From the NCBI GenBank assembly GCA_965116485.1, contig OZ220692.1, positions 1,627,152 through 1,691,151 of the forward strand: a stretch of 64,000 bases of DNA, given 5' to 3'. Positions 1 to 64,000 of the stretch are shown piece by piece. This stretch comes from Acidimicrobiales bacterium. Lineage in GTDB: Bacteria > Actinomycetota > Acidimicrobiia > Acidimicrobiales > Aldehydirespiratoraceae. Positions within the stretch are counted from its first letter, which is position 1; the number at the start of each line of letters is the position of its first letter. Both the position numbers and the translations under genes were made by a program. Under the pieces are notes generated by a model that saw nothing but the letters and a program-made list of their open reading frames with translations, was not told the DNA's origin and did not search any database.

Positions 1-24
1 ACAGCGCGCCTCTATTGTGCGTGG

Positions 25-366
25 ATGGACAAGTCACGGGTCGCTCTGGGGCGCTGGGGTGAGGAACTGGTTGCCAGAAGGTACGAATCGGCCGGCTACG
101 AAGTGCTGGACCGCAACTGGAAGATCAAGGGTGGTGAGCTTGATCTCGTGCTCGGCCGTCGAAACGAGATCGTCTTCTGCGAGGTGAAGACTCGCTCGTC
201 GGACCGCTTCGGGAGCGCCGTTGAAGCCGTCGGGCCTCGCAAGCAACAGCTTTTGCGCCGCACCGCCCTGTCGTGGCTGGAGCAGCACCCCTCCGGTGGT
301 CGGCTGCGGTTCGACGTCGCCTCGGTCGTTGCGGGACGAGTCGCCATCATCACCTCGGCGTTCTGA
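25..366 (+). CDS. YraN-family (UPF0102) endonuclease-like protein
   Basis: 113-aa ORF with GELDLV ... EVKTR motifs typical of UPF0102. It sits in the usual position upstream of comM-dprA. Confidence 0.8.
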   Translation: MDKSRVALGRWGEELVARRYESAGYEVLDRNWKIKGGELDLVLGRRNEIVFCEVKTRSSDRFGSAVEAVGPRKQQLLRRTALSWLEQHPSGGRLRFDVASVVAGRVAIITSAF

Positions 367-408
367 TCGACGAGGGGAGGCGAGGGGATTGAAGCGGGCT
401 CGCCTTCG

Positions 409-618
409 CTAGCGGCGTTGGGAGCGGGTCTTGCGCCCTGTCCAGCAGCCGCGGTGCCAGTGCCTTCGCAGATCGGGCGTGTCAACGGGAACGACCACGT
501 AGTGGCCGGTGCCGGCGGGGATCTCGCGGTTGCAGTTCGGGCAGATGTAGCTTTTCTTTGCTTGGTACGGCTGCAAGAACTTGACGTCGACCTCGCCGTG
601 AGCCTCGGGGTCGTGCAT
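409..618 (-). CDS. Small zinc-ribbon-like protein (CPNC ... HRGC)
   Basis: 69-aa ORF with a CxxC pair and a later HxxC pair. Its ATG overlaps the stop of the upstream micro-ORF (ATGA). Confidence 0.55.
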   Translation of the reverse strand: MHDPEAHGEVDVKFLQPYQAKKSYICPNCNREIPAGTGHYVVVPVDTPDLRRHWHRGCWTGRKTRSQRR

Positions 619-728
619 CAGCCGAAGATCGCCCAGACAACCAGCAGAGCGGCGACCAGGAGTCCGGCGCCCACGTACAGGAAGTCCGTCGGTCGACGAC
701 GGTGTGGGCGAGTGGGGTCCATACCCAT
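618..728 (-). CDS. Possible 36-aa single-TM micro-protein
   Basis: MGMDPTRPHRRRPTDFLYVGAGLLVAALLVVWAIFG has a basic head and one hydrophobic helix. A 4-nt ATGA overlap with the next gene suggests translational coupling. Confidence 0.3.
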   Translation of the reverse strand: MGMDPTRPHRRRPTDFLYVGAGLLVAALLVVWAIFG

Positions 729-737
729 CTTGTCAGT

Positions 738-1121
738 ATGGTCTGTCGAGCTGGATTTACCCTTTTCGGAGTCGCGGTGCGTCGCAACCTGTTCACATTG
801 CTGGCGGTCGGCTTTCTCGTCGTCTCCTGTGCGGGGGAGCCCCCGGAGGTCCCGCTGGGACCCGATGGGCAGCCGGACCCGGTCCTCGTCCAGGGTCGGG
901 CCGTCTACGCCGAGCACTGTGCTTCGTGTCATGGCCGAGACGGCGGTGGTGGGCAGGGGCCGAAGTTGAATGACGGGGCGGTTCTCGATACCTATCAGAG
1001 CATCGAAGACCAGGTTGCGGTGGTTGTTGACGGCAAGGGTTCGATGCCGTCGTTCGCCAAGCGGTTGACTCGAGCGCAGATCGAGTCGGTTACCCGGTAT
1101 ACAAGGGAGGTGCTGAGCTGA
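738..1121 (+). CDS. Class I c-type cytochrome, probable lipoprotein
   Basis: CASCH heme-binding motif, a downstream GSMP Met-ligand region, and an N-terminal hydrophobic stretch ending in an LVVSC lipobox. The track ORF begins at 702; the internal Met at 738 is preferred. Confidence 0.75.
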   Translation: MVCRAGFTLFGVAVRRNLFTLLAVGFLVVSCAGEPPEVPLGPDGQPDPVLVQGRAVYAEHCASCHGRDGGGGQGPKLNDGAVLDTYQSIEDQVAVVVDGKGSMPSFAKRLTRAQIESVTRYTREVLS

Positions 1122-1206
1122 GCGGTGTCACACGCTCCGCCTAGTGTTCTTCAGACGCTCGCTGTGTGCGAAAGACAGCCTTCATTCCTCTCTCAAAGGT
1201 TGTCTC

Positions 1207-2715
1207 ATGCTTGCTTCTGTCCGCTCTTCCACACTCGACGGGATTGACGGCGCCGTCGTCGATGTGGAGGTTCATGTCACCAACGGTCTCCCGGCGTTCA
1301 CGATCGTGGGGCTGCCCGATGCGTCTTGCCGAGAGGCTCGAGACCGCGTGCGCGCGGCCATCGAGTCGAGCGACCTCTCCTGGCCGATGCAGCGAATCAC
1401 GGTCAACCTGGCCCCGACCTGTGTCCGCAAGGTCGGGGCGGGTCTCGATGTGCCCATCGGGCTTGGAATCCTGGCTGCTTCTGAGCAGATCCCGCTGGAA
1501 TCGCTCGCAGACATCTCTGCGGTGGGGGAGTTGGGGCTCGATGGCTCGCTGCGCCCGGTCCCGGGAATCCTGCCGATGGTCGACGTCCTTGAGACCGGCA
1601 GGGTGATCGTCGCGGCAGCCGACGCCGGGGTGGCCGCGCTCGGAGCGGGAGACCGAGTCCGCCCCGTCCGCCGTCTGCGCGACATCGTCGACGTGGTTTC
1701 GGACGGCTTGCCCTGGCCCCACGTGGAACCGCCGCTGTACGACGACGAAGTAGTCGATGAACCGGACCTGGCAGATGTCAGGGGGCAGGCGAGCGCCCGC
1801 TGGGGTCTCGAGATTGCCGCGGCGGGGGGCCATCACCTGTTGCTGATCGGGCCGCCGGGAGGGGGGAAGACGATGCTGGCGCGTCGACTCCCAGGGCTGT
1901 TGCCAGATCTCTCGCCCGAAGCGGCTCGTCTGGTCACCAGAGTCCACAGTGCTGCAGCGATTCGACTCCCCGGGTCGGGCCTGGTCCGCCGCCCGCCGTT
2001 CCGCGCACCCCACCACTCGGCGTCAATGGCTGCGTTGGTGGGTGGAGGGTCGGGGCGAGTGTCGCCGGGCGAGATGAGCATCGCCACCGAGGGCGTGCTG
2101 TTTCTCGATGAACTCGGCGAGTTCGCGCCGAGCGTTCTCGACGGGCTGCGTCAACCTCTCGAGGAGGGTGTGGTGCGTGTGGCGCGCAGCGGCGCCATGC
2201 GGGAACACCCGGCAAACGTGTTGCTCGTTGCGGCGATGAATCCGTGCCCCTGCGGGGAGGGCGGCTCGGTGAGCTGTCGTTGCGGGCCGTCATCCCGCTT
2301 GCGTTATTCGCGGCGCATCTCGGGTCCGGTGCTGGATCGGCTCGATGTGATGGTGCATGTTGACCGCCCGTCTCCCACAGCCCTTCTGGAGCGAGAGCCC
2401 GGAGAGCCTTCCAGCGCGGTGGCCGAGCGCGTGGCGCGTGTGCGTGAGCTAGCGGCGAGCCGTGGAGCACGCACCAATGCGGCGCTGAATCGCGAGCAGC
2501 TCGAGGATGCCGCGCCGTTGGATTCCGAAGCGACAGATGTGTTGCATCAGGCGTTGGTGGACGGCCGCTTGAGCGCCCGTGGGGCGATGAGAGTCCGTGC
2601 TGTCGCCAGGACGATCCGTGACCTCGACGACGCAGGCCCCACGATCAGAGCACGTGACATCTACTCTGCGATCGGCTTTCGCGTGCGTCCGCCGATGGGG
2701 GGTTTCGATGCGTGA
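1207..2715 (+). CDS. comM: YifB/ComM-family Mg-chelatase-like AAA ATPase
   Basis: MLASVRSSTL...GLPAFTIVGLPD N-terminus, Walker A GPPGGGKT, FLDELGEF Walker B, and a CPCG...CRC zinc motif. The ATG at 1207 lies inside the track ORF. Confidence 0.9.
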   Translation: MLASVRSSTLDGIDGAVVDVEVHVTNGLPAFTIVGLPDASCREARDRVRAAIESSDLSWPMQRITVNLAPTCVRKVGAGLDVPIGLGILAASEQIPLESLADISAVGELGLDGSLRPVPGILPMVDVLETGRVIVAAADAGVAALGAGDRVRPVRRLRDIVDVVSDGLPWPHVEPPLYDDEVVDEPDLADVRGQASARWGLEIAAAGGHHLLLIGPPGGGKTMLARRLPGLLPDLSPEAARLVTRVHSAAAIRLPGSGLVRRPPFRAPHHSASMAALVGGGSGRVSPGEMSIATEGVLFLDELGEFAPSVLDGLRQPLEEGVVRVARSGAMREHPANVLLVAAMNPCPCGEGGSVSCRCGPSSRLRYSRRISGPVLDRLDVMVHVDRPSPTALLEREPGEPSSAVAERVARVRELAASRGARTNAALNREQLEDAAPLDSEATDVLHQALVDGRLSARGAMRVRAVARTIRDLDDAGPTIRARDIYSAIGFRVRPPMGGFDA

Positions 2716-3949
2716 GGACGCGTACGCAGCGGCTCTCGGTGGCTTGTCCGGGGCCACCCCGTTGCGCCTCCACAATCTGCTTCACTCCCGGTCGGCGCGC
2801 GAGGCGCATCGAGCGATCGAGTCAGCTTCGATCAGTGCTGACGTTGCGCCGCCGGATGTGCTCGCCGAGTGGCGCAGAGAGATCAGTCGGATCGATCTGA
2901 CGTCGGTGTCGACCCGTCTCGATGAACTCGACGCGCTTGTCAGCACGTTGCGCGAGCCGACCCATCCACCCCAGCTCGTCAACGACATCGATCCGGCTCC
3001 TCTGCTCTTCTGTCGTGGAGAGTTGCCGGACCCGTCGCTGCTTCACGTGGCGGTCGTCGGTACCCGTCGCGCATCGGCCATTGGCCGAGAGGTGGCGCGA
3101 GAACTTGGTCTGGGCCTGGCCCGAGCGGGAGTCGTGGTGGTCTCAGGGTTGGCCCTGGGCATCGACGGCGAGGCGCACCGCGGCGCGTTGATCGCAGATG
3201 CGGTTCCGCCGTTGGCGGTTGTGGGCAGCGGGATTGATGTGGTCTACCCGCGCCGACACCGCGACCTCTGGGAGGAGGTGGCCTCTGTCGGTGCGCTGGT
3301 AAGCGAAGCACCGCTGGGAGCGCGTCCGGAGCCTTGGCGTTTTCCGGCGCGAAATCGGCTCATCGCGGCGTTCTCGGACCTGCTCGTCGTTGTTGAGTCT
3401 CGCGACTCCGGAGGGTCACTTCTGACTGTCGAACAGGCGCTTCGCAGAGATGTTCAAGTGATGGCGGTGCCCGGCTCCGTGCGCAACAAAGCCGCGGGCG
3501 GCACAAACCAGTTGCTGGTCGACGGTTGTGCGCCGGCCCGCGATGTCACCGACGTGCTGGTTGCCTTGGGTCTGTCAGAGATGGCGGCCGCAACCCGCCG
3601 CAGCGAGCCCGGGGTCGACGCATCCGAATCGAAGGTCGACACTGGAGCTTCGCCAGAGCACAGCGCAGCGGGGGTCGAGCACAGCGCAGCGGGGGTCGGG
3701 CACGGCGCAGCGGGGGTCGGGCACGGCGCAGTGGGGGTCGGGCACGGCGCAGCGGGATCCAAGGGCAGCGCCTCGGTGGTCGGGCGCGCTGCGGTGGTGC
3801 TCGAAGCGATCGACGACGGACCCACATCGGTGGACGAGGTGGTTGATCGGAGCGGGCTGGGCGTGATCGAGGTCTATGGGCTTGTGGAAGAACTGGTCGC
3901 TATGGGTCTGGTGGTGCATGACGGTTCTCGAGTTCGGAGGCAGTGCTGA
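2708..3949 (+). CDS. dprA: DNA-processing protein DprA
   Basis: Rossmann-like core VVSGLALGIDGEAHRGAL ... FPARNRLIAA. The ATG at 2708 overlaps the comM stop. A C-terminal winged-helix-like tail follows an internal repeat. Confidence 0.9.
   Translation: MREDAYAAALGGLSGATPLRLHNLLHSRSAREAHRAIESASISADVAPPDVLAEWRREISRIDLTSVSTRLDELDALVSTLREPTHPPQLVNDIDPAPLLFCRGELPDPSLLHVAVVGTRRASAIGREVARELGLGLARAGVVVVSGLALGIDGEAHRGALIADAVPPLAVVGSGIDVVYPRRHRDLWEEVASVGALVSEAPLGARPEPWRFPARNRLIAAFSDLLVVVESRDSGGSLLTVEQALRRDVQVMAVPGSVRNKAAGGTNQLLVDGCAPARDVTDVLVALGLSEMAAATRRSEPGVDASESKVDTGASPEHSAAGVEHSAAGVGHGAAGVGHGAVGVGHGAAGSKGSASVVGRAAVVLEAIDDGPTSVDEVVDRSGLGVIEVYGLVEELVAMGLVVHDGSRVRRQC
3656..3760. repeat. 21-bp tandem repeat x5 inside dprA (HSAAGVE/HGAAGVG heptads)
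   Basis: Units start at 3656, 3677, 3698, 3719 and 3740 (gagcacagcgcagcgggggtc and variants). The repeat is in frame. Confidence 0.9.
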
Positions 3950-4899
3950 TGTTGAGGCAGAGTCGGGGTAGCGCTGTCGGCTGGTGGCCGCCAAGTAGGG
4001 TGGACGGTGTGGACGCTTGGAGCCTCGAGGAATGGCTTGACTCGCTGACCCGTGTCGCGCCTTCGACGAGGGCTGTATATGAACGCGACATGCGTGCGGT
4101 CGCCGAATGGTTCGAGACCATCGGTGTGTCCACACCGGAGACGGTCACCCGTCGTGATCTCCGCAGCTATCTCTCGTCGCTGCACAGCGCCGGTTATGCA
4201 CGAAGAACAACTGCCCGGAAGGTATCGGTGATCCGCAGATATTTCGGTTGGGCTTGCCGCACAGACCGCCTCGTCGCAGATCCGAGCGCGTCTTTGTCGG
4301 CGCCTCGTGGGGAGGCTGCTCTGCCGACGGTGCTCAACGCCCGGGAGCTGGACGGCCTGTTCGAGGGATCGGCGGCAGCTGCCGCAGCCGCCGCGGCTGA
4401 ACCGGAGATCGAATTGCGCGACCGGGCCGTCGTCGAATTGCTGTACGGCAGCGGCTTGCGTGTCAGCGAGCTGTGCGGGCTTCGTCACGAAGACCTTGCC
4501 GGACCGGGTGACTCGATCGTCGTTTGGGGGAAAGGCTCAAAGCAGAGACGCGTGCCGATCTCCGAGCCGGCAGCTGCTGCACTCAGCGCCTGGATTCAAC
4601 GAGGACGTCCGGAGATGGTCACCGAGGCGTCTCCCGACAATCGAGTGTTCCTGAACCGCCGCGGCAAAGCGCTGTCACCTCGGGACGTCAGACGTCTGCT
4701 CGACCGGAGATCGCTGTCGCCCACGCACCCCCACGCTCTGCGGCACACCTACGCGACGCACCTCCTCGACGGGGGAGCTGATCTGCGCAGCGTGCAGGAA
4801 CTGTTGGGTCACGCGGACCTCGCCACCACCCAGATCTACACGCGGGTGAGCAGGGAGCGAATGCGCGAAGTGTACCGCTCGACGCACCCACGGGCCTAG
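3949..4899 (+). CDS. xerC: Tyrosine recombinase XerC
   Basis: RDRAVVELLYGSGLRVSE, HALRHTYATHLL and LGHADLATTQIYT catalytic motifs. The ATG at 3949 overlaps the dprA TGA; a GTG at 3943 is also possible. Confidence 0.85.
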   Translation: MLRQSRGSAVGWWPPSRVDGVDAWSLEEWLDSLTRVAPSTRAVYERDMRAVAEWFETIGVSTPETVTRRDLRSYLSSLHSAGYARRTTARKVSVIRRYFGWACRTDRLVADPSASLSAPRGEAALPTVLNARELDGLFEGSAAAAAAAAAEPEIELRDRAVVELLYGSGLRVSELCGLRHEDLAGPGDSIVVWGKGSKQRRVPISEPAAAALSAWIQRGRPEMVTEASPDNRVFLNRRGKALSPRDVRRLLDRRSLSPTHPHALRHTYATHLLDGGADLRSVQELLGHADLATTQIYTRVSRERMREVYRSTHPRA

Positions 4900-4957
4900 A
4901 GTAGAACGACTGCACTTCCCCCGAAGAATCCAATTCACGGCGAAGAGTCCACTCGGC

Positions 4958-5554
4958 TTGTTCTCGCCGTTGAACGAACGGGAAGAGTCCAGACTCTCGG
5001 GAGGGCCTGTCGTGTTGATCGTGCCTGTTGTTTCGAAGCCGACAGCCGGCGCGACGCGGCGAATCATCGTGGTCGCCCTGGCGACCGTCATGCTGCTGAG
5101 CTCCGGTGGTTTGCCGCAACCGGCGGGGGCCGCGGAGCTGCTCTTCCGGCGGCCGACCTCGGCACCGGTTCTCGATCCTTTTCGCCTGCCCGACGGAAAG
5201 TACGGAGCAGGGAACCGCGGCATCGAATACGACACGGGTGAATTCGACCGCATTGTTGCCGCAGCACGCGGATCCGTCGTATTCGCCGGACCGGTTGCGC
5301 GTTCGCTGTTCGTGACCTTGGACCACGGCAACGGGTTGGTGTCGTCCTACGGGTTCGTCGGTCACATCCTCGTCCGGGAGGGGGAGGAGGTTGCGGGCGG
5401 TGACCTGGTCGCTCTGGCCGATGGGCCGTTCCACTTCAGCGTGCGCCTCCACGGTGAGTATGTCGACCCTGAGCCACTCTTCGGGACACGGAGCGTCGTG
5501 GTGCGATTGGTGCCGCATCCCGTTCAAGTTCGCCGAGGCGTGGGCTTCTTCTGA
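4958..5554 (+). CDS. M23/LytM-domain protein (probably catalytically degenerate)
   Basis: LytM-like core GNRGIEYDT ... [12 protein letters not shown] ... [14 protein letters not shown]. The start codon is uncertain. Confidence 0.7.
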
Positions 5555-5690
5555 GCGCCGCTACACTAGCACGCGGCTCATAGAGCCTCGGACGGCATCA
5601 GATTGGCGCCGACGAACAAGTGCCCACCCGTGCCACTCCCGGTCGCTTCGGTGTCCGGCATGGGTTTCCAACCGGGAAGAAGGAACAAGC

Positions 5691-6743
5691 ATGGCTGTAA
5701 TTTCCATGAAGCAACTGCTGGAGGCCGGCCTCCATTTCGGGCATCAGACCCGCCGCTGGAACCCGAAGATGAAACGCTTCATCCACGGTGAGCGCTCAGG
5801 GATTCACATCGTGGATCTGCATCAGACCCTCAGTCATCTTGAACAGTCGTACATCTTCGTCCGCGATCTCGTGGCGGATGGTGGAACGGTGCTGTTCATC
5901 GGGACCAAGAAGCAGGCTCAGGATTCGATCCAGTCGTACGCGGAGCGATGCAACATGCCCTATATCAACGAACGCTGGTTGGGCGGCATGCTCACCAACT
6001 TCCAGACCATCTCCAAGCGTGTCGGGAAGATGAAGGAATACCAGCGGATGCGTGACTCGGGCGAGTTTGAGGCAATGCCCAAGAAGGAAGCACTGCTCAT
6101 CACCCGTGAACTGACGAAACTCGAGCGCAACCTCGGGGGAATCCGCGACATGGAGCGTCTGCCCGAGGCAATCTTCGTCCTCGACACCAAGAAGGAGCAC
6201 ATAGCGGTCACCGAGGCTCGCAAAGTCGGTGTGCCGATTGTTGCTGTGGTCGACACGAACTGCGATCCCGACCTCATCGACTACGCCATCCCCGGCAACG
6301 ACGACGCGATCCGCGCCGGTCAGTTGATGTGTCGGGTGATATCCGATGCGGTTCAAGAGGGCCGTTTCATTCGATCCAAGCGTGTCGAGGTCGCCGGTGC
6401 AGTCCCCAAGCGCAATGCGCAACAGGTGGCTGAGATCGCTGCCCAACAAGAGAAGGCTCGTCGCCAAGCCGCTGCCCAGGCTGCAATCAGGGAAGCCCGC
6501 CTCGAGCAGGCGCAACAAGACCAAGTCGACGAGTCGGTTGAAGACGAGACAACTCAAGACGAGTCCGACCAAGACGTGAGCCCGGTCCAAGAACTCGACG
6601 AAGCTGTTGCAGCAACCGACACGGATGTCGAGGCAACCGACGAAGCTGTTGCAGCAACCGACACGGATGTCGAGGCAAGCGACGCAACCGAACCGGACGA
6701 AGAGCCAGTCACATCAACCGACCCGGTTGAAACCCCACAATAG
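5691..6743 (+). CDS. rpsB: 30S ribosomal protein S2 with a long acidic C-terminal extension
   Basis: [27 protein letters not shown]; GGAAGAAGG lies upstream of the ATG at 5691. The track ORF starts far upstream at 5391. Confidence 0.95.
6597..6680. repeat. 42-bp tandem repeat x2 in the rpsB tail
   Basis: gacgaagctgttgcagcaaccgacacggatgtcgaggcaa(c/g)c occurs twice and encodes [15 protein letters not shown]. Confidence 0.9.
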
Positions 6744-6762
6744 ACCCTCGGAGATACACAAG

Positions 6763-7551
6763 ATGTCGATTTCGGCCAAGGATGTGAAGGCACTGCGCGA
6801 CGCCACCGGTGCAGGCATGATGGACGCCAAGAAAGCGCTCGTGGAATGTGACGGCGACATGGAAGCCGCAACCCAGATCCTCCGCGAGAAAGGGCTGGCC
6901 AAAGCGGCTGCTCGCAGCGACCGCGACAACGACGAGGGCACGATCGCTCTGGCGGCGGACGGCAATGTGGCTGCGATAGTCCAGATAAAGACCGAGACCG
7001 ACTTCTCGGCCAAGAGCGACGCGGTCACATCGCTGGCTTCTGCGATCGCCGATGATGTGCTGAGCAGGGGCCTCGGGGCTGCGAACGAGCATTCAGCGGC
7101 CATCGAAGACCTTCGTGTCACGATCAAGGAGAACGTCGAACTTGGAGCCGTTGAGCGGATCGAAGGCGCCCGAGGCAATACCATCGACACCTACCTGCAT
7201 AGTCAGGATGGCCGTGGAGTGAATGCTGTCGTCGTTGAGGGTTCGGGTGTGAGCCGTGACGACCTTCACCAGGTCGCGTTGCATATTGCCTTTGCGAAGC
7301 CCTCGTATCTGTCAAGCGACGAGGTGCCGGCCGCCGAGGCCGACAAAGAGCGTGCGTCGCTGCTCGAGATCACCAAGGCCGAGGGGAAGCCCGAACAGGC
7401 GTGGGACAAGATCGTGGACGGCAGGATGCGCGGCTGGTATGCCGAGCGCGTCCTGCTCGAGCAGGGATTGCATGGCGACAAGACCCCGGTGAAGAGCAGT
7501 CTCGGCGGTGGATCGATCGCCCGCTTCGTTCAGGTTGTGATCGGTACGTAG
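6763..7551 (+). CDS. tsf: Elongation factor Ts
   Basis: [36 protein letters not shown] is the UBA-like N-terminus typical of EF-Ts. Confidence 0.95.
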
Positions 7552-7553
7552 CT

Positions 7554-8324
7554 GTGAGCCACGCCACCGAGGCTCTCCGAGGACCGAATCCTCCCAGATG
7601 GAACCGGATCCTGTTGAAGCTGTCGGGTCAGGCGTTCTCAGGTCCGCTGGAACACGGAATCCACGGCGAGACGGTCAGCAGGATCGCCGATGACATCGTC
7701 GCGGCGAAGAAGCACTTCGACATCGATATTGCCGTCGTCGTCGGCGGCGGCAACATCTGGCGGGGCATTCAGGGCGCGGGCGAGGGAATGGATCCCGCCC
7801 AGGCCGACTACATGGGCATGTTGTCGACGGTCATGAACAGCCTGGCCCTCCAAGACACCTTGGAACGCCTCGGGGCAGCCACTCGGGTTCAGAGTGCAGT
7901 CCACATGGCCCAGATCGCCGAGCCTTACATCAGACGTCGGGCGATCCGCCACCTGGAGAAGGGTCGGATCGTGATTCTGGCGAGCGGCACCGGCAACCCG
8001 GGCTTCACCACCGACACCGCGGCGAGCCTGCGGGCCGTTGAGATCGAGGCGGAAGCGGTGTTGAAGGGGACTCATGGCGCCGTCGACGGCATCTACACCG
8101 GCGACCCGAGTGTCGACGGCGCGGTCACGAAACTCGACCATGTGACCTACCTCGATGTGCTCAACCGTGGCCTGAGAGTGATGGACGCAACCGCCATCAC
8201 CCTGTGTATGGACAACGACATGCCGATCGTGGTATTCGACCTGATGGGTCCGGGCAACCTACGATCTCTGCTTGAAGGAGAGGTGATCGGCACGCTCGTC
8301 GACGCCGGCAAGGGGAATCCGTGA
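7554..8324 (+). CDS. pyrH: UMP kinase
   Basis: [11 protein letters not shown] ... [10 protein letters not shown] ... motifs. The GTG at 7554 comes directly after the tsf stop. Confidence 0.9.
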
Positions 8325-8887
8325 ACGAGATGATTGAACTGGTCGTCGAGGACGCCGGTCAGAGCATGCAGAGTGCGGTGGACCACACTCGTAGAGAGTT
8401 CTCGAGCGTGCGCACCGGCCGTGCTTCTTCGAGCCTGTTGGAGCGCCTCACCGTGGAGGCCTACGGCGTCGAGATGCGAATCCAGGAGCTGGCGAGTTTC
8501 TCGGTTCCTGAAGCTCGTCTGCTGATCGTCACCCCTCATGACGTTGCGAACCTCAACGCGATCGAGAAGGCCATCACCAACAGCAACATGGGGCTGACTC
8601 CCAGCAACGACGGTCGCGTGATCCGCCTGGGGTTTCCGCCTCTGACCGAGGAACGGCGACGTGAGCTCTCCAAGGTTGTCGGCGCGATGGGCGAAGACGG
8701 CAAACAGAGAGTCAATGCAGTGCGCAGGGCGGCGCGCAAGAACCTCGACGAACTCGACAGTGACGGGGGAGTATCCAAAGACGAGATCCAGCGTGCGGAA
8801 GGAAGGCTTGACGCGCTCAAGAACGCGCATGTCGCTATGATTGATCAGGCGCAGGCCAACAAGCAGCAGGAGTTGATGGAGGTCTGA
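8321..8887 (+). CDS. frr: Ribosome recycling factor
   Basis: 188 aa with typical RRF sequence ([19 protein letters not shown] ...). The GTGA overlaps the pyrH stop. Confidence 0.95.
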
Positions 8888-8919
8888 CCGCCGGTCACTC
8901 CCCCCAAGAGAGCGATGCC

Positions 8920-10182
8920 ATGAGCAACGAACAAGACAACGAGGGGTTTCGCATTCAGCGCACCGACCCGGTCGATGACGATGTCGCCCCCGGTAGGTCA
9001 GTGTTCGGTGACGATGAGATCTCCTTCGAGGACGACGATGCGGCTGTTCCTCATTGGAGCCAGCCGCCCACCGGGTCGGTGCCGAAGGTCGGCACGCCTG
9101 CTGAGAGCGTGACCTTCAACCCTCAAGCTGAGCCTGAGAGGTCCGAGACTGGCGCCGAGGATCATTCCGGATGGGCGACGGAATCGACGGGGCCTGCTTG
9201 GGACGGCGAGGGCCAGGCCCGACCGCCCGCACAACCGGCCCGCTCCGCCGACATGGACGCGGACGCCTTTTTTTCCCATGATGACGACGAACCTCCGCCA
9301 CCCCACACAGCGCCACAGCCTTCGCTGAGCTCGGCTCTGGGAGCGTCGGGGGCCGGTGACCGGAACTTCTTCACCGCAACAGTCGTCGGTGTCGGACTGG
9401 CGGTGCTGATTCTCGCCGCGATGGCATACCGCGAATGGGTTGCGGTTGCGGTGGTGACAGTGGTTCTGGCGGTTGCAGCGGTCGAGTTCTTCAACGCCGT
9501 CCGGGTTGCCGGACTTCAGCCTGCCGTGCTGCTGGGTCTTGCGAGCGTTGTATCGATGCCGCTTGCCGTCTACTGGCGAGGCGAATCGGCAGCAGGGCTT
9601 GTCCTTGTGTTGTCGGTCGTCTTCGGGGCGCTGTGGTATCTGCTCGTCGCGCCGAGCGATTCACCGGTGCGCGGCCTGGGGTCGACCATGCTCGGAATAC
9701 TTCACATCGGCTTGTTGGGGTCTTACGCGGCGCTGATGCTCTCGATTCCAGAACACGGCACAGGACTGCTGACCGCTGCGATCATTGTGACGGTCGCCTA
9801 TGACACGGGTGGACTGGTGGTCGGACGGACGATGGGCCGGTCGCCGCTGTCAGCAGCGAGCCCCAACAAGACGCTGGAGGGACTGGTCGGAGGTGTTGTC
9901 GCGGCTGTTGTGGCGGCGTTCGTGATGGGGTTCCTGTCCCAGCCCTCGCCTCTGGCAGACGTTTCAACCGGTGGAGGGTTCTCCGACATCTTCATCCTCG
10001 GGTTAGCGGCGGCTATCGCAGCCCCGGCCGGCGACCTAGCAGAGTCCCAGATCAAACGTGACTTGGGCATCAAGGACATGGGCTCGATCCTGCCCAGCCA
10101 CGGCGGGGTTCTTGACCGATTCGACAGCCTGCTCTTCGTGCTGCCGACGACGTTCTACGTGTCGCGTTTCGTTCTTCCCTAG
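8920..10182 (+). CDS. cdsA: Phosphatidate cytidylyltransferase with a long acidic/Pro-rich N-terminal extension
   Basis: Multi-TM C-terminal half with SQIKRDLGIKDMGSILPSHGGVLDRFDS. The first ~140 aa are low complexity. Confidence 0.85.
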   Translation: MSNEQDNEGFRIQRTDPVDDDVAPGRSVFGDDEISFEDDDAAVPHWSQPPTGSVPKVGTPAESVTFNPQAEPERSETGAEDHSGWATESTGPAWDGEGQARPPAQPARSADMDADAFFSHDDDEPPPPHTAPQPSLSSALGASGAGDRNFFTATVVGVGLAVLILAAMAYREWVAVAVVTVVLAVAAVEFFNAVRVAGLQPAVLLGLASVVSMPLAVYWRGESAAGLVLVLSVVFGALWYLLVAPSDSPVRGLGSTMLGILHIGLLGSYAALMLSIPEHGTGLLTAAIIVTVAYDTGGLVVGRTMGRSPLSAASPNKTLEGLVGGVVAAVVAAFVMGFLSQPSPLADVSTGGGFSDIFILGLAAAIAAPAGDLAESQIKRDLGIKDMGSILPSHGGVLDRFDSLLFVLPTTFYVSRFVLP

Positions 10183-10207
10183 TTCGGTCACCGTTCGCGA
10201 TCAGATC

Positions 10208-11407
10208 GTGACGGATAGCGTCTCAGATGTGACCAGATCTGTCGCCGTTCTCGGTTCGACTGGTTCGATCGGGACCCAGACGCTCGACATCATTCGCGCT
10301 GAGCCGGATCGTTACCACGTGGCCGCGCTCGGCGTCGCCACATCGGCGGCTGCGGTTCTGGAACAAGCCGCGGAGTTCCGGCCCGACGTTGTGGCGATCG
10401 CCGACAGCGCCTGCGCCGTCGAGATCCGCGGACGCCTCCCGTCGGGCACGGAACTGTTGGCCGGTCCTGACGCCATGGCCGCGGCGGCGACGTGTGCGGA
10501 AACGGTCATCAACGGTGTCGTCGGGTTCGCAGGATTGCCGGTCACGCTGGCAACGCTCGAGGCGGGGAAACGGCTGGGTTTGGCGAACAAGGAGTCGCTG
10601 ATCGCAGCAGGCCCGTTGGTGCAGCGGGCCTGGTCGACCGAGGGCGCGGAGCTTATACCGGTCGACAGCGAGCACTGCGCGGTTCACCAGTGTCTTCGCG
10701 CCAATGACGTTGCCGGGAAGGTCGAAGCGACCGACCGCGTGGCCCAGGTGGTGTTGACGGCCAGCGGCGGCCCGTTTCGGGGTCGAACCCGAAAGGAACT
10801 GGCCGGCGTCGACATCGAGGACGCGCTCTCTCATCCGACCTGGTCGATGGGGCCGAAAATCACAATCGATTCGAGCACTCTGATGAACAAGGGCCTCGAG
10901 GTCATCGAAGCCCATGAGTTGTTCGGCGTCGACTATGAACAGATCGAGGTCGTCATTCATCCTCAGTCGATCGTCCATTCGATGGTCAGCTACACCGATG
11001 GTGCGACCATGGCTCAGCTATCGCTGCCAGACATGCGGTTGTGCATCGGTTACGCCTTGGCGTATCCGGATCGATTGGCGGTGCCCTACGGCGCCATTGA
11101 CTGGGCCGATCTGCCGCGACTGGATTTTCATCCACCGGACCTGGACGCGTTTCGGTGTCTGGGCCTGGCTTATGAAGCGGGGCGGGCGGCCGAGACTGCC
11201 CCCGCATGGTTGAGCGCGGCCAATGAGGTCGCGGTGGATGCGTTTCTCGGTGGTTCAATCCCTTGGACCGGTATCGCGGAAGTGGTTGAAGGCGCGATGC
11301 AGCAGTGGCCGGGAACGGCCGCTACCGATGTCGATGCTGTGCTCGATGCCGACCGCGAGGCCCGCGAGGTCGCTCGCGGCGTGATCAAGGAACTGCCCGA
11401 TGGCTGA
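10208..11407 (+). CDS. dxr: 1-deoxy-D-xylulose-5-phosphate reductoisomerase
   Basis: VAVLGSTGSIGTQTLDI NADPH motif and LANKESLI ... SEHCA. A GTG start near 10208 is preferred over the track start at 10058. Confidence 0.9.
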   Translation: MTDSVSDVTRSVAVLGSTGSIGTQTLDIIRAEPDRYHVAALGVATSAAAVLEQAAEFRPDVVAIADSACAVEIRGRLPSGTELLAGPDAMAAAATCAETVINGVVGFAGLPVTLATLEAGKRLGLANKESLIAAGPLVQRAWSTEGAELIPVDSEHCAVHQCLRANDVAGKVEATDRVAQVVLTASGGPFRGRTRKELAGVDIEDALSHPTWSMGPKITIDSSTLMNKGLEVIEAHELFGVDYEQIEVVIHPQSIVHSMVSYTDGATMAQLSLPDMRLCIGYALAYPDRLAVPYGAIDWADLPRLDFHPPDLDAFRCLGLAYEAGRAAETAPAWLSAANEVAVDAFLGGSIPWTGIAEVVEGAMQQWPGTAATDVDAVLDADREAREVARGVIKELPDG

Positions 11408-12947
11408 TCGACCGTCCACTGCTCCTCGGTTGCCCTTGCCGGCACGCGGACGAACGGTGCCCGAAGGCTCAGGCGTGCCCCCCGAACTGGACGCTTCAAC
11501 TGATTTCATCGGGTTGGCGATGCTGCTCGCGGCGTTGGTCGCCCTCGGGGTTCTTGCCGGCTGGAGCTGGGTGTTCATCGTGGGGTTCATCGTGTTCATG
11601 ATCTTCATGCACGAGATGGGGCACTACGTGACCGCACGCTGGGCCGGCATGAAAGTCACCGAGTTCTTCATTGGGTTCGGTCCCCGGCTGTGGTCGATGC
11701 GCAGGGGCGAGACCACCTTCGGTGTGAAGGCGATTCCAGGGGGCGCCTATATCCGCATCATCGGGATGAACAATCTGGACCTCGTCGCGTCCGCTGATGA
11801 GCATCGCACCTATCGAGCCAAGTCGTTCCCGAAAAGACTGCTGGTTGTCAGTGCCGGTTCGGCCATGCACTTTCTGCTGGCTATCGCTTTGTTGTTCCTG
11901 GCCCTGTTTTTCTACGGCCTGCCGACCGACGATGCTCGTTGGTCGGTTTCAGCCGTCAGCGATCGCAGTGCCGCGGCTGATTTGGGGATCGAGCCCGGAG
12001 ATGAGATCGTCTCGGTCGACGGTGTCGAGATCACCGATTTTGCTCAGTTCGGAGAGGTGGTGACAGCCCGCGGCGGCCAGGAGGTCGACGTTGTGTACCA
12101 GCGTGGCGGCGAGACCTTGACCGGTACGGTGGTGCTGGGTTTCAGGCTGAGCGATGCGGGGGCGAACGGGATCGAAGGCCTTGTGCCGCGGGATCGAATC
12201 CTGGCTGTCGACGGGGTTGAAGTGTTCGGCTGGGATGAGGTCACAACTGCGGTCGGGGATCGCATCGGTGAGCCGCTGCAGTTCATCGTGGATCCTGCCG
12301 GAGGTTTTGAACTGCTTGTCGTCGACGAGGCGGTGGTGCTGGAGCTGCCTCCGGCGGAGGTCGCGACATCGGGTTTCTTCGGCGTCGGCCCCCAGCGCTA
12401 TCGGGAACCGACCGGGTTGTTGAACAGCGCCACCGAGGCCATCAGCGGGTTCGGCTCCTACACCAAGCTCATTCTGGTGGGAATGGGGGAGCTGGTTGCG
12501 GGCGGAGGTCTTCAGGACTTTGTCTCCGACACTCTGACAGGCGAGGTGGACAGCCCTGCCGAACAGGTGTCGTCCAACGTTGCCGCCGAGCGTGAGGTGG
12601 CAATCCGGTCTCTGGATGCGCGCGATCCGGATGAACAGCGAATCATCTCGATCTATGGCGCCGCCCGCCTAGGTACGCAGTTGACCGACGACGGATTCGA
12701 CTCCGTGCTGCTCTTTCTGGCCGGGCTAAACATCTCGATCGGCTTGATCAACCTGATCCCCCTTCCCCCGTTCGACGGCGGCCATGTGGCTGTGGCGATC
12801 TATGAACGGATTCGCTCGATCGGCGGGCGTCGCTACCAGATCGACTATGCCAAGCTGCTGCCGGTCGCCTACGGCGTGGTCGTGTTGCTTCTGGGCGTCG
12901 GTCTGCTCGCCGTGTTCCGCGACATCATCGACCCGATCAACATTTAG
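11400..12947 (+). CDS. Site-2 (M50) intramembrane zinc metalloprotease, RseP/Rip1-like
   Basis: HEMGHYVTARWAG (HExxH), central PDZ-like region, and C-terminal NLIPLPPFDGGH motif. Confidence 0.88.
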   Translation: MADRPSTAPRLPLPARGRTVPEGSGVPPELDASTDFIGLAMLLAALVALGVLAGWSWVFIVGFIVFMIFMHEMGHYVTARWAGMKVTEFFIGFGPRLWSMRRGETTFGVKAIPGGAYIRIIGMNNLDLVASADEHRTYRAKSFPKRLLVVSAGSAMHFLLAIALLFLALFFYGLPTDDARWSVSAVSDRSAAADLGIEPGDEIVSVDGVEITDFAQFGEVVTARGGQEVDVVYQRGGETLTGTVVLGFRLSDAGANGIEGLVPRDRILAVDGVEVFGWDEVTTAVGDRIGEPLQFIVDPAGGFELLVVDEAVVLELPPAEVATSGFFGVGPQRYREPTGLLNSATEAISGFGSYTKLILVGMGELVAGGGLQDFVSDTLTGEVDSPAEQVSSNVAAEREVAIRSLDARDPDEQRIISIYGAARLGTQLTDDGFDSVLLFLAGLNISIGLINLIPLPPFDGGHVAVAIYERIRSIGGRRYQIDYAKLLPVAYGVVVLLLGVGLLAVFRDIIDPINI

Positions 12948-12956
12948 GTTGCCGCG

Positions 12957-14363
12957 CTACGGCGTTGCCAGAGCGGATTCAATGTTCTTCTGCAGCGCGG
13001 TGACATGGCGGTCGGTGGTCCAAGTCGAACCGATCGACACTCTGATGAAAGCCCGACCGTTGATAGATGAACCCAACACGTAGACGCTGGGGTCGGAGTT
13101 GAGCGAGTCGAGCAGCCTCTGGGTTGCCTCGTCGCCGTCGACATGGGAGAAACAGACCAACGCGAAAGGGGTTGGAGCGATGACGGTCAACTCGGGTTGT
13201 TGTTCGACCCACTCGGCCAGACCGCGGGCCTGTCTCACATTGGCGCGGATTCGCTCGCGCAGGCCCTCGACCCCGAAACTGCGAAGCACCCACCACAGTT
13301 TGAGCGCCCGAAATCGTCTTCCGAGGGGCACATGCCAGTCTCGATAGTCGATCACCTCGCCGGCGTCGGTAGCGGCGTTGGCCAGGTAAGGGGGTGTGAT
13401 TGCTAGAGTGTTGATCAACGGCTTGCGGTCAGCCACCCAGAACACTGAACAGTCCAAGTTGGTTGCCAGCCATTTGTGGGGATTGAACGTGTAGCTGTCG
13501 ACCAGTTCGAGTCCGTCCTGATGGTGGCGGAACTCTTCGCAGATCATTGCTGCGCCGGCGTAGGCAGCATCGACATGGAACCACAGATTGTGCTGGGCAG
13601 CGATCTCTCCGATAGCCCGGACCGGGTCGACTGCGGTGGTTGCCGTGGTGCCGACTGACGCGCCCACGAACGCGGGCGACAGCCCCGAGGCGAGGTCGTC
13701 GGTGATTGTTCGGGCTAGCGCTTCGGGGCGTGCGGCGAAGCAGTCGTCGACGTCGATGAGACGGACTTGGCCGATGCCCGCCACCCGTGCGCCCTTCTCT
13801 ATCGAAGAGTGGGCTTGGGCTGAGGTGTAAGCGACCATTTTCTCCGCGGCCGCCCCGGTTCGGCTGCGGCAGACCTCGCGGGCCACCACGAGGGCGGTGT
13901 GGGTCGAGTCCGAAGCGCCCGACTGAATCACGCCTCCGCCCGGTCCGGTGGTCTTCCAGTGCTGTGGCGCATCGGTCAGGTCCACGAGCCAGTCCAGAAC
14001 GTGGGATTCGATTTCGGTGACAGCGGGCGAGGTGACCCACATCATCCCCTGCACGCCCAATGCGGCCGCCGCCATCTCCCCAAGAATCGAAGGCGGTGAC
14101 GACTGGGCCTGAAAGTAGGTGAACCATCCGGGGTGCTGCCATTGGGCCAGTCCCGGCACAACCACTTCGTCGAGGTCGCGCAGCAGAGCCTCGAACGGCT
14201 CGGCCGACTCGGGGGCCGAGTCGGGAAGCATGGCTCTCACCTCGCCCGGTGAGACCTGGGCCTGAACTGGTCGCTGCTCGAGGCTTGTGAGATAGTCGGT
14301 GACCCAGTCGACCAACGCATGCCCGTTGGCGCGGAACTCTTCGAGGTCGAGTGGGTCTGACAT
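12957..14363 (-). CDS. Group II pyridoxal-dependent (aromatic amino acid type) decarboxylase
   Basis: 468 aa with SGASDSTHTAL, HVDAAYAG and the NPHKW PLP-lysine motif. Confidence 0.85.
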   Translation of the reverse strand: MSDPLDLEEFRANGHALVDWVTDYLTSLEQRPVQAQVSPGEVRAMLPDSAPESAEPFEALLRDLDEVVVPGLAQWQHPGWFTYFQAQSSPPSILGEMAAAALGVQGMMWVTSPAVTEIESHVLDWLVDLTDAPQHWKTTGPGGGVIQSGASDSTHTALVVAREVCRSRTGAAAEKMVAYTSAQAHSSIEKGARVAGIGQVRLIDVDDCFAARPEALARTITDDLASGLSPAFVGASVGTTATTAVDPVRAIGEIAAQHNLWFHVDAAYAGAAMICEEFRHHQDGLELVDSYTFNPHKWLATNLDCSVFWVADRKPLINTLAITPPYLANAATDAGEVIDYRDWHVPLGRRFRALKLWWVLRSFGVEGLRERIRANVRQARGLAEWVEQQPELTVIAPTPFALVCFSHVDGDEATQRLLDSLNSDPSVYVLGSSINGRAFIRVSIGSTWTTDRHVTALQKNIESALATP

Positions 14364-14367
14364 CTTC

Positions 14368-14634
14368 TCAGCCCTGACCGTAGCGGGTGACGTCGCCTAC
14401 TTTTTGTTCGAAGAGGCCGAGAACCTCTCCGGGTTCGTCGTGGCGCCCCGTCTGGTCCTTGGAGTAGATGAGGTCGCCGTCGACTGTGACGTCGAACACT
14501 CCCTGGGTTCCGGTGGTCAGCGTCAGCTGTTCAATGACGTGCTGGTAGTTCGAGAGAAGGTCTTTTGCTGCGCTCACGGCGTAGCTCGAATAGTCTCAAG
14601 GCACGCAATATTTTATGTCAACGATGTGTCCCAT
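14368..14634 (-). CDS. SelW/Rdx-family redox protein, candidate selenoprotein (TGA at 14596-14598 read as Sec)
   Basis: The minus strand from ATG 14634 reads MGHIVDIKYCVP-TGA-DYSSYAVSAAKDLL...GVFDVTVDGDLIYSK. This gives a CxxU motif in the Rdx position. The track only shows the 69-aa part after the TGA. Confidence 0.6.
14567..14585 (-). promoter_or_regulatory. SECIS-like hairpin
   Basis: The RNA is GCUACGC-CGUGA-GCGCAGC: a 7-bp stem with one A.C mismatch and a GU-containing apical loop. It starts 10 nt after the UGA. Confidence 0.45.
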
Positions 14635-14651
14635 GGCGTTGAGGTTAGCGG

Positions 14652-14717
14652 GCGTTGCTTGTCGCCGGGCGCTGTGTTGTTGTCGGGCGTGGCTGGAGCC
14701 GCGGTGTGCGGGTCGGG
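14652..14717. repeat. GC-rich repeat element R1 (GCGTTGCTT.TCGCCGGGC units plus a GTGGCTGGAGCCGCGGT tail)
   Basis: It shares the unit and tail with the element at 15565-15665, in the same orientation. Confidence 0.7.
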
Positions 14718-14783
14718 TCAGCGCGGCGGGCGGGTAGGCTCTCGGTCTGAAATCTCAATCGAGCTTGAACTGGAGCAGATCCA

Positions 14784-15284
14784 ATGGCTGAAATCACCCT
14801 TGGCGGCAACCCCGTCAACACCAGCGGCGCACTTCCTGCAGTGGGCCGCGCAGCGCCTTCGTTCGTCCTCACCGGAGCCGATTTCAGCTCGGTTTCGCTG
14901 TCGGATTTTGCCGGGCAGAGAGTCGTGCTCAACGTCTTTCCCTCGATCGACACAAGTGTCTGCGCCACCAGTGTTCGTGCCTTCAATGAGCGAGCCGCGG
15001 GTCTCGACAACGCGACCGTGCTGTGTGTGTCAGCGGACCTTCCGCCGGCTGCTGGTCGTTTCTGCGGGGCTGAGGGAATTGAAGCCGTGAAGACTGGTTC
15101 GACCTTCAAGAACCCCGAAGTGTTGGACGACTACGGAGTGAGAATGCTCGACGGTCTGCTGGAGGGCCTTGCTGCCCGAGCGGTGGTGGTGATCGACGAA
15201 TCTGGCACCGTCGTCCACACTGAACTTGTTCCCGAGGTCGCGCAGGAGCCCGACTACGACGCCGCGTTGGCCGCGTTGGGCTAA
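14784..15284 (+). CDS. tpx: Thiol peroxidase (atypical 2-Cys peroxiredoxin)
   Basis: 166 aa with FPSIDTSVCATS (peroxidatic Cys) and FCGAEG (resolving Cys). Confidence 0.9.
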   Translation: MAEITLGGNPVNTSGALPAVGRAAPSFVLTGADFSSVSLSDFAGQRVVLNVFPSIDTSVCATSVRAFNERAAGLDNATVLCVSADLPPAAGRFCGAEGIEAVKTGSTFKNPEVLDDYGVRMLDGLLEGLAARAVVVIDESGTVVHTELVPEVAQEPDYDAALAALG

Positions 15285-15287
15285 CCG

Positions 15288-15592
15288 GTGCAGATCGACC
15301 TCGCCAGTCCTGCGAGCTTTGCAGACGGTCATCCGGTCGAGCAGTCCGACTGGTGGTTGACGTGACACGGGAGCCGAATCCCCATGTAGCCTTCGGCGCG
15401 GGCGGTCCCCACTACTGTTTGGGAAGTCATCTCGCGCGGATTGAGATCCATGCAATCCTGCGCGAGTCCTTGGGGCGGTGCCGTGACTTGGAGTTGGCCG
15501 GACCCGTTGAACGCCAACAGTCGTCTTTCATCTGCGGTTCTCGCCAAATGCCGGTGCGATTTGCGCGTTGCTTTCGCCGGGCGCGTTGCTAG
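15288..15592 (+). pseudogene. Cytochrome P450 remnant (N-terminal ~25 codons fused out of frame to the C-terminal ~75 codons)
   Basis: VQIDLASPASFADGHPVE resembles a P450 N-terminus. After a frame change comes AFGAGGPHYCLGSHLARIE, the heme-thiolate loop. About 100 of the ~400 expected codons remain. Confidence 0.7.
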
Positions 15593-15665
15593 CGCCGGTG
15601 CGTTGCTTTCGCCGGGCGCGTTGCTTTCGCCGGGCGTAGCCGGAGCCGCGGTCGGTGGTGTGTGG
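15565..15665. repeat. GC-rich repeat element R2 (4 x ~18 bp GCGTTGCTTTCGCCGGGC plus a GTAGCCGGAGCCGCGGT tail)
   Basis: Units start at 15565, 15583, 15600 and 15618. Same family as R1. Confidence 0.8.
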
Positions 15666-15679
15666 TCGGCTGGGATTCG

Positions 15680-16717
15680 CTAGAGCTGGCCGGTGCGGAG
15701 GATCTCGTCGCCGATCAGCAGCATCGAGTCGGCGGCAAGCCGGGCGTCGCTGTCGGCGGTGCCGTCCTGGTCTCCCATCGCGCCGGCCGCATAACGCACA
15801 CGCACCCCTTCGCTGATGGCGGCGAGTCGCCAGAACTGGAAGGCGACGTACCAGGGCAGATCGGAGACGTCCCGGTCGGAGTTCTGCCCGTAACGCTTGA
15901 GCATCTCCGAGCGTGACCCGAACCCGACAGCCTTGGTCGGCACATCATGCAGCCGACCTGTGGCGCGGGGATCGTCACCCCACCACATGGCCATGCTGGC
16001 CACATCGGCGAGCACATCGCCGAGGGTGCACAGTTCCCAGTCGAGGACCGCGGCGACGGTTCCGTCGTGGCCCATCATGGTGTTGTCCAAGCGGTAGTCG
16101 CCATGAACGATCCCGGCGCCCTGCTGGGGAGGGATGTTGTGAGTCAACCGCTGGTGCAGATCATCGAACAGCGGCATCATCCGATCCGAACCGTCGTCGA
16201 CTTGGCGTTTCCAGCGCCGAAGCTGTCGGGCGCAATAGTCTTCTGTGCGCCCGAGGTCGCCGAGACCGACAGCCGGCGGGTCGATGCGGTGCAACGCTGC
16301 GAGCGTGTCGGTGAGCGAGTTAGCCATCACCGGTCGCAGTTCAGGGTCCACGGCGTTGCCGTCGGCCTCATTGAAGATGATTGCCCCTTCAACGAAGTCC
16401 ATCACATAGAAGTCGGCGCCGTTGACGGATTCGTCGGTGCAGAGACCGATGGCATTCGGGACGGGCACATCGGTGTCGCGCAGCGCAGAAATGATGCGAT
16501 GCTCTCGGCCCATGTCGTGGGCGCGGGGCAGGATGTGGCCGGTCGGGGGGCGCCGCAGCACCAGCTTCGTGCCCGACTGATCGGTCACTTTGAACGTGAG
16601 GTTGGAGGCACCGCCGGTGATCAGCTCATAGTCGAGAGGGGCGACGAGGTCGGGCCTCCTAGCCAGCATCCATTGCGTCACCGCCTCCGCGTTGATTCCG
16701 GTCGGCGCGGGGTTCAT
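15680..16717 (-). CDS. APH-family phosphotransferase (acyl-CoA dehydrogenase-associated type)
   Basis: 345 aa with the HGDYRLDN catalytic loop and a DWE motif. Confidence 0.8.
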   Translation of the reverse strand: MNPAPTGINAEAVTQWMLARRPDLVAPLDYELITGGASNLTFKVTDQSGTKLVLRRPPTGHILPRAHDMGREHRIISALRDTDVPVPNAIGLCTDESVNGADFYVMDFVEGAIIFNEADGNAVDPELRPVMANSLTDTLAALHRIDPPAVGLGDLGRTEDYCARQLRRWKRQVDDGSDRMMPLFDDLHQRLTHNIPPQQGAGIVHGDYRLDNTMMGHDGTVAAVLDWELCTLGDVLADVASMAMWWGDDPRATGRLHDVPTKAVGFGSRSEMLKRYGQNSDRDVSDLPWYVAFQFWRLAAISEGVRVRYAAGAMGDQDGTADSDARLAADSMLLIGDEILRTGQL

Positions 16718-17604
16718 CGGGCGTTGGGAGCGAGCGCTTCGAGCAGCTTCCAGTCGGGTTCGCCGCGGTTGTCGTCGGTCGGCACAGCCTGGATGCAGAC
16801 GTGAGAGGCTCCGGCGTCGTAGTGGGCTTTGATGCGTGCGGAGATGTCGTCCACTGTGCCCCAGGCGACGACCGCATCCACGAAGCGTCCGGCACGGGAG
16901 TCGATCTCTTCATCGGTGAAGCCGAGGCGCAGCCAGTTGTTGCGATAGTTGGGCAGGGAGTCGTAGATCCGCAGCTGTTCATCGGCTTTGGCATGGGCCA
17001 GTTTCCGGTCGGTGGTCAGGATGCACTTCTGTTCCACGCACAGCAGAGCATCGGGCCCCATGACTTGCCGAGCTTGGGCGGTGTGGTCCGGCGTCGTCCA
17101 GTAGGGGTGGGCGCCGGCGGCCAGCTCAGCCGACAGAGCCAGCATCCTGGGACCGAGGGCGGCAAGCACGACCGGCGGGGGCTCAGTCTTGGGAGCGGGC
17201 ATGATCAACGCACCCTGCATCGCTTCAAGGTAGGTGCGCATCGTGGCGAGCGGCTTGTCGTAGGGGAGGTTGCGGAGCCCTTCGACCATCGGTGCGTGAG
17301 ACACTCCGATACCCAGCACGAAGCGCCCCCCCGAAAGCTCAGCAAGGTCGAGCCCCGCCTGTTGCATAGCCGCTGGATGACGCATATGGATGCTGGCGAT
17401 GCCGGTGGCGACAATCAGCCGCTGCGTGCCGAACAGCAGGGTGGCGGCGTTCACGAACGCGTTCTTGCCCATTGCCTCCCCGATCCACTGGGCGGAATAC
17501 CCGAGCGACTCGATCCGGGCGGCAGTCTCCTGGGCCTGCTGGGCTCCATGGGCATCGGTGAACTGCCATACACCGGGCACAGCCAGTTGTTCTTTGATCG
17601 ACAT
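16714..17604 (-). CDS. LLM-class (luciferase-like, probably F420-dependent) oxidoreductase
   Basis: MSIKEQLAVPGVWQF...GYSAQWIGEA...GRFVLGIGVSH. The internal ATG at 17604 is preferred over the track start at 17775. Confidence 0.75.
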   Translation of the reverse strand: MSIKEQLAVPGVWQFTDAHGAQQAQETAARIESLGYSAQWIGEAMGKNAFVNAATLLFGTQRLIVATGIASIHMRHPAAMQQAGLDLAELSGGRFVLGIGVSHAPMVEGLRNLPYDKPLATMRTYLEAMQGALIMPAPKTEPPPVVLAALGPRMLALSAELAAGAHPYWTTPDHTAQARQVMGPDALLCVEQKCILTTDRKLAHAKADEQLRIYDSLPNYRNNWLRLGFTDEEIDSRAGRFVDAVVAWGTVDDISARIKAHYDAGASHVCIQAVPTDDNRGEPDWKLLEALAPNAR

Positions 17605-17757
17605 GCCCTTACATTCGCAGGCCGATGCCCCATCCGCCAACCCTGAGACGACTCCGTCTGGGATTTGTCGGCGCGGGTTTTGGATGTCAAGCACCGCGGG
17701 TTCGGGTCTCGGTGAGGGTTGTGGCGGGTAGGTTGACTCTGGTTTGGCGAGATCGAG

Positions 17758-18567
17758 GTGAGTGCCGTGGAACAAGACCCCAATCGAGTCCTCATCGAGA
17801 CGGCGGCGCAGCAGCTGCGAACTGCGGTGCAGTCCGGCGTCCCGTGCTCACCGGTGCGCGAGATTCTCGGTACGGACAGCGACGTGGAGCTTGCCTACGC
17901 GGTCGCCCAGCACAACGTCAACCTTGACATCGCCGCTGGTCGCAGGGTCAGCGGGCGCAAGATTGGGCTGACCGGAGCTGCCATTCAGCAGCAGTTGGGA
18001 GTGTCGCAACCGGACTACGGCACTTTGTTCGCCGACATGTGCATAGCTGATGGCCTCGCCATTTCGGCGAGCAGGTTGATGCAACCACGCGCCGAAGCGG
18101 AGATCGCCTTCGTGCTTTCAGACGATCTCGACAAGGGGGAGCACTGCGCCCTCGACGTCATCGGTGCGACCGCCTACCTGCTGCCTGCGTTGGAAATTGT
18201 GGCAAGCCGTGTGGCCGAGTGGGACATCACAATCGTCGACACCATCGCAGACAATGCGAGTTGCGGTTTGTATGTGTTGGGTTCTCGCCCGGTCTCGCTG
18301 GGTTCGGCCAATGTGAGAGAAATCTCGATGACGATGGCTGTCAACGACGAGATCGCCACGACCGGACAGGGGTCGGCGTGCATGGGCAATCCCCTGCAAG
18401 CGGTGATCTGGCTGGCTGACACGATGTGCCGTGCAGGTACCCCGCTTCGCGCTGGTGACTGCCTGATGACTGGTTCGCTCGGGGCGATGGTGCCGATCTC
18501 GGCCGGTGACCGGATCGAAGCCGACATGGGACTGCTGGGAACTGTCTCGACGGTGCTTGTCACCTGA
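17758..18567 (+). CDS. 2-keto-4-pentenoate hydratase family (MhpD/HpcG-like)
   Basis: 269 aa with RKIGLTGAAIQQQLGVSQPDYGTLF, typical of this hydratase/decarboxylase family. Confidence 0.8.
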   Translation: MSAVEQDPNRVLIETAAQQLRTAVQSGVPCSPVREILGTDSDVELAYAVAQHNVNLDIAAGRRVSGRKIGLTGAAIQQQLGVSQPDYGTLFADMCIADGLAISASRLMQPRAEAEIAFVLSDDLDKGEHCALDVIGATAYLLPALEIVASRVAEWDITIVDTIADNASCGLYVLGSRPVSLGSANVREISMTMAVNDEIATTGQGSACMGNPLQAVIWLADTMCRAGTPLRAGDCLMTGSLGAMVPISAGDRIEADMGLLGTVSTVLVT

Positions 18568-18611
18568 TCGCGCTGATCGCCGGTGGCGACCGGTCAGAAC
18601 AGCTGCGTTCT

Positions 18612-19847
18612 CTAGCCGAAGGCGCCGGCGGTTCGCAGACCGGCGATCTCGGCGTCGGACTTGCCGAGCACGGAGGCCATGACATCGTCGGTATGTTCGC
18701 CGACAGTGGGGGCCATGGTCGGGCACGGCAGTGATTCACCATCGACGAACACGGGCAGCGGCAACTGCTCACATCCGAGGGCCTCGGTCGGGAGGAACCC
18801 CATACGGGCCTGAAACTGCGGGTCGTTGCCGATGTTGGCCGGGGTGTTCACCGGAGCGATCGTCGTGTTGTGCTCGTTGGCGAAGTCGAGCCACTCCTCA
18901 CTGCTGCGGGTTCGGAAGATCTGCTGGAGCTCACGCTGCAGTTCGGTGTTGCCTCGGGCGTGGTCGGCGTAGGTCGAGCCGGGCCAATGCTCGAACAGGT
19001 CCATGCGCTCGACTCCCTCGCAGAAGTTCCTCCAGAACGCCTGTTCAGAAGCCATGAAGAGGACGTGGCCGTCGCTCGATTCGTACATCTGGTAGCGGAC
19101 CCCCTCCCACATGCCTGCCAGGCCGGCAGGGCGGCGCACATAGTCGTCGGCGGGGTTGCCGGTGACTTCGTCCTCGGGGCGAAGGTACGCCCGCTCGGAC
19201 TCGATCCGGTACCAGTCCATGTATGCGGCTGCGTCGGATTGGGCCATCTCCATCGAGCAGCCCTCACCGGTCTCGCGCGCAGAGATGATCCCCGCGAGGA
19301 TTGCCATGGCAGCCACCATGGGACCGACGTTGATCCCGACATTGGGCATCGTCGGAGGTATCCGGGTGAAGCCCTCGTCGTCTATGACAGGCTGGACGAT
19401 GCCAGACCAGGTGTCGTACGCGATGCCGTGACTCGGCATGTCTCGATAGGGGCCGGTCGAGCCGTAACCCGAGAGGGTGGCGAAGACGATTTTGGGATTG
19501 ACCGCCTTGAGGTCCTCGTAGCCGAGTCCCAACCGGGCCAGCGTGCCGGGTCTCATGGCCTCCAACACCACATCCGCGGTGGCTGTGAGGTCGCGGTACA
19601 GCTGTTTGCCCTCGTCGGTCTTCAAATTGAGGGTCACGCTGCGTTTGCCGCGGTGCGTGTGCAGATGGAGCAGCGACACGCCGTTGATGATCGGCCAGGT
19701 CATCTGCCGTATGTAGTCCCCGGCGGGAGACTCGACTTTGATGACGTCTGCGCCGAGGTCCGCGAGGAAAGTGGCCACGTGTCCGGGCCCGAGAAGGCTC
19801 GACTCGATCACACGCACACCCGACAGCAGCCCTGATTTGTTCGACAT
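18612..19847 (-). CDS. Family III CoA-transferase (CaiB/BaiF)
   Basis: LSGVRVIESSLLGPGHVATFLADLGADVIKVE N-terminus. Confidence 0.85.
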   Translation of the reverse strand: MSNKSGLLSGVRVIESSLLGPGHVATFLADLGADVIKVESPAGDYIRQMTWPIINGVSLLHLHTHRGKRSVTLNLKTDEGKQLYRDLTATADVVLEAMRPGTLARLGLGYEDLKAVNPKIVFATLSGYGSTGPYRDMPSHGIAYDTWSGIVQPVIDDEGFTRIPPTMPNVGINVGPMVAAMAILAGIISARETGEGCSMEMAQSDAAAYMDWYRIESERAYLRPEDEVTGNPADDYVRRPAGLAGMWEGVRYQMYESSDGHVLFMASEQAFWRNFCEGVERMDLFEHWPGSTYADHARGNTELQRELQQIFRTRSSEEWLDFANEHNTTIAPVNTPANIGNDPQFQARMGFLPTEALGCEQLPLPVFVDGESLPCPTMAPTVGEHTDDVMASVLGKSDAEIAGLRTAGAFG

Positions 19848-19980
19848 TGGGTATCTCTTCCTTTCGGCAAGCGATCAGAAACTATCGTGAAGGCGCTCGA
19901 GGGGCATACGCTGGTTCTGGCCGTTGGCACCAGATTTTGGTGCCTCGATAGGGCCACTGTCACGAATTCAAGGAACTGCG

Positions 19981-21357
19981 ATGGACATTCACGACTCGGT
20001 GCTTGACTTGGTCGGCAATACCCCGCTTGTCAAACTTCGGCGCATCAGCGCAAACCTGCCGTGTCCGGTCGTGGCGAAGATCGAGGCTGTCAACCCGGGA
20101 GGCAGTTCCAAGGACAGGCCCGCCATAGCGATGATTGATGCGGCCGAGGAGGCGGGATTGCTGAAGCCGGGCGGCACCATTGTCGAGCCGACTTCGGGCA
20201 ACACCGGGATCGGCTTGGCGATCGTCGCGGCCCAGCGCGGGTATCGCTGCATTTTTGTTGTGACCAGCAAGGTGGGGGCCGAGAAAGTCGACCTGCTCCG
20301 CGCCTACGGTGCAGAGGTTGTCGTCTGTCCGGTGGCGGTCGCTCCTGAAGACCCGGCCTCGTACTACTCGACCGCCGAACGGCTGGTGAAGGAGATCCCA
20401 GGAGCGTTTCGCCCCAACCAGTACCACAATCCCGCCAACCCGCAAGCCCACTTCGATACGACGGGTCCCGAGTTGTGGACTCAGACCGAAGGGAAGATCA
20501 CCCATTTCGTTGCGGGTGCGGGGACCGGAGGCACGCTCACCGGCGTCGGCCGGCACCTGAAGGGCAAGAATCCCGAGGTTCAGATAATCGCCGCGGACCC
20601 GGAAGGATCGGTTTATTCGGGAGGCAGTGGACGCCCGTACCTCGTTGAGGGAATAGGCGAGGATTTCTTCCCCGACACCTACGACATGTCGATAGTCGAC
20701 CGCACCATCGCGGTGAGCGACCGGGATTCGTTCCTCACCGCCCGCGAGGTCACCGAGTCCGAGGGCCTGTTGATCGGCGGGTCCTGTGGCACAGCGGTCA
20801 ATGCCGCGGTCCAGGTCGCCCGCGAGTGCGGACCCTATGATCTGGTGGTGGTGCTGCTCCCCGACAACGGTCGGCTCTACTTGAGCACGGTGTTCAACGA
20901 CGAGTGGATGGCCGGGTTCGGGTTCCTGCGTGGTTCGGGACCTGTGGTGGCGGACGTGCTCGGCTCCCGCCGGGGAGACGTTCCGGACCTGTTGTATGTG
21001 CAACCCACAGCGACCGTGCGCGAGGCGGTGCAGATGATGAGCGACCACGGAGTGTCACAGCTGCCTGTGGCCAAGGGTGAGATGCCGCTGGCCAACGCGG
21101 AGGTGATGGGCTCGGTCAGCGAGCTGCGGATCATGGATCTGGCGTTCGGCAACGATTCGGTACTGGACAAGACGGTCGAGGACATCATGGGTTCCAAACT
21201 GCGAACTGTCGGCTCGGGGCAGCCGATTGCCTTGGCTGTCGAGATGCTGGAGTCCTGTTCAGCGCTGTTGGTACTTGATGGCGGGCGACCCCGCGCCGTG
21301 ATCTCTTCGAGCGACGTGTTGTCGTTCCTTTCGAAAGGCGCCTCTCTTGGCCGATGA
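19981..21357 (+). CDS. cbs: Cystathionine beta-synthase (CysK-fold plus tandem CBS domains)
   Basis: LVGNTPLVKL ... NPGGSSKDR PLP-lysine motif ... C-terminal CBS pair. ATG at 19981. Confidence 0.88.
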   Translation: MDIHDSVLDLVGNTPLVKLRRISANLPCPVVAKIEAVNPGGSSKDRPAIAMIDAAEEAGLLKPGGTIVEPTSGNTGIGLAIVAAQRGYRCIFVVTSKVGAEKVDLLRAYGAEVVVCPVAVAPEDPASYYSTAERLVKEIPGAFRPNQYHNPANPQAHFDTTGPELWTQTEGKITHFVAGAGTGGTLTGVGRHLKGKNPEVQIIAADPEGSVYSGGSGRPYLVEGIGEDFFPDTYDMSIVDRTIAVSDRDSFLTAREVTESEGLLIGGSCGTAVNAAVQVARECGPYDLVVVLLPDNGRLYLSTVFNDEWMAGFGFLRGSGPVVADVLGSRRGDVPDLLYVQPTATVREAVQMMSDHGVSQLPVAKGEMPLANAEVMGSVSELRIMDLAFGNDSVLDKTVEDIMGSKLRTVGSGQPIALAVEMLESCSALLVLDGGRPRAVISSSDVLSFLSKGASLGR

Positions 21358-22513
21358 CATTTTTTCCGACCCGAACGCTTGGGGGTTCGAAACCCGCGCC
21401 ATCAGGGCAGGTCAGCCGCACGATGTGAGCAGCGGCGCTGTTGTCACCCCGATCTCTTTGGCCACGACCTTCGTGCAGGAGGAGGTGGGTGTGAATCGGG
21501 GCTACTTGTATGCCCGCGTCTCCAACCCGACCAGGACCGCTCTGCAGGACTGTCTGGCCTCGCTCGAAGGTGCCGGCCACGGATTGGCTTTCGCCTCTGG
21601 AATGGCTGCTGAAGATACTTTTCTGCGCACTCTGGCGCCGGGTGACCACATTGTGTTGGGAGACGACGCCTACGGCGGGACGTTCCGGCTGATCGCGCAT
21701 GTGCTGGTGCCGATGGGGATCACCTGGTCCGCGGTCGATTTGACCGATGTGGACGGGCTGCGTGAGGCGATGCCGCCGTCCACGAAGGTGGTGTGGGTGG
21801 AGACCCCGACCAACCCCTCGCTGACGGTGATCGACATAGCCGCTGTCGCAGAGGTGGCTCACAGCGTGGATGCCCGACTGGTCGTCGACAACACCTTCGC
21901 CACCCCCTATCTGCAGCAGCCGCTGAGTCTCGGGGCCGATGTCGTGGTCCACTCGACCACCAAGTACTGCGGCGGCCACTCAGACGTGGTCGGCGGTTTC
22001 CTGGCGCTGAACGACACCGGACTCGCTGAGGAACTCGAGTTCCTGCAGAAGGCCGTGGGTGCGGTCGGCAGCCCGTTCGACAACTACCTCACGTTGCGCG
22101 GGCTCAAGACTCTGGCGGTGCGCATGGATCGCCACTGCGACAGCGCCCGCGCCGTGGCGGAGTTCTTGACCAGCAGACCTGAGGTGGTCGAGGTGTTCTT
22201 TCCGGGTCTCGTGGACCATCCGGGCCATAAGATAGCGGTCCGTCAGATGAAGGACTTCGGCGGGATGGTGTCGTTTCGGGTTGCCGGCGGTGCCGATGCG
22301 GCGATGCGACTGGCAGCCGGCACCCAGGTGTTCGTTCTGGCCGAATCGCTAGGGGCGGTCGAGTCGCTGATCGAGCATCCTGGGGCGATGACCCATGCTT
22401 CGGCCGCGGGTTCGCCACTGGAAGTGTCCGACGACCTGATCCGCCTCAGCGTTGGTCTGGAAGCCATCGACGACCTGATCGCAGATCTCACCCAAGCCTT
22501 CGACAGGCTGTAG
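21347..22513 (+). CDS. Cystathionine gamma-lyase/synthase family PLP enzyme
   Basis: 388 aa with VVHSTTKYCGGHSD PLP-lysine motif. It overlaps the CBS stop, forming a transsulfuration pair. Confidence 0.88.
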   Translation: MADDIFSDPNAWGFETRAIRAGQPHDVSSGAVVTPISLATTFVQEEVGVNRGYLYARVSNPTRTALQDCLASLEGAGHGLAFASGMAAEDTFLRTLAPGDHIVLGDDAYGGTFRLIAHVLVPMGITWSAVDLTDVDGLREAMPPSTKVVWVETPTNPSLTVIDIAAVAEVAHSVDARLVVDNTFATPYLQQPLSLGADVVVHSTTKYCGGHSDVVGGFLALNDTGLAEELEFLQKAVGAVGSPFDNYLTLRGLKTLAVRMDRHCDSARAVAEFLTSRPEVVEVFFPGLVDHPGHKIAVRQMKDFGGMVSFRVAGGADAAMRLAAGTQVFVLAESLGAVESLIEHPGAMTHASAAGSPLEVSDDLIRLSVGLEAIDDLIADLTQAFDRL

Positions 22514-22770
22514 CACTTCCGGTGGACCGTCCGGCCCCTTGGTCTGATGAACAAGTTGATGGCGCCGTTGGCGACCGAGCTGTAGCACTTTCGGTGGACC
22601 GTCCGGCCCCTTGGTCTGATGAACAAGTTGATGGCGCCGTTGGCGACCGAGCTGTAGCACTTTCGGTGGACCGTCCGGCCCCTTGGTCTGATGAACAAGT
22701 TGATGGTGCCGTTGGCGACCGAGTTGTAGCACGTTCGGTGGACCGGCAGGCCCCTTGGTCTGCCGGTCAG
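22511..22770. repeat. 72-bp tandem repeat, 3 full copies plus a partial fourth
   Basis: Units start at 22511, 22583, 22655 and 22727. Each begins with TAG in the frame of the upstream gene's stop codon. Confidence 0.95.
22741..22768. terminator. Bidirectional hairpin between convergent genes
   Basis: gaccggcag-gccccttggt-ctgccggtc forms a perfect 9-bp stem. It overlaps the stop of the minus-strand LLM gene. The upstream 72-bp units carry decayed versions of it. Confidence 0.5.
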
Positions 22771-23687
22771 GTTTGCAGTGGTAGCGCCAGTTGTGCGACC
22801 GACTCGAGTTCGCGGTGCCAGTCGGCTGGTTCGGTGAGCGGGAACAGCACGAATTTCGAGGCGCCGACTGAGATGTACTCGTTGAGCATGTCCGCGATCC
22901 GTTTGTGGGAGGTGGCAACGATCTCGCTCGGGTCGGTGTCGGGCATGCGGCTGGCGACCAACTGGCGTACAGCATCAGGAATGTCGGTTTCTCCGCGGTC
23001 CGCGGCGTCGGGCAGGTAACCGATGAGAACCCCGTAGTGCTCGGGGTCCATCGACCGGCCCGCGGTTCGGGCTGCGTCCTCGATGACGGTGATCGACTCT
23101 GCGACCAGCTCTGGCGTGGTGAACGAGCCGAGCCAGCCATCGGCGAGTCGGCCGGTACGGCGGAGTTCGGAGGGTGCATGACCGCCGAGCCACACCTCGA
23201 AGGGTTGCTGTATCGGTTTGGGGAGGACGCTTGCGCCGCGCAGCGTGAAGCGATCGCCGTCGTGGTCGACTTCGTCCTCGGTCCAGAGGCGGCGCATCAG
23301 CGGCAGCGCTTCGTTCAGCGACGGTGCGCGCTGCATCCGCTCGACGCCGAATGCCTGGTGCTCGGCGGTGTTGGCGATACCCAGTCCGAACGCAGGAAGG
23401 CAACGCCCGCCCGATATCACGTCGAGACTGGCCATCATCTTGGCCATCAGCACCGGGTTGCGGCCCGGCAGCACCGATACGGCGGGCCCGAATTTCAATC
23501 GGGTGCTGCGCCCCGCGACGAATCCCATGGCCACGATCGGATCGAGTTGTGGACTGTTCACACGCTCGGGAAACCACAAAGAGTCGAAGCCGAGCCGGTC
23601 CAGGTCGTCGACCACAGCTCCGAGACCGTCCGGTGTGCTCAGCAGTTTCGGTACCACCCCGATGCCGTAGCCGATTCGTATTTTCAT
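22767..23687 (-). CDS. LLM-class F420-dependent oxidoreductase
   Basis: MKIRIGYGIG...GFDSLWFPERV...RLKFGPAVSVLP...AFGLG, typical luciferase-like monooxygenase fold sequence. Confidence 0.8.
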   Translation of the reverse strand: MKIRIGYGIGVVPKLLSTPDGLGAVVDDLDRLGFDSLWFPERVNSPQLDPIVAMGFVAGRSTRLKFGPAVSVLPGRNPVLMAKMMASLDVISGGRCLPAFGLGIANTAEHQAFGVERMQRAPSLNEALPLMRRLWTEDEVDHDGDRFTLRGASVLPKPIQQPFEVWLGGHAPSELRRTGRLADGWLGSFTTPELVAESITVIEDAARTAGRSMDPEHYGVLIGYLPDAADRGETDIPDAVRQLVASRMPDTDPSEIVATSHKRIADMLNEYISVGASKFVLFPLTEPADWHRELESVAQLALPLQT

Positions 23688-23792
23688 CCCCAGAGGTTCC
23701 CACGCCGTTTGAGATGTGGCTAATCGTCGTGATTGCGACGGCTACCGTCTCAGGTGGGGAAACCAGCGATCAGGTGGCGGTGTTTGCGCTGG

Positions 23793-24908
23793 TCAGATTC
23801 GGGGTTCGCGGGGGAGTTCCAGGACTCGTTCGCCGAGAATATTGCGCATGATGTTTGAGGTGCCGGCCATGATCGTGTAGGCGGGCGCATACGCGTATGC
23901 CCTGCTGAAGGGTGAGTCAAGGGTCATCTGCGGGCCGAGCACGCGAGCCGCGAACTCGGCCACGCGCTGCTGATGCTCGGTGCAGAACGCTTTGGTCGCG
24001 GCGCTGAATCCCTGCGGAGCCTGCTTCAACGTCTCCCGGTAGACGAGGAGCCTGCCTAGGCGATAGCCCGTCTCGAGCCGGGCGATCTCTTGACGGACAC
24101 GCGGGTCGCTGCCATCGGCGATCAACCGGGCATGGTCGTACAACGGCCGGTTGGAGACAAGGCGGTCGATTCCCCCTCTCTCATGTTCAAGCTGGGTCAT
24201 TGTCTGGCGGAACGCCGCTCCTTGGGTACCGACCAGATTCTCCACGGGCACCCGAACGTCAGTGAAGAAGGTTTCGCAGAAGTGGGTGTTGTCGACCATG
24301 TCGCGGATGGTGCGTACTTCGATACCTGGCAGGTCCATCGGCACGATCAACTCGCTGACGCCCTCGTGGGGTCTCTCGGTCGAATCGGTCCGGCAGATCA
24401 GATAGCAATAGTCGGCCAGCGCTGCACCCGAGGTCCAGATCTTCTGTCCGTTCACTACGAAGGCGTCGCGGTCCCGTCGCGCTGTGGTCGCTATGGCGGC
24501 GAGGTCGGACCCGGCGTCGGGTTCGCTCATGCCGATCGACCATGTCGCTGCGCCTGAGAGCATGTCGGGCAGGTACTCCGCTTGCTGGTCGGGCGTGCCG
24601 TAGCGGATGAGCGACGGACCGAACTGGCGGTCAGCGAACCAGCTGGCGGCGATCGGCGCGCCCGCCGAGATCAACTCTTCGGCCACGATGACCCGTTCGA
24701 GAGCGGGACGGCCGCCGCCTCCGTGCTCGATCGGCCAGGTCATGCCGACCCAGCCCTCGGCCGCGATGGTCGCGCTGAACTCTTTTGAGAATCCGTTGAT
24801 CCAGCTGTCGCTGTGTGCGCCGTGCTCGGCGACCCCCATGGCTGCCACTTTCCTGGCTCGTGACCGCAGGGTTTCAAGTTCGGGCGTCAAACGAAAATTG
24901 AGACTCAA
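23793..24908 (-). CDS. Acyl-CoA dehydrogenase
   Basis: LTPELETLRSRARKV ... GMSEPDAGSDLA ... ACAD motifs. A TTG start at 24908 is preferred over the track ATG at 25025. Confidence 0.8.
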   Translation of the reverse strand: MSLNFRLTPELETLRSRARKVAAMGVAEHGAHSDSWINGFSKEFSATIAAEGWVGMTWPIEHGGGGRPALERVIVAEELISAGAPIAASWFADRQFGPSLIRYGTPDQQAEYLPDMLSGAATWSIGMSEPDAGSDLAAIATTARRDRDAFVVNGQKIWTSGAALADYCYLICRTDSTERPHEGVSELIVPMDLPGIEVRTIRDMVDNTHFCETFFTDVRVPVENLVGTQGAAFRQTMTQLEHERGGIDRLVSNRPLYDHARLIADGSDPRVRQEIARLETGYRLGRLLVYRETLKQAPQGFSAATKAFCTEHQQRVAEFAARVLGPQMTLDSPFSRAYAYAPAYTIMAGTSNIMRNILGERVLELPREPRI

Positions 24909-25094
24909 GGCTGCGGCGCCCTCCTCCAGCGGTGCGTTCGGTGATGGATTGCTTGAGTAGGCCACGATACGGCGATCGGGGATCGTCAGCGACGAAGACT
25001 CCGGAGTACTGCCCGGGTGAAGCAAGCTGCTTCGCGAATTTTTGGCGGCGAGTTCGGCGCCCGGTAAAGTCGGCGGGCATCTAGCCTTGCTGGA

Positions 25095-26069
25095 ATGGGT
25101 GGGGACAACACTCGCTGGTCTGATAGGAGCGCAGGTGTGCCGTTAGAAAACGTCGCCCACCGTGATGTTCAGTATGCGAACGCCTACTTGGCGTCTTTGG
25201 CCGCCGGACCGTCGAGATCCACCACGGAGTCAGCGTTGCGGGTCGTCGCCAGAGACTTCTTCGGGTGCGAGCCTGATGAGATGCCTTGGACGGCATTACG
25301 AGCCGAGGATGTCGGGTGGCTGCGGGCGCAGCTGGCCGAACGCCGAGCCCCTGCAACGGCCAACAAGTTGCTCGCCGCGGTCCGCGGTGTGCTTCTGGCC
25401 GCGTGGCGTAGTAACGCAATCGATACCGACACTTACCACCGCACGATCGATGCCGCCAAATCGGTGAAAGGCAGCCGATTGCCTGCTGGGCGAGCGCTCA
25501 CCCCCGACGAGGTTCAACGCTTGTTTGCCGACTGCAATGATGGAACCCACTCGGGGTTGAGAGACGCAGCGGCCTTAGCTTTGATGCTCGGGTGCGGGTT
25601 GCGACGTTCCGAAACGGTCGCGATCGACATGGCCGATCTGGACCTCCCCAACGCTGAGACCGAAGTCCTCGGTAAGGGCAACAAGGAGAGAACCGCTTAC
25701 CCCCCATCAGGAACCCTCCACGCGGTGACCGCTTGGGTAGCGGCTCGGGGCGATGTGGACGGTCCGATGCTGTGCCCCGTCCTGGTCTCGGGTCGGATCA
25801 TCGCTGGTCGCGGAATCTCTACGACAGCGATCGCTCAACGCTTGGAGAAGCGTTGCTTTAGCGCAGGGATCGCCCGATGCACGCCACACGACCTTCGGCG
25901 TACTTTCGTCTCTGGATCGCTTGACGCTGGACTAGATCTGGCGGTGGTCCAACGGCTCGCCGGTCATGCGTCTCCGGCGACCACGGCCGTCTACGATCGT
26001 CGCGGCGAACGAGCCGCGAGACAAGCCGTAGCGAAGCTGATCCTCCCAACGGGAGACCTTCTGCTGTAG
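25095..26069 (+). CDS. Tyrosine-type site-specific recombinase/integrase
   Basis: GLRRSE (Arg), HDLRRTF (His-x-x-Arg), and LAGHASPATTAVY (His, Tyr nucleophile). It heads the accessory region. Confidence 0.85.
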   Translation: MGGDNTRWSDRSAGVPLENVAHRDVQYANAYLASLAAGPSRSTTESALRVVARDFFGCEPDEMPWTALRAEDVGWLRAQLAERRAPATANKLLAAVRGVLLAAWRSNAIDTDTYHRTIDAAKSVKGSRLPAGRALTPDEVQRLFADCNDGTHSGLRDAAALALMLGCGLRRSETVAIDMADLDLPNAETEVLGKGNKERTAYPPSGTLHAVTAWVAARGDVDGPMLCPVLVSGRIIAGRGISTTAIAQRLEKRCFSAGIARCTPHDLRRTFVSGSLDAGLDLAVVQRLAGHASPATTAVYDRRGERAARQAVAKLILPTGDLLL

Positions 26070-26253
26070 CACCCTGAGTGGCCCTTAGCGCTACCAACAG
26101 CGCTACCACCCAGTCCGTCCACGACGTCAGCGTGGTCTGCTCATCTGTTGGGTGCTGCGACCTCGCTGCGCGCAACCACCAACGGGTTTAAGCGTCCAAC
26201 AGGATTTTGGCGGCGCGGTGCGCCAAGCGAAGGTTGAGTGGGGATCCCAATCC

Positions 26254-26311
26254 ACCACTGCTTGCGATAATTACCGTTATCTACCACTGCTTGCGATAAT
26301 TACCGTTATCT
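26254..26311. repeat. 29-bp direct repeat x2, each containing the 16-bp palindrome GATAATTACCGTTATC
   Basis: accactgcttgcgataattaccgttatct occurs at 26254-26282 and 26283-26311, with palindromes at 26266-26281 and 26295-26310. Confidence 0.85.
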
Positions 26312-26638
26312 TATAGTACGGGTTCGAGACCCTTGTCAAGTATTTCTCGCCCGATTTTCGTCACGAACGTCATGCACAGCTCATAATCTCCTGCTTTACG
26401 TGGGCAAACAGTGACAAATCAGTGCACCGATTTTGTTGACGCAGGAGGCCCCAGAGACTGAGGCCGACAAGATTCAGCGCGGTCGATAAGTCACGCTCAC
26501 AGCAACTGACGCTGGCAACTGTGCTTGACCGCGGGCGGTCGCCTAGTCGCTCACATCTTGGTATTCAGGACCCTAGCAGGGCTTTCGCGGATCGGATTGT
26601 CACGGTTGCTGCTACCGCGGCTCGGTTTGTACGTGGTG

Positions 26639-26654
26639 GATAACGGGAATTATC
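26639..26654. promoter_or_regulatory. Third copy of the 16-bp palindrome (inverted, 1 mismatch)
   Basis: GATAACGGGAATTATC is the reverse complement of the site above with one change. It lies 30 bp upstream of the giant gene's ATG. Confidence 0.45.
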
Positions 26655-26683
26655 CGCACGTATCCAGGACGGGGACCAACCCA

Positions 26684-29600
26684 ATGCAACGCCACGCCGA
26701 TTCCACAGCTTTTTGTCTGCGCTCACTAGCTACCAGGCTGGGTCGATCCCGCCGTGTCCTCAGGGGTGTGGCGCTGATGTTGATCTTCGCGTCAGCAGCG
26801 TACGGACTTACGGCCGTGCCCCCAGTGTCGATGCCACAGGCGGCAGCCGACGACCAAACCGAGACATATCAAGAACGGGTTGCGCCGTTCACTCAAACCG
26901 ACCGCGTCAGGGTAGCGCCGTTCACTGAGACTTACCAAGAGCGCGTCCCGCCATACACCCAAACCGTCCGCGTCAGGGTTGCGCCGTTCACCGAGTCCTA
27001 CCAGGTACGTGTCGCACCGTTCACCGAGAGCTATCGGGTGCGTGTCGCGCCGCTCACCGAAACCTATCGCGTCAGGGTTGCGCCGTTCACTCAAACCGAC
27101 CGCGTCAGGGTAGCGCCGTTCACTGAGACTTACCAAGAGCGCGTCCCGCCATACACCCAAACCGTCCGCGTCAGGGTTGCGCCGTTCACCGAGTCCTACC
27201 AGGTACGTGTCGCGCCGTTCACCGAGAGCTATCGCGTGCGTGTCGCGCCGTACACTCGAAGCGTGGCTGCATACAACTACGAAACGGTGTGTCCTCCCTG
27301 TCGTCAGGTTCGGGTAGCGCCGTTCACGCGAACCGTGGCTGTCTACAACTACGAAAACCGCACTCGAAATGTTTACAACTACGCGAACCGCACGCGAGCC
27401 GTCTTCAACTACGAAAACCGCACGCGAAATGTTTACAACTACGCGAACCGCACGCGAGCCGTCTTCAACTATGCGGACCGCACCCGAGATGTCTACAACT
27501 GGGAGAACCGAACGCGAGCTGTCTACAACTATGAGAATCGCTCCCGACCCGTTTGGAACTACGAAACCCGCACCCGATCAGTAGTCAACTACGAAAACCG
27601 CGTGCAAGACTTTTTTCACTATGCGGAACGCACGCGAGATGTCTTCAACTATGCGGAACGCACCCGAGATGTCTACAACTGGGAGACAAGGACTCGCAGT
27701 GTCTCCCACACTCATACCTGCCCCGCGGGCCAGCAGCTCGAGGGCCATGCCACCTGCGTACCAACGACCACCACGACGACGACAACGACGACAACGACTA
27801 CAGCACCACCACCCCCTAGACCTGTGGTTTCGATTACCGCTCACCCATCTGTCACCGAGGGAGCCCGCGCGTTGTTCACGGTCAGTGCTGCGCTTGCACC
27901 ATCAGAGACGCTCACGGTCACTGTGGCGGTGGCCGGAGGTGGTTACGCGTCGACTGGTACGCGTTCTGTGACATTGCAGGGTTCCTCATCATTCCCTCCC
28001 GGTCTTGCTACCGGCTTGCTGTCAGTGGCTACCGTCGATGACACGCTAGACGAGCCCGACGGAACGGTTACCGCAACAATCACAGCCGGCGCCGGCTACA
28101 CCGTTTCCGCCTCAGCGCGCTCGGCTGCCGTGACAGTCAAAGACAACGATTTGTCTGCTAGGGAGAGATGCGAGGCCGACGGAGGAACTTGGACTCCGCC
28201 GCTGGTTGACCCCTGCGTGAAACCTACGGTGTCGATCACTGGCCCCGCAGCGCCCGTCACAGAAGGCGCTGCGGTTCATTTCACTGTCACTGTTTCTCCA
28301 GCGCCTGCGTATTCGCTTGACGTTTCGGTGGCTGTGTCGTCTGTCGGCGGCTACGCGGCGTCTAATACTCGAACGGTGACGGTGCCCACCAGCGGAACCG
28401 CTGCTTTCACTGTCGCTACACTCAACGACACCGTGGATGAACCCGACGGTTCGGTAACTGCGACTATTGGAGCCAGTAGCCGCTACACTGGAGGCGGCGC
28501 CTCAGCAACCGTCGCGGTGCGAGACGACGACGCGACGCCTACTCAGGGGGATTGCCCCAGCGGCTACTACGAACTCGTCGATCCGTTGCCGACGGCCTGG
28601 ATTGATCTGTTCAACAGCGAAGTTAGTTTCGACCAAGCCACAGGGTTGCACCCTGAGCCCGTTGTGTGGGTGCCGCAGCGAAGTATCCCGCGGACACAAG
28701 ACCGGGGCTGTTACATGGCTCGTTTCGAAGTCACCGACGTGGGAGCGGTAAACGAGAACGAACTGAAAGAAGCGGCAACAGCCGCGTTAGTGGTCGGCTC
28801 ACAAGCATACAACGTGATCTGCGATCCCGTTGCAACGGTTACGGCAGAGTTGGGGCTCAGAAGAGCGGAGAAGTCTAAGGCTGTCGCCAGGATCGCTACG
28901 AGGCTGGGCACTACCAGCGCCAAAATCGTGCAGCGGGCTTCGATCGTGTTGAATGTTGTGTGTCTGCCAGCCACCATACAAGACGTGCTCAGCGTGTTGA
29001 GATGGATCGACGGGCTGTTCTCAACACCGCCGAAGCCGCTGTGCCCGGACCCTCCGACGGGGTTGGCTCTAGTCGGCACCGATGGGGCGATACAGGTGTC
29101 GTGGACACCCCCAACCAACGCGCCTGAAACAGAGGCCGACGAACACGGCGAGCACAGATACACTGTCTATTGGGGGGAAGGTGCGAGTTCGCTGGGTGCT
29201 CCGATCACGGGAATCAAGACCATCTGGCGTTCAGGGCCTCGAGCGGCGCACACAATTGCAGCAACAAATGGGCACGAATACTGGGTTCAAGTCTTCTGGG
29301 GCACGAAACTCGGATGCGAAGGGCAAGCACCAGTGGTAGAGGGAACAGTCACGCCAATCGCCGCTCCAAGCGCTCCACGCGGTCTGGTTCTCCTGCCTTC
29401 GGAAGGGCAGATACGGGTTTCATGGCAAGCAGCGCCGCATACCAGCGCGGCGCCCGTCGAGGGGTACCAAGTTTCGTGGAGCGACAGCGGAGGTCGTATC
29501 GACAGCGCTCGCGTGCTGCGAGGTGTCACAACGCACACGATCGGGGGCCTCACCAACGGGAGGACCTATCACGTCAGCGTGTCCGCGCACAATGTCTCGG

Positions 29601-30547
29601 GCCCCTCGGCTGCAGTATCCTACACAACAATCCCAATCACTGCTCCTAGTGCGCCGACCGGTCTGGTCCTTACACCTGCTGGAGGGCAGATACGGGTTTC
29701 GTGGCAGCCGGCGCCGCACAGCAGCGCGGCGCCCGTCGAGAGGTACAAAATTTCGTGGAGCGAAATCATCGGACCCGATGGCCAGGACGTTCACCTGCAT
29801 CAAGATGCCAGAGAGTATACGATCGAGGGCCTTGCCAACGGGAGGGTCTACAGCGTCGAAGTACACGCGTACAATAGGTTAGGCAACTCGACTGCCATTG
29901 GCGGCAGAGCAATCCCCAGGGTCGCTGCTCCTAGTGCGCCGACCGGTTTGGTCCTTACACCTGCTGGAGGGCAGATACGGGTTTCGTGGCAGCCGGCGCC
30001 GCACAGCAGCGCGGCGCCCGTCGAGGGATACGACATAACGTGGAGCGACAGCACAGGCCATATCGACAGCGCTAGCGTGCTGCGAGGTGTCACAACGCAC
30101 ACGATCGAGGGCCTTACCAACGGGAGCGCCTACAGCGTCGAAGTAAACGCGTACAATACCGATGATTTGGACCGTATATCATACTCGACTGTCATTAGCG
30201 GCACGGCAACCCCGGTCGTCGTTCCTAGTGCGCCGACCGGTATGGTCCTTACGCCTGCTGAAGGGCAGATGCGGGTTTCGTGGCAGCCAGCGCCGCACAG
30301 CAGCGAGGCGCCCGTCGAGGGATATTATATCAGCTGGTACACCGGCACCGGCGCAGGCGCACAACCCAGCGCTCTCACACCGCGAGGCCAAACGACATAC
30401 ACGATCACGGGCCTTACCAACGGGAGCGCCTACAGCGTCTTCGTGTACGCTGTCAATGCCGCAGGCAAATCGGCTCACATCTGGGGCAAAGCAACCCCTA
30501 GGGCAGCGACACCGACCGCCGCGACTCACCCCCGTCGCCTACGCTGA
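26684..30547 (+). CDS. Giant secreted repeat protein (novel 11-aa and 10-aa repeats, 2 Calx-beta-like modules, unknown Cys module, 5 FN3-like modules)
   Basis: ATG at 26684. RSRRVLRG plus a hydrophobic stretch resembles a Tat/Sec signal. Then about 13 x (xYxVRVAPFTE), about 12 x (VYNYENRTRx), and a poly-Thr/Pro linker. TVDDTLDEPDG and TLNDTVDEPDG are Calx-beta signatures. Repeated APSAPTGLVLTPAGGQIRVSWQP marks the FN3 starts. Confidence 0.8.
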   Translation: MQRHADSTAFCLRSLATRLGRSRRVLRGVALMLIFASAAYGLTAVPPVSMPQAAADDQTETYQERVAPFTQTDRVRVAPFTETYQERVPPYTQTVRVRVAPFTESYQVRVAPFTESYRVRVAPLTETYRVRVAPFTQTDRVRVAPFTETYQERVPPYTQTVRVRVAPFTESYQVRVAPFTESYRVRVAPYTRSVAAYNYETVCPPCRQVRVAPFTRTVAVYNYENRTRNVYNYANRTRAVFNYENRTRNVYNYANRTRAVFNYADRTRDVYNWENRTRAVYNYENRSRPVWNYETRTRSVVNYENRVQDFFHYAERTRDVFNYAERTRDVYNWETRTRSVSHTHTCPAGQQLEGHATCVPTTTTTTTTTTTTTAPPPPRPVVSITAHPSVTEGARALFTVSAALAPSETLTVTVAVAGGGYASTGTRSVTLQGSSSFPPGLATGLLSVATVDDTLDEPDGTVTATITAGAGYTVSASARSAAVTVKDNDLSARERCEADGGTWTPPLVDPCVKPTVSITGPAAPVTEGAAVHFTVTVSPAPAYSLDVSVAVSSVGGYAASNTRTVTVPTSGTAAFTVATLNDTVDEPDGSVTATIGASSRYTGGGASATVAVRDDDATPTQGDCPSGYYELVDPLPTAWIDLFNSEVSFDQATGLHPEPVVWVPQRSIPRTQDRGCYMARFEVTDVGAVNENELKEAATAALVVGSQAYNVICDPVATVTAELGLRRAEKSKAVARIATRLGTTSAKIVQRASIVLNVVCLPATIQDVLSVLRWIDGLFSTPPKPLCPDPPTGLALVGTDGAIQVSWTPPTNAPETEADEHGEHRYTVYWGEGASSLGAPITGIKTIWRSGPRAAHTIAATNGHEYWVQVFWGTKLGCEGQAPVVEGTVTPIAAPSAPRGLVLLPSEGQIRVSWQAAPHTSAAPVEGYQVSWSDSGGRIDSARVLRGVTTHTIGGLTNGRTYHVSVSAHNVSGPSAAVSYTTIPITAPSAPTGLVLTPAGGQIRVSWQPAPHSSAAPVERYKISWSEIIGPDGQDVHLHQDAREYTIEGLANGRVYSVEVHAYNRLGNSTAIGGRAIPRVAAPSAPTGLVLTPAGGQIRVSWQPAPHSSAAPVEGYDITWSDSTGHIDSASVLRGVTTHTIEGLTNGSAYSVEVNAYNTDDLDRISYSTVISGTATPVVVPSAPTGMVLTPAEGQMRVSWQPAPHSSEAPVEGYYISWYTGTGAGAQPSALTPRGQTTYTITGLTNGSAYSVFVYAVNAAGKSAHIWGKATPRAATPTAATHPRRLR
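26864..27258 (+). repeat. 33-bp (11-codon) coding repeat array, including a 198-bp near-perfect tandem duplication
   Basis: TYQERVAPFTQ / TDRVRVAPFTE / SYQVRVAPFTE and similar. The DNA at 26884-27053 recurs at 27082-27251. Confidence 0.9.
27259..27706 (+). repeat. 30-bp (10-codon) coding repeat array
   Basis: VYNYENRTRN VYNYANRTRA VFNYENRTRN ... VYNWETRTRS. Confidence 0.9.
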
Positions 30548-30620
30548 ACTACACAACCAACGACACCCGTAACAACTGTACCCACCAACTTGTCCCCGTC
30601 ACAGTAAGGATGACAAACCA

Positions 30621-30944
30621 ATGGCATCTACGGAAACGACCGATGTGCCCGCACGGAACGGACCGGTAGACGAAAGACCACGTCTGTTCTCTGTTGATGT
30701 TCTGACCTCGGGCTACCTTTTTGGTTTGCCCTTGCTGGTGTGGGTTTGGATAGCCGTGACTCAGTCCCCTCTGCGGAACGCCATATCGCTGGGGTTGTAC
30801 GTCGTCTGGGTGTTCGGCGATCTGGTGATATATCGACTCAGACACCGTGCTATGCCTCCCCGGCCAACATGGGGCAAACACAACCGCTGGACAGTCCCGC
30901 TTCTCTTCCTTGTCTTGATCGTGGGGGCGATCCAAGGTGTTTAA
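30621..30944 (+). CDS. Small 3-TM membrane protein, paralog 1
   Basis: 107 aa with the ERPRLFSVDVL ... PRPTWGKHNRWTVPLLF motif. AAGGA lies upstream of the ATG. The stop overlaps the next ATG (TAATG). Confidence 0.7.
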   Translation: MASTETTDVPARNGPVDERPRLFSVDVLTSGYLFGLPLLVWVWIAVTQSPLRNAISLGLYVVWVFGDLVIYRLRHRAMPPRPTWGKHNRWTVPLLFLVLIVGAIQGV

Positions 30945-31216
30945 TGGCACAATCAGAAATAACCGAAGTAGCTGACACTGAGACGTATCGGGTGCGGGTT
31001 GCTCCATACACCCGAACCGTGGCCGCCTACAACTACGAGACCCGGTCCCGAGCCGTCTTCAACTATGAAACCCGTTCTCGACCCGTATGGAACTATGAGA
31101 ACCGTACCCGGCCAGTAGTTAATTACGAGCCCCGGTCCCGAGCCGTCTTCAACTACGAAACTCGTTCTCGACCCGTATGGAACTATGAGAACCGTACCCG
31201 GCCAGTAGTCAATTAC
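30944..31216 (+). pseudogene. Second YNYE-repeat protein gene, 5' part, interrupted by ISL3 ends
   Basis: MAQSEITEVADTETYRVRVAPYTRTVAAYNYETRSRAVFNYETRSRPVWNYENRTRPVVNY, followed by an IS inverted repeat. There is no signal peptide. Confidence 0.65.
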
Positions 31217-31284
31217 GGGTTCTTCGCGTTTCAGGGGGGAGTGAGGGTGTTGAGTAGCGCCCGGTTGGGCTTCTATGTCAATGT
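31217..31284. mobile_element. Solo ISL3-type terminal repeat copy
   Basis: gggttcttcgcgtttcaggggggagtgagggtgttgagtag... is a 68-bp duplicate of the left end of the adjacent IS. Confidence 0.6.
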
Positions 31285-32702
31285 GGCTCTTCGCGTATTA
31301 GGTCGGAGTGAGGGTGTTGAGTAGGTTCCAGTTGGGCTTGCCGGCATACAGGAGTGCTCTGATCCGGTAATTGGTGAAGTCAGTGAAATGCGAACCCGAC
31401 GCGTTTGACTCGTTTGATCAGATTGTCAGCGGCTCGGTGGCTGTGTTGGACACCCGGGCGTGGTGCCAGTCAGCAGTTCTGGGTGCTCCAACGAGCCAGG
31501 GTGCGTCCCAACCGGTTGACCTCGACAGGCAGAAACGAGTCTTGGAACTCGACGGCGAGCTGATCGACGGTCACGCGTCCGAGGTCGGGATCGGCGATGT
31601 CATATATCCCGCGCAGGGTCTCTTTGGCGTGCCAGGCGTTGCGGACCTCGCCGTGGGGGTCACCGGATTCGAGCAGGCCGCGTAGACGGCCGTCGCCTGT
31701 TTCGCTGATGCGTTCGTGACCGGTGAGCAGCAGTTTGCGGCTTCGATACAGCGGGTCGTGTTTGCGGCCCCGGTGCCCGAGGGTCTGGTTCTGCACCCGC
31801 CGTCGCACCTCGTCGAGTGTGTTGTCAGCTTGCCGCACGACGTGGAACGGGTCCGCGACCTGGGCTGCGTCATCCAGCGCCGTGTCCAGCGTCGCCCTAT
31901 ACGGTCCAAAGAGGTCCAGGGTCGCCCAACGAATGTGTACCCGCCAGCTCGCCGGTTGGTTGAGCAGCCACCTCGCCGGTGCTGTGGCTGTTCTGTGAGG
32001 CACTATGTCCAACAGTTTGCCGCCGGCGACATCGACGATGCTGGTCGCCCACGCCTTGTGTCTATAACGGCCGGTGCGGCCGAACAGAGTTTCGTCGAGA
32101 CCCACAGCGGTCGTCGCGCCGATCCGGTCGACATCAGCATCGAGCAGCGTTTGACCCCACCACAGCACCGTGTCGTTCACCGCCGACCAGCAACACGCCA
32201 AGTCCGAAGCAACATCGCTCACCGGACGGCCACAGCCGACCTGGCGTGTCGCCCAACGCGCTGCTCGTGTCGTCAACAACACCCGCGGCGGCGCGACCTA
32301 GTGGTTGTGTTCAGTCACCGACCCCGTGCCGCAATCCTCACTCGGGCAACGCCACCGGTGTTTGTGCCACACCAACCTCGCCGGCCGGCCGAAGCTCGGC
32401 AGATCCACCAGCTCCACCAGCCGCTTGCCGTCGGACCACAACTTGCCGCCACAACCCGCACACGACGGACGCGGTGCCCGACATCGGACATGCAACCTCA
32501 ACGGCTCGCCGCCACGGTCGTCGTCGACGCTCAACACGTCGACTTCGCCGAGGCCCACCAACAACTCGCACATGCGTATAGGGTCGTGCTCCACCGGGAT
32601 CCTCCAGTCTTGGATTGGTTTACGACCCCGATTCTGGAGGATCCCGCTCAACCAACCGCGGACACCCCACAACCCCGACTCCGACCTCAAACGCGAAGAG
32701 CC
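31285..32702 (-). mobile_element. ISL3-family insertion sequence with a degraded transposase
   Basis: The ends are ggctcttcgcg... and ...cgcgaagagcc. The transposase N-terminus has a zinc finger (CAGCGG...CPSEDC). There is an in-frame TAG at 32298-32300. The C-terminal part (VSNTATEPLTI*...YRIRALLYAGKPNW) carries a stop and a frameshift. Confidence 0.8.
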
Positions 32703-32723
32703 TACAGCGTAAGGGACAACATC

Positions 32724-33023
32724 CTTACGCTGGCGGCATTGGTCGATGCAATTGCAGTAAGAAGGCGGGCTGGACAATCCGAGCGGTCGGGTTCCAACTT
32801 CTCAATCGCTATCGGGGGGAGCTCTCAAGCGAATGGCTATGCTAGAATTACCGCGAACGAACGCGTTTTCCTCGCGGTGACCTCACGCCCTCCCCAACCC
32901 ATAGTAGGGTGCCTGCCCCCCAGATACACGACCCGCAACTCGACACTCGACCGACAGACATCCACCACCGGAAACCACACAACACACCGGGACATCACAA
33001 TCCATTATTGTGAAAGGAGTTAA
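32724..33023 (+). CDS. Cassette 1 conserved coding segment X1 (no start codon of its own; ...TTGNHTTHRDITIHYCERS)
   Basis: It is colinear with X2 over 100 codons. In the 3' 64 codons I counted 21 synonymous against 12 non-synonymous differences. Confidence 0.5.
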   Translation, partial: LTLAALVDAIAVRRRAGQSERSGSNFSIAIGGSSQANGYARITANERVFLAVTSRPPQPIVGCLPPRYTTRNSTLDRQTSTTGNHTTHRDITIHYCERS

Positions 33024-33027
33024 TTCC

Positions 33028-33306
33028 GTGGAGCAGGAAGGCATATACTCCAGACTGCAAAAATTAGCGAGGCTGAGAGGATGGACTCACTGGCCGGTTC
33101 TTGTTGTTGGTTGTAGCATCCAATTCGTCCTAAGCATATTGAGCTACAAATGGGGCTACATCAGAGAGTCGCAAACAGTTGCTGTCATCCAGTGGACCGT
33201 AATATTAACTTTGGTATCTGTTATCGTTCTAGATCTCATAGGCGAAATCGCGTTCAGAATGTTGAGGCGCAAGCTTCAGCGATCGCAAAAGGTCGGTGGC
33301 GTGTGA
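33028..33306 (+). CDS. Small 2-TM protein A (cassette 1)
   Basis: GTG at 33028 lies 8 nt after AAAGGAG. Sequence features are LQKLARLR, two hydrophobic helices, and IAFRMLRRKLQRSQKV. Confidence 0.65.
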   Translation: MEQEGIYSRLQKLARLRGWTHWPVLVVGCSIQFVLSILSYKWGYIRESQTVAVIQWTVILTLVSVIVLDLIGEIAFRMLRRKLQRSQKVGGV

Positions 33307-33394
33307 ACTTCGTCTACATACAGTTGCCGACTGAAACTAGTTTTCTGGGCAACAGTCTCGACAGTGGATTGTAAATCTCTGGTGCCGAACTGCC

Positions 33395-33694
33395 CTTACG
33401 CTAGGGGCACTGGTTGACGCCCTCAAAGGAAGAAGGCAAAGTAACCAGAGTTCACATGAGTCATCTAACTTCTCCATCGGCGTGGCGGGGGGAGCGCAAG
33501 CGAATGGGTATGCTAGGGTAACGGACACCGAGCGTGTGTTCTTCGCAGTGACCGCGTTTCCCCCGCGTCCCATCGTGGGGTGCCTGCCGACCAGATACAC
33601 GACCCGAACCTCGACACTTGACCGCCAGACATCTACCACCGGAAACCACACAACCCACCGAGACATCACCATCCACTATTGCCAGAAGGACTAA
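33395..33694 (+). CDS. Cassette 2 conserved coding segment X2 (orphan; ...TTGNHTTHRDITIHYCQKD)
   Basis: Same length and frame as X1. An in-frame TAG lies at 33338. There is no ATG, only an unsupported GTG at 33482. Confidence 0.45.
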   Translation, partial: LTLGALVDALKGRRQSNQSSHESSNFSIGVAGGAQANGYARVTDTERVFFAVTAFPPRPIVGCLPTRYTTRTSTLDRQTSTTGNHTTHRDITIHYCQKD

Positions 33695-33701
33695 CTGTAT
33701 C

Positions 33702-33980
33702 ATGCCGGGCCGCGACGCTGACAGATTCGAACTATTGACACGTTTGAGGAAATTGCATTTGGGATGGGTAACAGCTGCTTGCCTTAGCATCAATTTTGGC
33801 TTAGGTATATTGGAACGATTTGAGTGGGGAGTCGCAGAAAAATCGCAAACAGCTTTCAACATCCTACTAGTGCTCTTAATGGTTGTAGGAGTTGTACTTT
33901 TCTTACATTTGAGAAGCGAAATAGTGCTCAGAAGGTCGAAGCACAAATCCGCACAAGGGGCAGAAGAAGCGACTTCATGA
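33702..33980 (+). CDS. Small 2-TM protein B (cassette 2)
   Basis: ATG at 33702 follows AGAAGGA. Sequence features are LTRLRKLHLGW, two helices and a basic tail. Confidence 0.6.
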   Translation: MPGRDADRFELLTRLRKLHLGWVTAACLSINFGLGILERFEWGVAEKSQTAFNILLVLLMVVGVVLFLHLRSEIVLRRSKHKSAQGAEEATS

Positions 33981-34011
33981 ACGAATCTGCGCTGTTGCGT
34001 TCGTGCTAGTT

Positions 34012-34100
34012 GTAATGGACATGGAGATTGGTAGCTCCGTGCTGGGGGTGAGCCGCCTGTGCGAGTGTGGGTTGTCCACAGTCGGTACGAACACAAGACC
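34012..34100 (+). mobile_element. IS481-family left-end remnant
   Basis: tgtaatggacatggag... comes directly after gCTAGt, the known IS481 target motif. It aligns with the copy at 35420. Confidence 0.55.
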
Positions 34101-34103
34101 GAA

Positions 34104-34193
34104 ACACTCGACCGGATGACCTACACCACTGGAAACCACACAACCCACCGAGACATCACCATCCACTACTGCGACAACCTCCTGATACAGTAA
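34104..34193 (+). pseudogene. Cassette 3 segment X3, 5'-truncated (TLDRMTYTTGNHTTHRDITIHYCDNLLIQ)
   Basis: Only the last ~29 codons remain. Most differences from X2 are at third codon positions. Confidence 0.5.
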
Positions 34194-34223
34194 CGATTCT
34201 ATAGCGATAGTTGAACCAGCGCG

Positions 34224-34517
34224 ATGAAACCGCACGATATTAGTCCCACGCTTGAGAAATTGGCGAAACTGCGGGACCCACCACCCGTGTTGTGGTGGCT
34301 GTACATAACCTATTTCTTGGTGGCGACAGTCCTAGGTACATTCTCGTTCTCCGGTTGGGAGCCTCCAGTGATAGTGCCACCACCGATCGACTTCATACTC
34401 CTATTACTATTCACTACACTGGTCGTGTCCAGTGTGACGCTAACTTTGGTAGCCGATATCGCGTTCAGGATCTTGAAGCGTAAGCTTCGGCAATCGCAAG
34501 AGGTTGATGGGCTGTGA
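34224..34517 (+). CDS. Small 2-TM protein C (cassette 3)
   Basis: LEKLAKLR, two helices, and IAFRILKRKLRQSQEV. The C-terminal motif is shared with protein A. Confidence 0.6.
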   Translation: MKPHDISPTLEKLAKLRDPPPVLWWLYITYFLVATVLGTFSFSGWEPPVIVPPPIDFILLLLFTTLVVSSVTLTLVADIAFRILKRKLRQSQEVDGL

Positions 34518-34727
34518 CCACTGTGTACATGCACCTGTGCACTGAAACTGATCTTCTGGGCAACAGTCTCGACAGTGAATCGCAAATATTCTTGTCCCGA
34601 ACTGTTGACTATTGTTGTGAGTTCTTCGCGTGTCGCACGGTCAGTTTTAACCAAGCCAGGGCTACACCCTGAGCCTGTTCTCTCGGTCTTCGCATTCTGC
34701 CGCGGGCTCGGTGAGCGCAAGGGCGTG

Positions 34728-35045
34728 CCTGCTGGAGGGCAGATACGGGTTTCGTGGCAGCCAGCGTCGCACAGCAGCGCGGTACCCGTCGAGGGATATT
34801 ATATCAGCTGGTATACTGGCACCGGCACAGGCGCACAACCCAGCGCTCTCACACCGCGAGGCCAAACGACATACACGATCACGGGCCTTACCAACGGGAG
34901 CGCCTACAGCGTCTTCGTGTACGCTGTCAATGCCGCAGGCAAATCGGCTCACATCTGGGGCAAAGCAACCCCTAGGGCAGCGACACCGACCGCCGCGACT
35001 TACCCCGTCGCCTACGCTGAACTACACAACCAACGACACCCGTAA
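34728..35045 (+). pseudogene. Orphan copy of the last FN3 module of the giant gene
   Basis: Aligns with 30254-30547. One C fewer in a C-run near 35010 changes the tail to ...ATYPVAYAELHNQRHP. A short patch at 34651-34682 also matches 28633-28665. Confidence 0.7.
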
Positions 35046-35093
35046 CAACTGTACCCACCAACTTGTCCCCGTCACAGTAAGGATGACAAACCA

Positions 35094-35417
35094 ATGGCAT
35101 CTACGGAAACGACCGATGTGCCCGCACAGAACAGACCGGCAGACGAAAGACCACGTCTGCTCTCTGTTGATGTTCTGACCTCGGGCTACCTCTTTGGCTT
35201 GCCCTTGCTGGTGTGGGTTTGGATAACTGCGACTCAATCCCCTCTGCGGAACGCCATAGCGCTGGGAGGTTACGTGGTCTGGGTTCTTGGTGATCTAGCG
35301 ATATATCGAATCAGGCACCGTGCGATGCCTCCCCGCCCGACATGGGGCAAACACAACCGCTGGACAGTCCCGCTGCTCTTCCTAGTCTTTATCATCCGAA
35401 CGGTTCAAGGCATCTAG
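35094..35417 (+). CDS. Small 3-TM membrane protein, paralog 2
   Basis: 107 aa, close copy of 30621-30944. Its last codons and stop are supplied by the IS481 target CTAG. Confidence 0.65.
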   Translation: MASTETTDVPAQNRPADERPRLLSVDVLTSGYLFGLPLLVWVWITATQSPLRNAIALGGYVVWVLGDLAIYRIRHRAMPPRPTWGKHNRWTVPLLFLVFIIRTVQGI

Positions 35418-35419
35418 TT

Positions 35420-35592
35420 GTAGTGGACATAGAGGTTGGTAGCTCCGCGATGGGGTGAGCCTCCTGTGCAAGTGTGGGGTTGTACGACAACCGACACGAA
35501 CAACAGGAGGCTCGTATGTCGCACGCTAACGCAAAGTTCACGCCCGCTGGGCGTTTGTTGATGGTTCGCCGGGTCGAGGCGGGGATGCCCCA
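35420..35592 (+). mobile_element. IS481-family 5' fragment (left IR plus the first ~25 transposase codons)
   Basis: tgtagtggacat... follows tCTAGt. AGGAGG precedes the ATG at 35516, which opens MSHANAKFTPAGRLLMVRRVEAGMP. Confidence 0.65.
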
Positions 35593-35875
35593 GAGTCTGG
35601 GTTTGCACCCGGCGGCGCACTTCGTCGAGTGTGTGGTTGGCGAGCCTGACGAAGTGGAACGGGTCCGCGACCTGGTGTGCGTGCGGCAGTGCTGTGTCCA
35701 AAGTGGCCCGATACGGCCCGGACGGGTCCCCCGCCGCCCAACGAATCCTGTCACGCCGACTCTGTGGTTGGTTCAGCAGCCACTGCGCGAGCCCAGCAGC
35801 GGTTCTGTCTGGCACTATGTCCAACAGTTTGCCGTCAGCGACGTCGACGATGCTGGTCGCCCACGCCCGTTTCTT
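35585..35875 (-). mobile_element. ISL3 transposase internal fragment
   Basis: KKRAWATSIVDVADGKLLDIVPDRTAAG...ADPFHFVRLANHTLDEVRRRVQTQTLGH is colinear with the transposase at 31470-32282. Confidence 0.7.
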
Positions 35876-35880
35876 GAACC

Positions 35881-36294
35881 GTCCGCTGCTACAACACCGC
35901 CGGTCAATCGACTGCAATACGCGGCACCGCAACCCCCAGACAACCAGCCACGACAACTACGACGACCACGACGGTTCCACCTCCGGTCGATCAGGCACCT
36001 TCACGGCCTGTGAACCTGGCAGTGACCTGTGCACCCGCTGCTCCCGGGTCGGTGCGTTTGGTCGTTACGTGGAACGCTCCAGATGCTTCGCCAATACCTA
36101 TTGAGTCATACCAGTACAACATAGGGGGCGTCCAGGGGTCGGTCCCGGCGGTCAAACCGATTCCCCAGATACAGGGGAACTTCTCAGTGTCCAAGACCGT
36201 CCCGCGCTCGAACGACCTCGTGCAGGTCTCCTCTCAGGGAGCGTCTCAACGCTCCGACTGGGTACAGACCCGCGCCGACTGCAGCGGTGTCTAG
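35881..36294 (+). pseudogene. 5'-truncated fragment of a paralogous FN3 surface-protein gene
   Basis: ...YNTAGQSTAIRGTATPRQPATTTTTTTTVPPPVDQAPSRPVNLAVTCAPAAPGSVRLVVTWNAP... has no start and is cut by the IS fragment. Confidence 0.6.
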
Positions 36295-36417
36295 CAAAGT
36301 CAAGCCGATGCCTGTAGGTGGCCCTCCGCTGACACAAGTGCCCACTAAACACAAACATCACGCCGGCGCACCGACCGGTCTGCGCAAAGCTAGGAAGACA
36401 GTTAGGATGACGATCTA

Positions 36418-36750
36418 ATGGAGCAATCAGAAACATCCGACGTAGCTGACGGCGACGTAGACCAAAGACCGAGATTGTTCTCTTTCGAAACTCTAGCCAC
36501 CGGTGTACCGGAAGGTCTGCCCCTGTTGGTATTTGCTGCTATAGCAGCAAACTCGAGCGCTGGGGCGAACGCCATCGCTCTCGGCGCGGTCGCAGCGGTT
36601 GTGCTTGGCGATGTAGTGGCTTATCGGGTTAGGAATCATCACCTCCCCCCCGCTCCGCCCCGTTGGCCGTCGTCATGGGGCAGGCACAATCGTTGGACGG
36701 TCCCGCTGTTCTTTATCGTCTTGATCGTAGGAGCGGTCCGAGGCATCTAG
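36418..36750 (+). CDS. Small 3-TM membrane protein, divergent paralog 3
   Basis: 110 aa that keeps the QRPRLFSFE ... WGRHNRWTVPLFF motifs. The TAGGATGA-type leader resembles that of paralog 1. Confidence 0.6.
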   Translation: MEQSETSDVADGDVDQRPRLFSFETLATGVPEGLPLLVFAAIAANSSAGANAIALGAVAAVVLGDVVAYRVRNHHLPPAPPRWPSSWGRHNRWTVPLFFIVLIVGAVRGI

Positions 36751-36765
36751 AGGCCGGACAGGCCC

Positions 36766-37716
36766 ATGACCACGAAGATCCCATCGGATACACGTACCGA
36801 CGCGTCGGAACTTGTTGTCGGTGACACACCGCAGGCGGATTGTCTGCGAGCGTGTGAGACAGGCACAAACCTAAAACAGAACCGAACGCTGCACCGTCGC
36901 AGCGGCATCGGTTCAGCGCTAGCGTGCGGCGGCGTGGGCCAAGCGATCTTTGTGCCTGACGGTGAATGGCTGATACCTCAACCGAACGCCTGCGGGCCTT
37001 GGTTCCCGGGTGTGCAGCACGGAGGATCGATCGCGGGACTGTTCGCCAGAGCGATCGAACGGGTCGCATCCGATACTGCGATGTTCACGACTCGGATCAG
37101 CATCGACATGAGCCGTCGGGTCCCGATGGCGCCGACGAAGGTCGAGACCGAAGTCGTGAGGAACGGTCGTCGAGTGCAGGCCATCGAAGCGCGCTACGTC
37201 GTTTCCGACGAGGTGGTAGCCCGCGCCACGGCGACCCGAATCCGCGTTGACGAAGGCCTCTCGTCAAACAAGATCGGGGTCGGCTTCCGCCCCGAAGACC
37301 TACCCCCGATGCAACCCGAGGAAGTACCGGACATGGAGGACCTGTTCGTCGGCTTCGACTTTGTCCGGAACTTCGTCATGCGCCGAGAACAAACGCCGTC
37401 AGGTCAAGCGATGACATGGGCCCGTCTCGACCGCCAGTTTGTGGCGGGCGAACCCAACACCCCGTTGATCCAGCTTGCGGCTGTTGCCGACATGATCCCG
37501 AGCGCCAATTCGTTGCTGGACTACGGCGAGTACTTGTCGGTCAACCCGGATCTCAACATTGCCGTTTCGAGACTGCCGAACAGTGACTGGGTTGGTTCGT
37601 TGGCGGTTGTCCGGAACGCCCCGGGCGGTGTCGGCCAGACAGACGCGCAACTGTTCGACGAGCAGGGAGTGATCGGCAGGTCGATCAAATCGTTATTGAT
37701 TGATCACCGAAAATAA
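36766..37716 (+). CDS. Thioesterase-like (acyl-CoA thioesterase double hot-dog) family protein
   Basis: GPWFPGVQHGGSIAGLFARA ... VVRNGRRVQAIEARY ... The real start may be the GTG at 36934. Confidence 0.65.
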   Translation: MTTKIPSDTRTDASELVVGDTPQADCLRACETGTNLKQNRTLHRRSGIGSALACGGVGQAIFVPDGEWLIPQPNACGPWFPGVQHGGSIAGLFARAIERVASDTAMFTTRISIDMSRRVPMAPTKVETEVVRNGRRVQAIEARYVVSDEVVARATATRIRVDEGLSSNKIGVGFRPEDLPPMQPEEVPDMEDLFVGFDFVRNFVMRREQTPSGQAMTWARLDRQFVAGEPNTPLIQLAAVADMIPSANSLLDYGEYLSVNPDLNIAVSRLPNSDWVGSLAVVRNAPGGVGQTDAQLFDEQGVIGRSIKSLLIDHRK

Positions 37717-37718
37717 CC

Positions 37719-39240
37719 ATGTCTCGCGGTGACCCCCGCCCCAACGTCGTGCTGATCAACTGCGACGACCTCGGCTACGGCGACCTCGGATGCTACGGCT
37801 CGAAAGTGCACGACACGCCGGCGATCGACGCATTGGCTGCCGAGGGGATGAGGCTCACCGACTTCTACATGGGGTCGGCCGTGTGCACGCCGTCGCGGGG
37901 AGCGATGTTGACCGGCTGCTACCCGCCGCGTATCGGCTTCGATGACTTCGACGGCATGCATGTGCTGTTCCCGGGAATGGCCGGAGGACTCAACCCCAGC
38001 GAGAAGACCATCGCCCGGCTCCTCAAAGACGCGGGTTACACCACGCAGATCGTCGGCAAGTGGCATTGCGGAGACCAGCCTGACTTCTTGCCGACTCGTC
38101 ACGGTTTCGACGGCTGGTACGGGCTTCCATACAGCAACGACATGGGGATCCAAGCGTCGGCGTTCACCGAAGAGGAGATCACGAGAATCAGAGACGAACT
38201 CGGAATCGAACTGCCCTTCGATTCGCATCCTCCGCTCCCGCTCATGCTAGACGAAGAGGTGATCGAAGCGCAGCCGGACCAGGCCGCGCTCACCGAGCGT
38301 TACCTGCAGGAATCGATCAGGTTCATCAGAAGCAACCGTGACAAGCCGTTCTTGCTGTATTTCGCGCACATGTACGTACACCTGCCGCTGTATGTGCAAC
38401 CGCGGTTCGCGGCAGAGTCACGCAATGGTCCCTACGGGGCAGCGGTTCGTTGCATCGATTGGGCGCTTGCGGTACTGATGGCTGAGCTGACGGCTCTGGG
38501 TTTGAGCGACGACACGATCGTCATCTTCACCAGCGACAACGGCGCGTTGTGCCGACCCGGGGAAGGCAGCAACGCGCCGTTGCGGGACGTCAAGGGCACG
38601 ACCTGGGAAGGCGGGATACGGGTTCCCTGCATCGTGCGTTGGCCGGGCGAGGTGCCGGCAGGTACAACATCGGACGCGCTCACGACCGCTATGGACCGCC
38701 CTCTCAAGCCCTCAAGCTCTTCTTCAACGTCAAGGTACAACATCGGACGCGCTCACGACCGCTATGGACCTGTACCCGACGATCGCAGGCTGGTGCGGCG
38801 CGGATGTACCGACCGACAGAACGATCGACGGTTGCGATATCGATGCGGTGCTTCGGGGCAGGGCCGCAGAATCGCCCAGGGAGACGTTCCTGTACTACAG
38901 CGGCTCGACTCTGGAAGCCGTCCGAATGGGCAAATGGAAGCTTCATCTGGTCAAGGGCAGCAGATGGCGCGGAGGCGACAGCGAAGAGATGCCCCAACTC
39001 TTTGATCTGGCCTCCGACGTCGGCGAGACCAGCAATGTGCTGGCCGACCATCCCGATGTGGTCGCACAGATCATGGTCCATGTCGATGCCGCAAGGGCAG
39101 ACCTGGGGGACACGGCCGCTGGAGTCGAAGGGTCTGGGCGCCGCCCGCAGGGACGAGTCGACAATCCTGTGACGCTGACCACCTTCGACCCCGACCATCC
39201 CTACTACATGGCCGAATACGATCTCGCTGACAGGGGCTGA
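37719..39240 (+). pseudogene. Cys-type sulfatase disrupted by a 73-bp insertion
   Basis: NCDDLGYGDLGCYG and CTPSRGAML (formylglycine motif). The frame shifts by +1 at the insertion; removing 73 bp restores a 482-aa ORF. Confidence 0.8.
38661..38770. repeat. 37-bp direct repeat flanking a 36-bp filler (the sulfatase insertion)
   Basis: ggtacaacatcggacgcgctcacgaccgctatggacc occurs at 38661-38697 and 38734-38770. The filler is gccctctcaagccctcaagctcttcttcaacgtcaa. Confidence 0.9.
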
Positions 39241-39251
39241 GGCAAGCAGCG

Positions 39252-40886
39252 CTAACGCAGTCTCACCGGGGTGCTGACTTCGGAGTAGAAGTCGTTGCCC
39301 TTGTCGTCGATGACGATGAAGGCGGGGAAGTTCTCGACCTCGATCTTCCAGATCGCTTCCATGCCGAGTTCCGGGTACTCGAGGACTTCCACGGCGCGGA
39401 TTGAGTCCTGAGCCAGGCGAGCCGCGGCTCCGCCGATGGAGCCCAGGTAGAAGCCGCCGTGGCGGGCGCACGCTTCGGTCACCTCTCGGGACCGGTTGCC
39501 TTTGGCCAGCATCACCATCGAGCCTCCTGCGGCCTGGAACTCGTCGACGTAGGAGTCCATGCGTCCCGCGGTCGTGGGTCCGAACGAACCTGAGGCGTAC
39601 CCGGTCGGCGTTTTGGCCGGTCCCGCGTAGTAGATCGCGTGGTCGCGGAGGTACTGCGGCATCGGCTCGCCGCGGCTGAGCCTTTCGGAGATCTTGGCGT
39701 GGGCGATGTCACGGCCCACGACGAGCGTGCCGTTGAGAGACAGCCGTGTCTTCACCGGATGCTTGCTCAGTTGGTTGCGGATCTCGTCCATGGGTTGGTT
39801 GAGATCAACGGTGACGACCTCGCTGGACAGGTCGTCGGTGGCGGCGTCGGGCAGGAAACGAGCCGGATCGGTTTCGAGCTGTTCGAGAAAGATCCCCTCA
39901 GCGGTGATCTTGGCCTTGGCCTGACGGTCGGCGGAGCAGCTGACGGCTATCCCCACCGGGTTCGAGGCGCCGTGGCGGGGGAGGCGGATAACCCGCACGT
40001 CGTGGCAGAAGTACTTGCCTCCGAATTGAGCGCCGATGCCGAACTCGCGGGTTTGTTGGAGCACCTTGTTCTCCCACTCGATGTCGCGGTAGCCGTGGCC
40101 GGTGTCGGCGCTGCCTGACGTTGGCAGCGTGTCGAGGTAGTGGGCGGAGGCCAGCTTGGCGACCTTGAGGTTGAACTCCGCTGAGGTGCCCCCGACAACC
40201 AGAGCAAGGTGATACGGAGGGCAAGCCGAGGTGCCGACCGCACGCAGCGACTCGTCAAGGAAGTCCAGCAGCGACTCGGTGTTCAACAGGGCCTTCGTCT
40301 TCTGGAACAGGAAGGACTTGTTGGCCGACCCCCCGCCCTTGGCCATGAACAGGAACTCGTAGCTGCTGCCAGGCTTGGAGTAGAGCTCGATCTGTGCCGG
40401 CAGGTTGTTTTGAGTGTTGGACTCTTCAAACATCGACACCGGCGCCAGTTGCGAATAGCGCAGGTTGGTTTCGGTGAAGGTGTCGAACACTCCTGCCGAT
40501 ATCGCCTCGGCGTCGTCTCCGTAGGTGACGACCTGGTCGCCCTTCTTGCCCATCACGATGGCGGTGCCGGTGTCCTGGCACATGGGGAGCACTCCTGCGG
40601 CGGCGATGTTGGCGTTGAGCAGCAGTTCGTGGGCCACGAAGACGTCGTTACCGGAGGCCTCGGGGTCTTTCAGGATGCCGGCCAGCTGTTCGAGGTGCTC
40701 GGTGCGCAGGTAGTGGGCGATGTCGTTCATCGCGGCGCGGGTGAGCAGCCGGATCGCCGACGGTTCAACTTTGACGAATGTGCGCCCGTCGGCATCGAAA
40801 GTGGAGACTCCCTCAGTCGAGATCAGGCGGTACTCGGTGGTGTCGACTCCGAGCGGCAACAGATCGGAGTAGGCGAACTCGGTCAT
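39252..40886 (-). CDS. fumA: Class I (Fe-S) fumarate hydratase
   Basis: 544 aa with [19 protein letters not shown] and the C-terminal beta-type domain. Confidence 0.88.
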
Positions 40887-40925
40887 GGCTCCACGCTACT
40901 CGCCGGGACTGGCCGACGATGCTCA

Positions 40926-41195
40926 CTATCCGCAAACCCGTCTGACCTCAGCTTCGGTGATGATGACTCGTGCTCTGAGCTCGATCAACTCGTCGTGCGC
41001 ACCATGCTCATGTCCTTCGACGTGCGCCGTGTTGTGCGTTTGCAGCGCTTCGCCCCAGTCGCTCTCGGCGTAGGCTTGTGCCTCGGCGACGTCAGCGCAT
41101 TCTGCGGAGCCTCCTTTAGCGGAGCATGCGCTCAGGAGGACGACCAGCGACATTGTCGCTCCGATATTGCGCTCTGGGTTCGTTCGAATTTTCAT
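40926..41195 (-). CDS. Small His-rich lipoprotein
   Basis: MKIRTNPERNIGATMSLVVLLSAC lipobox; the mature part contains HVEGHEHGAHDE. Confidence 0.55.
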   Translation of the reverse strand: MKIRTNPERNIGATMSLVVLLSACSAKGGSAECADVAEAQAYAESDWGEALQTHNTAHVEGHEHGAHDELIELRARVIITEAEVRRVCG

Positions 41196-41239
41196 ACTTC
41201 TTGCCTCGATGTTTTGCTGTCCATATGTTGATATTGGTT

Positions 41240-41290
41240 GTGCGGCAGGGCCGAAGCAGCTTGCTACGGTTACGGACGGCCCTGCCGCAC
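41240..41290. repeat. Perfect 14-bp inverted repeat with a 23-nt loop
   Basis: gtgcggcagggccg ... cggccctgccgcac lies between the lipoprotein gene and the 2-TM gene. It is duplicated at 46394-46444. Confidence 0.85.
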
Positions 41291-41343
41291 GGCTTTGTGT
41301 GCGCCAGCCTGTGGTCTCCCGCAAGAGGGGCTAGAGTAAACTC

Positions 41344-41586
41344 ATGACTGATGCGCACGGAGACGAGAAAACCCGCCTCCAGCGGATTTGGCTGTCGAAG
41401 ACGACCCTTGTGATGACAAGGAGGACAGCATTGATGCAGGGGTTTTTCGCCTTTGTGTTTTGGCTCCATTGGGATATGCCTCTCGCATCTGTGTTTCTGT
41501 TTGCCGTCTCACTCGTGTCCGCCGGCATGTCGGTCCATTCCTGGCGAAAGCGCCGTGAAGTACGGCTGGAAAGGCTGGCCAGCTGA
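41344..41586 (+). CDS. Small 2-TM membrane protein, allele D1
   Basis: 80 aa: charged N-terminus (DEKTRLQRIW), two hydrophobic helices, basic tail (WRKRRE). Confidence 0.65.
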   Translation: MTDAHGDEKTRLQRIWLSKTTLVMTRRTALMQGFFAFVFWLHWDMPLASVFLFAVSLVSAGMSVHSWRKRREVRLERLAS

Positions 41587-41595
41587 TGCTCTCGT

Positions 41596-41994
41596 CTAGT
41601 GGCCTTCGGTGGACTGGATCCCTGTGGCACCGCAGTAGAGTCCGGCAGCGGGATTGACCCAGCCGGCGATCCCGCAGCCTGCCCACCAGAGCCATTGGTT
41701 GTGGGTGTGGGGGCGTTCGTACCTGGGTCCGCAACGCCTGTAGCGTTCGTAACCCCAGATTGGGACGCCGTATCTGTATTCTCCCTCGCCGTTGCCGAAA
41801 TCGTGCCAGTACATCTGGTTGGGGTCCCATCGGTAACCGATGATCGTGTAGTTCGTTGATTGCACCCAGGTGCAGTCTTGCGCGTAGGCCACATGAGCGG
41901 ACGCGGGTTCGGTGTCGGTGACCGTCACGACGGTCAATGTGCTGGCCAGCACGGCCAGCGCCAAGATACCAACAGCAGCTGAACGGGTTCTCAT
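41596..41994 (-). CDS. Secreted Cys/Trp/Tyr-rich small protein, allele D1
   Basis: Signal peptide MRTRSAAVGILALAVLAS...PASA. The ~100-aa mature part has 4 Cys and a Gly-rich hydrophobic C-terminus WLWWAGCGIAGWVNPAAGLYCG. Confidence 0.65.
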   Translation of the reverse strand: MRTRSAAVGILALAVLASTLTVVTVTDTEPASAHVAYAQDCTWVQSTNYTIIGYRWDPNQMYWHDFGNGEGEYRYGVPIWGYERYRRCGPRYERPHTHNQWLWWAGCGIAGWVNPAAGLYCGATGIQSTEGH

Positions 41995-42589
41995 AAGGGG
42001 TGTCCTTTGATTCCAGTTAGCAAGCTGCGTGCGGTAGGGTAGCTGAATTCGCCTCCAGCCGCAACAATTGATTGCTTCCACTACCCCGCGCCAAGTGCCG
42101 GGGTCCAATCGCCGGCTTTGGTGCTCACGAGTTCATCATGTCGCGCCAGCGAAAATCTGGCCGTCGGCTCACACCGAGCCGTCGATGGGGGTGCCCGAAC
42201 ATGGTGCGGGGTCGCGGTGCTCGATTGCTGAGACGTTTCGCTGGTTGCCCGTTGGTTTGGGGCCGGTGGGGTCGGGTGCGTTTGTGGGTGTCGGCTGTCT
42301 CGGTGGTGTCTATCGGAGCAGGCGAGGCGGGTGCGGCCGATAGACGACAACCACCTGGATGTAGCGTCAGTCGACCCGCTGACATCGCGCTGGGGCCTCT
42401 GCGGTGAATGCTTCAGCCGCCTGTCATCGGGTGCCTGTCCGATTCAATCAGTTTCCGCTGGTGAGTCGTGGTTGCTGCAGGTGTCGAGATGTCTCGAGCG
42501 GATCGAAGTGTGCCGGGTTCCAGCCAGGGGGGAGCCATTCGACGAGTTCGCTGTGGCGGGGGTGGCCCTTTTCGGCTTGTTCAGTCACC

Positions 42590-42962
42590 GACCGTGTCTC
42601 ACAACCCGAGTGCGGGCACACCCAACGCCGTTTGTGCCACACCAGCCGCACCAGCCTGAACACCGGCAAATCCACCAACACCACCCGCCGCTCACCGCTG
42701 CACCACAACCGTCCCCCACAGCCCGAACACGGCAGCCTCCCAGCGTGTCTGCGCACATGCACCCCCAACGGTCTGCCGGCCCCGTCGGCGACGCCGAGCA
42801 CCTCAACATCGCCTGATCCCACCAACAACTCGCACATGCGTACAGGGTCGCGTTCCACACCGATCCTCCAAGTTCGGGGGTTGACAGCCCCGATTCTGGA
42901 GGATCCCCCGCCCACACCCGCGGACACCCACAATCCCTACCCCCCCTCACTTCCGAAGAACC
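42590..42962 (-). mobile_element. ISL3 right-end fragment (transposase N-terminal zinc-finger part plus IR)
   Basis: MCELLVGSGDVEVLGV...CSGCGG...WVCPHSGC, with the end ...cttccgaagaacc. Confidence 0.7.
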
Positions 42963-43014
42963 ATTTTCTCAGACGACGACCCGACGGCGTTGCACCAGCC
43001 TTCAAAAACGGCTG

Positions 43015-44310
43015 TTATGGCTTCGAGGCGCAACTCCCAGGATGTCCTCTCCTGCGGACGCAATGAGCTTTCGCTCGTGGCATGTACTTCTGGCATCTAG
43101 GAGTTGGGGGGTGCGTGGAAGGCGAGGGAACGCTCCCTTGGATGACGTCAGCGTGCAGCCGCTCGGTTTCCAAAAGCTGCGAGATCGTGCTCTTTGGGAG
43201 CATCTCTGTGAGTGAAACTGTGCGGTCGTCGCCCACTGTCGCATATCCAGAAGCGACCAACCGGCGCAGAGACCTCGAAAGCGACTTCGCCGGTCGTTGA
43301 AGATGGCTGGCAACGGAGCGCAGCGAAGCTGTCCCGCCAGACAAAGCGATGACTTCTAGGTAGTCCTGGTCTTGTTCGGACAGCGCGAACCACGCGGGGA
43401 CGCTGATGCGCTCCAAGAAGGTTGCCTCGGCTGCTTCAACAGCGAGATGAACGACGCTGAGATCAATCCTGTTGCGTGAAGCGTCCGCGATCTCCCAAGC
43501 GTTGTACCCGATGTGCTGGAGCTTGTAAGGCAGCGAACCGCAGTGTGATGCCGCGTATCGGAGAGCGTCGTTGTCGATGGCTCCGCCTGCGTCCGTGATC
43601 GTGCTTCGGAGTCCGATCAGAGCGTCTGTGCTGGTGAGCGCTGGCATGTCGAACTGCGCGCAACGATGGAAGAAGGTGAGATGGTTGTCCTCAAGCAGCG
43701 TGGTCTTCATCGAAGGAAGCCCTGCACCTAGAAAGCCCAAAGGCAGTTCCGACTTCTTCGTGATGTGCTGAATGTCCGCAGCGAAGCGTCGCAATTCGTC
43801 TCGGTCGCCGCTGTGCATCTCGTCGAGAGTCACCAGCACGGAGGCACCGTTCTCTTGGGCGTGCGTGGCGAGCGCGGTGAGTTGTCGACGAGCATCCCAA
43901 TCCGGGCGAATCCTGTCGATCACTGTCCTAGTCCACCCGAACCCCGCAGCCGTGAGACCCGTGGTCTTTGACGCGGATCGTTCTTCTAAATCTAGGCCGC
44001 GCTCCGTCTCAAGCGAGTAGACCGCCTGAGAGATGCGTCCAGGCAGCCCCTTGTTCACAGAGTCGAGCTTCAAGACGAGCCAACCGTCCTGAGCGGCCCG
44101 GCCTTCTATCTCTTGAAGCACCACCGTCTTGCCTGAGCCGCTTCGTCCTATCAACAGCGACGTGTAGCGCTCGGAGTGGGGGCCGGTGGCTAGACCCCCG
44201 CCGATGCTGTCGAGCAGGTCTTTGCGGCCCACCAGACTGCGCGGCCTCACGCCGAAGCCTGGAGAGAAGGGATTTTCGGATGGTGTACCGAGACTACTGA
44301 AGTCCGACAT
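43015..44310 (-). CDS. Orphan P-loop NTPase (AAA/ORC-like ATPase with a winged-helix-like C-terminus)
   Basis: Walker A GRSGSGKT, Walker B-like LVTLDEMH, and a long helical C-terminal part. The ATG at 44310 is preferred over the track start. Confidence 0.65.
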   Translation of the reverse strand: MSDFSSLGTPSENPFSPGFGVRPRSLVGRKDLLDSIGGGLATGPHSERYTSLLIGRSGSGKTVVLQEIEGRAAQDGWLVLKLDSVNKGLPGRISQAVYSLETERGLDLEERSASKTTGLTAAGFGWTRTVIDRIRPDWDARRQLTALATHAQENGASVLVTLDEMHSGDRDELRRFAADIQHITKKSELPLGFLGAGLPSMKTTLLEDNHLTFFHRCAQFDMPALTSTDALIGLRSTITDAGGAIDNDALRYAASHCGSLPYKLQHIGYNAWEIADASRNRIDLSVVHLAVEAAEATFLERISVPAWFALSEQDQDYLEVIALSGGTASLRSVASHLQRPAKSLSRSLRRLVASGYATVGDDRTVSLTEMLPKSTISQLLETERLHADVIQGSVPSPSTHPPTPRCQKYMPRAKAHCVRRRGHPGSCASKP

Positions 44311-44334
44311 GGTGCCAGTGTAGTCGTTGATGCA

Positions 44335-44394
44335 GGTGACCGGTGGTTGGTGTTGGTGACCGGTGATTGATGTAGATGACTGGTGGTCGCACAA
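44335..44394. repeat. Three 20-bp direct repeats upstream of the ATPase gene
   Basis: ggtgaccggtggttggtgtt / ggtgaccggtgattgatgta / gatgactggtggtcgcacaa. Confidence 0.7.
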
Positions 44395-44405
44395 CACCGC
44401 CGCAT

Positions 44406-44948
44406 CGTGTGCAGGCCATCGAAGCGCGTTACGTGGTTTCCGAAGAGGTGGCGGCCCGCGCTACGGCGACCCGGATCCGCGTCGACGGAGATCTCTCGTC
44501 GACCAGGATCGGGGTGGGCTCCCGTCCCGAAGGCCAGCCGCCGATGCAGCCAGAAGAAGTGCCGCTCGTGGAGGGTCTGTTCGCCGGCTTCGACTTTGTC
44601 CGGAACTTTGTGATGCGCCGAGAACAGACGGCGTCAGGTGGAGCGATGACCTGGGCGCGCCTCGATCGCGAGTTCGTGGAAGGCGAGCCCAACACCCCGT
44701 TGATCCTGCTTGCGGCTGTCGCCGACATGATCCCGAGCGCCAATTCGGTGTTGGACTACAACGAGTACCTGTCTGTGAACGCCGATCTCAACATTGCTGT
44801 TTCGAGGCTGCCGGAGAGCGGCTGGGTCGGTTCGTTGGCGGTTGTGAGGACCGCCCCGGGCGGTGTCGGCCAGACCGACGCGCAACTCTATGACGAACAC
44901 GGTGTGATCGGCAGGTCGATCAAGTCGCTGTTGATCGACCACCGCTGA
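44406..44948 (+). pseudogene. 5'-truncated divergent copy of the thioesterase-like gene
   Basis: RVQAIEARYVVSEEVAARATATRIRVDGD...LLIDHR is colinear with the C-terminal ~180 aa of 36766-37716. Confidence 0.7.
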
Positions 44949-44987
44949 CGAATACGATCTCGCTGACAGGGGCTGAGGCAAGCAGCG

Positions 44988-46040
44988 CTAACGCAGTCTC
45001 ACCGGGGTGCTGACTTCGGAGTAGAAGTCGTTGCCCTTGTCGTCGATGACGATGAAGGCGGGGAAGTTCTCGACCTCGATCTTCCAGATCGCTTCCATGC
45101 CGAGTTCCGGGTACTCGAGGACTTCCACGGCGCGGATTGAGTCCTGAGCCAGGCGAGCCGCGGCTCCGCCGATGGAGCCCAGGTAGAAGCCGCCGTGGCG
45201 GGCGCACGCTTCGGTCACCTCTCGGGACCGGTTGCCTTTGGCCAGCATCACCATCGAGCCTCCTGCGGCCTGGAACTCGTCGACGTAGGAGTCCATGCGT
45301 CCCGCGGTCGTGGGTCCGAACGAACCTGAGGCGTACCCGGTCGGCGTTTTGGCCGGTCCCGCGTAGTAGATCGCGTGGTCGCGGAGGTACTGCGGCATCG
45401 GCTCGCCGCGGCTGAGCCTTTCGGAGATCTTGGCGTGGGCGATGTCACGGCCCACGACGAGCGTGCCGTTGAGAGACAGCCGTGTCTTCACCGGATGCTT
45501 GCTCAGTTGGTTGCGGATCTCGTCCATGGGTTGGTTGAGATCAACGGTGACGACCTCGCTGGACAGGTCGTCGGTGGCGGCGTCGGGCAGGAAACGAGCC
45601 GGATCGGTTTCGAGCTGTTCGAGAAAGATCCCCTCAGCGGTGATCTTGGCCTTGGCCTGACGGTCGGCGGAGCAGCTGACGGCTATCCCCACCGGGTTCG
45701 AGGCGCCGTGGCGGGGGAGGCGGATAACCCGCACGTCGTGGCAGAAGTACTTGCCTCCGAATTGAGCGCCGATGCCGAACTCGCGGGTTTGTTGGAGCAC
45801 CTTGTTCTCCCACTCGATGTCGCGGTAGCCGTGGCCGGTGTCGGCGCTGCCTGACGTTGGCAGCGTGTCGAGGTAGTGGGCGGAGGCCAGCTTGGCGACC
45901 TTGAGGTTGAACTCCGCTGAGGTGCCCCCGACAACCAGAGCAAGGTGATACGGAGGGCAAGCCGAGGTGCCGACCGCACGCAGCGACTCATCAAGGAATT
46001 CCAGCAGCGATTCGGTGTTCAACTAGGCGAACTCGGTCAT
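44988..46040 (-). pseudogene. fumA copy with a 582-bp in-frame internal deletion that creates a TAG
   Basis: ATG ACC GAG TTC GCC TAG TTG AAC... The MTEFA start remnant is joined to codons for NTESLL...; the downstream 344 codons match fumA. Confidence 0.8.
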
Positions 46041-46079
46041 GGCTCCACGCTACTCGCCGGGACTGGCCGACGATGCTCA

Positions 46080-46349
46080 CTATCCGCAAACCCGTCTGAC
46101 CTCAGCTTCGGTGATGATGACTCGTGCTCTGAGCTCGATCAACTCGTCGTGCGCACCATGCTCATGTCCTTCGACGTGCGCCGTGTTGTGCGTTTGCAGC
46201 GCTTCGCCCCAGTCGCTCTCGGCGTAGGCTTGTGCCTCGGCGACGTCAGCGCATTCTGCGGAGCCTCCTTTAGCGGAGCATGCGCTCAGGAGGACGACCA
46301 GCAACATTGTCGCTCCGATATTGCGCTCTGGGTTCGTTCGAATTTTCAT
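46080..46349 (-). CDS. Small His-rich lipoprotein, copy 2
   Basis: One aa difference (S to L in the signal peptide) from 40926-41195. Confidence 0.5.
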   Translation of the reverse strand: MKIRTNPERNIGATMLLVVLLSACSAKGGSAECADVAEAQAYAESDWGEALQTHNTAHVEGHEHGAHDELIELRARVIITEAEVRRVCG

Positions 46350-46497
46350 ACTTCTTGCCTCGATGTTTTGCTGTCCATATGTTGATATTGGTTGTGCGGC
46401 AGGGCCGAAGCAGCTTGCTACGGTTACGGACGGCCCTGCCGCACGGCTTTGTGTGCGCCAGCCTGTGATCTCCCGCAAGAGGGGCTAGAGTAAACTC

Positions 46498-46740
46498 ATG
46501 ACTGGTTCGCACAGCGACGAGAAAACCCGGCTCCAGCGGTTTTGGCTGTCAAAGGCGACTTTGGTGCTGACGAGGAGGGCTGCAATCATGGATGGGTTTT
46601 TTGCGGTTGTATTTTGGCTCCATTGGGATATGCCTCTTGCATCGGTTCTTCTGTTCGCTCTTTCGATCGTCTCCGCTGGCATGTCGGTCCATTCCTGGCG
46701 AAAGCGCCGCGAGGAACGGTCGGAAGTGCTCGCTAGTTGA
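46498..46740 (+). CDS. Small 2-TM membrane protein, allele D2
   Basis: 80 aa, 16 aa differences from allele D1. Confidence 0.65.
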   Translation: MTGSHSDEKTRLQRFWLSKATLVLTRRAAIMDGFFAVVFWLHWDMPLASVLLFALSIVSAGMSVHSWRKRREERSEVLAS

Positions 46741-46749
46741 TGGTCTTGG

Positions 46750-47148
46750 CTAGTGGCCTTCCGTGGACTGGATCCCTGTGGCACCGCAGTAGAGTCCGAC
46801 AGCAGGACTGACGCGGCCAATGACCCCGCAAGCTCCAAACCAGAGCCATTGATTGTGGGTGTGGGGGCGTTCGTACCTGGGTCCGCAACGCCTGTAGCGT
46901 TCGTAACCCCAGATTGGGACGCCGTATCTGTATTCTCCCTCGCCGTTGCCGAAATCGTGCCAGTACATCTGGTTGGGGTCCCATCGGTAACCGATGATCG
47001 TGTAGTTCGTTGATTGCACCCAGGTGCAGTCTTGCGCGTAGGCCACATGGGCGGACGCAGGTTCGGTGTCGGTGACCGTCACGACGGTCAATGTGCTGGC
47101 CAGCACGGCCAGCGTCAAGATACCAACAGCAGCTGAACGGGTTCTCAT
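46750..47148 (-). CDS. Secreted Cys/Trp/Tyr-rich small protein, allele D2
   Basis: Identical to D1 except one signal-peptide residue and the C-terminal block WLWFGACGVIGRVSPAVGLYCG. Confidence 0.65.
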   Translation of the reverse strand: MRTRSAAVGILTLAVLASTLTVVTVTDTEPASAHVAYAQDCTWVQSTNYTIIGYRWDPNQMYWHDFGNGEGEYRYGVPIWGYERYRRCGPRYERPHTHNQWLWFGACGVIGRVSPAVGLYCGATGIQSTEGH

Positions 47149-47322
47149 AAGGGGTGTCCTTTGATTCCAGTTAGCAAGCTGCGTGCGGTAGGGTAGCTGA
47201 ATTCGCCTCCAGCCGCAACAATTGATTGCTTCCACTACCCCGCGCCAAGTGCCGGGGTCCAATCGCCGGCTTTGGTGCTCACCAGATCATCATGTCGCGC
47301 CAGCGAAAATCTGGCCGTCGGC

Positions 47323-47811
47323 TCACACCGAGCCGTCGATGGGGGTGCCCGAATATGGTGCGGGGTCGCCTTCGGCGGGGATCTGTGGCCGGGACCAGTG
47401 AGCCAGATCAGCGATCGCTTCGGCAACGTCGCGCCAGGTGTCGGGATCCCAGCCTTCGGCCTTGGCGGTCACGGCGCCGTCCTGTCGGACCAGCAGGATA
47501 CAGGGGGCGGACTCGACGCCCAGACCCATGGCGATGGCGCGGGTCGGGTCTGCGAAGGTCAACACTTCTTCGGCGTACGGCCCGAGGAAGCGCTTGGCGT
47601 CGTCGGGGGAGCAGGTGAGAATCCAGCAGGGACGACAGTCAGCTTCTCGGAACCCCTCCAGGATTCTCTTGGAAGTGTCGAGAATCCAGGCGCTCTCATG
47701 GGTGAAAGGGTCGAGCACCACGCATGCGAGCGGGAAGGTCGTGAGCCAATCGGAAAGGGGACGGCTTTCGCCGTTGAGAGGATCGAGTTCGAGCTCGGGT
47801 GTGGTTATCAC
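47323..47811 (-). CDS. Thioredoxin-fold protein with a CRPC motif
   Basis: 162 aa; FREADCRPCWIL and the strand/helix pattern fit a TlpA/AhpC-like fold. Assignment is by eye only. Confidence 0.5.
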   Translation of the reverse strand: MITTPELELDPLNGESRPLSDWLTTFPLACVVLDPFTHESAWILDTSKRILEGFREADCRPCWILTCSPDDAKRFLGPYAEEVLTFADPTRAIAMGLGVESAPCILLVRQDGAVTAKAEGWDPDTWRDVAEAIADLAHWSRPQIPAEGDPAPYSGTPIDGSV

Positions 47812-47897
47812 GCCGCAACGTTAGCGCTACACAGCCCAAGCTGGTCACATCGGGTAGCAGAAGTTGGTGATCGCGCCGGCAAGCTACGATTGGCTCT

Positions 47898-48650
47898 GTG
47901 CATCCGGTGGAGCGCCTCCGATATGTGGCTCGAGCTGGTGATACTTCGACAGTGCCGCTGGTGCGTGAGGCCGCGTTCGCGCTCGCTGACTTTGCCTACG
48001 ACCCCATGGAACTGCTGACTGCATGCAAGCGGCTCGTTGAACGTCGTCCGGCGTGCGCGCCGCTGGTGTGGATTTGCGCTCGGATTCTGTCCGGAAGCGA
48101 TCCCGCGACGGAGGCTTATGACTGCGTTGCCGGGCTGGAACGGGATCGCACTTGTGAGGAGTTGACCAATGAGATTCCCAGCGAGGCGTCGGTGCTTGTC
48201 GTGGGGCGAGCCGAAGCCGGCGGAGAGGCGGCTCGGTGGCGTCCGGATATTGAATTGACGGCGGTCGATACGGCCGATGACGAAGATCACTCGATCGGCC
48301 TGCTCGAACGGTCCGTGGATCTGCTGGTCCTGGAAGCGGAGGCGGTCACCGACGATGAGGCGTTGCTTCGGTCGGGTGCAGGTACGGTCGCGGCGGTCGC
48401 GCAAGAGATGGAGGTTCCGGTGTGGCTCGTTGCCGGCCTGGGTCGGGTGCTGCCCGAGCAGATGTGGATTGGCGCAACGGAACTGGCCATGCGCGAACAG
48501 CGGGGGAGCGGCAGTTATCATGGGTCGCCCGGCTATGAGGTGGTCTCGCTCGCCTGCGTCGACACGGTTGTCGGTCCGTCCGGGTTGCACCCGGTGAGTG
48601 AGCTCCGCTACCGCCGTGAGTGCCCGATAGTTCTGGAACTGTTTGCTTGA
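47898..48650 (+). CDS. Hypothetical protein
   Basis: 250-aa ORF with coding-like composition and position (divergent from 47811, upstream of argC). I recognise no family. Confidence 0.5.
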   Translation: MHPVERLRYVARAGDTSTVPLVREAAFALADFAYDPMELLTACKRLVERRPACAPLVWICARILSGSDPATEAYDCVAGLERDRTCEELTNEIPSEASVLVVGRAEAGGEAARWRPDIELTAVDTADDEDHSIGLLERSVDLLVLEAEAVTDDEALLRSGAGTVAAVAQEMEVPVWLVAGLGRVLPEQMWIGATELAMREQRGSGSYHGSPGYEVVSLACVDTVVGPSGLHPVSELRYRRECPIVLELFA

Positions 48651-48700
48651 ATTTTGATATATTTTCAAGATGTTGCATAAACATACGATCTTGCTATAGT
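48647..48700 (+). promoter_or_regulatory. argC promoter (TTGCAT-16-TATAGT) with an AT-rich palindrome, likely ArgR operator; leaderless start
   Basis: -35 at 48673-48678 and -10 at 48695-48700, with the ATG 7 nt after the -10. The palindrome TTGAA-N12-TTCAA lies at 48647-48668. This is the only AT-rich stretch in the neighbourhood. Confidence 0.45.
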
Positions 48701-48707
48701 CAACGGG

Positions 48708-49757
48708 ATGTACAAGCTCGCTGTCATCGGCGCTTCAGGATTCACCGGAGCGGAATTCCTGCGCTTGTGCGCGTCCCACCCCGACTTCGAAGTGGTCATC
48801 GCCACGGCTGAGACCCAAGCCCACAGACCGATCGCAGACCTGTATCCCAGTCTCGCGTCGGCCTACGGCGACATGGCTTTCACGCCGCACAACGATGAGC
48901 TGATCAGCGCCATCGAAGGATCGGCGGACCTGGTGTTGATGGGGCTTCCGCACGGGCATGCGCAGACTCTGGTGCCGCAACTTCGGGGCAAGGTCAAACA
49001 CATCATCGATCTCTCCGCCGATTTTCGCTTCGACGACCCGAGCGTCTACCCGAAGTGGTACGGCGAGGCCCATCAAGCTCCAGAGTTGCTCAACGAGTTC
49101 GTGTTCGGACTCCCAGAACTGTTCCGGGATCAGCTCCGGGGCGCCGAACTCACCGCGGTCGCCGGCTGCTATGTCACCACCGCTTCGCTGGCACTGGCGC
49201 CGTTGGTGAAATTCGGAATCGTCGAACCGACCGGGATCATCGTCGACGCGGCAAGCGGAGTCTCGGGTGCCGGGCGGCCTCCCAAAGACAACACTTCGTT
49301 CTGCTCGGTAGACGAAGACTTCAGCGCCTACGGACTTCTGAACCACCGGCACACCCCGGAGATTGAAATGGCCATATCGAGCTACGCCGGGATCGATACG
49401 CAACTGCTCTTCACGCCCCACCTTGCTCCGATGAGTCGAGGGATTCTCGCCACCTGCTACGGCAGCCTGAGTGACACCGACGCAACCACCGACACCGCCC
49501 TCGAATGCCTTGCCGAGGCGTACACCGACGAACCGTTCGTGGTGGTCGATGAGCGGTCTCCCTCGACCAAAGCGACGCTCGGATCAAACACAGTCCATCT
49601 CACCGCCAGAGTCGACGAGCGGACCCAGACCGTGATCGCTATCGGCGCCCTCGACAACCTTGTGAAGGGCGCCTCAGGACAGGGCATCCAATGCGCCAAC
49701 GCGGTGCTCGGACTTCCCGAACACACGGGCCTGCCCACCGCCGGACTCTTCCCCTAG
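48708..49757 (+). CDS. argC: N-acetyl-gamma-glutamyl-phosphate reductase
   Basis: MYKLAVIGASGFTGAE ... AVAGCYVTT active-site Cys motif. Confidence 0.92.
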   Translation: MYKLAVIGASGFTGAEFLRLCASHPDFEVVIATAETQAHRPIADLYPSLASAYGDMAFTPHNDELISAIEGSADLVLMGLPHGHAQTLVPQLRGKVKHIIDLSADFRFDDPSVYPKWYGEAHQAPELLNEFVFGLPELFRDQLRGAELTAVAGCYVTTASLALAPLVKFGIVEPTGIIVDAASGVSGAGRPPKDNTSFCSVDEDFSAYGLLNHRHTPEIEMAISSYAGIDTQLLFTPHLAPMSRGILATCYGSLSDTDATTDTALECLAEAYTDEPFVVVDERSPSTKATLGSNTVHLTARVDERTQTVIAIGALDNLVKGASGQGIQCANAVLGLPEHTGLPTAGLFP

Positions 49758-49771
49758 CAACCCGGATCGTC

Positions 49772-51013
49772 ATGTCTGACTCAGTTTCACCCCTAGCGCC
49801 CGCATCGTTCCCCGACATTCCTCCCATCGCGGGAGTCCAATTGGCCACGTACGCCGCAGGAATCAAATACGAGTCCAGACCGGACCTGTTCCTCGCCTCG
49901 CTGGCCGAAGGCACCTCGGTCGCCGGCACGTTCACCAGTTCGAAGTGCCCGTCAGCACCAGTCGAATGGTGCCGGCGAATCTTGCACGAAGGAAACCGCA
50001 CAGCGCGGGCGCTGGTGTGCAACTCGGGCAACGCCAACGCGTTCACCGGGGCAGCAGGCGTCGCCAGCGCCACTCTCACAGCGGACGTGGTGGCCCAATC
50101 CCTGGGAGTGGACGCGGACAGGGTCTTTCTGGCATCCACCGGCGTCATCGGCGAGCCGCTGCCCGACGACATCCTGAGCGACAGCCTCCCCGCGTTGGTC
50201 GACAACCTCGGCGTCGCCAGCGCCGATGCCTGGGCTGCGGCAGCCAGAGCAATATGCACAACCGACACGTTCAGCAAAGGCTCGGCCGCGCGCATCAATT
50301 CAACCGCGGCGCACATCGCCGGAATCGCCAAGGGCAGCGGCATGATCGCGCCCGATATGGCCACCATGCTGGCGTTCGTTTTCACCGACCTTGCAGTCGC
50401 CCCGGAGATCCTCCAGAGCTGTCTGTCGGCATCCGTCGCAGCGAGTTTCAACTGCATAACCGTCGATTCCGATACCTCGACCAGTGACACCGTCCTGCTG
50501 TTCGCCACAGGCGAGCAAATCGACGACGAAATCAGCTCGCCGACCGATCCGCGGTTGGACGACTTCCAAGACGCCCTCGACAGCGTCCTGTTGGATCTGG
50601 CGCATCAGATCGTGCGCGACGGCGAGGGCGCCACAAAATTCGTCGAAGTGAACGTCACCGGAGCCGAATCCGATGAATCGGCCCACAACATCGCGCGGTC
50701 CATAGCTGAATCGCCTCTGGTCTCAACCGCGCTGGCCGCTGAGGACGCCAACTGGGGACGGATAGTGATGGCAGTCGGCAAAGCCGGAGAGAGAGCCGAT
50801 CGCGATCAGCTCTCGATCTGGATCGGCGACGAACTGGTCGCCTCGGGCGGTGCGCGACATCGGGACTACAGCGAGCCGTTGGCGACCCGACATCTGCAGT
50901 CCGACGAGATAGAACTGCGGGTCGATGTCGGCATCGGCACCGGCGCAGCGACCGTTTGGACATGCGATCTGACGCACGGCTACATCGAAATCAACGCGGG
51001 GTACCGCTCATGA
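49772..51013 (+). CDS. argJ: Bifunctional ornithine acetyltransferase / N-acetylglutamate synthase
   Basis: GFKAAG-type N-terminus (GVQLATYAAGIKY) and the autocleavage region DMATMLAFVFTD. Confidence 0.92.
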   Translation: MSDSVSPLAPASFPDIPPIAGVQLATYAAGIKYESRPDLFLASLAEGTSVAGTFTSSKCPSAPVEWCRRILHEGNRTARALVCNSGNANAFTGAAGVASATLTADVVAQSLGVDADRVFLASTGVIGEPLPDDILSDSLPALVDNLGVASADAWAAAARAICTTDTFSKGSAARINSTAAHIAGIAKGSGMIAPDMATMLAFVFTDLAVAPEILQSCLSASVAASFNCITVDSDTSTSDTVLLFATGEQIDDEISSPTDPRLDDFQDALDSVLLDLAHQIVRDGEGATKFVEVNVTGAESDESAHNIARSIAESPLVSTALAAEDANWGRIVMAVGKAGERADRDQLSIWIGDELVASGGARHRDYSEPLATRHLQSDEIELRVDVGIGTGAATVWTCDLTHGYIEINAGYRS

Positions 51014-51930
51014 CCGACCGCTCAGCACCGGATCTGATCTCAGAGCAGAGTTTCGCTCCACAGGGTTTCTCTCCACGGGGTTTCTCTCCAGAAAGGCGCG
51101 CAACGGCACTGATTGAGGCCCTGCCCTACATCCAGCAGTTCCGCGACTCGGTTGTCGTGGTGAAGTTCGGCGGCAACGCCATGGTCGACCCCGCCCTGTC
51201 CGCGTCCTTCGCTCAAGATGTCGTGTTGCTGCGCTCGGTCGGGCTGCGGCCCGTGGTCGTGCACGGGGGCGGTCCCCAGATCGGCGCGCTCCTGGGGCGC
51301 TTGGGCAAGTCAACCGAGTTCATCGACGGCCTTCGGGTCACCGATGCCGAAACCCTCGATGTGGCCCGGATGGTGCTCGTTGGCAAGGTCGGCCGCGACA
51401 TCGTGGGCGCGATCAACGTCCACGGAGCTTTCGCTGTGGGAGTCTCCGGTGAAGACGGAGGCCTCATCACCGCGGCACCTGCTGACGAGGCACTCGGTTT
51501 TGTCGGCGAAGTCGCTTCTGTGCAACCTCAGATACTGGAACGGTTGCTGGCCGAGCGGATGATCCCGGTGGTGTCGACCATCGGCGCCGATGCTTCGGGG
51601 CAGGCGTACAACATCAACGCCGACACGGTCGCGGGTGCGCTGGCAGGCGCGCTCGGAGCCGAAAAGGCCATCTATCTCACCGATGTGGCCGGTTTGCTGA
51701 CCGACCCCGACGACCCCAGTTCGATCGTGCCCCACGCCGCAGTCGAAGACCTTGAGGCGATGATCGCCGACGGAACCATCTCAGGCGGGATGATCCCCAA
51801 AATCCGGGCCTGCATGGATGCGGTCGAATCAGGGGCGGCCTCAGCGCACCTGCTCGACGGCCGGATCCCCCATGTGCTGCTGCTGGAGCTGTTCACCGAC
51901 GCCGGCATCGGCACGATGGTGACGCCATGA
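51010..51930 (+). CDS. argB: Acetylglutamate kinase
   Basis: VVVKFGGNAM ... VVVHGGGPQI. The ATGA overlaps the argJ stop. Confidence 0.92.
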   Translation: MTDRSAPDLISEQSFAPQGFSPRGFSPERRATALIEALPYIQQFRDSVVVVKFGGNAMVDPALSASFAQDVVLLRSVGLRPVVVHGGGPQIGALLGRLGKSTEFIDGLRVTDAETLDVARMVLVGKVGRDIVGAINVHGAFAVGVSGEDGGLITAAPADEALGFVGEVASVQPQILERLLAERMIPVVSTIGADASGQAYNINADTVAGALAGALGAEKAIYLTDVAGLLTDPDDPSSIVPHAAVEDLEAMIADGTISGGMIPKIRACMDAVESGAASAHLLDGRIPHVLLLELFTDAGIGTMVTP

Positions 51931-53129
51931 CCGCCGAACAAGCCCAAGCTTGGGGAGCGACAGGCGACCACAGCCCCCTGATGAACAACTACGGTTCCCC
52001 GCCGCGCATCTTCGTGCGCGGTCGGGGCACCGAGTTGTGGGACAACGAAGGTCGGCGCCATCTCGACTTTCTCTGCGGTCTGGCCGTGACCTCATTGGGG
52101 CACGCCCATGGAGCTGTGACTGCGGCGATCGCCGCGCAGGCTGCCAAGTTGACCCACACCTCGAACCTGTTCGCCAACGAACATCAAGCACCGGTCGCGG
52201 AGCGGATCAGCGAACTGATCGCCGCGGCCTCGGGCCAGGTGCTGTTCCAGAATTCAGGAGCCGAAGCCAACGAAGCCGCCATCAAGTTGGCGCGCAAGTA
52301 TCAAGGCCGGGGCCGTCATGTGGTCCTGAGTGCGCTGCGGTCGTTCCATGGCCGCACTCTGGCCACCCTGGCGGCCACCGGTCAACCGGAGAAGCACGAG
52401 CCGTTCCAGCCGCTGCCCGAAGGGTTCCGTCACGTCGTGTTCGACGATGTGTCGGAACTCGAAAGAGCACTCGGCCCCGAGGTAGGTGCCGTCATGCTTG
52501 AAGCCGTCCAAGGAGAAGGCGGAGTCAACCCTGCCGACGACGGTTATCTCCAAGCTGTCAGGAAGATCTGTGACGAGAGGGGGATCCTGCTCATCATGGA
52601 CGAGATCCAGACCGGTTTCGGCCGCACGGGCGAATGGTTCGGGTACCAGCACAGCGGTGTCGCCCCAGACATCGTCACGCTGGCAAAGGCCATCGCCAAC
52701 GGCGTGCCCGTGGGAGCCGTGTGGGCCCGTGACGATGTGGCGGCCTGCTTCGGCCCGGGTGATCACGGCTCGACGTTCGCCGGGCAGGCTCTGGCGCTCG
52801 CCGCGGCGAGAGCCACCATAGACGCCTACATCGCCATGGATGCTCCGGCGGTGGTTCAGCGCACCGAAGCGAAGATAAGAGCCAGACTCGCCGACGTCGA
52901 CGGCATCGATCACGTCAGGGGCAGGGGCCTGCTTCTGGCCATCGAGCTCACTGAGCAGGGCCGTGCCGGTCGAACCGGGGCAGAGATTGCCAGGGCCTGT
53001 CTCGACGAGGGCGTGATCCTCAATGGGATCACCCCCACGGCGCTGCGAATCGCGCCTCCCTACACCGTCTCCGACGACGAGATCGACGAAGCGGTTGCCG
53101 TGATCGCCAAAGTATTGGAGACAGCGTGA
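51927..53129 (+). CDS. argD: Acetylornithine aminotransferase
   Basis: Class III aminotransferase motifs (FQNSGAEANEAAIKLAR, LIMDEIQTGFGRTG, TLAKAIANG). Confidence 0.92.
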   Translation: MTAEQAQAWGATGDHSPLMNNYGSPPRIFVRGRGTELWDNEGRRHLDFLCGLAVTSLGHAHGAVTAAIAAQAAKLTHTSNLFANEHQAPVAERISELIAAASGQVLFQNSGAEANEAAIKLARKYQGRGRHVVLSALRSFHGRTLATLAATGQPEKHEPFQPLPEGFRHVVFDDVSELERALGPEVGAVMLEAVQGEGGVNPADDGYLQAVRKICDERGILLIMDEIQTGFGRTGEWFGYQHSGVAPDIVTLAKAIANGVPVGAVWARDDVAACFGPGDHGSTFAGQALALAAARATIDAYIAMDAPAVVQRTEAKIRARLADVDGIDHVRGRGLLLAIELTEQGRAGRTGAEIARACLDEGVILNGITPTALRIAPPYTVSDDEIDEAVAVIAKVLETA

Positions 53130-54022
53130 TGCGGCATTTCACAGAGATCGATGATCTCTCGCCCTCCGAACTCGAGCGGGTGCTCGAACTGTCTTCGGCG
53201 CCGGCGTCTCCCACTCTGCTCGCAGGAAAGGGTGTGGCGCTCATCTTCGAGAAGCCGTCGGCCCGAACCCGCAACTCGATGGAGATGGCGGTCGTGCAAC
53301 TGGGCGGCCATCCGGTGTACATCGGCAACGAAGAGGTGGGTCTGAACCGGCGCGAGTCGACCGAGGACGTAACCAGAGCCATGGCCGGATTCCACGCGGC
53401 GATCGGCGCGCGTGTCTATTCCCATTCGGACGTGGAACGCATGGCCGCGGTCGATCGGGTCCCTGTGATCAATCTGTTGAGCGACCGCGGTCATCCGATG
53501 CAGGCCCTGGCTGACCTGCTCACGATCCATCAGGAGTTCGGCACGCTCGAGGGGCGCAGCGTCGCCTACGTGGGCGACGCCAACAATGTCGCGTTCTCGT
53601 TGGCTCTGGGCGCCGGTCTGACTGGGATGGAGTTTCGCATCGCCGGCCCCGTCGGCTACGAGTTCGACGACGCCGACCTCGCGCGGCTCAACACGGTCGG
53701 CGAGCCCGTGGTCTGTGACAGCCCGATCGCGGCTGTCACCGGTGCCGATGCGGTGTACACCGATGCCTGGACATCAATGGGCCAGGAGGCTGAAGCTTCT
53801 AGGCGCGCCCGCGATTTCGAGGGCTTCCAAGTCGACGAGAAGCTGATGGAATCAGCCGCGAGCACCGCGATCTTCCTGCACTGTCTGCCTGCGCATCGAG
53901 GCGAAGAAGTCACCGATGCCGTCCTTGACGGCCCCAGCAGCAGAATCTGGCCTCAGGCCGCCAATCGGATGCATGCTGCGCGGGGTCTGCTCGTCTGGCT
54001 CCTCGGGGAGGCGAACCGATGA
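53126..54022 (+). CDS. argF: Ornithine carbamoyltransferase
   Basis: SARTRNS (carbamoyl-phosphate site), HPMQALADL, FLHCLPAHRGEEV. Confidence 0.92.
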   Translation: MMRHFTEIDDLSPSELERVLELSSAPASPTLLAGKGVALIFEKPSARTRNSMEMAVVQLGGHPVYIGNEEVGLNRRESTEDVTRAMAGFHAAIGARVYSHSDVERMAAVDRVPVINLLSDRGHPMQALADLLTIHQEFGTLEGRSVAYVGDANNVAFSLALGAGLTGMEFRIAGPVGYEFDDADLARLNTVGEPVVCDSPIAAVTGADAVYTDAWTSMGQEAEASRRARDFEGFQVDEKLMESAASTAIFLHCLPAHRGEEVTDAVLDGPSSRIWPQAANRMHAARGLLVWLLGEANR

Positions 54023-54136
54023 GCGTTCAGTCTCCCGCTCTTGCTCGCTCCGCTTCCGCTTCGGCTCAGGCGGCCGCTCGGGCCACGGCCCCACTACCGG
54101 CCCTCGTCGGTGGCGCGAAGTCCGGGAGGCGCCGGC

Positions 54137-54601
54137 GTGGCCACTAAGGCGAGAAGGCAGCATCGCGTAGCAGTTCTGCTGGGGGAGCATGCCGTCACCA
54201 ACCAGAGTCAGCTCGCGGCGTTGCTGGCCGACGAAGGCCTCAAGGCCACGCAGTCAACCGTCTCGCGTGACCTCGACGAGCTCGGCGCGGTAAAGGTGCG
54301 CGTGGCCGGCGGCGAAACCGTCTATGCCATCCCTGAGCACTCCGTCGACCGCATCGCCCCGGAGGACCACCTTCGCCGGGTGATGGGAGACTGGATCGCC
54401 GCCGTCTCCCATTCCGGAAACCTGGTGCTGCTGCGCACCCCTCCAGGGTCCGCCCACGTTGTGGCCTCTGCGCTCGACCGCGCAGGGATCGAGGACATTG
54501 TCGGTACCGTCGCAGGCGACGACACCTTGTTGGTTGTCGCCGCCGAAGAAGTCGGCGGAGCCTGCCTCGAGGCTCGCTTGCGCGACCTCGCCGGCCTGTG
54601 A
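54137..54601 (+). CDS. argR: Arginine repressor
   Basis: SQLAALLADEGLKATQSTVSRDLDELGAVKV is the winged-helix domain and GTVAGDDTLLVV is the C-terminal oligomerisation motif. GTG at 54137 is preferred. Confidence 0.88.
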   Translation: MATKARRQHRVAVLLGEHAVTNQSQLAALLADEGLKATQSTVSRDLDELGAVKVRVAGGETVYAIPEHSVDRIAPEDHLRRVMGDWIAAVSHSGNLVLLRTPPGSAHVVASALDRAGIEDIVGTVAGDDTLLVVAAEEVGGACLEARLRDLAGL

Positions 54602-54675
54602 GAAGAGCCCTGTGAGAAGAGCAATGTGAGAAATGCCATGACCCGAACGAACCAAGCAAGGAAAGAACCGTTGAA

Positions 54676-55878
54676 ATGAAAGTCGTCCTGGCCTACAGCG
54701 GTGGGCTCGACACCTCGATCATCCTGCACTGGCTGCGGGAGAACTACGACGCGGAGGTGATCACCTTCACCGCCGACCTCGGCCAGCCAGAAGAGGTCGA
54801 ACCGGCGCGGGCCAAAGCACTGGCGATGGGGGTCGCTGAAGACAACATCCATATCGAGGACCTGCGTGAGGAGTTCACCCGCGACTTCGTCTTCCCGATG
54901 TTCAGAGCCAACACGATCTATGAGGGCGAGTACCTGCTCGGCACCTCGATAGCCAGGCCGCTGATCGCCAAACGGCTCGTGGAGATCGCCGCGGACCATC
55001 AGGCCGACGCCGTCAGCCACGGCGCCACAGGCAAGGGCAACGATCAGGTCCGGTTCGAGCTCGGCGCCTATGCGCTCTCGCCCGACATCGAGGTCATCGC
55101 GCCCTGGCGGCTCTGGGACCTGAACTCGCGGGATTCGCTGATGGACTATGCCGCGGCCCGCAACATCCCGATCGAGATGACCCGGGGTACGAAGTCCCCG
55201 TTCTCGATGGACGCCAACCTGCTCCACGTCTCCTATGAGGGCGGTCCCCTCGAGGACCCCTGGACCGAGCCTCCCGCGGAGATGTGGCGTTGGTCGGCAA
55301 GCCCGGCCGAAGCGCCCAATGAGGCGACCTATCTGGATCTCAGCTACGAGCGCGGCGACATCGTGGCCGTCGACGGCAAGGTGATGAGCCCGGCTGGGGT
55401 GCTCGCGCATCTCAACGAGGTGGGCGGTGCCAACGGCGTCGGCCGACTCGACATCGTCGAGAACCGCTACGTCGGAATGAAGAGCCGTGGAGCTTACGAG
55501 ACCCCGGGCGGCACCATAATGCTGCGGGCCCACCGCGGGATCGAGTCGATCACACTGGACCGCGAAGTGGCCCACCTCAAGGACTCGCTCATGCCGAGAT
55601 ACGCGGAGTTGATCTACAACGGCTATTGGTGGAGTCCTGAACGCGAGATGCTCCAGGTTGCGATCGACCACAGCCAGCAGTGCGTGAACGGCGAAGTCCG
55701 CGTCAAGCTCTACAAGGGCAACGTCGACATCGTCGGCCGCAGGTCAGCCGATTCGTTGTTCGACGAGAAAATCGCGACCTTCGAAGAAGACGAGGGCGTC
55801 TACCACCAGGGTGACGCGGAAGGTTTCATCAAGCTCAACGCGTTGCGCCTGCGCAACCTTGCACGGAAGCGAGGCTGA
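54676..55878 (+). CDS. argG: Argininosuccinate synthase
   Basis: [14 protein letters not shown] ... [13 protein letters not shown]. Confidence 0.95.
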
Positions 55879-55881
55879 GTC

Positions 55882-57351
55882 ATGGCAACCATGTGGCATG
55901 GGAGATTTGAAGCGGATCCGTCGGAATCACTGCAGGCGCTCAACGACTCGCTGCAATTCGACCAGCGGATGTTCCGACAGGACATCGCGGGTTCGCGCGC
56001 GCATGTGCGGATGCTCTGCGAGGTCGGCCTCCTGGAACCCTCTGAGCGTGACGAGATAGTGGCCGCCCTCGAGCGGGTTTCAGAGGAGCTCAGCGACGGC
56101 TCGTTCGAGTTCGTCGAAAGCGATGAGGACATCCACACTGCCGTAGAGCGGCGGGTGTGCGAGTTGGCGGAGGCGGGAGCGAAGCTCCACACGGGCCGGA
56201 GCCGCAACGACCAGGTGGCCACCGATCTCCGCCTCTGGACGAAGTCCGCCATTGACGAGGTCGTGACGCTGGTGCGGGGCCTGCAGCTGACCCTGCTCGG
56301 TGCAGCCGAGTCCGTCGGTGACGCGTACCTTCCCGGATACACCCACCTCCAGCAGGCTCAGCCTGTTCTGCTGGCACACCATTTGTTGGCCCACGGCTGG
56401 GCACTGGGCCGCGATGTCGACCGGCTCAATGACGCCCGAGCACGCCTGGACGTCTCTCCGCTCGGTGCCGGCGCGCTGGCCGGTTCGTCACTTCCCCTCG
56501 ATCCCGAGATGTGTGCGGACGATCTCGGCTTTGCGGGCGTGTTCGACAACAGTCTTGACGCGGTGAGCGACCGCGACTTCGTGGCCGAAACGCTCTTCGG
56601 GTTGGCGCTGCTTGGAGTTCATCTGAGCCGGATCGGCGAGGAGCTGATCTTGTGGTCGTCGAGCGAGTTCGGTTTTGTGACCCTTGACGAGGCCTTCTCA
56701 ACCGGCTCGTCGATGATGCCGCAGAAGAAGAATCCTGACATCGCCGAGTTGGCGAGGGGCAAGGCAGGTCGCTTGATCGGCCACCTGACCGGGTTGATGA
56801 CCACCCTCAAGGGTCTGCCTCTGACCTACAACAAAGACCTTCAAGAGGACAAGGAGCCATTGTTCGACGCGGTCGACACGGTGTTGCTAACGGTTTCCGC
56901 ACTCGATGGCATGATCGAGTCGCTCGAGTTCAACACCTCGCGCATGGCCGAGGCCGCAGCCTCTCCATACGCGGCGGCCACTGACCTGGCTGAATGGCTG
57001 GTGGGGAGGGGAACCCCGTTCCGACAGGCCCATGAGGTGGTCGCCAACCTTGTGCGCCGGTCGCTCGACGGTGAGGGAACCTTCGTTGACCTGGTCGCTG
57101 CCAGCGATGCTCTCGGGCCCGAGGCAGCAGGGTTGCTCGAGCCGGGCGTGTCGGTCACCCGTCGCAACACGCACGGCGGTGGATCGCCCGACGCTGTCGC
57201 AGAGCAGATCCGACGTTTCCGCGCGAGGCTCGAGGGGTCTGGCGGGCTCGATGGGTCTGCTGGCTCGAGGGGTCTGGCGGGCTCGAGGGGTCTGCGGGCT
57301 CCCGGTGAGCCGGAGCGCGGTGACCTGAGCGGTAACGTCGAAACTCGATGA
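55882..57351 (+). CDS. argH: Argininosuccinate lyase with a repeat-encoded C-terminal extension
   Basis: GSSMMPQKKNPD signature. The last ~40 aa (GSGGLDGSAGSRGLAGSRGLRAPGE...) come from a 17-18 bp tandem repeat. Confidence 0.92.
   Translation: MATMWHGRFEADPSESLQALNDSLQFDQRMFRQDIAGSRAHVRMLCEVGLLEPSERDEIVAALERVSEELSDGSFEFVESDEDIHTAVERRVCELAEAGAKLHTGRSRNDQVATDLRLWTKSAIDEVVTLVRGLQLTLLGAAESVGDAYLPGYTHLQQAQPVLLAHHLLAHGWALGRDVDRLNDARARLDVSPLGAGALAGSSLPLDPEMCADDLGFAGVFDNSLDAVSDRDFVAETLFGLALLGVHLSRIGEELILWSSSEFGFVTLDEAFSTGSSMMPQKKNPDIAELARGKAGRLIGHLTGLMTTLKGLPLTYNKDLQEDKEPLFDAVDTVLLTVSALDGMIESLEFNTSRMAEAAASPYAAATDLAEWLVGRGTPFRQAHEVVANLVRRSLDGEGTFVDLVAASDALGPEAAGLLEPGVSVTRRNTHGGGSPDAVAEQIRRFRARLEGSGGLDGSAGSRGLAGSRGLRAPGEPERGDLSGNVETR
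57229..57298. repeat. 17-18 bp tandem repeat x4 in the argH 3' end
   Basis: ctcgaggggtctggcggg / ctcgatgggtctgctgg / ctcgaggggtctggcggg / ctcgaggggtctgcggg. Confidence 0.85.
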
Positions 57352-57382
57352 CAGCCCCAAGCTCAATAGCAGTCCGGACTAG

Positions 57383-58000
57383 ATGACTGGGTGGGTCGCC
57401 GCCGACGACAAGCGCTTGAAGTCCTCGTCGCGCCTCGGCGACGTACGGGAAGCAATCGATCCGCTGGACCGGCCGGCTCTGCGGGAGACGCTGGCCGCGA
57501 TGCGTTCGTTGCTGGCGGAGCGACCTGGGCCGCTGGATCGCCGTGAACGGCCGGGCCACTTCACCGCCAGCGCTCTGGTGGTGAACGTCGAGTTGGATCA
57601 GATCCTGCTGCTGCACCATGCGAAGCTCAGGATCTGGGTGCAGCCGGGGGGCCATGTCGACGGCAACGCGAACCTGATGGCAGTGGCGCTGCGCGAGGCG
57701 ACAGAGGAAACCGGCATTGGAGGCTTGAGGATCTGGCCTCGGGCCGTCGACCTCGACATCCACCGGGTTGATCCGCCGAGCGAGGATGCTCATCTTCACT
57801 ACGATGTGCGTTTCCTGGTGCTCGCACCGCGGTCACCGGTGCTCAACGCCAACCATGAGTCCACCGCCCAACGCTGGGCGTCTCCAGATGACCTGCCGTC
57901 GATGGGCGTCGACGACGGCCTGCAGCGACTGACCCGAACGGGTCTGGCTCTGGCGCGCAGCCTCGGCCAGAGCGCGCGCAGCCTCGGCCACAGCGGTTGA
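57383..58000 (+). CDS. NUDIX hydrolase
   Basis: Nudix box GGHVDGNANLMAVALREATEETGI. The C-terminus carries a 21-bp duplication (LGQSARS x2) near 57951-57992. Confidence 0.8.
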   Translation: MTGWVAADDKRLKSSSRLGDVREAIDPLDRPALRETLAAMRSLLAERPGPLDRRERPGHFTASALVVNVELDQILLLHHAKLRIWVQPGGHVDGNANLMAVALREATEETGIGGLRIWPRAVDLDIHRVDPPSEDAHLHYDVRFLVLAPRSPVLNANHESTAQRWASPDDLPSMGVDDGLQRLTRTGLALARSLGQSARSLGHSG

Positions 58001-58013
58001 GAGTCCTCCGAAC

Positions 58014-58550
58014 CTAGAGATCGAGCGGGGTGTGGCAGGAACTCATGTCGTTGACGTTGGCGAGGCCGTCGATGCGGCGGGTGTAGATCCCGCCCTCGGC
58101 CCGTTCTCGCAGTATGAATCGAAGGTCCGAACCCGTGGCGTCCTCGCCCCACTCGTGCAACTTGTCAACGTGGCGCCAACGGTCCTCCAGATAGGCGTCC
58201 CAGTCAGCGAACCAGGCGTCGAGGATCTGTGAATCGCCCTGATCGGTGACGTGGGCCCGGTAAGCCTCCTTGAGGGCGGCAACCATTGTCTCGGTCAGTT
58301 CGGTTCCGGCGGCGATCTGGTCGTTGCGCTCGCTCACTTTCTCGACATCGCGTCCGGTCGGCAACGCGTCGATTCGGGCTTGCAGCGGCGCGCAGACGGC
58401 TTCGGCGGCTACGGCGAAACTGCGGCTTTGCAGGCGGTCTGGGTTGTCGCGGGGCGCGAACAGGTAGATCCACACCCACATGCCGATGATGGCCAGCACC
58501 ACCAGCGTCAGAGCGACCTTGGTCGACATGTGTCTCAGGTTCGTCGGCAT
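58014..58550 (-). CDS. Membrane-anchored hypothetical protein
   Basis: 178 aa with an N-terminal TM helix (VALTLVVLAIIGMWVWIYLF) and a soluble helical domain. Confidence 0.55.
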   Translation of the reverse strand: MPTNLRHMSTKVALTLVVLAIIGMWVWIYLFAPRDNPDRLQSRSFAVAAEAVCAPLQARIDALPTGRDVEKVSERNDQIAAGTELTETMVAALKEAYRAHVTDQGDSQILDAWFADWDAYLEDRWRHVDKLHEWGEDATGSDLRFILRERAEGGIYTRRIDGLANVNDMSSCHTPLDL

Positions 58551-58577
58551 GGTCAGAACGGCCCAAACATCACTGAC

Positions 58578-61036
58578 CTACTGTTCGGTCTGCGGGTTGA
58601 CCCAGACGGTGACTATCTGGTCGACGACGTCGGTCGTCCCCGGAACCGGGTTCTGGGCCCAGACTCTGCCCACGCGCGTCTCGCTGTCGGCGTCGGGATT
58701 CTGGATCAACCTGGTGATGACGCCGAGTCCTGCGCTCGCCAGTGACTGCTTTGCCTCGCTTTCGAGCAGGCCGACCACATCGGGGACAGGGTCGGCGCTG
58801 GGTTCCACGGCTATCTCGACGGTGATGATCACGCCGCCGGGCACGACCGATCCTGCCGCGGGAACCTGCATGAAGATCGTTCCCGACGGGTAGGCGGTGG
58901 TCTCGCGCTCGACCACGGTGATCATGAAGAACTCCTCTTCCATCTGAAGCCTGAGCTCTTCGTCGACCACGCGACCGAACAGGTCGGGCACGACGATCTC
59001 ATCGGGGGCATTGGGCAGCGTTGTGGTGGTTGAACTGGTAGGCGGGGTCGGGAACTCGCCGAGAGGCATTCCGTCGTGCATCTCATCCATGATCTCTTTC
59101 CAGATCAAGGCTGGGAAGGTGCCGCCGGCGACCGGACGCCCTGCGAACTCGTTGCTCATCGGCACCTGCCCGACGGGATAGCCGACCCACACCGCTGCCG
59201 TGCGCGCCGCGGTGTAGCCGACGAAGGTGGCGTCGGCATTGTTCTGCGATGTCCCCGTCTTGCCGGCCGCAGTGCGACCGCCGTCGAGTTGCGCCCGGGT
59301 ACCGGTTCCGCTGGTGATGGTGCCGGTCAACACCCAGGAGATCTGATCAGCGACCGACGCGCTCAGCACCGGAGCAGGTCTCGGCACGGCTTCGTACAGC
59401 AGCGTTCCGTCGGGGTTGGTGATATGGGTCACGATGATCGGATCGAGCCGCACCCCGGAGCGTTTGAATGTCGAGAAGGCCGTGGCCAGTTCAACCATGT
59501 TGACGTTCTCTGTGCCGAGCACGGCAGCGCACACCGGAGCGATCCTGCCAACTCCGAATCCCAGCTTCTCGGCCATCGAGACGAGGCTGCGCGGACCGAT
59601 GCGCTCGATCAACTGCGCATAGACGGTGTTGATCGAGCTGCGGGTCGCCTCGACGAGCGTGATGCTCGCGACCTCCTCTTCCTCTTCGCCGTCTTCGTCG
59701 AAGCGGCGCACTCCGCCTTTCACCTCCCATGGCTCTCCGCAAACGGGGAGATTGTCGATCTCGATTTCGACGGGAGCTTCCCAGGAGCTGGTGACAGGGA
59801 TGCCGCCCTGAACCGCGGCAGCGAGACCGATCGGTTTCATCGCTGATCCGGCCTGGCGCCCCGATCCGGACGCGAGGTTGAACTTCGCGTCGTCCCGCTC
59901 GCCGAAGAAGTCCCTCCCGCCGAACATGGCGAGAACGTGGCCGTCGTCGCTTGGAGTCGTGCCCATGACCACCGCGGCAGCGTCGGGGTTCTCGGCGCCG
60001 TCCTCTCGAAATCGCGGCAGCGCCCGCTCGACGGCCGCCTCGGTCCTGGCCTGAAGCTCCAGGTCGATGGTGGCATGGATGGTCAGCCCGCCTTCGAAGA
60101 GGAGGCGGGTCCGGTCGTCGCGGGTCTCGCCGAACTGTTCGTTGTCGAGGAACCACTGTTTGACGTCCTCGACGAAGTAAGCGGCCGGATACCTCTCTTC
60201 GAGGATCGGCACGTCGTCGACCAGTTCGATCGGCTCCAGCCGTGCGAATTCATACTCTTCGAGCGTTATGTAGTCGTTGGTGTACATACGCAGCAGCACG
60301 AGGTCGCGCCGGTCGCGGGCTTCATTGGGATTCTGGTAGGGGTTGTAGCGGCTAGGCGCCTGGATGAACCCGGCCAGGGTCGCTGCTTCCACGAGGCTGA
60401 GCTCGGTCACTTTGAGGCAGCCGTCGCCCGCGATGCCCTGCAGAGCGCAGTCGGGTGCGCCGAAATACTGGCGGGCAGCGGCTTCGATGCCGTAGGCGCC
60501 GTTCCCGAAGTAGATCCAGTTGAGGTAGCGCTCGAGGATGAACTCCTTGGTGTAGTGCTGTTCGAAGCGCAACGCCATGAACAGCTCCTCGATCTTGCGA
60601 CTGCCAGTGTTGTCGCTGCGGTCCAAGAAGACGTTGCCCACATACTGCTGGGTGATGGTGGAGCCCCCCTGGCTGATCCCTCCGGCGCTCACGTTGGAGC
60701 GAGCCGCTCGCAGGATGGCCTTGAGGTCGATGCCGTTGTGATCCCAGAAACGCTCGTCCTCGATGGCGATCACTGCGTTCTGGACGATTTCGGGTATGTC
60801 CGCGAAGGCGACGTCGGTGCGGTTCTGCTCCCCCCGCAGACTTGTGATGAGTCTGCCGTTGCGGTCCAGCACGACCGACGACTGTGCTGTCTCGAGATCG
60901 CCGACCGAGAAGTCCGAGCCGAACAATGTGTCGAAGTCCTTGGTCTCGAAGCTGCAGCCCGCGGCGAGGACCGCGATTGCCGCGAGCGCCGCGAGGTGGA
61001 GTCGAGCTCGGCGGCGGGGGCGGCGCATGGCCCCCA
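58578..61036 (-). CDS. Class A penicillin-binding protein (GT51 transglycosylase plus transpeptidase) with C-terminal PASTA domains
   Basis: MGAMRRPRRRARLHLAALAAIAVLAAG TM segment, EDERFWDHNGID and GGSTITQQ (GT51), SAMKP (transpeptidase Ser), and two PASTA-like repeats at the C-terminus. The track ORF runs on to 62612 only for lack of stops. Confidence 0.85.
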
Positions 61037-61169
61037 TTGTGCTCACAAACGAGGCCCGATCCTCACCACCGATATTTGGAACGCGGCTCGGGATTTGATC
61101 TCGTATCGTGGTGCCGCATGACTGAGAACTGCGCGAGTGTTGAAAGCGTCGGCGTCGCCAGACGTTGCT

Positions 61170-61335
61170 CTCCCGCTCTTGTTCGCTGGGTTCCACCTCC
61201 CGCTCTTGTTCGCTGGGTTCCACCTCCCGCTCTTGTTCGCTGGGTTCCACCTCCCGCTCTTGTTCGCTGCGCTCACCGGGCCGCTCGGGCCGCGGGCGGG
61301 CCGCTCGGGCCCCGGGCGGGCCGCTCGGGCCGCGG
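61170..61335. repeat. 27-bp tandem repeat (3.7 copies) followed by a 20-bp GC-rich repeat (3 copies)
   Basis: ctcccgctcttgttcgctgggttccac units start at 61170, 61197, 61224 and 61251. The cgggccgctcgggccgcggg-type units follow at 61277-61335. The array lies between the divergent PBP and tyrS starts. Confidence 0.9.
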
Positions 61336-61370
61336 CCACGCTGCTTGGGCAGTGTGGCGTGGGATATAGC

Positions 61371-62654
61371 ATGACGAACAGCGTGGCCTCCGGGGCGGCT
61401 GTTGTTGATGATCTCGGGTCTCGCGGCTTGCTGCAGGATCACACCGAGGAGGCGGCACTTCGGGAGTTGCTCGAGCCGGGTGATGTCACCTTGTATCACG
61501 GCATCGACCCGACGGCTCCGAGCCTGCACCTCGGCAACCTCATCGGAGTGCTGGTGCTGCGGCGCTTCCAGGACGCCGGGCACCGGCCGATCGCCCTTGT
61601 GGGCGGCGCTACCGGCATGGTCGGTGACCCCAGTTGGCGGTCTGGCGAACGGAACCTCCTCGACCTTGACGAACTTTCCGCGAACGTTGCGGGGATTCGA
61701 TCGCAATTGGAGCGGCTGCTCGACTTCGGCGGAGCGAGCGGAGCTGAGTTGGTCAACAATTATGAATGGACTCGCGATGTGACTTTGCTCGAGTTTCTGC
61801 GTGACGCCGGCAAGCATGTCACCGTCAACCAGATGGTTGCGAAGGACTCGATCCGTTCGAGGATGACCAGCGATGCGGGCATCTCGTTCACGGAGTTCAG
61901 TTACATGCTGCTGCAGGCTTTCGATTTCTGGTGGCTGCACGAGAACCGCGGCTGCAAGTTGCAAATCGGCGGTTCGGACCAGTGGGGCAACATCACCGCC
62001 GGAATCGACTTGATCCGCCGACGCAGCGGGGTTCGCGCCCACGGCCTCACCTGGCCGCTGATGACCCGCAGCGACGGCGCCAAGTTCGGCAAGACTGCTG
62101 AGGGCGCGGTCTGGCTCGACCCTGAGATGACGATGCCCTACGAGTTCCATCAGTACTTCTTGCGAGTCAGCGATGCCGATGTGGAACGCACGCTCATGCA
62201 GTTGACACTGCTGGGAGTCGACGACATTGCAGAGGTCATGGCTGAGCACGCGGCGAACCCCCACAAGCGGGTTGCGCAACATGAGTTGGCCGACTCGGTG
62301 ACCGGTCTGATCCATGGGTCCACTGAACTGCGCCGAGCCAAAAGAGCCGCAGCGGCGCTGTTCGGTGGAGGTGAGCTCGACGCGGAGGGCCTCGAGTCTC
62401 TGCGCGGGACAGTGCCCGAGACGCTGGTCGCAGCCGAATCGGTCGGTCCTGATGAACCGGTCGTCGATCTCTTGGTGGTGACCGGCGTGTGCGCTTCGAA
62501 AGGCGACGCCCGCCGTACGATCAAACAGGGCGGGATCCGGGTCAACGGCCGTCTGGTGACCGGCAGCTCCGAGCCAGTGGAGGCGGTCGGCGGACGTTTT
62601 GCTCTGGTGCAACGCGGTAAGAAGCAGCGGTATTTGGCGGTATTCGACGACTAG
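61371..62654 (+). CDS. tyrS: Tyrosyl-tRNA synthetase
   Basis: LYHGIDPTAPSLHLGNL (HIGH region), KFGKT (KMSKS), C-terminal S4-like domain. ATG at 61371. Confidence 0.92.
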   Translation: MTNSVASGAAVVDDLGSRGLLQDHTEEAALRELLEPGDVTLYHGIDPTAPSLHLGNLIGVLVLRRFQDAGHRPIALVGGATGMVGDPSWRSGERNLLDLDELSANVAGIRSQLERLLDFGGASGAELVNNYEWTRDVTLLEFLRDAGKHVTVNQMVAKDSIRSRMTSDAGISFTEFSYMLLQAFDFWWLHENRGCKLQIGGSDQWGNITAGIDLIRRRSGVRAHGLTWPLMTRSDGAKFGKTAEGAVWLDPEMTMPYEFHQYFLRVSDADVERTLMQLTLLGVDDIAEVMAEHAANPHKRVAQHELADSVTGLIHGSTELRRAKRAAAALFGGGELDAEGLESLRGTVPETLVAAESVGPDEPVVDLLVVTGVCASKGDARRTIKQGGIRVNGRLVTGSSEPVEAVGGRFALVQRGKKQRYLAVFDD

Positions 62655-62710
62655 GTCGATCAGGCGCCGCCGCAGCCCTGCCGATCGCGCAAATTATCGG
62701 CTCGTTCGGG

Positions 62711-62739
62711 TTGCCGCACCCGTGCTGGTTCGGTAGTTT
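62711..62739 (+). promoter_or_regulatory. Candidate rRNA operon promoter (TTGCCG-17-TAGTTT)
   Basis: The hexamers have 17-nt spacing and lie ~410 nt upstream of the 16S start. This is a pattern match only. Confidence 0.3.
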
Positions 62740-63144
62740 GGTTACTCGCCTCGGTGGACGCTAGGTCTGATGAGCGCGTAGTGAGGCATCAACTGGCCGG
62801 TTCATCCGGTCAGCGTGCCTGGCACTCCGGTGTCGAGTGCTCCTTGAAAACGGAAGAGACGGACGCAAAGCGAGTGCGGGTGACGTTTTGGATTTCGCGA
62901 TCCGAAACGGCATCTGTCAATTTGAAACCGGGGTTCTCAACGGCCCCGGTGAGCCAGTCCGTCCAGCTCCAACTGGACGGGCGAACCTCTTCGATCACCG
63001 ATCGGTGAGCGGAGAGGAAACTGGTCACTGCAAGCCAGCGGTGGCCGGCTCTACGTAAACGCTGGGTGCCTCACGCGATCACTCCGTGTGATTGAGGCAT
63101 CCGCAAACCGATCTGAAGGCCGGCTCTGCTGGTCGAAAGATCTC

Positions 63145-64000
<856 letters not shown>

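Follow-up and report, generated by a model that had tools for sequence, protein, structure and literature searches.

Does an in-frame TGA near the beginning of a small Acidimicrobiales gene end translation, or is it decoded as selenocysteine (Sec)? The question arises on the minus strand of a 64,000-nucleotide stretch of DNA (GCA_965116485.1 OZ220692.1:1627152-1691151, hereafter the window), where a mechanical ORF starts at GTG 14577 and gives a product of 69 aa, and where the same frame, followed upstream through a TGA, reaches an ATG at 14634. From a comparison of this locus with its homologues, we conclude that it very probably encodes a SelW-like CxxU selenoprotein of 88 aa that begins at ATG 14634, carries Sec at the UGA of codon 13 and depends on a hairpin read by SelB.

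Reading frame, start codon and family membership

The minus-strand frame extends from ATG 14634–14632 to a stop TGA at 14370–14368 and comprises 88 codons plus the stop (CDS 14368..14634), colinear with 60 homologous loci. Codons 1–12 translate as MGHIVDIKYCVP, with Cys10 encoded by TGC 14607–14605; codon 13 is the TGA at 14598–14596, and the same frame continues as DYSSYAVSAAKDLL... and ends in RYGQG, so that the product with TGA written as U is these two segments joined by a U. At the DNA level, the segment up to codon 13 reads ATG (14634) GGA CAC ATC, then GTT GAC ATA AAA, then TAT TGC GTG CCT TGA (14598–14596). Downstream of the TGA, the strand reads GAC TAT TCG AGC, then TAC GCC GTG (14577) and AGC GCA GCA AAA. 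The redox motif C-V-P-U thus occupies 14596..14607 (minus strand; TGC, GTG, CCT, TGA), its last triplet being the proposed Sec codon, which is placed by alignment to CxxC proteins and by conservation of the TGA.

Among the window gene and 16 close orthologous genes, the ATG (14632..14634) is invariant, and codons 1–12 are 91% identical vs 49% for the 60 nt 5' of the ATG. At two of the loci (L008 and L015), a stop interrupts the frame two codons 5' of this ATG. Judged from the sequence comparison, ATG 14634 is the real start, and the GTG chosen by ORF and gene callers (14575..14577) is an internal codon, Val20, that lies in the loop of the hairpin described below and gives a truncated Rdx match. 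A consensus scan found no promoters or terminators on the strand of the gene. Translation ends at the genuine stop TGA (14368..14370), and by eye no hairpin comparable to that of codon 13 was seen after it, in the 4-nt stretch that leads to the ATG of the next gene. Since a TGA ends the very gene that contains one internally, TGA is not reassigned genome-wide and its decoding depends on context.

Written with Cys in place of U, the read-through form matches the Pfam Rdx profile (PF10262) with 62.3 bits over profile positions 2–69 of 74 (cut-off 22.6), compared with 39.3 bits and positions 20–69 only for the 69-aa form. It also scores above the cut-off of NCBIfam TIGR02174 (CXXU_selWTH; 47.8 bits vs 34.2) and below that of the equivalog NF041051 SelTWH_Campy (68.3 bits vs 88); by these profile scores, the gene is related to the NF041051 group and is not a member of it. 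The initial annotation had described an ORF that starts at GTG 14577 and lacks its N-terminal part, and an upstream ATG in the same frame that, together with the TGA, restores a CxxU motif. Translation and profile alignment bear out both points: the 69-aa form is devoid of profile positions 1–19, and the CxxU sits at the CxxC position of the family.

C10 and U13 align with the CxxC of the solved SelW-related proteins 3dex (SAV_2001; E = 7.5e-8) and 2fa8 (Atu0228), as well as with the CVPC of the Cys homologues P0022 and P0057. Homology to the Cys-containing SelW-related structures (these two, 2p0g, 2obk, 2oka and 2ojl) spans the whole domain (E = 7.5e-8 to 3.5e-3), with CxxC in the same place; by contrast, those proteins have a Cys in a motif of the C-T-Q-C-x-W type where the window gene has a UGA in C-V-P-U-D-Y, and identity is ~25%. 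The AlphaFold model of the Cys orthologue P0022, which is 63% identical to the window protein, has a pLDDT of 80 and places beta1 at residues 4–8, CxxC at 10–13 and alpha1 at 17–30. A Foldseek search of the PDB with this model returned Rdx-family (SelW-related) proteins as the top 15 and as 22 of the top 23 matches, and superposition gave TM values of 0.59–0.65 for bacterial SelW-related proteins (~0.65 for the Cys structures) and 0.48 for mouse SelW. Judged on the P0022 model, the protein is predicted to adopt the thioredoxin-like alpha/beta fold, and a GTG-started product would be without beta1, the redox motif and the start of alpha1.

Conservation of the TGA and of the hairpin downstream of it

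A protein search returned 248 homologues. Among the 120 listed, nearly all are 62–75 residues long (most 69–70), cover only the last ~78% of the query and are shortened at one common point; the few of full length have CVPC (P0022, P0057). For 34 loci on GTDB contigs, with one genome per species, we collected the DNA and found TGA in the same column in 33, the exception (L034) having TGT. Of 26 scorable metagenome loci, 25 likewise have TGA and one has TGT. TGA is therefore kept in 58 of 60 homologous loci, which span Acidimicrobiia, Chloroflexota, Myxococcales, Gammaproteobacteria, Planctomycetaceae and others, with TGT in the remaining two. That column holds TGC in P0022 and TGT in P0057, two additional homologues that were identified as proteins. 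In the GTDB loci, the segment before the TGA is conserved as (I/V)x(I/L)xYC-x-x.

To the 5' side of the TGA, 11 codons were scored in the window gene and the 16 close genes (codons 1–12 without the Cys/Sec codon 10); they have a dN of 0.022 and a dS of 0.44, a dN/dS of ~0.05; the gene-wide median is 0.14. The low dN, together with the drop in identity 5' of the ATG, indicates that this segment is translated, in frame with the part that follows the TGA. The locus thus shows an in-frame UGA aligned with Cys and coding conservation on both sides of it, as is looked for in selenoprotein genes. Among the findings that would have undone the initial annotation are orthologues that lack the upstream CxxC/U segment and raw reads without the TGA. 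Orthologues retain the segment, and the TGA is base-for-base identical in two independent assemblies of separate runs (ERR14375724 and SRR2157455), a comparison made at the level of assemblies.

Ten nucleotides 3' of the UGA, the mRNA can form a SECIS-like hairpin (14567..14585, minus strand) with a 5' arm GCUACGC (14585–14579), a loop CGUGA (14578–14574) and a 3' arm GCGCAGC (14573–14567). Its coordinates and spacing agree with those first proposed. The stem had been described as seven base pairs, however, and in fact consists of six Watson-Crick pairs, three on either side of a central A·C mismatch, with a folding energy of −6.9 kcal/mol and a z of −0.25 (82 of 200 shuffled sequences fold as well). 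In the window sequence alone the hairpin is not beyond chance, and its significance comes only from the comparison of homologues. A longer lower stem in the minimum-free-energy fold, in which the UGA region pairs with UCUCGA ~45 nt downstream, was set aside; this pairing is not conserved in homologues.

Across Acidimicrobiia-type genes, the stem is CCGCGC / GCGCGG (GCUACGC / GCGCAGC in the clade of the window), with a loop CGUG(A/G/C), and starts 10–11 nt after the UGA. Among 24 distinct sequences of this type, 83% of cells pair and four of the seven pairs change on both sides, for example from U-A to C-G at columns 16/30, or to U-A at 18/28 in L027. None of 500 shuffles reached the covariation score, a slid 3' arm paired in 14–63% of cells, and RNAalifold recovered the same stem unprompted. 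Codons 17–22 are the longest run without a nucleotide change among the 17 close genes (permutation P ~0.005); they coincide exactly with the hairpin, and flanking codons vary freely at synonymous sites. A stem-loop whose small apical loop contains a G thus follows closely on the UGA, the second feature looked for in selenoprotein genes.

Nine more distant homologues, including genes labelled proteobacterial and planctomycete, have a second form of hairpin, an unrelated stem 15–16 nt after the UGA with a loop of GGUCU, AGUUU or CGGGU, with 89% of cells paired and three pairs altered on both sides. One protein family thus has two hairpin positions after the UGA, both covarying (alignments of the first 45 nt from the TGA, L001–L062). 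Cys-form homologues lie at L066:289-408, L067:501-650, L034 ~10030 and L059 ~3030. In P0022 (TGC; L066), the hairpin is intact, which suggests a recent change from Sec to Cys. No comparable stem was seen by eye in the TGT forms P0057, L034 and L059 (L034 was also folded), where the peptide differs. The hairpin overlaps conserved codons (R/Y-A-V-S-A-A), as its retention in the Cys form P0022 indicates, and part of its conservation may lie at the protein level.

The hairpin resembles the E. coli fdhF-type SECIS, which binds SelB, in lying within the CDS just 3' of the UGA and in having G and U in a small apical loop, and the GGUCU loops of the distant homologues are presumably of the fdhF kind. 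Compared with the fdhF type, the putative SECIS of the window has a much shorter stem (3+3 bp), an A·C mismatch where the fdhF type has a bulged U, and the loop CGUGA.

Proposed decoding of the TGA

The frame, the family, the conservation and the hairpin covariation are shown by these data, from which we infer actual Sec insertion, binding of SelB, redox chemistry and substrate. Translation would start at ATG 14634; SelB would deliver Sec-tRNA(Sec) and bind the small hairpin 10 nt 3' of UGA-13, whose loop CGUGA contains G and U, as bacterial SECIS loops typically do, and Sec would be inserted. The terminal UGA would end translation normally. The predicted product is an 88-residue thiol/selenol oxidoreductase of thioredoxin-like fold, in which Cys10-x-x-Sec13, between beta1 and alpha1, would cycle between the selenol/thiol and selenenylsulfide states.

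Neither the 64-kb window nor 63 related loci (~650 kb) gave a tblastn match to SelA, SelB or SelD with E. coli NC_000913 queries, even at E = 1, and ARAGORN found no tRNA-Sec in them, which tells us only that these genes do not lie close to the locus. The window was also scanned for in-frame TGAs that either are flanked by coding-like GC or have a Cys no more than four residues away, and no second selenoprotein gene was convincing; most of the remaining candidates resemble frames antisense to real genes. Published work lends indirect support: in the Aplysina aerophoba sponge microbiome, most symbiont bins contain SelA and SelB COGs together, and the sponge Acidimicrobiia bin76 (61.6% GC; the window has 62.5%) has SelA, SelB and SelD COGs (PMC5649159, Table S4 for bin76). 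In Actinomarina, also Acidimicrobiia, selA, selB, selC and selD are present in all 84 complete genomes (bioRxiv 10.64898/2026.04.03.716425).

One alternative is that the TGA at 14598–14596 is a true stop, with a 69-aa product made from GTG 14577 without the redox motif and the 12 upstream codons serving as a leader or remaining untranslated. This form is the one found in public records and produced by ORF and gene callers, the Sec machinery was unseen in the window and the related loci, and by eye no obvious ribosome-binding site precedes either the ATG or the GTG. We nevertheless think it very improbable: strong purifying selection acts on the upstream codons, which form a continuous homologue of the beta1-CxxC segment of Cys-containing Rdx proteins, the TGA column holds Cys in homologues without TGA, the shortened form would lose beta1 and the start of alpha1 in the model, and its GTG falls within the loop of a conserved hairpin. 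Much the same small chance attaches to a UGA that is read through with Cys, Trp or Gly by a near-cognate or suppressor tRNA, the hairpin being a generic stimulator of read-through. The small, weak hairpin would suit such a mechanism, as would the lack of Sec machinery in the loci searched; yet a UGA aligned to Cys beside a CxxC-type partner is the classic signature of Sec, TGA serves as a normal stop for the same gene, and distant homologues have GGUCU loops presumably akin to that of the fdhF SECIS. Moreover, related sponge and marine Acidimicrobiia carry sel genes, and SelW-like proteins are an established predicted selenoprotein family (PMC1088965, PMC2398784, PMC13188914).

A pseudogene lesion in a CxxC gene, or an error of sequencing or assembly, has hardly any probability left as the origin of the TGA. 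A single base separates TGA from TGC or TGT, but the identity of the two assemblies, the occurrence of TGA across many phyla and studies, at 58 of 60 loci, and the gene-wide median dN/dS of 0.14 effectively refute this reading. The proposal of a hidden SelW/Rdx-like selenoprotein in the initial annotation is therefore supported, by the family match, the conservation of the TGA, purifying selection upstream of it and covariation in the hairpin.

Genomic setting, UxxU lineages and known relatives

The SelW-like gene is followed on the minus strand by a group II PLP-dependent decarboxylase gene (12957..14363; Pfam Pyridoxal_deC, E = 2e-102, no NCBIfam equivalog reaching its cut-off), whose ATG at 14363 lies 4 nt after the SelW-like stop. 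Because of this spacing, the two genes are probably co-transcribed. On the other side, a spacer of 149 nt separates the SelW-like gene from a divergent thiol peroxidase gene (tpx; 14784..15284, plus strand; NCBIfam NF001808, 228.9 bits vs cut-off 123; Pfam Redoxin). The order tpx, SelW-like gene, decarboxylase occurs only in L001–L016 minus L005 and L010 and is absent in more distant homologues; being clade-specific, it says little on function. Clustering of neighbours at 44 loci gave no conserved family-wide neighbour, only antisense-ORF artefacts and small subclade-specific neighbours. Of the redox neighbourhood first proposed, the 4-nt spacing and the divergent tpx thus hold, but the arrangement is conserved in the closest clade only.

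Elsewhere in the window, we observed a segmental duplication of ~2.4–3 kb (39213–42215 and 44949–47369; 95–99.6% identity), which holds a full class I fumarate hydratase gene (39252–40886, minus strand) and a 5'-truncated copy (44988–46022, minus strand) and could be real or an assembly artefact. A 1340-aa ORF (26525–30547, plus strand) encodes several fibronectin type III domains and contains DNA repeats in tandem at ~26877–30439; eukaryote-like repeat proteins such as fibronectin type III ORFs are typical of sponge symbionts. A 1344-aa ORF (58578–62612, minus strand) encodes a class A penicillin-binding protein with a PASTA domain. Its transglycosylase domain begins only at residue 586, which points either to an unusually long N-terminal extension or to a mechanical start placed too far upstream. 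At the end of the window, the first half (5') of a bacterial 16S rRNA gene (63143–64000, plus strand; Rfam RF00177, 851 bits) is cut by the window edge and could serve for taxonomic placement.

In sister lineages, six independent assemblies have TGA at both redox positions, TAT TGA GTT CCT TGA (Y-U-V-P-U). Four are GTDB species representatives labelled Ca. Aldehydirespiratoraceae or Acidimicrobiales (L013:10001-10267, L014:6062-6328, L015:10001-10267, L016:10001-10267), and two are further metagenome assemblies (L070:244-510, L071:244-510); an exact-pattern scan of JGI metagenomes found no UVPU gene. All six have the same single downstream hairpin. The dN/dS of the group is ~0.15, with dS up to 0.43, indicating that the gene is still under purifying selection. 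The reviews consulted describe UxxU for Prx-like, mercuric-reductase-like and FmdB-family proteins, not for SelW-like ones, and our literature search found no report of a UxxU SelW-like form. It is about an even bet that the redox centre of the clade is changing from selenenylsulfide (CxxU) to diselenide (UxxU), with the CVPU of the window as the ancestral state. If both UGAs are decoded, the product would be a UxxU SelW-like protein, and one very small SECIS hairpin would serve UGAs that start 9 nt apart, with six nt between them.

Of the selenoprotein families of marine prokaryotes, the SelW-like CxxU proteins are reported as the most abundant, with Sec forms far outnumbering Cys forms (PMC2398784, PMC1088965), as in the loci studied here. 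Bacterial examples have been catalogued in metagenomes (Sargasso Sea, GOS) and in genomes such as those of Geobacter sulfurreducens and Symbiobacterium thermophilum (PMC1088965, PMC2398784, PMC1794560), and current reviews list the family as PF10262, CxxU, with one Sec (PMC9312934, PMC13188914). The window gene shares with these proteins the Rdx domain, an N-terminal CxxU between beta1 and alpha1, a length of ~75–90 aa, the marine setting and a hairpin close behind the UGA whose apical loop contains G. It differs from them in belonging to a distinct Acidimicrobiia/sponge-associated subclade with a C-V-P-U motif and in its unusually short, mismatched stem 10 nt after the UGA. It shares the fold family and the position of CxxU with mammalian selenoprotein W (PDB 2npb) and the eukaryotic Rdx family (SelW, SelT, SelH, SelV, MIEN1), whereas the eukaryotic proteins use a 3'-UTR SECIS, SBP2 and eEFSec, and the similarity is much weaker (Foldseek TM 0.48).

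In public records, orthologues appear as a 69-aa 'Rdx family protein' or 'hypothetical protein' with an internal GTG start (14368–14577 in the window), among them MDE0067382.1, MDE0607332.1, MCY3850507.1 and MXW63151.1, and the shortening is systematic across the clade. The window gene is a previously mis-annotated one, in a family and with an annotation problem that are already known. Across the sponge-associated and marine Acidimicrobiia group, the correct product would be an 88-aa selenoprotein, and the records are without the catalytic motif. Given the standing of the family among marine prokaryotes, the gene adds little new biology in itself. It marks the lineage as a probable selenocysteine user, which fits reports of sel genes enriched in sponge symbionts, and the minimal, mismatched and invariant hairpin, the two hairpin positions and the UxxU variant bear on how much spacing SelB and SECIS elements tolerate.

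Follow-up and report, generated by a model that had tools for sequence, protein, structure and literature searches.

A candidate fold-back β ribbon formed by two complementary short-repeat arrays in a secreted 1287-residue protein

The N-terminal 280 residues of a predicted secreted protein of 1287 amino acids from a sponge-associated actinobacterium appear to form a two-component, self-complementary tandem-repeat module. The protein is encoded on the plus strand at positions 26684–30547 of the window, i.e., the whole 64,000-nucleotide stretch of DNA that was analysed. We propose, with a probability of roughly 0.55, that the module is a disulfide-capped, fold-back β-ribbon rod in which every unit of an 11-residue array (A) is paired with a unit of a 10-residue array (B). 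A broader claim, to which we give somewhat less than an even chance, is that the architecture is undescribed: complementary repeats with co-evolving numbers and lengths would be mirrored at a disulfide loop to give a single β hairpin of tens of nanometres, by far the longest known, serving as a modular extracellular rod of sponge-associated bacteria, whose apolar face may drive further assembly to fibres or tubes. As judged by sequence comparison, the two-arm arrangement of the array is common to the window protein and a small unnamed protein family.

The reading frame starts with an ATG at 26684, and the alignment with the homologue P0001 starts at the same methionine (MKRH.. versus MQRH..). 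Residues 1–55 (26684..26848) read as a signal peptide region whose layout is common to P0001 and P0025: the n-region RSRRVLRG occupies residues 21–28, the hydrophobic core comes next, and cleavage is probable after PQAAA. The sequence-only reading had called this signal Tat/Sec-like. Both the RSRRVLRG motif and the hydrophobic stretch are present, and S-R-R-V-L-R resembles the Tat motif S/T-R-R-x-F-L-K that precedes the hydrophobic core, with RR also found in several relatives; Sec signals may carry RR too, however, and the motif does not separate Tat from Sec. The C-terminus (...THPRRLR) is free of LPXTG or any other sortase signal. When the segment 26684–27706 was re-read, its coordinates and content, including the reading frame, repeats, and module order, were as first described.

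Twelve consecutive A units (T-E-T-Y-R-V-R-V-A-P-F; pattern T[EQ][TS][YDV][RQ][VE]RV[AP]P[FYL]) occupy residues 59–190 (26858..27253, plus strand, as are all features below) and constitute the proposed left arm. The tip, residues 191–218 (27254..27337), consists of a B unit, VAAYNYETV, the loop Cys203-Pro-Pro-Cys206, and an A unit, RQVRVAPFTRT. The proposed right arm, residues 219–338 (27338..27697), is built of twelve consecutive 10-residue B units (x-V-Y-N-Y-E-N-R-T-R; pattern xV[YF]NY[EA][NT]R[T]R). The initial estimate of about 13 11-residue and about 12 10-residue repeats agrees with this count, which, tip included, is 13 A-type and 13 B-type units (12+1 versus 1+12). At the DNA level, Tandem Repeats Finder detected a 33-bp period with 11.6 copies (score 248), a 30-bp period with 11.4 copies (score 257), and a higher-order 198-bp duplication (98%, score 734). 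Shifted by six units, the A array was 94% identical in DNA and the B array only 78%; the A array carries a recent six-unit duplication or conversion, while the B array is much less alike under the same shift, a point against the pairing proposed here. Invariant residues use several synonymous codons (Arg7, for example, is encoded by CGG, AGG, CGC, and CGT), which indicates selection at the peptide level. In run X4, one contig of low depth contained a form of the array shorter by 60 bp (two units), which may be an assembly collapse.

The array of the window protein contains 46 Arg and no Lys, giving a net charge of +18 and a pI of 10.0. The window array is basic, as suggested earlier, but a strongly basic face is not supported as a trait of the family, where the net charge of the arrays ranges from −2 to +21. 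Nor is the sequon a family trait: 7 of the 12 B units of the window protein contain N-R-[TS], but N-x-S/T was found in only 16/250 B units family-wide. When mirrored A and B units of the window protein were compared one by one, their charges showed no significant complementarity (r = −0.17), which is a further point against the proposed pairing.

Neither repeat could be assigned to a named family in Pfam, NCBIfam, or PDB sequences, where only FN3 exceeded the threshold, and a motif search of full-text literature (RVRVAPF, YNYENRTR, and others) returned no relevant paper; the repeats therefore stand, as had been supposed, outside any named family. We found ~35–40 relatives among 1.84 billion representative proteins, none of which has a name. 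The relatives that could be placed came from sponge-associated Acidimicrobiales, for which the repeats provide a marker family. The arrays occur in fusion with proteases, with FN3/Ig-like modules, and with membrane-associated domains, and their core motifs are strictly conserved between proteins of only 40–60% identity, across different architectures. In metagenome scans for the repeats, of the kind proposed at the outset, one pattern gave zero matches and the other was swamped by unrelated NYE-coding repeats. A genome scan using the window's own peptides produced no match, and a scan with a hand-made DNA pattern matched 98 stretches, including five true loci.

In every relative (about 35 were compared), the array has two arms separated by a Cys pair at its centre. 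Three layouts were observed: A-block/loop/B-block, as in the window protein; B-block/loop/A-block, in P0023, P0030, and P0034; and interleaved, (BA)n/loop/(BA)n, with a BA unit of ~21 residues. The layouts support a hairpin, since no arrangement other than an antiparallel fold-back would bring A opposite B in each of them. A tip of the type B–Cys loop–A is common to block-type and interleaved relatives, the loop being 2–12 residues long in the family and four residues (C-P-P-C) in the window protein. The numbers of units to the left and right of the loop are correlated (r = 0.83, n = 33), and the lengths of A and B units co-vary (11/10, 9/8, and 10/10 when the Ala of A is missing, as in VRVPY). 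Irregularities are mirrored as well. Counted from the loop, each arm of P0007, P0010, P0162, and P0163 contains seven regular units, one 6-residue unit, and three regular units; both arms of P0013 follow an 8 + short + 3 pattern; P0043 has a degenerate ~45-residue stretch equidistant from the loop on each arm; and the P0002 array is 4+1/1+4. Against this pattern, the arms of some relatives are unequal (9:12 in P0006, 9:11 in P0029, and 9:11 in P0015), for which assembly collapse of higher-order repeats could be the source.

A DNA palindrome was rejected as the cause of the symmetry, since no inverted repeats were present in the window and the reverse complement of the A array matched the B array no better than shuffles did; the reverse-complement match between the arms of the P0013 gene was likewise at shuffle level. 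In interleaved arrays, mirrored positions had complementary unit types in 249/276 cases; any alternating array does so automatically, and this was dropped as evidence for that reason.

Matching arm numbers, co-varying unit lengths, and mirrored short units would be expected equally if the A arm of one molecule paired with the B arm of another, forming fibres or sheets. Such an intermolecular zipper would also accommodate the expectation that a single two-stranded ribbon is only marginally stable and would have one apolar or aromatic face. We consider it improbable, as the conserved central Cys pair and the B–loop–A tip favour an intramolecular turn and AlphaFold2 closes the hairpin inside a single chain.

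Two AlphaFold2 models, both of low overall confidence (mean pLDDT 40 and 36, pTM <0.2) and built from shallow alignments of 8–10 sequences, were obtained for residues 52–362 of the window protein and for the interleaved relative P0012. In the former, strands 96–151 and 156–208 were predicted with a turn exactly at C-P-P-C, and pLDDT rose to 70–82 around the tip (~residues 180–230), reaching into the adjoining A and B units. In the latter, all strand segments were mirrored about the loop (i+j = 273–277), and confidence increased at the tip and at both ends.

The solenoid or stacked cross-β arrangement put forward in the sequence-only reading finds no support in the family comparison or in these models, which favour one two-stranded hairpin with the A array paired to the B array. 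A β-solenoid or β-roll would, like RTX or pentapeptide repeats, use two consecutive units per coil, amounting to 22 residues in the A array and 20 in the B array, and would yield either two stacked solenoids or one with a basic face. Consistent with such coils, polar and apolar residues alternate, the 66-bp and 60-bp double periods slightly outscore the single ones in Tandem Repeats Finder, and the ~21-residue unit of the interleaved relatives is typical of solenoid coils. However, a solenoid leaves unexplained the matching A and B numbers, the central Cys loop of every array (the interleaved ones included), the reversed B-then-A order, and the mirrored short units; the A+A and B+B coil cores of block types would differ from the B+A coils of interleaved ones, and neither AlphaFold2 run produced a solenoid. 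We therefore judge this reading unlikely, though less so than the intermolecular zipper.

With most of the array at low pLDDT, a poly-Thr linker next to it, and eight residue types (R, V, T, Y, A, E, N, and P) making up 84% of its composition, the repeats might instead be a low-complexity, largely disordered spacer, possibly glycosylated and lacking defined pairing. We give this no better odds than the zipper, as the array has an order-promoting composition (V, Y, F, W, T), the core motifs are strictly kept in divergent relatives of different architecture, the arms are symmetric, and the sequon is not conserved.

Under the favoured fold-back ribbon, the exported chain probably turns back at the Cys203-Pro-Pro-Cys206 loop, which would be closed by a disulfide. 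The A arm would run antiparallel to the B arm, one A unit zipping with one B unit into a two-stranded β ribbon, and the extra residue of A might be absorbed as a bulge at the conserved Ala-Pro. In the register implied by AlphaFold2, R-V-R-V would face Y-N-Y-E, so that Arg/Tyr pairs would line one face of the ribbon and Val/Asn/Glu the other. Thirteen such pairs could make a thin rod of up to ~40 nm, whose base would hold the free N-terminus and the remainder of the protein. A point against the model is that we know of no solved monomeric two-stranded ribbon with more than 100 residues per strand. With low certainty, the rod may be a structural appendage of secreted proteases and adhesin-like proteins; most plausibly, though again with low certainty, it would provide a periodic surface for binding or anchoring a polymer (the cell's own wall or glycans of the host matrix) or would serve lateral self-association. 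If the ribbon is real, it represents a new route from very short repeats to a long extracellular rod, using one chain, two repeat "letters", and a pairing rule of A = B + 1 residue, with block, reversed, and interleaved layouts as its evolutionary permutations. It would then be relevant to repeat-protein folding, the design of β-rich nanomaterials, and bacterial surface architecture.

Some database matches pointed to a different fold. Pfam PF01442 (apolipoprotein) gave 46.4 bits with the window protein and 47.3 bits with P0022, a relative that bears a precomputed Apolipoprotein label, and phmmer against PDB retrieved ApoA-IV (5.6e-13) and ApoA-I (3e-10). The repeats would accordingly be 11/22-residue amphipathic helices that bind lipid. 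The phmmer matches arise because R-[VL]-x-P-[YF] recurs at 11-residue intervals in both, and the PF01442 score, which is about half the Pfam gathering threshold (90 bits), comes from the A array alone. For the A array, the hydrophobic moment is minimal (0.13) at 100 degrees and maximal (0.47) at 130–170 degrees; together with the AlphaFold2 strands, this supports the original suggestion of β strands and argues against helices. Thr, Val, and Tyr abound in the array, and some relatives have A periods of 9 or 10, which an 11/3 helix does not accommodate. The likeness to apolipoproteins A-I and A-IV lies in the 11-residue period with Pro-aromatic punctuation; unlike them, the window protein is bacterial, secreted, and has no α-type amphipathicity, and its 10-residue partner array has no apolipoprotein counterpart. 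We consider the helical reading very improbable, reject the matches as a periodicity artefact, and regard the automated "Apolipoprotein" label on such proteins as an artefact of the 11-residue period. Rhs/YD β-hairpin repeats, with the consensus Y-x-Y-D..G-R-L, were also rejected: no RHS or YD family was matched at E ≤ 1 in Pfam or NCBIfam, and block architectures are unable to form local B–A hairpins.

A Foldseek search with a low-confidence model returned only weak matches (TM ~0.1), and the only solved structures among them were stem hairpins of aerolysin-family pore-forming toxins, i.e., very long two-stranded β hairpins without sequence similarity to the window protein. The strands of these toxin hairpins are 30–50 residues long, and the hairpins occur only as part of an oligomeric barrel and carry a membrane-facing apolar belt.

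Three other known systems come close. The A and P repeat arrays of streptococcal antigen I/II proteins (SpaP, SspB, BspA) flank a tip and pair lengthwise, giving a stalk tens of nanometres long with the N- and C-terminal regions meeting at its base (PMC7732690, citing Larson et al. 2010 and Heim et al. 2014). The window family resembles them in having complementary arrays, matched repeat numbers, and a proposed fold-back. In antigen I/II, however, an α helix wraps a polyproline-II helix, a globular adhesive V domain forms the tip, and an LPXTG anchor is present. Here, by contrast, strands are predicted for both arms, a Cys loop sits at the tip, the units have 8–11 residues, and there is no sortase signal; the window protein and antigen I/II are unrelated in sequence. 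Periscope and fibrillar adhesin stalks (SasG, Aap, Sgo_0707 SHIRT) combine near-identical DNA repeats that form a rod with FN3-type adhesive domains (PMC8201768, PMC8286594), and the window protein is likewise secreted, with near-identical DNA repeats (the 198-bp duplication, 94–98%) beside FN3. Those stalks consist of independently folded domains of 80–130 residues running in one direction and spacing the tip from the wall; the units of the window array are not long enough to fold on their own, and the proposed rod returns to its origin. Periscope proteins also vary in repeat number between strains by way of their near-identical DNA repeats; a candidate counterpart here is the 60-bp shorter form in run X4, which may be an assembly artefact. 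In the tandem β-zipper of fibronectin-binding proteins, short periodic units pair with a second periodic partner by antiparallel strand addition (PMC4412574, PMC7343985). There the partner belongs to the host (fibronectin F1 modules), and the bacterial repeats stay disordered until they bind it, unlike the window protein, whose proposed partner array is in the same chain.

Downstream of the arrays, a base motif, SVSHTHTCPAGQQLEGHATC (residues 339–358, 27698..27757), comprises H-x-H and a small two-Cys module. It is kept as [H]xHxCPxGQ..GHxxC in P0024, P0025, and L045, and takes the form HDPSEHTCPxGQ in interleaved relatives. A linker of poly-Thr (13 residues) and Pro follows (27758..27823); in sample X3, a 9-bp insertion adds three Thr to it. 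Two Ig-like modules of ~105 residues come next (27824..28534) and are weakly Calx-beta/LapA-like. Their earlier description as two Calx-beta-like modules applies weakly to module 1, which matched PF03160 with 14 bits (E = 0.053, under the gathering threshold of 27 bits), but not to module 2, which gave no match; the LapA match was also below cut-off (E = 0.014). Relative P0035 has a similar Ig-like module, and P0022 carries a true Calx-beta domain (53 bits). The Cys-containing module of ~175 residues that begins DCPSGYYELVDPLPTAW (28535..29065) had no Pfam or PDB match. Its first ~40–85 residues match the module directly after the array in interleaved relatives, and comparison with P0018 gave E = 1.8e-6 in a search of 34 sequences (9.9 bits with the family profile). 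Five FN3 domains follow (29066..30499; PF00041, E = 1.6e-46, 156.8 bits, over the gathering threshold, with four stretches above it), and Tandem Repeats Finder detected a 282-bp tandem periodicity in this region. The linker, the Cys module, and the FN3 modules were thus all found where the sequence-only reading had placed them.

The gene was not present in any RNA sequencing run searched. Run X4, whose coverage is patchy, was considered as RNA and rejected, since its IS-to-gene depth ratio equals that of the DNA runs, which makes it low-coverage DNA.

Among the five loci compared, no neighbour genes were shared; an integrase lies upstream in both the window and L001, and the two integrases are not similar. 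The repeats do recur at 30944..31230, as reported, but what had been taken for the opening of the next gene is a paralogue fragment cut by an IS element. It contains one A unit and ~8 B units, i.e., the right arm only, without signal peptide, left arm, or Cys loop, and its truncation coincides with an abrupt rise in read depth to that of the IS. Between the two repeat-bearing sequences, a small membrane protein of 107 residues is encoded at 30621..30944; it had no Pfam match, and a second copy is located at 35094–35417. Positions 30253–30829 are directly duplicated at 34727–35302 with 93–96% identity.

The repeat protein is encoded by an ORF that extends from an ATG at position 26684 of the window (G+C content of 63%) to 30547 (gene 1, 1287 aa). 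Its product starts with a signal-like N-terminus (RSRRVLRG and a hydrophobic core). Twelve tandem 11-residue units with the consensus T-E-T-Y-R-V-R-V-A-P-F (A units, residues 59–190) are separated from twelve tandem 10-residue units with the consensus x-V-Y-N-Y-E-N-R-T-R (B units, residues 219–338) by a 28-residue transition (residues 191–218), in which Cys-Pro-Pro-Cys lies between a unit of the 10-mer type (VAAYNYETV) and an additional A-type unit. The arrays are followed by a two-Cys motif (SHTHTCPAGQQLEGHATC), a Thr13/Pro linker, two Ig-like modules, a Cys-containing module of ~175 aa, and five FN3 domains. The sequence-only reading had described the same ORF, signal-like start, arrays, and downstream modules, and the description is borne out; only the “Calx-beta-like” label that it gave to the modules after the linker is doubtful. 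Both arrays scored far above chance in Tandem Repeats Finder. Since several synonymous codons are used for invariant residues, the repeats are conserved at the peptide level.

In Pfam and NCBIfam searches, the only above-threshold matches of the gene 1 product were to FN3, and a full-text literature search for the repeat motifs returned nothing relevant. The repeats thus fall outside any named family, as had been proposed. The A array matched the apolipoprotein family PF01442 below threshold (46 bits, cut-off 90) and, among PDB sequences, ApoA-IV (5.6e-13). These matches rest on an R-[VL]-x-P-[YF] pattern that recurs every 11 residues in both. The hydrophobic moment of the A array is lowest at the alpha-helical angle and highest at beta angles; kinship with apolipoproteins was therefore rejected as a periodicity artefact, and an apolipoprotein-like helix is unlikely.

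Among 5.8 billion proteins, a word-indexed search revealed 21 relatives; an exhaustive phmmer search of 1.84 billion representatives produced 175 matches, about 35–40 of which contained both motifs; the remainder were unrelated proteins with 10/11-residue periodicity. Every relative is annotated as “hypothetical protein” at most. We conclude that the repeats constitute a real, undescribed family. When GTDB species genomes were scanned with a sequence pattern, the true members recovered all belonged to Acidimicrobiales, among them Candidatus Aldehydirespirator and, with two loci, Candidatus Poriferisocius. The contig that encodes one subtilase-containing member has a G+C content of 40%, and the module is therefore not strictly confined to this clade. 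ArgH encoded in the window is 95% identical to ArgH of “Acidimicrobiaceae bacterium” MAGs, and the runs containing the window sequence are labeled as sponge metagenome. Among full-length relatives, P0022 (locus L223, 9196–13366) is the closest, at 54% identity. Its precomputed Pfam label, “Apolipoprotein”, is probably a mis-annotation; 3' of its gene are three genes whose products start with pilin-like hydrophobic N-termini. Many contigs (L103–L222) of the JGI metagenomes Ga0185317 and Ga0114941 match a DNA pattern of three spaced N-Y-E codon triplets. These contigs lack the RVAPF motif, so they do not encode the family and contain an unrelated repeat.

Two motifs, RVRVAPF[TS] in A units and V[FY]NYExR in B units, are conserved in the family. 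Neither the N-R-T sequon nor a strongly basic array (+18 in the window), both noted in the sequence-only reading, is common to all members. Four layouts could be distinguished, all with a central Cys pair: A-block, loop, B-block with periods of 11 and 10 (as in the window); the same order with periods of 9 and 8, usually with a metzincin-like domain after it; B-block, loop, A-block; and a fully interleaved (BA)n, loop, (BA)n arrangement of 21-residue BA units. The numbers of units to the left and right of the loop are correlated (r = 0.83, n = 33). The lengths of A and B units vary together, with A = B + 1 (11/10 and 9/8); in a variant without the Ala before Pro in the A unit, they are 10/10. 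In P0007, P0010, P0162, and P0163, a degenerate 6-residue unit is the eighth from the loop in both arms; in P0013, a degenerate short unit is the ninth, again in both arms. In these five relatives, three regular units lie beyond it. P0043 contains a degenerate stretch of ~45 residues at an equal distance from the loop on both arms. The mirrored short units, 6:6 residues in length, contain no Ala-Pro, which fits with the extra residue of regular A units being a bulge at Ala-Pro. Unequal arms were found in P0006 (9:12), P0029 (9:11), and the truncated P0015; all three come from metagenome assemblies, and their arrays contain higher-order repeats. Sequence tests ruled out a DNA palindrome as the source of arm symmetry. 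A solenoid, the fold envisaged earlier, accounts for the alternation of residues, but does not explain why a loop lies at the centre, why the arms match, why the order can be reversed, or why short units are mirrored.

The evidence points to a specific, unusual fold-back beta-ribbon. The array would be a self-complementary zipper, in which the chain reverses at the loop, probably closed by a disulfide, and each A unit pairs antiparallel with one B unit. Judging from strand boundaries, R-V-R-V would lie opposite Y-N-Y-E, creating one Arg/Tyr face and one Val/Asn/Glu face. Thirteen pairs of about 10 residues each could span up to about 40 nm. An AlphaFold2 model of window residues 52–362 (eight aligned sequences, low-confidence mean pLDDT of 40) contains strands 96–151 and 156–208, with the turn exactly at C-P-P-C and pLDDT of 70–82 around the tip; outer strand fragments extend the mirror pattern. 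In the model of the interleaved P0012 (ten sequences, low-confidence mean pLDDT of 36), every strand segment mirrors about the loop (i + j = 273–277), including N-terminal strand 7–28 and C-terminal strand 245–270, and confidence is higher at the tip and both ends. P0012 could have formed local B-A hairpins, but a global fold-back was predicted instead. An intermolecular zipper is a possible variant of the same A-B pairing, while a disordered spacer is unlikely. The sole Foldseek matches, all weak, were long stem hairpins of aerolysin-type pores, and no hairpin this long is known among solved structures. A caveat for the pairing of A with B units is a recent six-unit duplication or conversion in the A array, for which the B array has no equally recent counterpart.

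In the fold-back ribbon, both array ends would lie at the base, making the rod a projection and not an in-line spacer. Within the family, the array is fused to proteases, FN3/Ig-like modules, or a membrane-associated module; it occupies a protein terminus, and its surface is periodic in Arg, Tyr, and Asn. These features suggest a putative role in anchoring, polymer binding, or self-association. The antigen I/II stalk is similar in logic, but differs in structure and sequence. Immediately after the array, members of one subgroup have an H-x-H motif (SHTHT, AHSHP, PHTHP, EHIHP; window 27698–27712, also P0024–26, P0033, P0035, and locus L045). In the other subgroup, the array is followed by HDPSEHTCPxGQ, and the mature N-terminus starts with (A)HD. 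A fold-back would bring these His-rich ends together at the base, where they may form a metal site. In two paralogues from one genome (Candidatus Poriferisocius sp. NZ_OZ241977.1; L045, 1794–5117, and L032), the array is followed by a ~60-aa Cys-rich mini-module in several tandem copies, each ending with ECxTGTELQGHSDCVP, the motif of CPAGQQLEGHATCVP in the window.

Downstream of gene 1 are a gene for a 107-aa membrane protein and a right-arm-only paralogue fragment cut by an IS element (31078–32679; ISL3-like transposase ORF 31470–32282, minus strand). In three DNA runs, IS read depth was 23–35 times that of flanking DNA, which implies about 25–35 copies per genome. At 35586–35867, within the stretch 35350–35883, lies a second copy that has diverged (78% identity). 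The coding end of a paralogue, “...TGNHTTHRDITIHYC”, occurs in three direct copies (32943–33016, 33614–33687, and 34104–34177; 85% identity). It matches the C-termini of P0024, P0033, P0035, and L045, and the copies are remnants of a row of several paralogues. A direct duplication (30253–30829 and 34727–35302, 93–96%) spans the 107-aa membrane-protein gene together with the final FN3 domain and stop codon that precede it. Together with the paralogue fragment and the C-terminal remnants, this duplication identifies the region as a decaying paralogue cluster. In L001 and L003, too, family genes are followed by small two-TM proteins; no sequence similarity to the window's membrane protein was detected.

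Gene 1 itself is intact, and its sequence hardly differs among three samples taken from 2015 to 2025. In X3, a 2015 sponge metagenome run, there are three differences (at 27611, 27775, and 30529): F310V, which returns a B unit to the consensus Val; an insertion of 9 bp that lengthens the linker by three Thr; and a 1-bp deletion 18 nt before the stop codon. Both in the window (25095–26069) and at the P0008 locus L001 (6511–7617), the gene directly upstream of the family gene encodes a tyrosine recombinase (PF00589), with no similarity between the two recombinases. L001 also contains an inverted partial copy of the C-terminal half of its family gene. In the window, the 600-bp gap between the integrase and repeat-protein genes contains a 29-bp tandem repeat (ATCTACCACTGCTTGCGATAATTACCGTT, 2.1 copies, 96% identity) at 26250–26311. 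A bacterial 16S rRNA gene (Rfam RF00177, 851 bits) runs off the window end, with its 5' 857 nt at 63143–64000.

What the first reader, a model, noticed from the sequence alone, without database searches (positions are those of the whole stretch)
32703..34620. Tandem array of bicistronic cassettes: conserved Cys-terminated coding segment plus divergent small 2-TM protein (orphan toxin/immunity-like architecture)
A ~671-bp unit recurs at least 3.3 times. Each unit has a trailer (ctgaaact..ttctgggcaacagtctcgacagtg), a ~100-codon segment X and a 92-97-aa 2-TM protein (A, B, C). Each 2-TM gene's Shine-Dalgarno lies in the last codons of X. X1 and X2 have identical length. In their 3' 64 codons I count 21 synonymous against 12 non-synonymous differences. 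In the last 24 codons before the variable tail, all 8 differences are third-position. So X (...RYTTRxSTLDRQTSTTGNHTTHRDITIHYC plus 3-6 variable residues) is under purifying selection as protein. Yet X2 has an in-frame stop upstream and no credible start, and X3 is 5'-truncated by an IS481 end. The partner 2-TM proteins share only an N-terminal LxKLxxLR helix and a basic IAFRxLxRKL tail and are otherwise highly divergent. A conserved effector-like C-terminal segment with a tightly coupled, fast-diverging small membrane protein, reiterated as start-less copies, is the layout of orphan toxin/immunity arrays. No known toxin domain is recognisable, so this may be a new family.
Basis: partly seen in the sequence, partly recalled or inferred. 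Interest (0 to 1): 0.8.

Follow-up and report, generated by a model that had tools for sequence, protein, structure and literature searches.

The report
Orphan surface-protein tip/membrane-partner gene cassettes
Three leftover copies of the tail end of a giant cell-surface protein, each followed by its own small membrane-protein gene, sit in a transposon-damaged island; the layout matches the spare toxin/antidote cassettes bacteria keep for warfare, but the protein family is undescribed and its toxicity is untested.

Summary
X is not a free-standing gene. It is the last ~106 residues of a ~160-residue domain found only at the extreme C-terminus of large exported repeat/FN3 proteins of Acidimicrobiia. 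About nine such proteins turned up among 1.84 billion representatives, with no Pfam, NCBIfam, PDB or Foldseek match. In other genomes an intact X-ending gene is followed by a small membrane-protein gene. Further 5'-truncated X copies or X stubs follow, each with its own different membrane-protein gene. One X type keeps the same partner type in two genomes. The domain has conserved ends and a hypervariable, often membrane-grade hydrophobic centre. In this window all X copies are dead ends: X1 is cut by an ISL3 element, X2 has no start, X3 is cut by an IS end, and a fourth stub follows gene C. Genes A, B and C are intact. My best reading (about 0.55) is a decayed orphan array of a new, Sec-exported, membrane-acting polymorphic toxin family with in-membrane immunity proteins. 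The main doubt: X-less FN3 tails in the same island also carry their own small membrane proteins. That fits a non-toxic module-specific partner equally well.

The parts
25095..26069 (+). Tyrosine recombinase gene at the left edge of the low-GC island (context)
   Evidence: Pfam Phage_integrase, E 3.6e-25. It is not orthologous to the integrases next to X loci in L003 and L009.
26525..30547 (+). Intact 1340-aa scaffold gene: signal peptide, 11- and 10-residue repeats, poly-Thr, Calx-like domains and FN3 domains. It has no X domain.
   Evidence: ORF. Pfam fn3, E 1.5e-46. N-terminal ~550 aa are 41% identical to the X-bearing L002 protein.
30621..30944 (+). M1, a 107-aa 3-TM protein downstream of the scaffold gene (M-type partner)
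   Evidence: ORF, hydropathy. Not homologous to A/B/C (hhalign probability 0.2).
30944..31217 (+). Chimeric ORF fragment: the start of an M-type gene fused to scaffold repeats, cut by the IS
   Evidence: repeat families D11 and D1.
31218..32702 (-). ISL3-family element with a broken transposase and a duplicated left end at 31218 and 31285. It truncates X1.
   Evidence: Inverted repeats I1 and I2. Pfam DDE_Tnp_ISL3 and Zn_ribbon_ISL3. 72.5% nucleotide identity to an ISL3 copy in L010 that ends exactly at 32702.
32703..33023 (+). X1: the last 106 codons of the X domain plus stop. No start codon of its own.
   Evidence: Profile match E 1e-43, profile positions 51-157. Translation.
33028..33306 (+). 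Gene A: 92-aa 2-TM protein. GTG start 8 nt after AAAGGAG, which lies in the last X1 codons.
   Evidence: (P0016).
33341..33694 (+). X2: 117 codons open after the in-frame TAG at 33338-33340.
   Evidence: Profile match E 8e-44, profile positions 56-158. Sequence.
33702..33980 (+). Gene B: 92-aa 2-TM protein
34006..34097 (.). Solo IS-end fragment, the same end as at 35414-35478. It truncates X3.
Evidence: Repeat families D13 and D16. The extension to ~34097 is by eye.
34098..34193 (+). X3: the last ~31 codons of X (ETLDRMTYTTGNHTTHRDITIHYCDNLLIQ*)
   Evidence: Profile match E 1.8e-15, profile positions 123-156.
34224..34517 (+). Gene C: 97-aa 2-TM protein, 42-47% identical to the partner genes of the L002/L005 genome
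   Evidence: (P0014).
34551..34612 (+). X4 stub: a decayed start of a fourth X copy (SSGQQSRQ*...), cut off at about 34618
   Evidence: Repeat family D9. Reading of the sequence.
34640..35417 (+). Orphan copy of the FN3 tail plus M2. It is part of the 4474-bp direct repeat with 30253-30829.
   Evidence: Repeat families D2 and D3. ORFs. M profile E 1e-65.
36010..36750 (+). Divergent FN3-like tail (36010-36294) plus M3 (36418-36750)
   Evidence: ORFs. M profile E 2e-56.

Best explanation
The array is a decayed set of orphan 3' cassettes from a previously undescribed polymorphic-toxin-like system of Acidimicrobiia.

Shown:
- X is the C-terminal part of a ~160-residue domain.
- That domain ends large signal-peptide-bearing repeat/FN3 proteins.
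- It has a conserved N-terminal beta-hairpin (RxC...RTCxExW...WWKxLPLxxW).
- It has a conserved C-terminal strand (T.HRDITIHYC plus 3-9 residues).
- It has two invariant late Cys residues.
- Its centre is hypervariable.
- Every X type is followed by its own small multi-pass membrane protein.
- Displaced, start-less X copies with their partner genes pile up downstream.

Inferred mechanism:
- The scaffold is exported by Sec and displayed as a fibre with X at its end.
- The central helix of X ranges from amphipathic to membrane-grade hydrophobic and is Gly/Ala-rich. It inserts into a neighbour's cytoplasmic membrane and damages it.
- The cognate small membrane protein neutralises X inside the producer's membrane.
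- The conserved Cys pair is a disulfide staple of the beta frame.

In this window the delivery gene for X is gone, through IS-mediated rearrangement. X1 to X4 are silent remnants. Their codon-level conservation dates from when they were parts of working genes. What probably still works are the three intact partner genes A, B and C, kept as a repertoire of orphan immunity genes.
For: 1. X sits at the extreme C-terminus in all nine homologs found. A profile search of 1.84 billion representatives gave 7 true hits, each ending 1-7 residues from the protein's end. Intact genes are at L002 7910-10306, L009 5971-8202 and L010 5680-8112.
2. These proteins start with a hydrophobic N-terminus followed by an AxA site. 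Their scaffold is shared with the window's 1340-aa protein.
3. The constraint is at protein level. dN/dS is 0.12, and X1 against L002 shows 10 synonymous and 0 non-synonymous changes in the last 24 codons.
4. A small membrane-protein gene lies directly downstream of X in L001, L002, L004, L005, L006/7, L009, L010 and L011. In L003, and after P0009's own X copy in L011, an IS sits in that position instead.
5. Orphans occur in other genomes:
   - L002 has an X stub (GNHTTH*DITVHYC) followed by the start of a second partner gene.
   - L005 has four partner units plus an X stub (RDIVVHYS).
   - L009 and L011 each have at least three start-less cassettes with different central regions, all ending ..HYC..EYC or ..KHC, each with a different small TM gene.
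6. Cognate pairing is kept across genomes. The P0008-type X is 75% identical between L010 and L005, and its partner is 68% identical, while other X types in the same L005 genome carry unrelated partners.
7. The central segment reaches a Kyte-Doolittle 19-residue mean of 1.6-2.15 in several variants and 1.2-1.35 in the window copies.
8. The AF2 model gives pLDDT 70-89 for the conserved N- and C-terminal beta elements and below 50 for the variable centre, which contains a long helix.
9. Documented precedents exist:
   - Strings of membrane-protein tsaI immunity genes, with tspA 3' fragments among them, lie downstream of the membrane-depolarising toxin TspA (PMC9484751).
Against: - No toxin fold or motif is recognisable. 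Toxicity is pure inference.
- In the window-type X the central helix is only amphipathic, not membrane-grade.
- The most conserved part of X lies after the variable part, right before the partner gene. Known polymorphic toxins do not have such a conserved C-terminal end.
- In the same island, X-less FN3 tails are also followed by their own small 3-TM protein (M1-M3) and also exist as orphans. An FN3 tail is not an obvious toxin, so the small membrane proteins may be module-specific partners rather than immunity proteins.
- The family is tiny. All loci are IS-ridden, so some arrangements could be rearrangement debris.
Confidence: 0.55

Rival explanations
1. This is a non-toxic variable fibre tip with a module-specific membrane partner. 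The C-terminal module of the scaffold (X or an FN3 tail) docks to, or is assembled or anchored by, the small membrane protein encoded next to it. The cassettes are silent spares used to vary the tip by recombination, for adhesion specificity, phage evasion or kin recognition, as with IdsD/IdsE or pilin silent cassettes.
For: Both X modules and X-less FN3-tail modules carry their own small membrane protein and both exist as orphans in the window. X has no toxin signature. The signal peptide is predicted to be cleaved and no sortase-type or other C-terminal anchor is present, so some anchoring partner would be useful.
Against: The partners are hypervariable and belong to several unrelated sequence families: 2-TM 81-97 aa, 3-TM M, and 4-TM 166-181 aa. 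An assembly or anchoring factor facing a conserved ...HYC end would be expected to be conserved. Strings of partner genes without any X (four units in L005) are typical of immunity repertoires, not of anchors. The exposed loops of the 2-TM proteins are only about 10-15 residues.
Confidence: 0.27
2. The array is pure wreckage. Tandem duplication and IS-mediated rearrangement left non-functional fragments. A, B and C are as dead as X1-X4, and the codon bias is only a memory of former function.
For: X1, X3 and X4 are cut at IS-end or rearrangement junctions and X2 has no start. There is a chimeric ORF at 30944 and IS fragments at 34006 and 35414-35867. No promoter-like site exceeds chance.
Against: A, B and C keep full-length open frames with two hydrophobic segments each, despite dS of about 1 between the neighbouring X copies. 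X1 and X2 have no internal stop or frameshift over 106 codons. The same X-plus-partner unit is conserved in at least six other genomes or contigs.
Confidence: 0.13
3. The conserved 3' end of X is a nucleic-acid element, such as a recombination site or a structured RNA that controls the downstream gene, rather than coding sequence.
For: A 74-nt core is conserved three times and abuts the start of the next gene. Very short stubs of just this region precede partner genes in L002 and L005.
Against: All differences within the core are synonymous third-position changes: 8 of 8 between X1 and X2, and 10 of 10 against L002. More distant homologs keep the peptide while the DNA diverges. There is no Rfam match.
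Confidence: 0.03

Closest known systems
CdiA-CT/CdiI orphan modules of contact-dependent inhibition loci (PMC3150448)
   Same: A large exported filament protein with a polymorphic C-terminal region. A small cognate gene lies immediately downstream. Arrays of 5'-truncated, start-less CT copies each keep a piece of the conserved upstream region and their own partner gene, and some are broken by IS elements. CdiI of E. coli EC93 is, from my own knowledge, a small two-helix inner-membrane protein that counters an ionophore toxin.
   Different: There is no TPS domain, FHA repeats, VENN motif or CdiB partner. The host is Gram-positive-type and export appears to be by Sec signal peptide. The X domain also has a conserved extreme C-terminus after the variable part. 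There is no sequence or fold relation.
TspA/TsaI and EsxX of the Staphylococcus aureus T7SS (PMC9484751, PMC12258717)
   Same: A membrane-depolarising polymorphic toxin whose immunity proteins are membrane proteins encoded as strings of non-identical paralogues downstream, with 3' toxin fragments lying among them. EsxX uses a glycine-zipper helix. The central helices of several X variants are likewise Gly/Ala-rich.
   Different: There is no LXG domain and no DUF443. No T7SS component turned up in the genes examined around the window locus or in the called genes of the related loci; the loci were not searched specifically for one. The partners here are much smaller (81-97 aa, 2 TM). The scaffold is a 700-1800-aa FN3/repeat fibre.
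WapA/WapI and Rhs-type wall-associated toxins of Gram-positive bacteria (from my own knowledge)
   Same: A Sec-exported, wall-associated large repeat protein with a C-terminal toxin and a downstream immunity gene. Orphan CT/immunity modules are known for Rhs.
   Different: There are no RHS/YD repeats and no PxxxxDPxGL motif (Pfam finds none). Known WapA and Rhs toxins are mostly nucleases with soluble immunity proteins.
IdsD/IdsE self-recognition pair of Proteus mirabilis (from my own knowledge)
   Same: A delivered protein and a membrane partner whose variable regions determine strain-specific pairing, without killing.
   Different: That system is delivered by T6SS in a Gram-negative host. 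There is no homology, and no orphan arrays of this form are known to me.

Membership tests
Polymorphic toxin system with orphan CT/immunity modules (generic kind) | A large exported scaffold protein carries the module at its C-terminus | tested here: met
   All homologs carry X within 1-7 residues of the C-terminus. The intact genes have a hydrophobic N-terminus followed by an AxA site. In the window itself the X copies are detached from any scaffold.
Polymorphic toxin system with orphan CT/immunity modules (generic kind) | The C-terminal region is polymorphic downstream of a conserved demarcation | tested here: met
   The first ~50 residues are conserved up to WWKxLPLxxW. A variable centre of about 60 to 150 residues follows. 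The window orphans start right at this boundary (RQW).
Polymorphic toxin system with orphan CT/immunity modules (generic kind) | A small gene lies immediately downstream and co-varies with the CT type | tested here: met
   A partner gene is present in 8 of 9 loci. The P0008-type X and its partner are co-inherited in two genomes at 75% and 68% identity.
Polymorphic toxin system with orphan CT/immunity modules (generic kind) | Start-less 5'-truncated CT copies, each with its own partner gene, lie downstream of a main gene | tested here: met
   Seen in the window (X1-X4 with A-C), L002, L005, L009 and L011.
Polymorphic toxin system with orphan CT/immunity modules (generic kind) | The CT is toxic and is specifically neutralised by the cognate downstream protein | not testable with these tools
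   This needs expression and competition experiments.
Polymorphic toxin system with orphan CT/immunity modules (generic kind) | The CT belongs to a recognisable toxin fold or family | tested here: not met
   No Pfam, NCBIfam or PDB-sequence match. Foldseek against PDB gave nothing at E below 0.001 for two models with pLDDT 58-59.
CdiA/CdiB two-partner-secretion CDI | TPS domain, FHA repeats, VENN motif and a CdiB transporter | tested here: not met
   Pfam on the full-length homologs P0005 and P0008 and NCBIfam on the L002 protein gave 0 families. No VENN motif appears in alignment A3.
Rhs/WapA | RHS/YD repeats and a PxxxxDPxGL demarcation | tested here: not met
   No RHS_repeat hits. The repeats present are RVRVAPFT-type and NYENRTR-type.
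T7SS LXG toxins with TsaI-type immunity | An N-terminal LXG/WXG100 domain and a DUF443 immunity protein | tested here: not met
   No such Pfam hits on the scaffolds or the partners.
C-terminal sorting signals (LPXTG, PEP-CTERM, MYXO-CTERM and similar) | A short motif followed by a hydrophobic helix and a basic tail at the very C-terminus | tested here: not met
   X ends ...HYC plus 3-9 polar residues, with no terminal hydrophobic helix.

The most novel reading that the evidence does not exclude
The X family is the founding example of an Acidimicrobiia-restricted contact-dependent competition or recognition system. Sec-exported FN3 fibres would carry a new-fold, disulfide-stapled tip whose hypervariable helix enters a neighbour's membrane. 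Hypervariable 2-TM proteins would recognise or neutralise it inside the membrane. The cassettes would be stockpiled as orphans and reshuffled by recombination.
Probability: 0.45. Interest if true: 0.7.

Novelty: new member of a known kind. Interest (0 to 1): 0.55.

Why it matters
Acidimicrobiia are abundant in seawater, soils, activated sludge and sponges, yet almost nothing is known about how they compete. If X is a toxin, it would be a new effector fold with a new delivery scaffold and in-membrane immunity, in a lineage where I found no report of a polymorphic toxin system (one full-text search returned nothing). It would also give a compact, testable set of cognate pairs: X1-A and X2-B here, plus intact genes in other MAGs. 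Even if it is not a toxin, the rule that each C-terminal module of the fibre brings its own small membrane protein points to an unknown way of partnering surface fibres with the membrane. The window copy itself is a degraded instance and mainly serves as the pointer to the family.

Tried and rejected
Library searches that found nothing:
- Pfam, NCBIfam and PDB-sequence searches of X, A, B, C, M, the variant C-terminal domains and the partner proteins gave nothing meaningful.
- Two AlphaFold2 models (P0004 at 280 aa, and the P0002 C-terminal domain at 157 aa) had pLDDT 58-59. Foldseek against PDB gave no hit at E below 0.001. The top non-significant hits were GFP-like and hot-dog folds, and I draw nothing from them.
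- Rfam found nothing on the region.
- The promoter/terminator scan was at chance level.
- X is absent from phage records, plasmid records and viral contigs, so I dropped a prophage tail-fibre/holin reading.
- The metagenome-contig scan only re-found the L004 contig.
- The word-indexed protein searches found very little: 1, 1 and 4 hits. The family only became visible through the exhaustive profile search and the genome-contig scan.

Ideas tested and dropped:
- I tested whether M and the 2-TM family are homologous. They are not (hhalign probability 0.2).
- I tested whether the neighbouring integrase is a conserved part of the system. It is not orthologous between loci.
- X1 cannot be rejoined to the ORF upstream of the ISL3 element. 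There is no target-site duplication, and the flanks are not contiguous in any intact homolog.
- I considered an intein/Hint-like reading of ...HNxx...HYC, and a CaaX-like reading of C plus 3 residues. I dropped the first because the span between the two late Cys residues is only about 34 residues. I dropped the second because the residues after the Cys are polar and their number varies from 3 to 9.
Full report
**1. The observation**

A 218-nt stretch recurs at 671-bp spacing with 79% identity, and a 74-nt core occurs three times at 85% identity (alignment).

X1 (32703-33023) and X2 (33374-33694) have the same length.
- The last 64 codons have 21 synonymous and 12 non-synonymous codon differences.
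- The STLD...HYC stretch has 8 differences, all at third positions.
- Nei-Gojobori dN/dS is 0.12 for the 3' 64 codons and 0.44 for the 5' 42 codons, with dS about 1.

Genes A (33028-33306), B (33702-33980) and C (34224-34517) each encode a 92-97-aa protein with two hydrophobic segments. They are only 25-31% identical to each other. GC content falls to 0.45-0.51 in these genes, against about 0.63 for the surrounding genome.

- X1 is itself truncated. It begins exactly at the right inverted repeat of an ISL3-family element (31218/31285-32702).
- The 'trailer' is the in-frame beginning of the next X copy. X2's frame opens at 33341, right after a TAG. A fourth decayed stub follows gene C at 34551-~34612.
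- X3 is only about 31 codons, because an IS-end fragment occupies 34006-~34097.
- The Shine-Dalgarno sequence lies inside the last X codons for A and B but not for C.

**2. What X is**

No library recognises X or the small proteins (Pfam; NCBIfam; PDB sequences; Rfam).

The word-indexed protein search found a single relative. Its 1-kb contig already showed the frame running upstream into an FN3-like domain, with a 2-TM gene downstream.

A scan of one genome per species found two loci. An exhaustive profile search of 1.84 billion representatives found seven true relatives. In every case X lies at the very end of a large protein.

Intact examples are L002 7910-10306 (798 aa), L009 5971-8202 (743 aa) and L010 5680-8112 (810 aa). 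P0003 (1843 aa) and P0007 (1437 aa) are longer.

These proteins share one architecture:
- a hydrophobic N-terminus followed by an AxA site;
- 11- and 10-residue repeats (RVRVAPFT..., NYENRTR...);
- a poly-Thr linker;
- Calx-like and FN3 domains;
- a ~160-residue terminal domain.

The window copies keep the last ~106 residues of that terminal domain (alignment A3). The organisms named are an Acidimicrobiales MAG and Candidatus Poriferisocius.

The window's intact 1340-aa gene (26525-30547) shares the N-terminal scaffold with the L002 protein at 41% identity, but ends in FN3 domains without X.

**3. Protein-level constraint**

The last 24 codons before the invariant Cys show only synonymous changes. 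There are 8 between X1 and X2, and 10 between either of them and the intact L002 gene. More distant homologs keep T.HR[DN].T[ILV].YC while the DNA diverges. This rules out a DNA or RNA element as the reason for the conservation.

Invariant residues in A3 are a Gly, two Cys (GC... and ...YC), two Tyr, an Arg and a Thr.

The AF2 model of the domain is confident only for the conserved N-terminal hairpin and the C-terminal strands (pLDDT 70-89). It is poor for the centre, which contains a long helix. Neither model matches any solved structure.

I infer a conserved beta frame, probably stapled by a disulfide between the two late Cys, carrying a variable insert.

**4. The partner gene and the orphans elsewhere**

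A small membrane-protein gene directly follows X in L001, L002, L004, L005, L006/7, L009, L010 and L011. In L003, and after one of the L011 copies (P0009), an IS occupies that position.

The partners are hypervariable and fall into several unrelated types:
- 81-98-aa 2-TM proteins;
- a 97-aa type in L010 and L005;
- 166-181-aa 4-TM proteins in the sponge-associated clade.

Orphans are common:
- L002 has a 15-codon X stub containing a stop, followed by the start of a second partner gene.
- L005, 15.6 kb further along the same chromosome, has an X-ending gene followed by four partner units and a 10-codon X stub.
- L009 has an intact gene plus partner. At least three start-less cassettes follow, with different central regions, all ending ...HYC, each with a different small membrane gene.
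- L011 shows the same pattern with four variants.

One X type keeps its partner type across genomes. The P0008-type X is 75% identical between L010 and an IS30-split orphan in L005, and the partner next to it is 68% identical. Other X types in that L005 genome have unrelated partners.

The search for the 2-TM family returned only proteins that sit next to X.

**5. The variable centre**

After the conserved WWKxLPLxxW comes a helix whose hydrophobicity varies. The Kyte-Doolittle 19-residue mean is 1.2-1.35 in the window copies and 1.6-2.15 in several L009, L011 and P0009 variants. In those variants it is long, Gly/Ala-rich and of membrane grade.

The 5' part of X, which encodes this region, evolves faster between X1 and X2 (dN/dS 0.44, 45% amino-acid identity) than the 3' part (0.12, 81%).

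**6. State of the window locus**

The island (about 25.1-36.75 kb, lower GC) starts with a tyrosine recombinase gene and the intact scaffold gene plus M1. The rest is a mosaic:
- a chimeric ORF;
- an ISL3 element;
- X1-A, X2-B, an IS-end fragment, X3-C and the X4 stub;
- an orphan FN3 tail plus M2;
- more IS debris;
- a divergent FN3-like tail plus M3.

No X copy has a usable start, and no intact X-bearing gene lies in the window. A, B and C are intact.

dS of about 1 between X1 and X2 means they are old alleles or old duplicates, not a recent in-place duplication. The absence of stops or frameshifts within them suggests recent silencing or some maintenance.

**7. Explanation and rivals**

The anatomy matches the polymorphic toxin/immunity pattern with displaced orphan modules:
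- Strings of membrane-protein tsaI genes, with tspA 3' fragments among them, follow the membrane-depolarising toxin TspA (PMC9484751).
- EsxX is a glycine-zipper membrane toxin (PMC12258717).

I therefore favour the following (0.55). X is a Sec-exported, fibre-borne, membrane-acting toxin domain. The small membrane proteins are in-membrane immunity proteins. The window array is a decayed orphan repertoire in which only A, B and C may still act.

The steps shown are the domain's position, its polymorphism, the partner linkage, the orphans and the cognate co-inheritance. The steps inferred are export, display, membrane attack and protection.

The strongest counter-evidence is inside the window. 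X-less FN3-tail modules are also each followed by their own small 3-TM protein (M1-M3) and also occur as orphans. M is unrelated to A/B/C. That fits a rival (0.27) in which the small membrane proteins are module-specific partners of a variable, non-toxic fibre tip. Pure wreckage (0.13) and a nucleic-acid element (0.03) are less likely, for the reasons given under each rival.

**8. Comparison and novelty**

The system works like CDI/Rhs/WapA and TspA/TsaI systems but belongs to none of them. It has no TPS, FHA or VENN elements, no RHS repeats, no LXG or DUF443 domains, no colicin domain and no sorting-signal tail.

Unusual traits are the conserved extreme C-terminus after the variable part, the FN3/repeat scaffold with a Sec signal, and the exclusive use of very small membrane partners.

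I rate it a new member of a known kind. The family is undescribed and very rare in the databases: nine X-bearing proteins, all from Acidimicrobiia where named. A search of the paper library for polymorphic toxins in Acidimicrobiia found nothing.

Noticed in passing
window 30253-30944, 34640-35417, 36010-36750: A second kind of cassette occurs three times: a terminal FN3 (or FN3-like) domain with a short tail, plus a 107-110-aa 3-TM protein (M1-M3). One copy is attached to the intact scaffold gene and two are orphans. M is unrelated to A/B/C and is absent from the ten related loci fetched.
   Followed up: partly
window 30253-30829 and 34727-35302: A 4474-bp-spaced direct repeat (93-96% identity) brackets the X array. 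The main-gene copy differs from the orphan copy by a 1-nt indel near 30530, which changes the protein tail from ...ATYPVAYAELHNQRHP* to ...ATHPRRLR*.
   Followed up: partly
window 26250-26311: A 29-bp unit (ATCTACCACTGCTTGCGATAATTACCGTT) is repeated 2.1 times in tandem, between the tyrosine recombinase gene and the scaffold gene. It is unique in the window. It could be a recombinase or regulator site.
   Followed up: partly
window 30944-31217: A chimeric ORF. Its first 11 codons match the start of an M-type gene (86% nucleotide identity to 36416-36450). It then continues into scaffold-type TETYRVRVAPYTR/NYETRSR repeats and is cut by the ISL3 element, whose left end is present twice (31218 and 31285).
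   Followed up: partly
window 26858-27680: The scaffold protein has long arrays of 33-nt (RVRVAPFTETYQx) and 30-nt (NYENRTRxVx) coding repeats. They are shared with all X-bearing homologs and have no Pfam match. They may form a wall-binding or stalk region.
   Followed up: no
window 25000-36800: The whole locus is a lower-GC island (0.50-0.60 against about 0.63). It lies between an acyl-CoA dehydrogenase gene and an acyl-CoA thioesterase gene, has a tyrosine recombinase at its left edge and has no tRNA gene nearby.
   Followed up: partly
L003 3256-4374 and 14503-19413; L009 4482-5477; L011 52-516: X loci in other genomes also lie next to Phage_integrase-family genes. In L003 the locus sits beside a 1636-aa relaxase/primase-like ORF, which suggests carriage on integrative elements. 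The integrases are not orthologous to the window's.
   Followed up: partly
window 58578-62612 (- strand): A class A penicillin-binding protein (Transgly, Transpeptidase and PASTA domains) has an unusually long N-terminal extension of about 580 residues before the glycosyltransferase domain.
   Followed up: no
window 37719-39172: The C-terminal third of the sulfatase ORF reads as low-complexity, out-of-family sequence, and a second ORF (38549-39172) overlaps it. This may be a frameshift or a pseudogene.
   Followed up: no

Follow-up and report, generated by a model that had tools for sequence, protein, structure and literature searches.

Why should two copies of a duplicated chromosomal segment be almost identical along most of their length, yet enclose a short patch in which they differ as deeply as copies from different genomes? 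The question is raised by the window (the whole stretch of 64,000 nucleotides analysed here, which belongs to a 3.55-Mb contig), where BLASTN and direct comparison align a first copy, D1 (40870-42215), with a second, D2 (46024-47369), over 1,346 bp, gap-free and at a constant offset of 5154, with 72 mismatches. Each copy holds a cassette of three small genes, which encode a secreted protein, a convergently oriented 2-TM protein and a lipoprotein:

40926..41195, minus strand: lipoprotein gene, D1; 89 aa, lipobox LLSAC, His-rich mature part, Cys pair.
46080..46349, minus strand: lipoprotein gene, D2; one amino acid different from D1 (S15L, in the signal peptide).
41240..41290, no strand: 13-bp inverted repeat, D1, GTGCGGCAGGGCC-N25-GGCCCTGCCGCAC; between the lipoprotein and 2-TM starts, conserved family-wide.
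46394..46444, no strand: the same 13-bp inverted repeat, D2.
41344..41586, plus strand: 2-TM protein gene, D1 allele; 80 aa, predicted N-in/C-in hairpin with a very short outer loop, WDMP.
46498..46740, plus strand: 2-TM protein gene, D2 allele; 80 aa, 80% amino-acid identity to D1.
41596..41994, minus strand: secreted-protein gene, D1; precursor of 132 aa with a signal peptide (cleavage motif ASA|H), mature part of 99 aa with 4 Cys.
46750..47148, minus strand: secreted-protein gene, D2.
41351..41698, no strand: diverged patch, copy D1; 64 mismatches in 348 bp, 81.6% identity to D2.
46505..46852, no strand: diverged patch, copy D2; seen again in an independent contig (L027).

Sixty-four of the 72 mismatches fall inside the patch, and the remaining 998 bp hold only 8, which corresponds to 99.2% identity. 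The clustering is non-random (64/72 mismatches in 348 of 1,346 bp; binomial P = 2.9e-29) and its borders are sharp. The mismatch nearest the 5′ edge, at 41351, lies in codon 3 of the 2-TM ORF, and the one at the 3′ edge, at 41698, lies 103 bp away from where the stop codon of the secreted-protein gene begins. A first-pass annotation had described such a patch, beginning just past the 2-TM start codon and ending about 100 bp into the convergent gene, and its description was confirmed: our recount returned the same 37 codon differences in the 2-TM gene (21 synonymous, 16 non-synonymous), the same 8 differences among 16 residues in the C-terminal block of the secreted protein (WWAGCGIAGWVNPAAG versus WFGACGVIGRVSPAVG), and single-residue differences in the lipoprotein (S15L) and, outside the diverged block, in the signal peptide of the secreted protein (A12T).

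A pattern of this kind could also be produced if the alleles of two strains had been joined during assembly into a false tandem duplication. An artefact is favoured by the source, a metagenome-assembled genome, and by the absence of a second occurrence of the exact D1 2-TM sequence in the protein collection. The contexts of the two copies, however, differ in ways that are not collapsible: D1 is accompanied by an intact fumA and a sulfatase gene, D2 by a fumA with a deletion of ~583 nt and a truncated thioesterase gene, and the stretch separating them contains an ISL3 remnant and an ATPase gene. Furthermore, the D2 allele recurs, with flanks 99.7% identical, in L027, a 1330-nt contig assembled independently from the short reads of a different run (Logan SRR6049383). 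L027 stops at the repeat borders, as a true repeat predicts, and similar tandem copies occur in other genomes. Given the reproduction of D2 in L027 and the 3.55-Mb size of the contig, we consider an artefact very unlikely.

Differences between the D1 and D2 2-TM genes are distributed over the three codon positions as 15/4/26, and omega is 0.21 for this pair and 0.17-0.38 in all comparisons; we take these values to indicate that the 80-aa 2-TM gene is real and constrained. The D1 start codon is preceded at 6-7 nt by a TANNNT box, and the 2-TM mRNA is therefore probably leaderless. The dS of the pair, 0.60, falls within the range found between genomes (0.44-0.68), and the flanks have values of 0-0.03. 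The view of the first-pass annotation that two old, functional alleles are embedded in homogenised flanks is thus supported; its further suggestion, that they form a cognate pair of bacteriocin-like tail and immunity protein, did not become established, as set out below.

The duplication extends beyond the cassette, and its other parts proved informative as to how the flanks came to be alike:

37170..37709, plus strand: thioesterase gene, D1, a second unconverted island; 85% identity to 44405-44944, dS 0.52.
44405..44944, plus strand: D2 counterpart of the thioesterase island, in which the gene is 5′-truncated.
39213..40290, no strand: homogenised fumA segment, D1; 99.6% identity to 44949-46027.

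The dS of the thioesterase island is close to that of the 2-TM gene, and the D1/D2 silent-site divergence of ~0.5-0.6 is as deep as that between different genomes of the clade. In the homogenised parts (fumA, the lipoprotein gene and the N-domain of the secreted protein) dS is at most 0.03, with 0.03 in the N-domain. At the level of sequence, these comparisons show D1 and D2 to be old paralogous copies of a chromosomal segment that comprised the thioesterase, fumA, lipoprotein, 2-TM and secreted-protein genes. Because the D2 fumA is a truncated pseudogene and is still 99.6% identical to D1, homogenisation is mechanistic, not functional. The poorly conserved N-terminal coding part of the lipoprotein gene was likewise homogenised between D1 and D2, and thus divergence is by itself no barrier to conversion, a point against the reading given below. 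We also considered whether the D1 sulfatase gene is an insertion and rejected this, as L030 and L031 show the order fumA-sulfatase-thioesterase to be ancestral in part of the clade.

On this evidence an old segmental duplication has kept the patch as its unconverted core. Recent gene conversion has homogenised the stretches that are conserved in the family, namely the run from fumA across the lipoprotein gene up to and including the intergenic hairpin, as well as the N-domain of the secreted protein. It missed two islands, the thioesterase gene on the one hand and the fast-evolving 2-TM gene with the hypervariable Cys-bounded C-terminal loop on the other. We further hypothesize that the tail of the secreted protein together with the 2-TM gene constitutes a polymorphic module exchanged by recombination within a lineage-specific envelope cassette. 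This reading as a whole we regard as probable although well short of certain. A possible alternative history, in which a recent duplication was followed by import of a foreign patch, would require a second import into the thioesterase gene. The locus resembles other gene-conversion mosaics of paralogs in its sharp breakpoints, in a silent divergence that rises ~20-fold from flanks to islands, in homogenisation regardless of gene function (the D2 fumA pseudogene) and in having two islands of equal age.

Sliding identity between genomes places the borders of the patch at transitions from conserved to variable sequence. Identity is 81-97% (mostly ≥90%) in the intergenic region 41200-41290 and 75-97% (mostly 85-97%) in the N-domain at 41710-41980, and, among close alleles, 65-93% (mostly 70-88%) in the 2-TM gene and 63-93% in the tail. 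The borders of the patch coincide with the edges of blocks conserved in every family member, and these blocks serve as recombination anchors; the inverted repeat at 41240..41290 is the left conserved anchor of the patch. A scan of 40800-42400 with Rfam E-values gave no match, and a scan for promoter and terminator consensus sequences also gave none. A promoter-like pair to the left of the hairpin, TTGCCT-17-TATGTT, is better read as the reverse complement of the ribosome-binding region of the lipoprotein gene.

These borders invite a simpler explanation, in which the 2-TM gene and the tail are merely adjacent, fast-evolving and weakly constrained sequences, and conversion tracts are bounded by anchors without any functional link or balancing selection. 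We judge this explanation somewhat unlikely, although several observations fit it well. An unrelated gene forms the second island with an equal dS, the borders coincide with conserved/variable transitions, and the D2 fumA was homogenised although it is a pseudogene. In addition, the 2-TM gene follows the phylogeny (r 0.73-0.96 with N-domain identity) and is about as variable as the lipoprotein, and the tail has an omega of 0.47, not above 1. A single duplication fits a chance stop of conversion at a variable block and a selective purging of conversions alike, and cannot separate the two.

Other genomes provide the evidence that argues against a purely neutral remnant. Between L030 and L031 the block of tail and 2-TM gene is only 40-72% identical (mostly 40-65%) with flanks of 92-100%, and the borders are the same as those between D1 and D2; very old allele classes must therefore persist or have been imported. 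In pairs that include L021 the tail has a dS of 1.1-3.0, against 0.34-0.63 for the N-domain. Tandem or orphan copies are present in L005, L012, L015, L030 and L031, and tandem divergent pairs in at least four lineages; in L012 the tandem secreted-protein paralogs are identical over 193 nt and diverged thereafter. Orphan 2-TM-a genes in L015, L030 and L031 have been retained under purifying selection (omega 0.27), and the convergent 2-TM partner is kept across the family, distant members included. Under the preferred reading, deeply diverged allele classes would persist in the population, and tail and 2-TM gene would move jointly, or the tail alone, by way of the conserved anchors. Unlike in plain conversion mosaics, one of the two islands here matches a block that genomes also exchange and that has been duplicated repeatedly, and for this reason it may be protected or favoured by selection instead of being a chance leftover. 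A joint action at the membrane surface is most likely for the secreted protein and its convergently encoded 2-TM partner, and their diversity is probably maintained by some form of frequency-dependent selection, for which strain competition or recognition and phage or host pressure are candidates. Such selection need not favour a matched toxin/immunity pair.

Within the secreted protein the variation is concentrated at one end:

41632..41694, minus strand: hypervariable tail, D1 secreted protein; residues 101-121, with the loop Cys107-Cys121.
46786..46848, minus strand: hypervariable tail, D2 secreted protein.

Conservation is strong in the N-domain and at the C-terminal GH; pN is 0.22 in the tail versus 0.025 in the N-domain, with an N-domain omega of 0.05. 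Among alleles the loop between the conserved Cys residues varies in sequence and also in length (13, 17 or ~33 residues). The mature protein of 11.5 kDa is near-neutral (pI 6.6-7.1), and the tail is mildly hydrophobic (GRAVY 0.3-0.5), with a charged residue at the loop tip in some alleles. We rejected the tail as a transmembrane anchor, the inter-Cys loop having 13 residues and the maximum 15-residue hydropathy being 0.77. A likeness to the chaplin motif (C-G...NPA.G...C) is unsupported, there being no Pfam match at E≤10.

Length variation beside sequence variation, the conserved framing of the loop, its mild hydrophobicity with a charged tip and the finding that the tail can be swapped alone, without the 2-TM gene, would all be expected if the disulfide-bounded loop of an envelope protein were exposed and diversified under phage, host (sponge) or recognition pressure, with the 2-TM protein as an allele-linked accessory or docking factor. 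Alleles of type IV pilins with linked accessory genes offer an analogue. We nevertheless think this account quite improbable: surface exposure or anchoring of the secreted protein is without support, the 2-TM protein has almost no extracytoplasmic loop with which to touch an exposed loop, and homology to adhesins, pilins or identity proteins is lacking. A second analogue is the identity pair IdsD/IdsE of Proteus mirabilis, in which variable subdomains in or near membrane-spanning segments set allele-restricted binding (PMC4471559). As in the cassette, the two proteins are adjacently encoded and one partner is a 2-TM protein; the Ids proteins, however, are much larger and show no homology to it, IdsD is delivered by a type VI secretion system, and the test for co-variation across six alleles of the cassette was negative.

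This last result bears on the proposed cognate pair. The idea is that a Sec-exported, bacteriocin-like effector places its Cys-bounded loop on or in the membrane, that the convergent 2-TM protein gives allele-specific immunity, and that the lipoprotein is a release or accessory factor. Across six close alleles, drawn from a panel of only ~10 distinct ones, tail identity shows no correlation with 2-TM identity (r -0.18 to 0.07), and two pairs are plainly discordant: L001 and L005b have tails that are 90% identical and 2-TM proteins that are 67% identical, whereas L021 and L005b share 83% of the 2-TM protein (97-98% at the nucleotide level in the 3′ half) with tails of 57% and a breakpoint between the two genes. 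The first-pass annotation had named independent variation of the two segments as evidence against a pair, and such variation is found in part; on the other hand, tail and 2-TM gene were replaced jointly as a single block twice, between D1 and D2 and between L030 and L031. The retained convergent pairing, the tandem divergent pairs and the orphan 2-TM genes described above are also in keeping with immunity, as are secreted-protein genes that are broken beside intact 2-TM genes (by a stop codon in L031 and by frameshifts in L015b) and the three small genes of D2, which are intact despite the decay of fumA and thioesterase. Taken with the opposing points, which include a 2-TM omega of 0.2-0.35 with conservative helix changes, the low omega of the N-domain, a mature protein that is neither cationic nor strongly hydrophobic, and a thioesterase island of equal age that makes special selection unnecessary, we hold the toxin/immunity reading to be fairly unlikely.

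Homology searches also speak against it. The secreted protein, the 2-TM protein, the lipoprotein and their neighbours gave nothing significant in Pfam (E up to 10) or NCBIfam. TIGR04450, a 'putative immunity/bacteriocin fusion', was the sole match to a bacteriocin or immunity family (on the tail, E 0.69) and is unusable as evidence, as are PspM on the 2-TM protein (E 0.23) and Redoxin/thioredoxin on a 162-aa neighbour (E 0.05-0.1). An AlphaFold2 model of mediocre quality (pLDDT 67) found no match with E<1 in the PDB by Foldseek. A profile search of 1.84 billion representatives gave 8 matches only, and the two large matches, P0016 and P0017, are FN3-repeat proteins aligned via repeated low-complexity stretches, which we judged spurious; a scan of JGI metagenomes gained two loci, both already known. 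The cassette is found only in a few metagenome-assembled genomes of Acidimicrobiaceae/Acidimicrobiia. The order of its genes (secreted protein on the minus strand, 2-TM on the plus strand, lipoprotein on the minus strand) is the same in the window and at all related loci. The cassette occupies a syntenic chromosomal position between argC and fumA, where no genes for export, processing or regulation are seen, and this too weighs against a toxin/immunity pair.

Comparison with known systems gives the toxin/immunity reading partial parallels. Colicin immunity proteins have three to four TM segments, against two in the membrane protein of the cassette. Operons of pore-forming (ionophoric) colicins comprise a colicin gene, a membrane immunity gene on the opposite strand and a small lysis lipoprotein gene (PMC9517006), and the cassette matches them in gene order and orientation: its 2-TM gene lies on the opposite strand with its own promoter, its lipoprotein gene on the strand of the effector candidate, and the variable determinant at the C-terminus of that candidate. 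There is, however, no similarity of sequence or fold; the candidate has 99 aa and a Sec signal, while colicins have 40-70 kDa and no Sec signal; the mature lipoprotein is a His-rich protein of 66 aa, and SOS control is not evident. The host actinobacterium, which we take to be a monoderm, carries the locus in its syntenic chromosomal position, unlike colicin operons.

Class IIa (pediocin-like) bacteriocins have a conserved beta-rich N-part followed by a more variable hydrophobic C-part with a disulfide (PMC2634753, PMC3546714). The secreted protein shares this plan of a conserved N-part and a variable, disulfide-constrained C-part, and differs in having FGNGEGEYRYG instead of the YGNGV motif, a Sec-type signal (ASA|H) instead of a double-glycine leader, a larger size, a near-neutral pI and no Pfam match. 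Pediocin immunity proteins are soluble four-helix proteins (PMC1904221), unlike the 2-TM protein. Among Sec-dependent bacteriocins, the Lactococcin 972 family was not recovered, as a Pfam scan of the mature secreted protein gave no match at E≤10. Polymorphic toxin loci with orphan immunity genes (PMC4436062) are like the cassette in the conserved N-part and variable C-tip beside a small linked gene, in tandem extra copies, in orphan small genes and in decayed effectors; in the cassette, however, the variable tip has only ~21 residues, and there is no recognisable toxin domain and no marker of a dedicated secretion system.

At its most ambitious, this line of thought would make the cassette a hitherto undescribed Sec-exported polymorphic effector family of (apparently sponge-associated) Acidimicrobiia, in which the disulfide-bounded loop of 13-33 residues would confer specificity, the 2-TM protein would be an immunity or identity protein that recognises this loop at or in the membrane, and the His-rich lipoprotein would be a third component. 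Such a miniature colicin-like architecture would have arisen independently in a monoderm lineage, and tandem duplication with partial conversion would provide two specificities per genome. We put this forward as a speculation and consider it rather doubtful.

Evolution is known to leave unconverted islands in homogenised duplicates, and the novelty here lies in the gene content: an orphan three-gene envelope cassette, confined to a handful of uncultivated Acidimicrobiaceae/Acidimicrobiia genomes, is new. Its block of tail and 2-TM gene acts like a swappable polymorphic module that is duplicated, replaced between genomes and kept as orphans. Should this block encode matched specificities, it would represent a compact, new system of strain-level competition or recognition in unculturable symbiont populations, and also a clean natural case of gene conversion being kept out of a specificity determinant. 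Otherwise the locus offers a caution: the dependence of recombination on conserved anchors can be enough to produce divergence at the same place in two neighbouring genes.

Apart from the question of the patch, we observed that His34 of the secreted protein, which directly follows the predicted ASA cleavage motif, is nearly invariant (≥90% of sequences), and that it is accompanied by a PH[TS]H motif and by the His-rich lipoprotein. A copper-binding 'histidine brace' at His34 is noted here as an idea only.

When the window was compared with itself, the segmental duplication resolved into three pieces: 37170-37709 against 44405-44944 (85.2% identity), 39213-40290 against 44949-46027 (99.6%) and 40870-42215 against 46024-47369 (94.7%, gap-free). 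Of the 72 mismatches that separate the two copies, D1 and D2, in the third piece, 64 fall inside 41351-41698, and identity is 81.6% over the 348 bp of this patch versus 99.2% over the remaining 998 bp (binomial P 2.9e-29). The features concerned are:

D1: full thioesterase gene (4HBT_3C), sulfatase gene in two frames, intact fumA (class I fumarate hydratase), and the lipoprotein, 2-TM and secreted-protein genes
D2: thioesterase gene reduced to its 3' part, fumA with an internal deletion, and the three small genes, all intact
37719-39240: sulfatase gene, two overlapping ORFs of 428 aa (Sulfatase domain) and 158 aa (Sulfatase_C)
39252-40886: fumA of D1
41240-41290 and 46394-46444: 13-bp perfect inverted repeat GTGCGGCAGGGCC-N25-GGCCCTGCCGCAC, in the spacer that separates the start codons of the lipoprotein and 2-TM genes
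41325-41346: TANNNT box
41344-41586, + strand: 80-aa 2-TM ORF
41596-41994, - strand: secreted-protein gene
42448-42933, between the copies: transposase remnant, ISL3-type on our reading of its translation rather than on a family scan
43015-44397, between the copies: gene for a 460-aa AAA/STAND-like ATPase
44988-46040: fumA of D2, lacking ~583 nt (D1 40291-40869), with a 4-nt overlap at the junction
47323-47811, - strand: protein of 162 aa containing a CRPC motif and weakly similar to Redoxin/thioredoxin (E 0.05-0.1)

The first-pass annotation had described the diverged patch, and its counts proved exact: 37 codons of the 2-TM ORF differ between D1 and D2 (21 synonymous, 16 non-synonymous), 8 of the 16 residues of WWAGCGIAGWVNPAAG/WFGACGVIGRVSPAVG differ between the secreted proteins, as does one signal-peptide residue, and the 89-aa lipoproteins differ at one residue. 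The 2-TM differences are distributed 15/4/26 over the three codon positions, and the 2-TM frame, which shows more synonymous differences than any of the other five frames over the patch, is a real coding frame. The D2 allele and its flanks recur at 99.7% identity in L027, an independent contig of short reads from a different run (Logan SRR6049383) that ends at the repeat borders; since, in addition, the window is part of a 3.55-Mb contig, the feature is almost certainly real.

Nei-Gojobori estimates between D1 and D2 separate old from recent segments. The 2-TM gene has a dS of 0.60 (dN 0.125, ω 0.21), a level found between different genomes (0.44-0.68), and an island in the thioesterase gene, which is unrelated to the cassette of secreted-protein, 2-TM and lipoprotein genes, is of equal age (dS 0.52, ω 0.15); the N-terminal part of the secreted protein has a dS of only 0.03, and its tail (last 34 codons) 0.27 (dN 0.15, ω 0.54). 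The proposal of old, functional alleles in homogenised flanks thus holds. Homogenisation was recent: even in the D2 fumA, a pseudogene because its start codon and the rest of the gene are in different frames, the remaining sequence matches the intact D1 gene at 99.6%. Judged from sequence, old islands in such tracts carry the hallmark of gene conversion acting between old paralogs. We consider the best explanation, and a fairly probable one, to be that partial conversion left two islands, one of which would be a polymorphic, recombination-exchanged module, tail plus 2-TM gene, of an orphan envelope cassette.

Between-genome sliding identities place the borders of this module. The intergenic spacer (41200-41290) is 81-97% identical (mostly at least 90%) and the region coding for the N-domain, the conserved N-terminal part of the secreted protein (41710-41980), 75-97% (mostly 85-97%), while the 2-TM gene reaches 65-93% (mostly 70-88%) and the tail 63-93% among close alleles; the patch fills precisely the interval that the two conserved anchors enclose. 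The same borders appear between L030 and L031, loci in two other genomes (on contigs of 5.2 and 2.0 Mb), where N-domain, spacer and lipoprotein gene are 92-100% identical and tail plus 2-TM gene (7310-7700 in L030) only 40-72% (mostly 40-65%). In a different lineage, the tandem secreted-protein paralogs of locus L012 (6687-7070 and 8000-8383) are 100% identical over the first 193 nt, after which identity drops sharply, which we read as a further gene-conversion border inside this gene.

The three cassette proteins matched no Pfam or NCBIfam family in our family scans, and homologues occur only in a few Acidimicrobiaceae/Acidimicrobiia MAGs; 1.84 billion clusters yielded 8 representatives, two of them spurious FN3 proteins. 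Gene order is conserved as secreted protein, 2-TM (opposite strand), lipoprotein and then usually fumA, and in the most distant loci a small convergent 2-TM ORF still follows the secreted-protein gene despite lost sequence similarity. In the secreted precursor, a signal peptide that ends ASA|H precedes a strongly conserved, Trp/Tyr-rich N-domain predicted to form long β-hairpins (pLDDT ~83). A PDB search returned no matching fold; the mature protein has a mass of 11.5 kDa and a pI of 6.6-7.1. Its tail (residues 101-121) is only mildly hydrophobic (GRAVY 0.3-0.5), with the conserved Cys107 and Cys121 flanking a variable loop of 13, 17 or about 33 residues; the protein's C-terminal ...GH is kept.

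Among six close alleles the tail is hypervariable (pooled pN 0.22, ω 0.47; N-domain 0.025 and 0.05). The 2-TM gene is simply fast-evolving: ω is 0.17-0.38 in all orthologous-allele comparisons, including older ones with orphan copies (0.26-0.27), and is higher only in the close pair L030a/L031a (0.67) and the paralogous pair L030a/L030b (0.72), and 2-TM identity follows N-domain identity (r 0.73-0.96). One reading of what maintains the module, though a rather doubtful one, is an exposed loop that varies and is served by an accessory partner.

A cognate bacteriocin-like tail and immunity protein, as first suggested, is unlikely too, if slightly less so. The L030/L031 block swap is consistent with such a pair, as are second pairs or orphan 2-TM genes in five loci (L005, L012, L015, L030, L031), the orphans being under purifying selection (ω 0.27), and intact 2-TM genes beside decayed secreted-protein genes (an in-frame stop in L031, two frameshifts in L015b). 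Gene order and orientation also match ionophoric (pore-forming) colicin operons, whose immunity gene is encoded on the other strand and which end with a small gene for a lysis lipoprotein (PMC9517006). These operons, the IdsD/IdsE identity pair (PMC4471559) and class IIa bacteriocins (PMC2634753) are the closest analogues by logic, not by membership. However, among the six close alleles tail and 2-TM identities show no correlation (r = -0.18 with the full-length 2-TM protein, 0.07 with its core). L001 and L005b have like tails (19/21 residues) and 2-TM proteins 67% identical, whereas L021 and L005b have 2-TM proteins 83% identical (3' half 97-98% at the nucleotide level) and tails 57% identical, with a recombination breakpoint between the two genes. 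Moreover, the D1/D2 substitutions within predicted helices are conservative (F/L/V/I), the 2-TM protein has hardly any external loop, neither partner has homology to any bacteriocin or immunity family, and the locus is chromosomal and syntenic, without export or regulatory genes.

Finally, only the ~45-bp conserved C-terminal coding end separates the tail and 2-TM segments, so selection is not required for them to be inherited jointly. That nothing beyond neutral processes is at work is somewhat unlikely; the swap, the L012 border, the orphan and second copies, the decayed secreted-protein genes and the colicin-like order are evidence that the block would be more than a leftover. With about ten alleles, the three readings are inseparable from sequence; partial paralog conversion fits each, so our likelihoods overlap and should not be expected to add up to one.

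The arms of the inverted repeat do not vary in 10 of 12 distinct loci, among them those whose proteins are only ~50% identical; L007 and L015 carry one uncompensated mismatch each, and the element is also present in L001, L005, L011-L014, L021, L025 and L026. The element (RNA fold -41.7 kcal/mol, z -2.9) had no Rfam match and no further occurrence in the window outside the two copies; it may serve as an operator, as a processing site or to stabilise the 5' UTR. The TANNNT box (TAGAGT, TACAAT, TATACT or TACACT) is fixed 6-7 nt 5' of the 2-TM start in all close loci (aligned in L001, L005, L007, L014, L015 and L021), a placement suggesting a leaderless 2-TM mRNA with its own promoter.

The sulfatase gene is probably frameshifted; it is intact in L030 and L031, which share the fumA-sulfatase-thioesterase order. 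D2 adjoins the 162-aa thioredoxin-like gene and argC, the ancestral neighbourhood in relatives, and the 162-aa gene, next to the four-cysteine secreted protein, is kept as cassette neighbour in L005, L021, L030 and L031. In L031, part of the lipoprotein-fumA region has also been duplicated in an IS-mediated event. In the secreted protein, His34, directly past the predicted ASA cleavage motif, is nearly invariant (at least 90% of sequences), and PH[TS]H (residues 96-98) and the terminal GH are conserved; the lipoprotein has a His-rich stretch, HNTAHVEGHEHGAHDE (residues ~52-67), and together these features form a possible metal-binding theme. Upstream of the region studied lie tandem and dispersed repeats (22507-22773, 26858-27718, 29358-30347, 30253-30829/34727-35302) with periods of 72, 33, 30 and ~285 nt and a duplicate spaced 4.47 kb.
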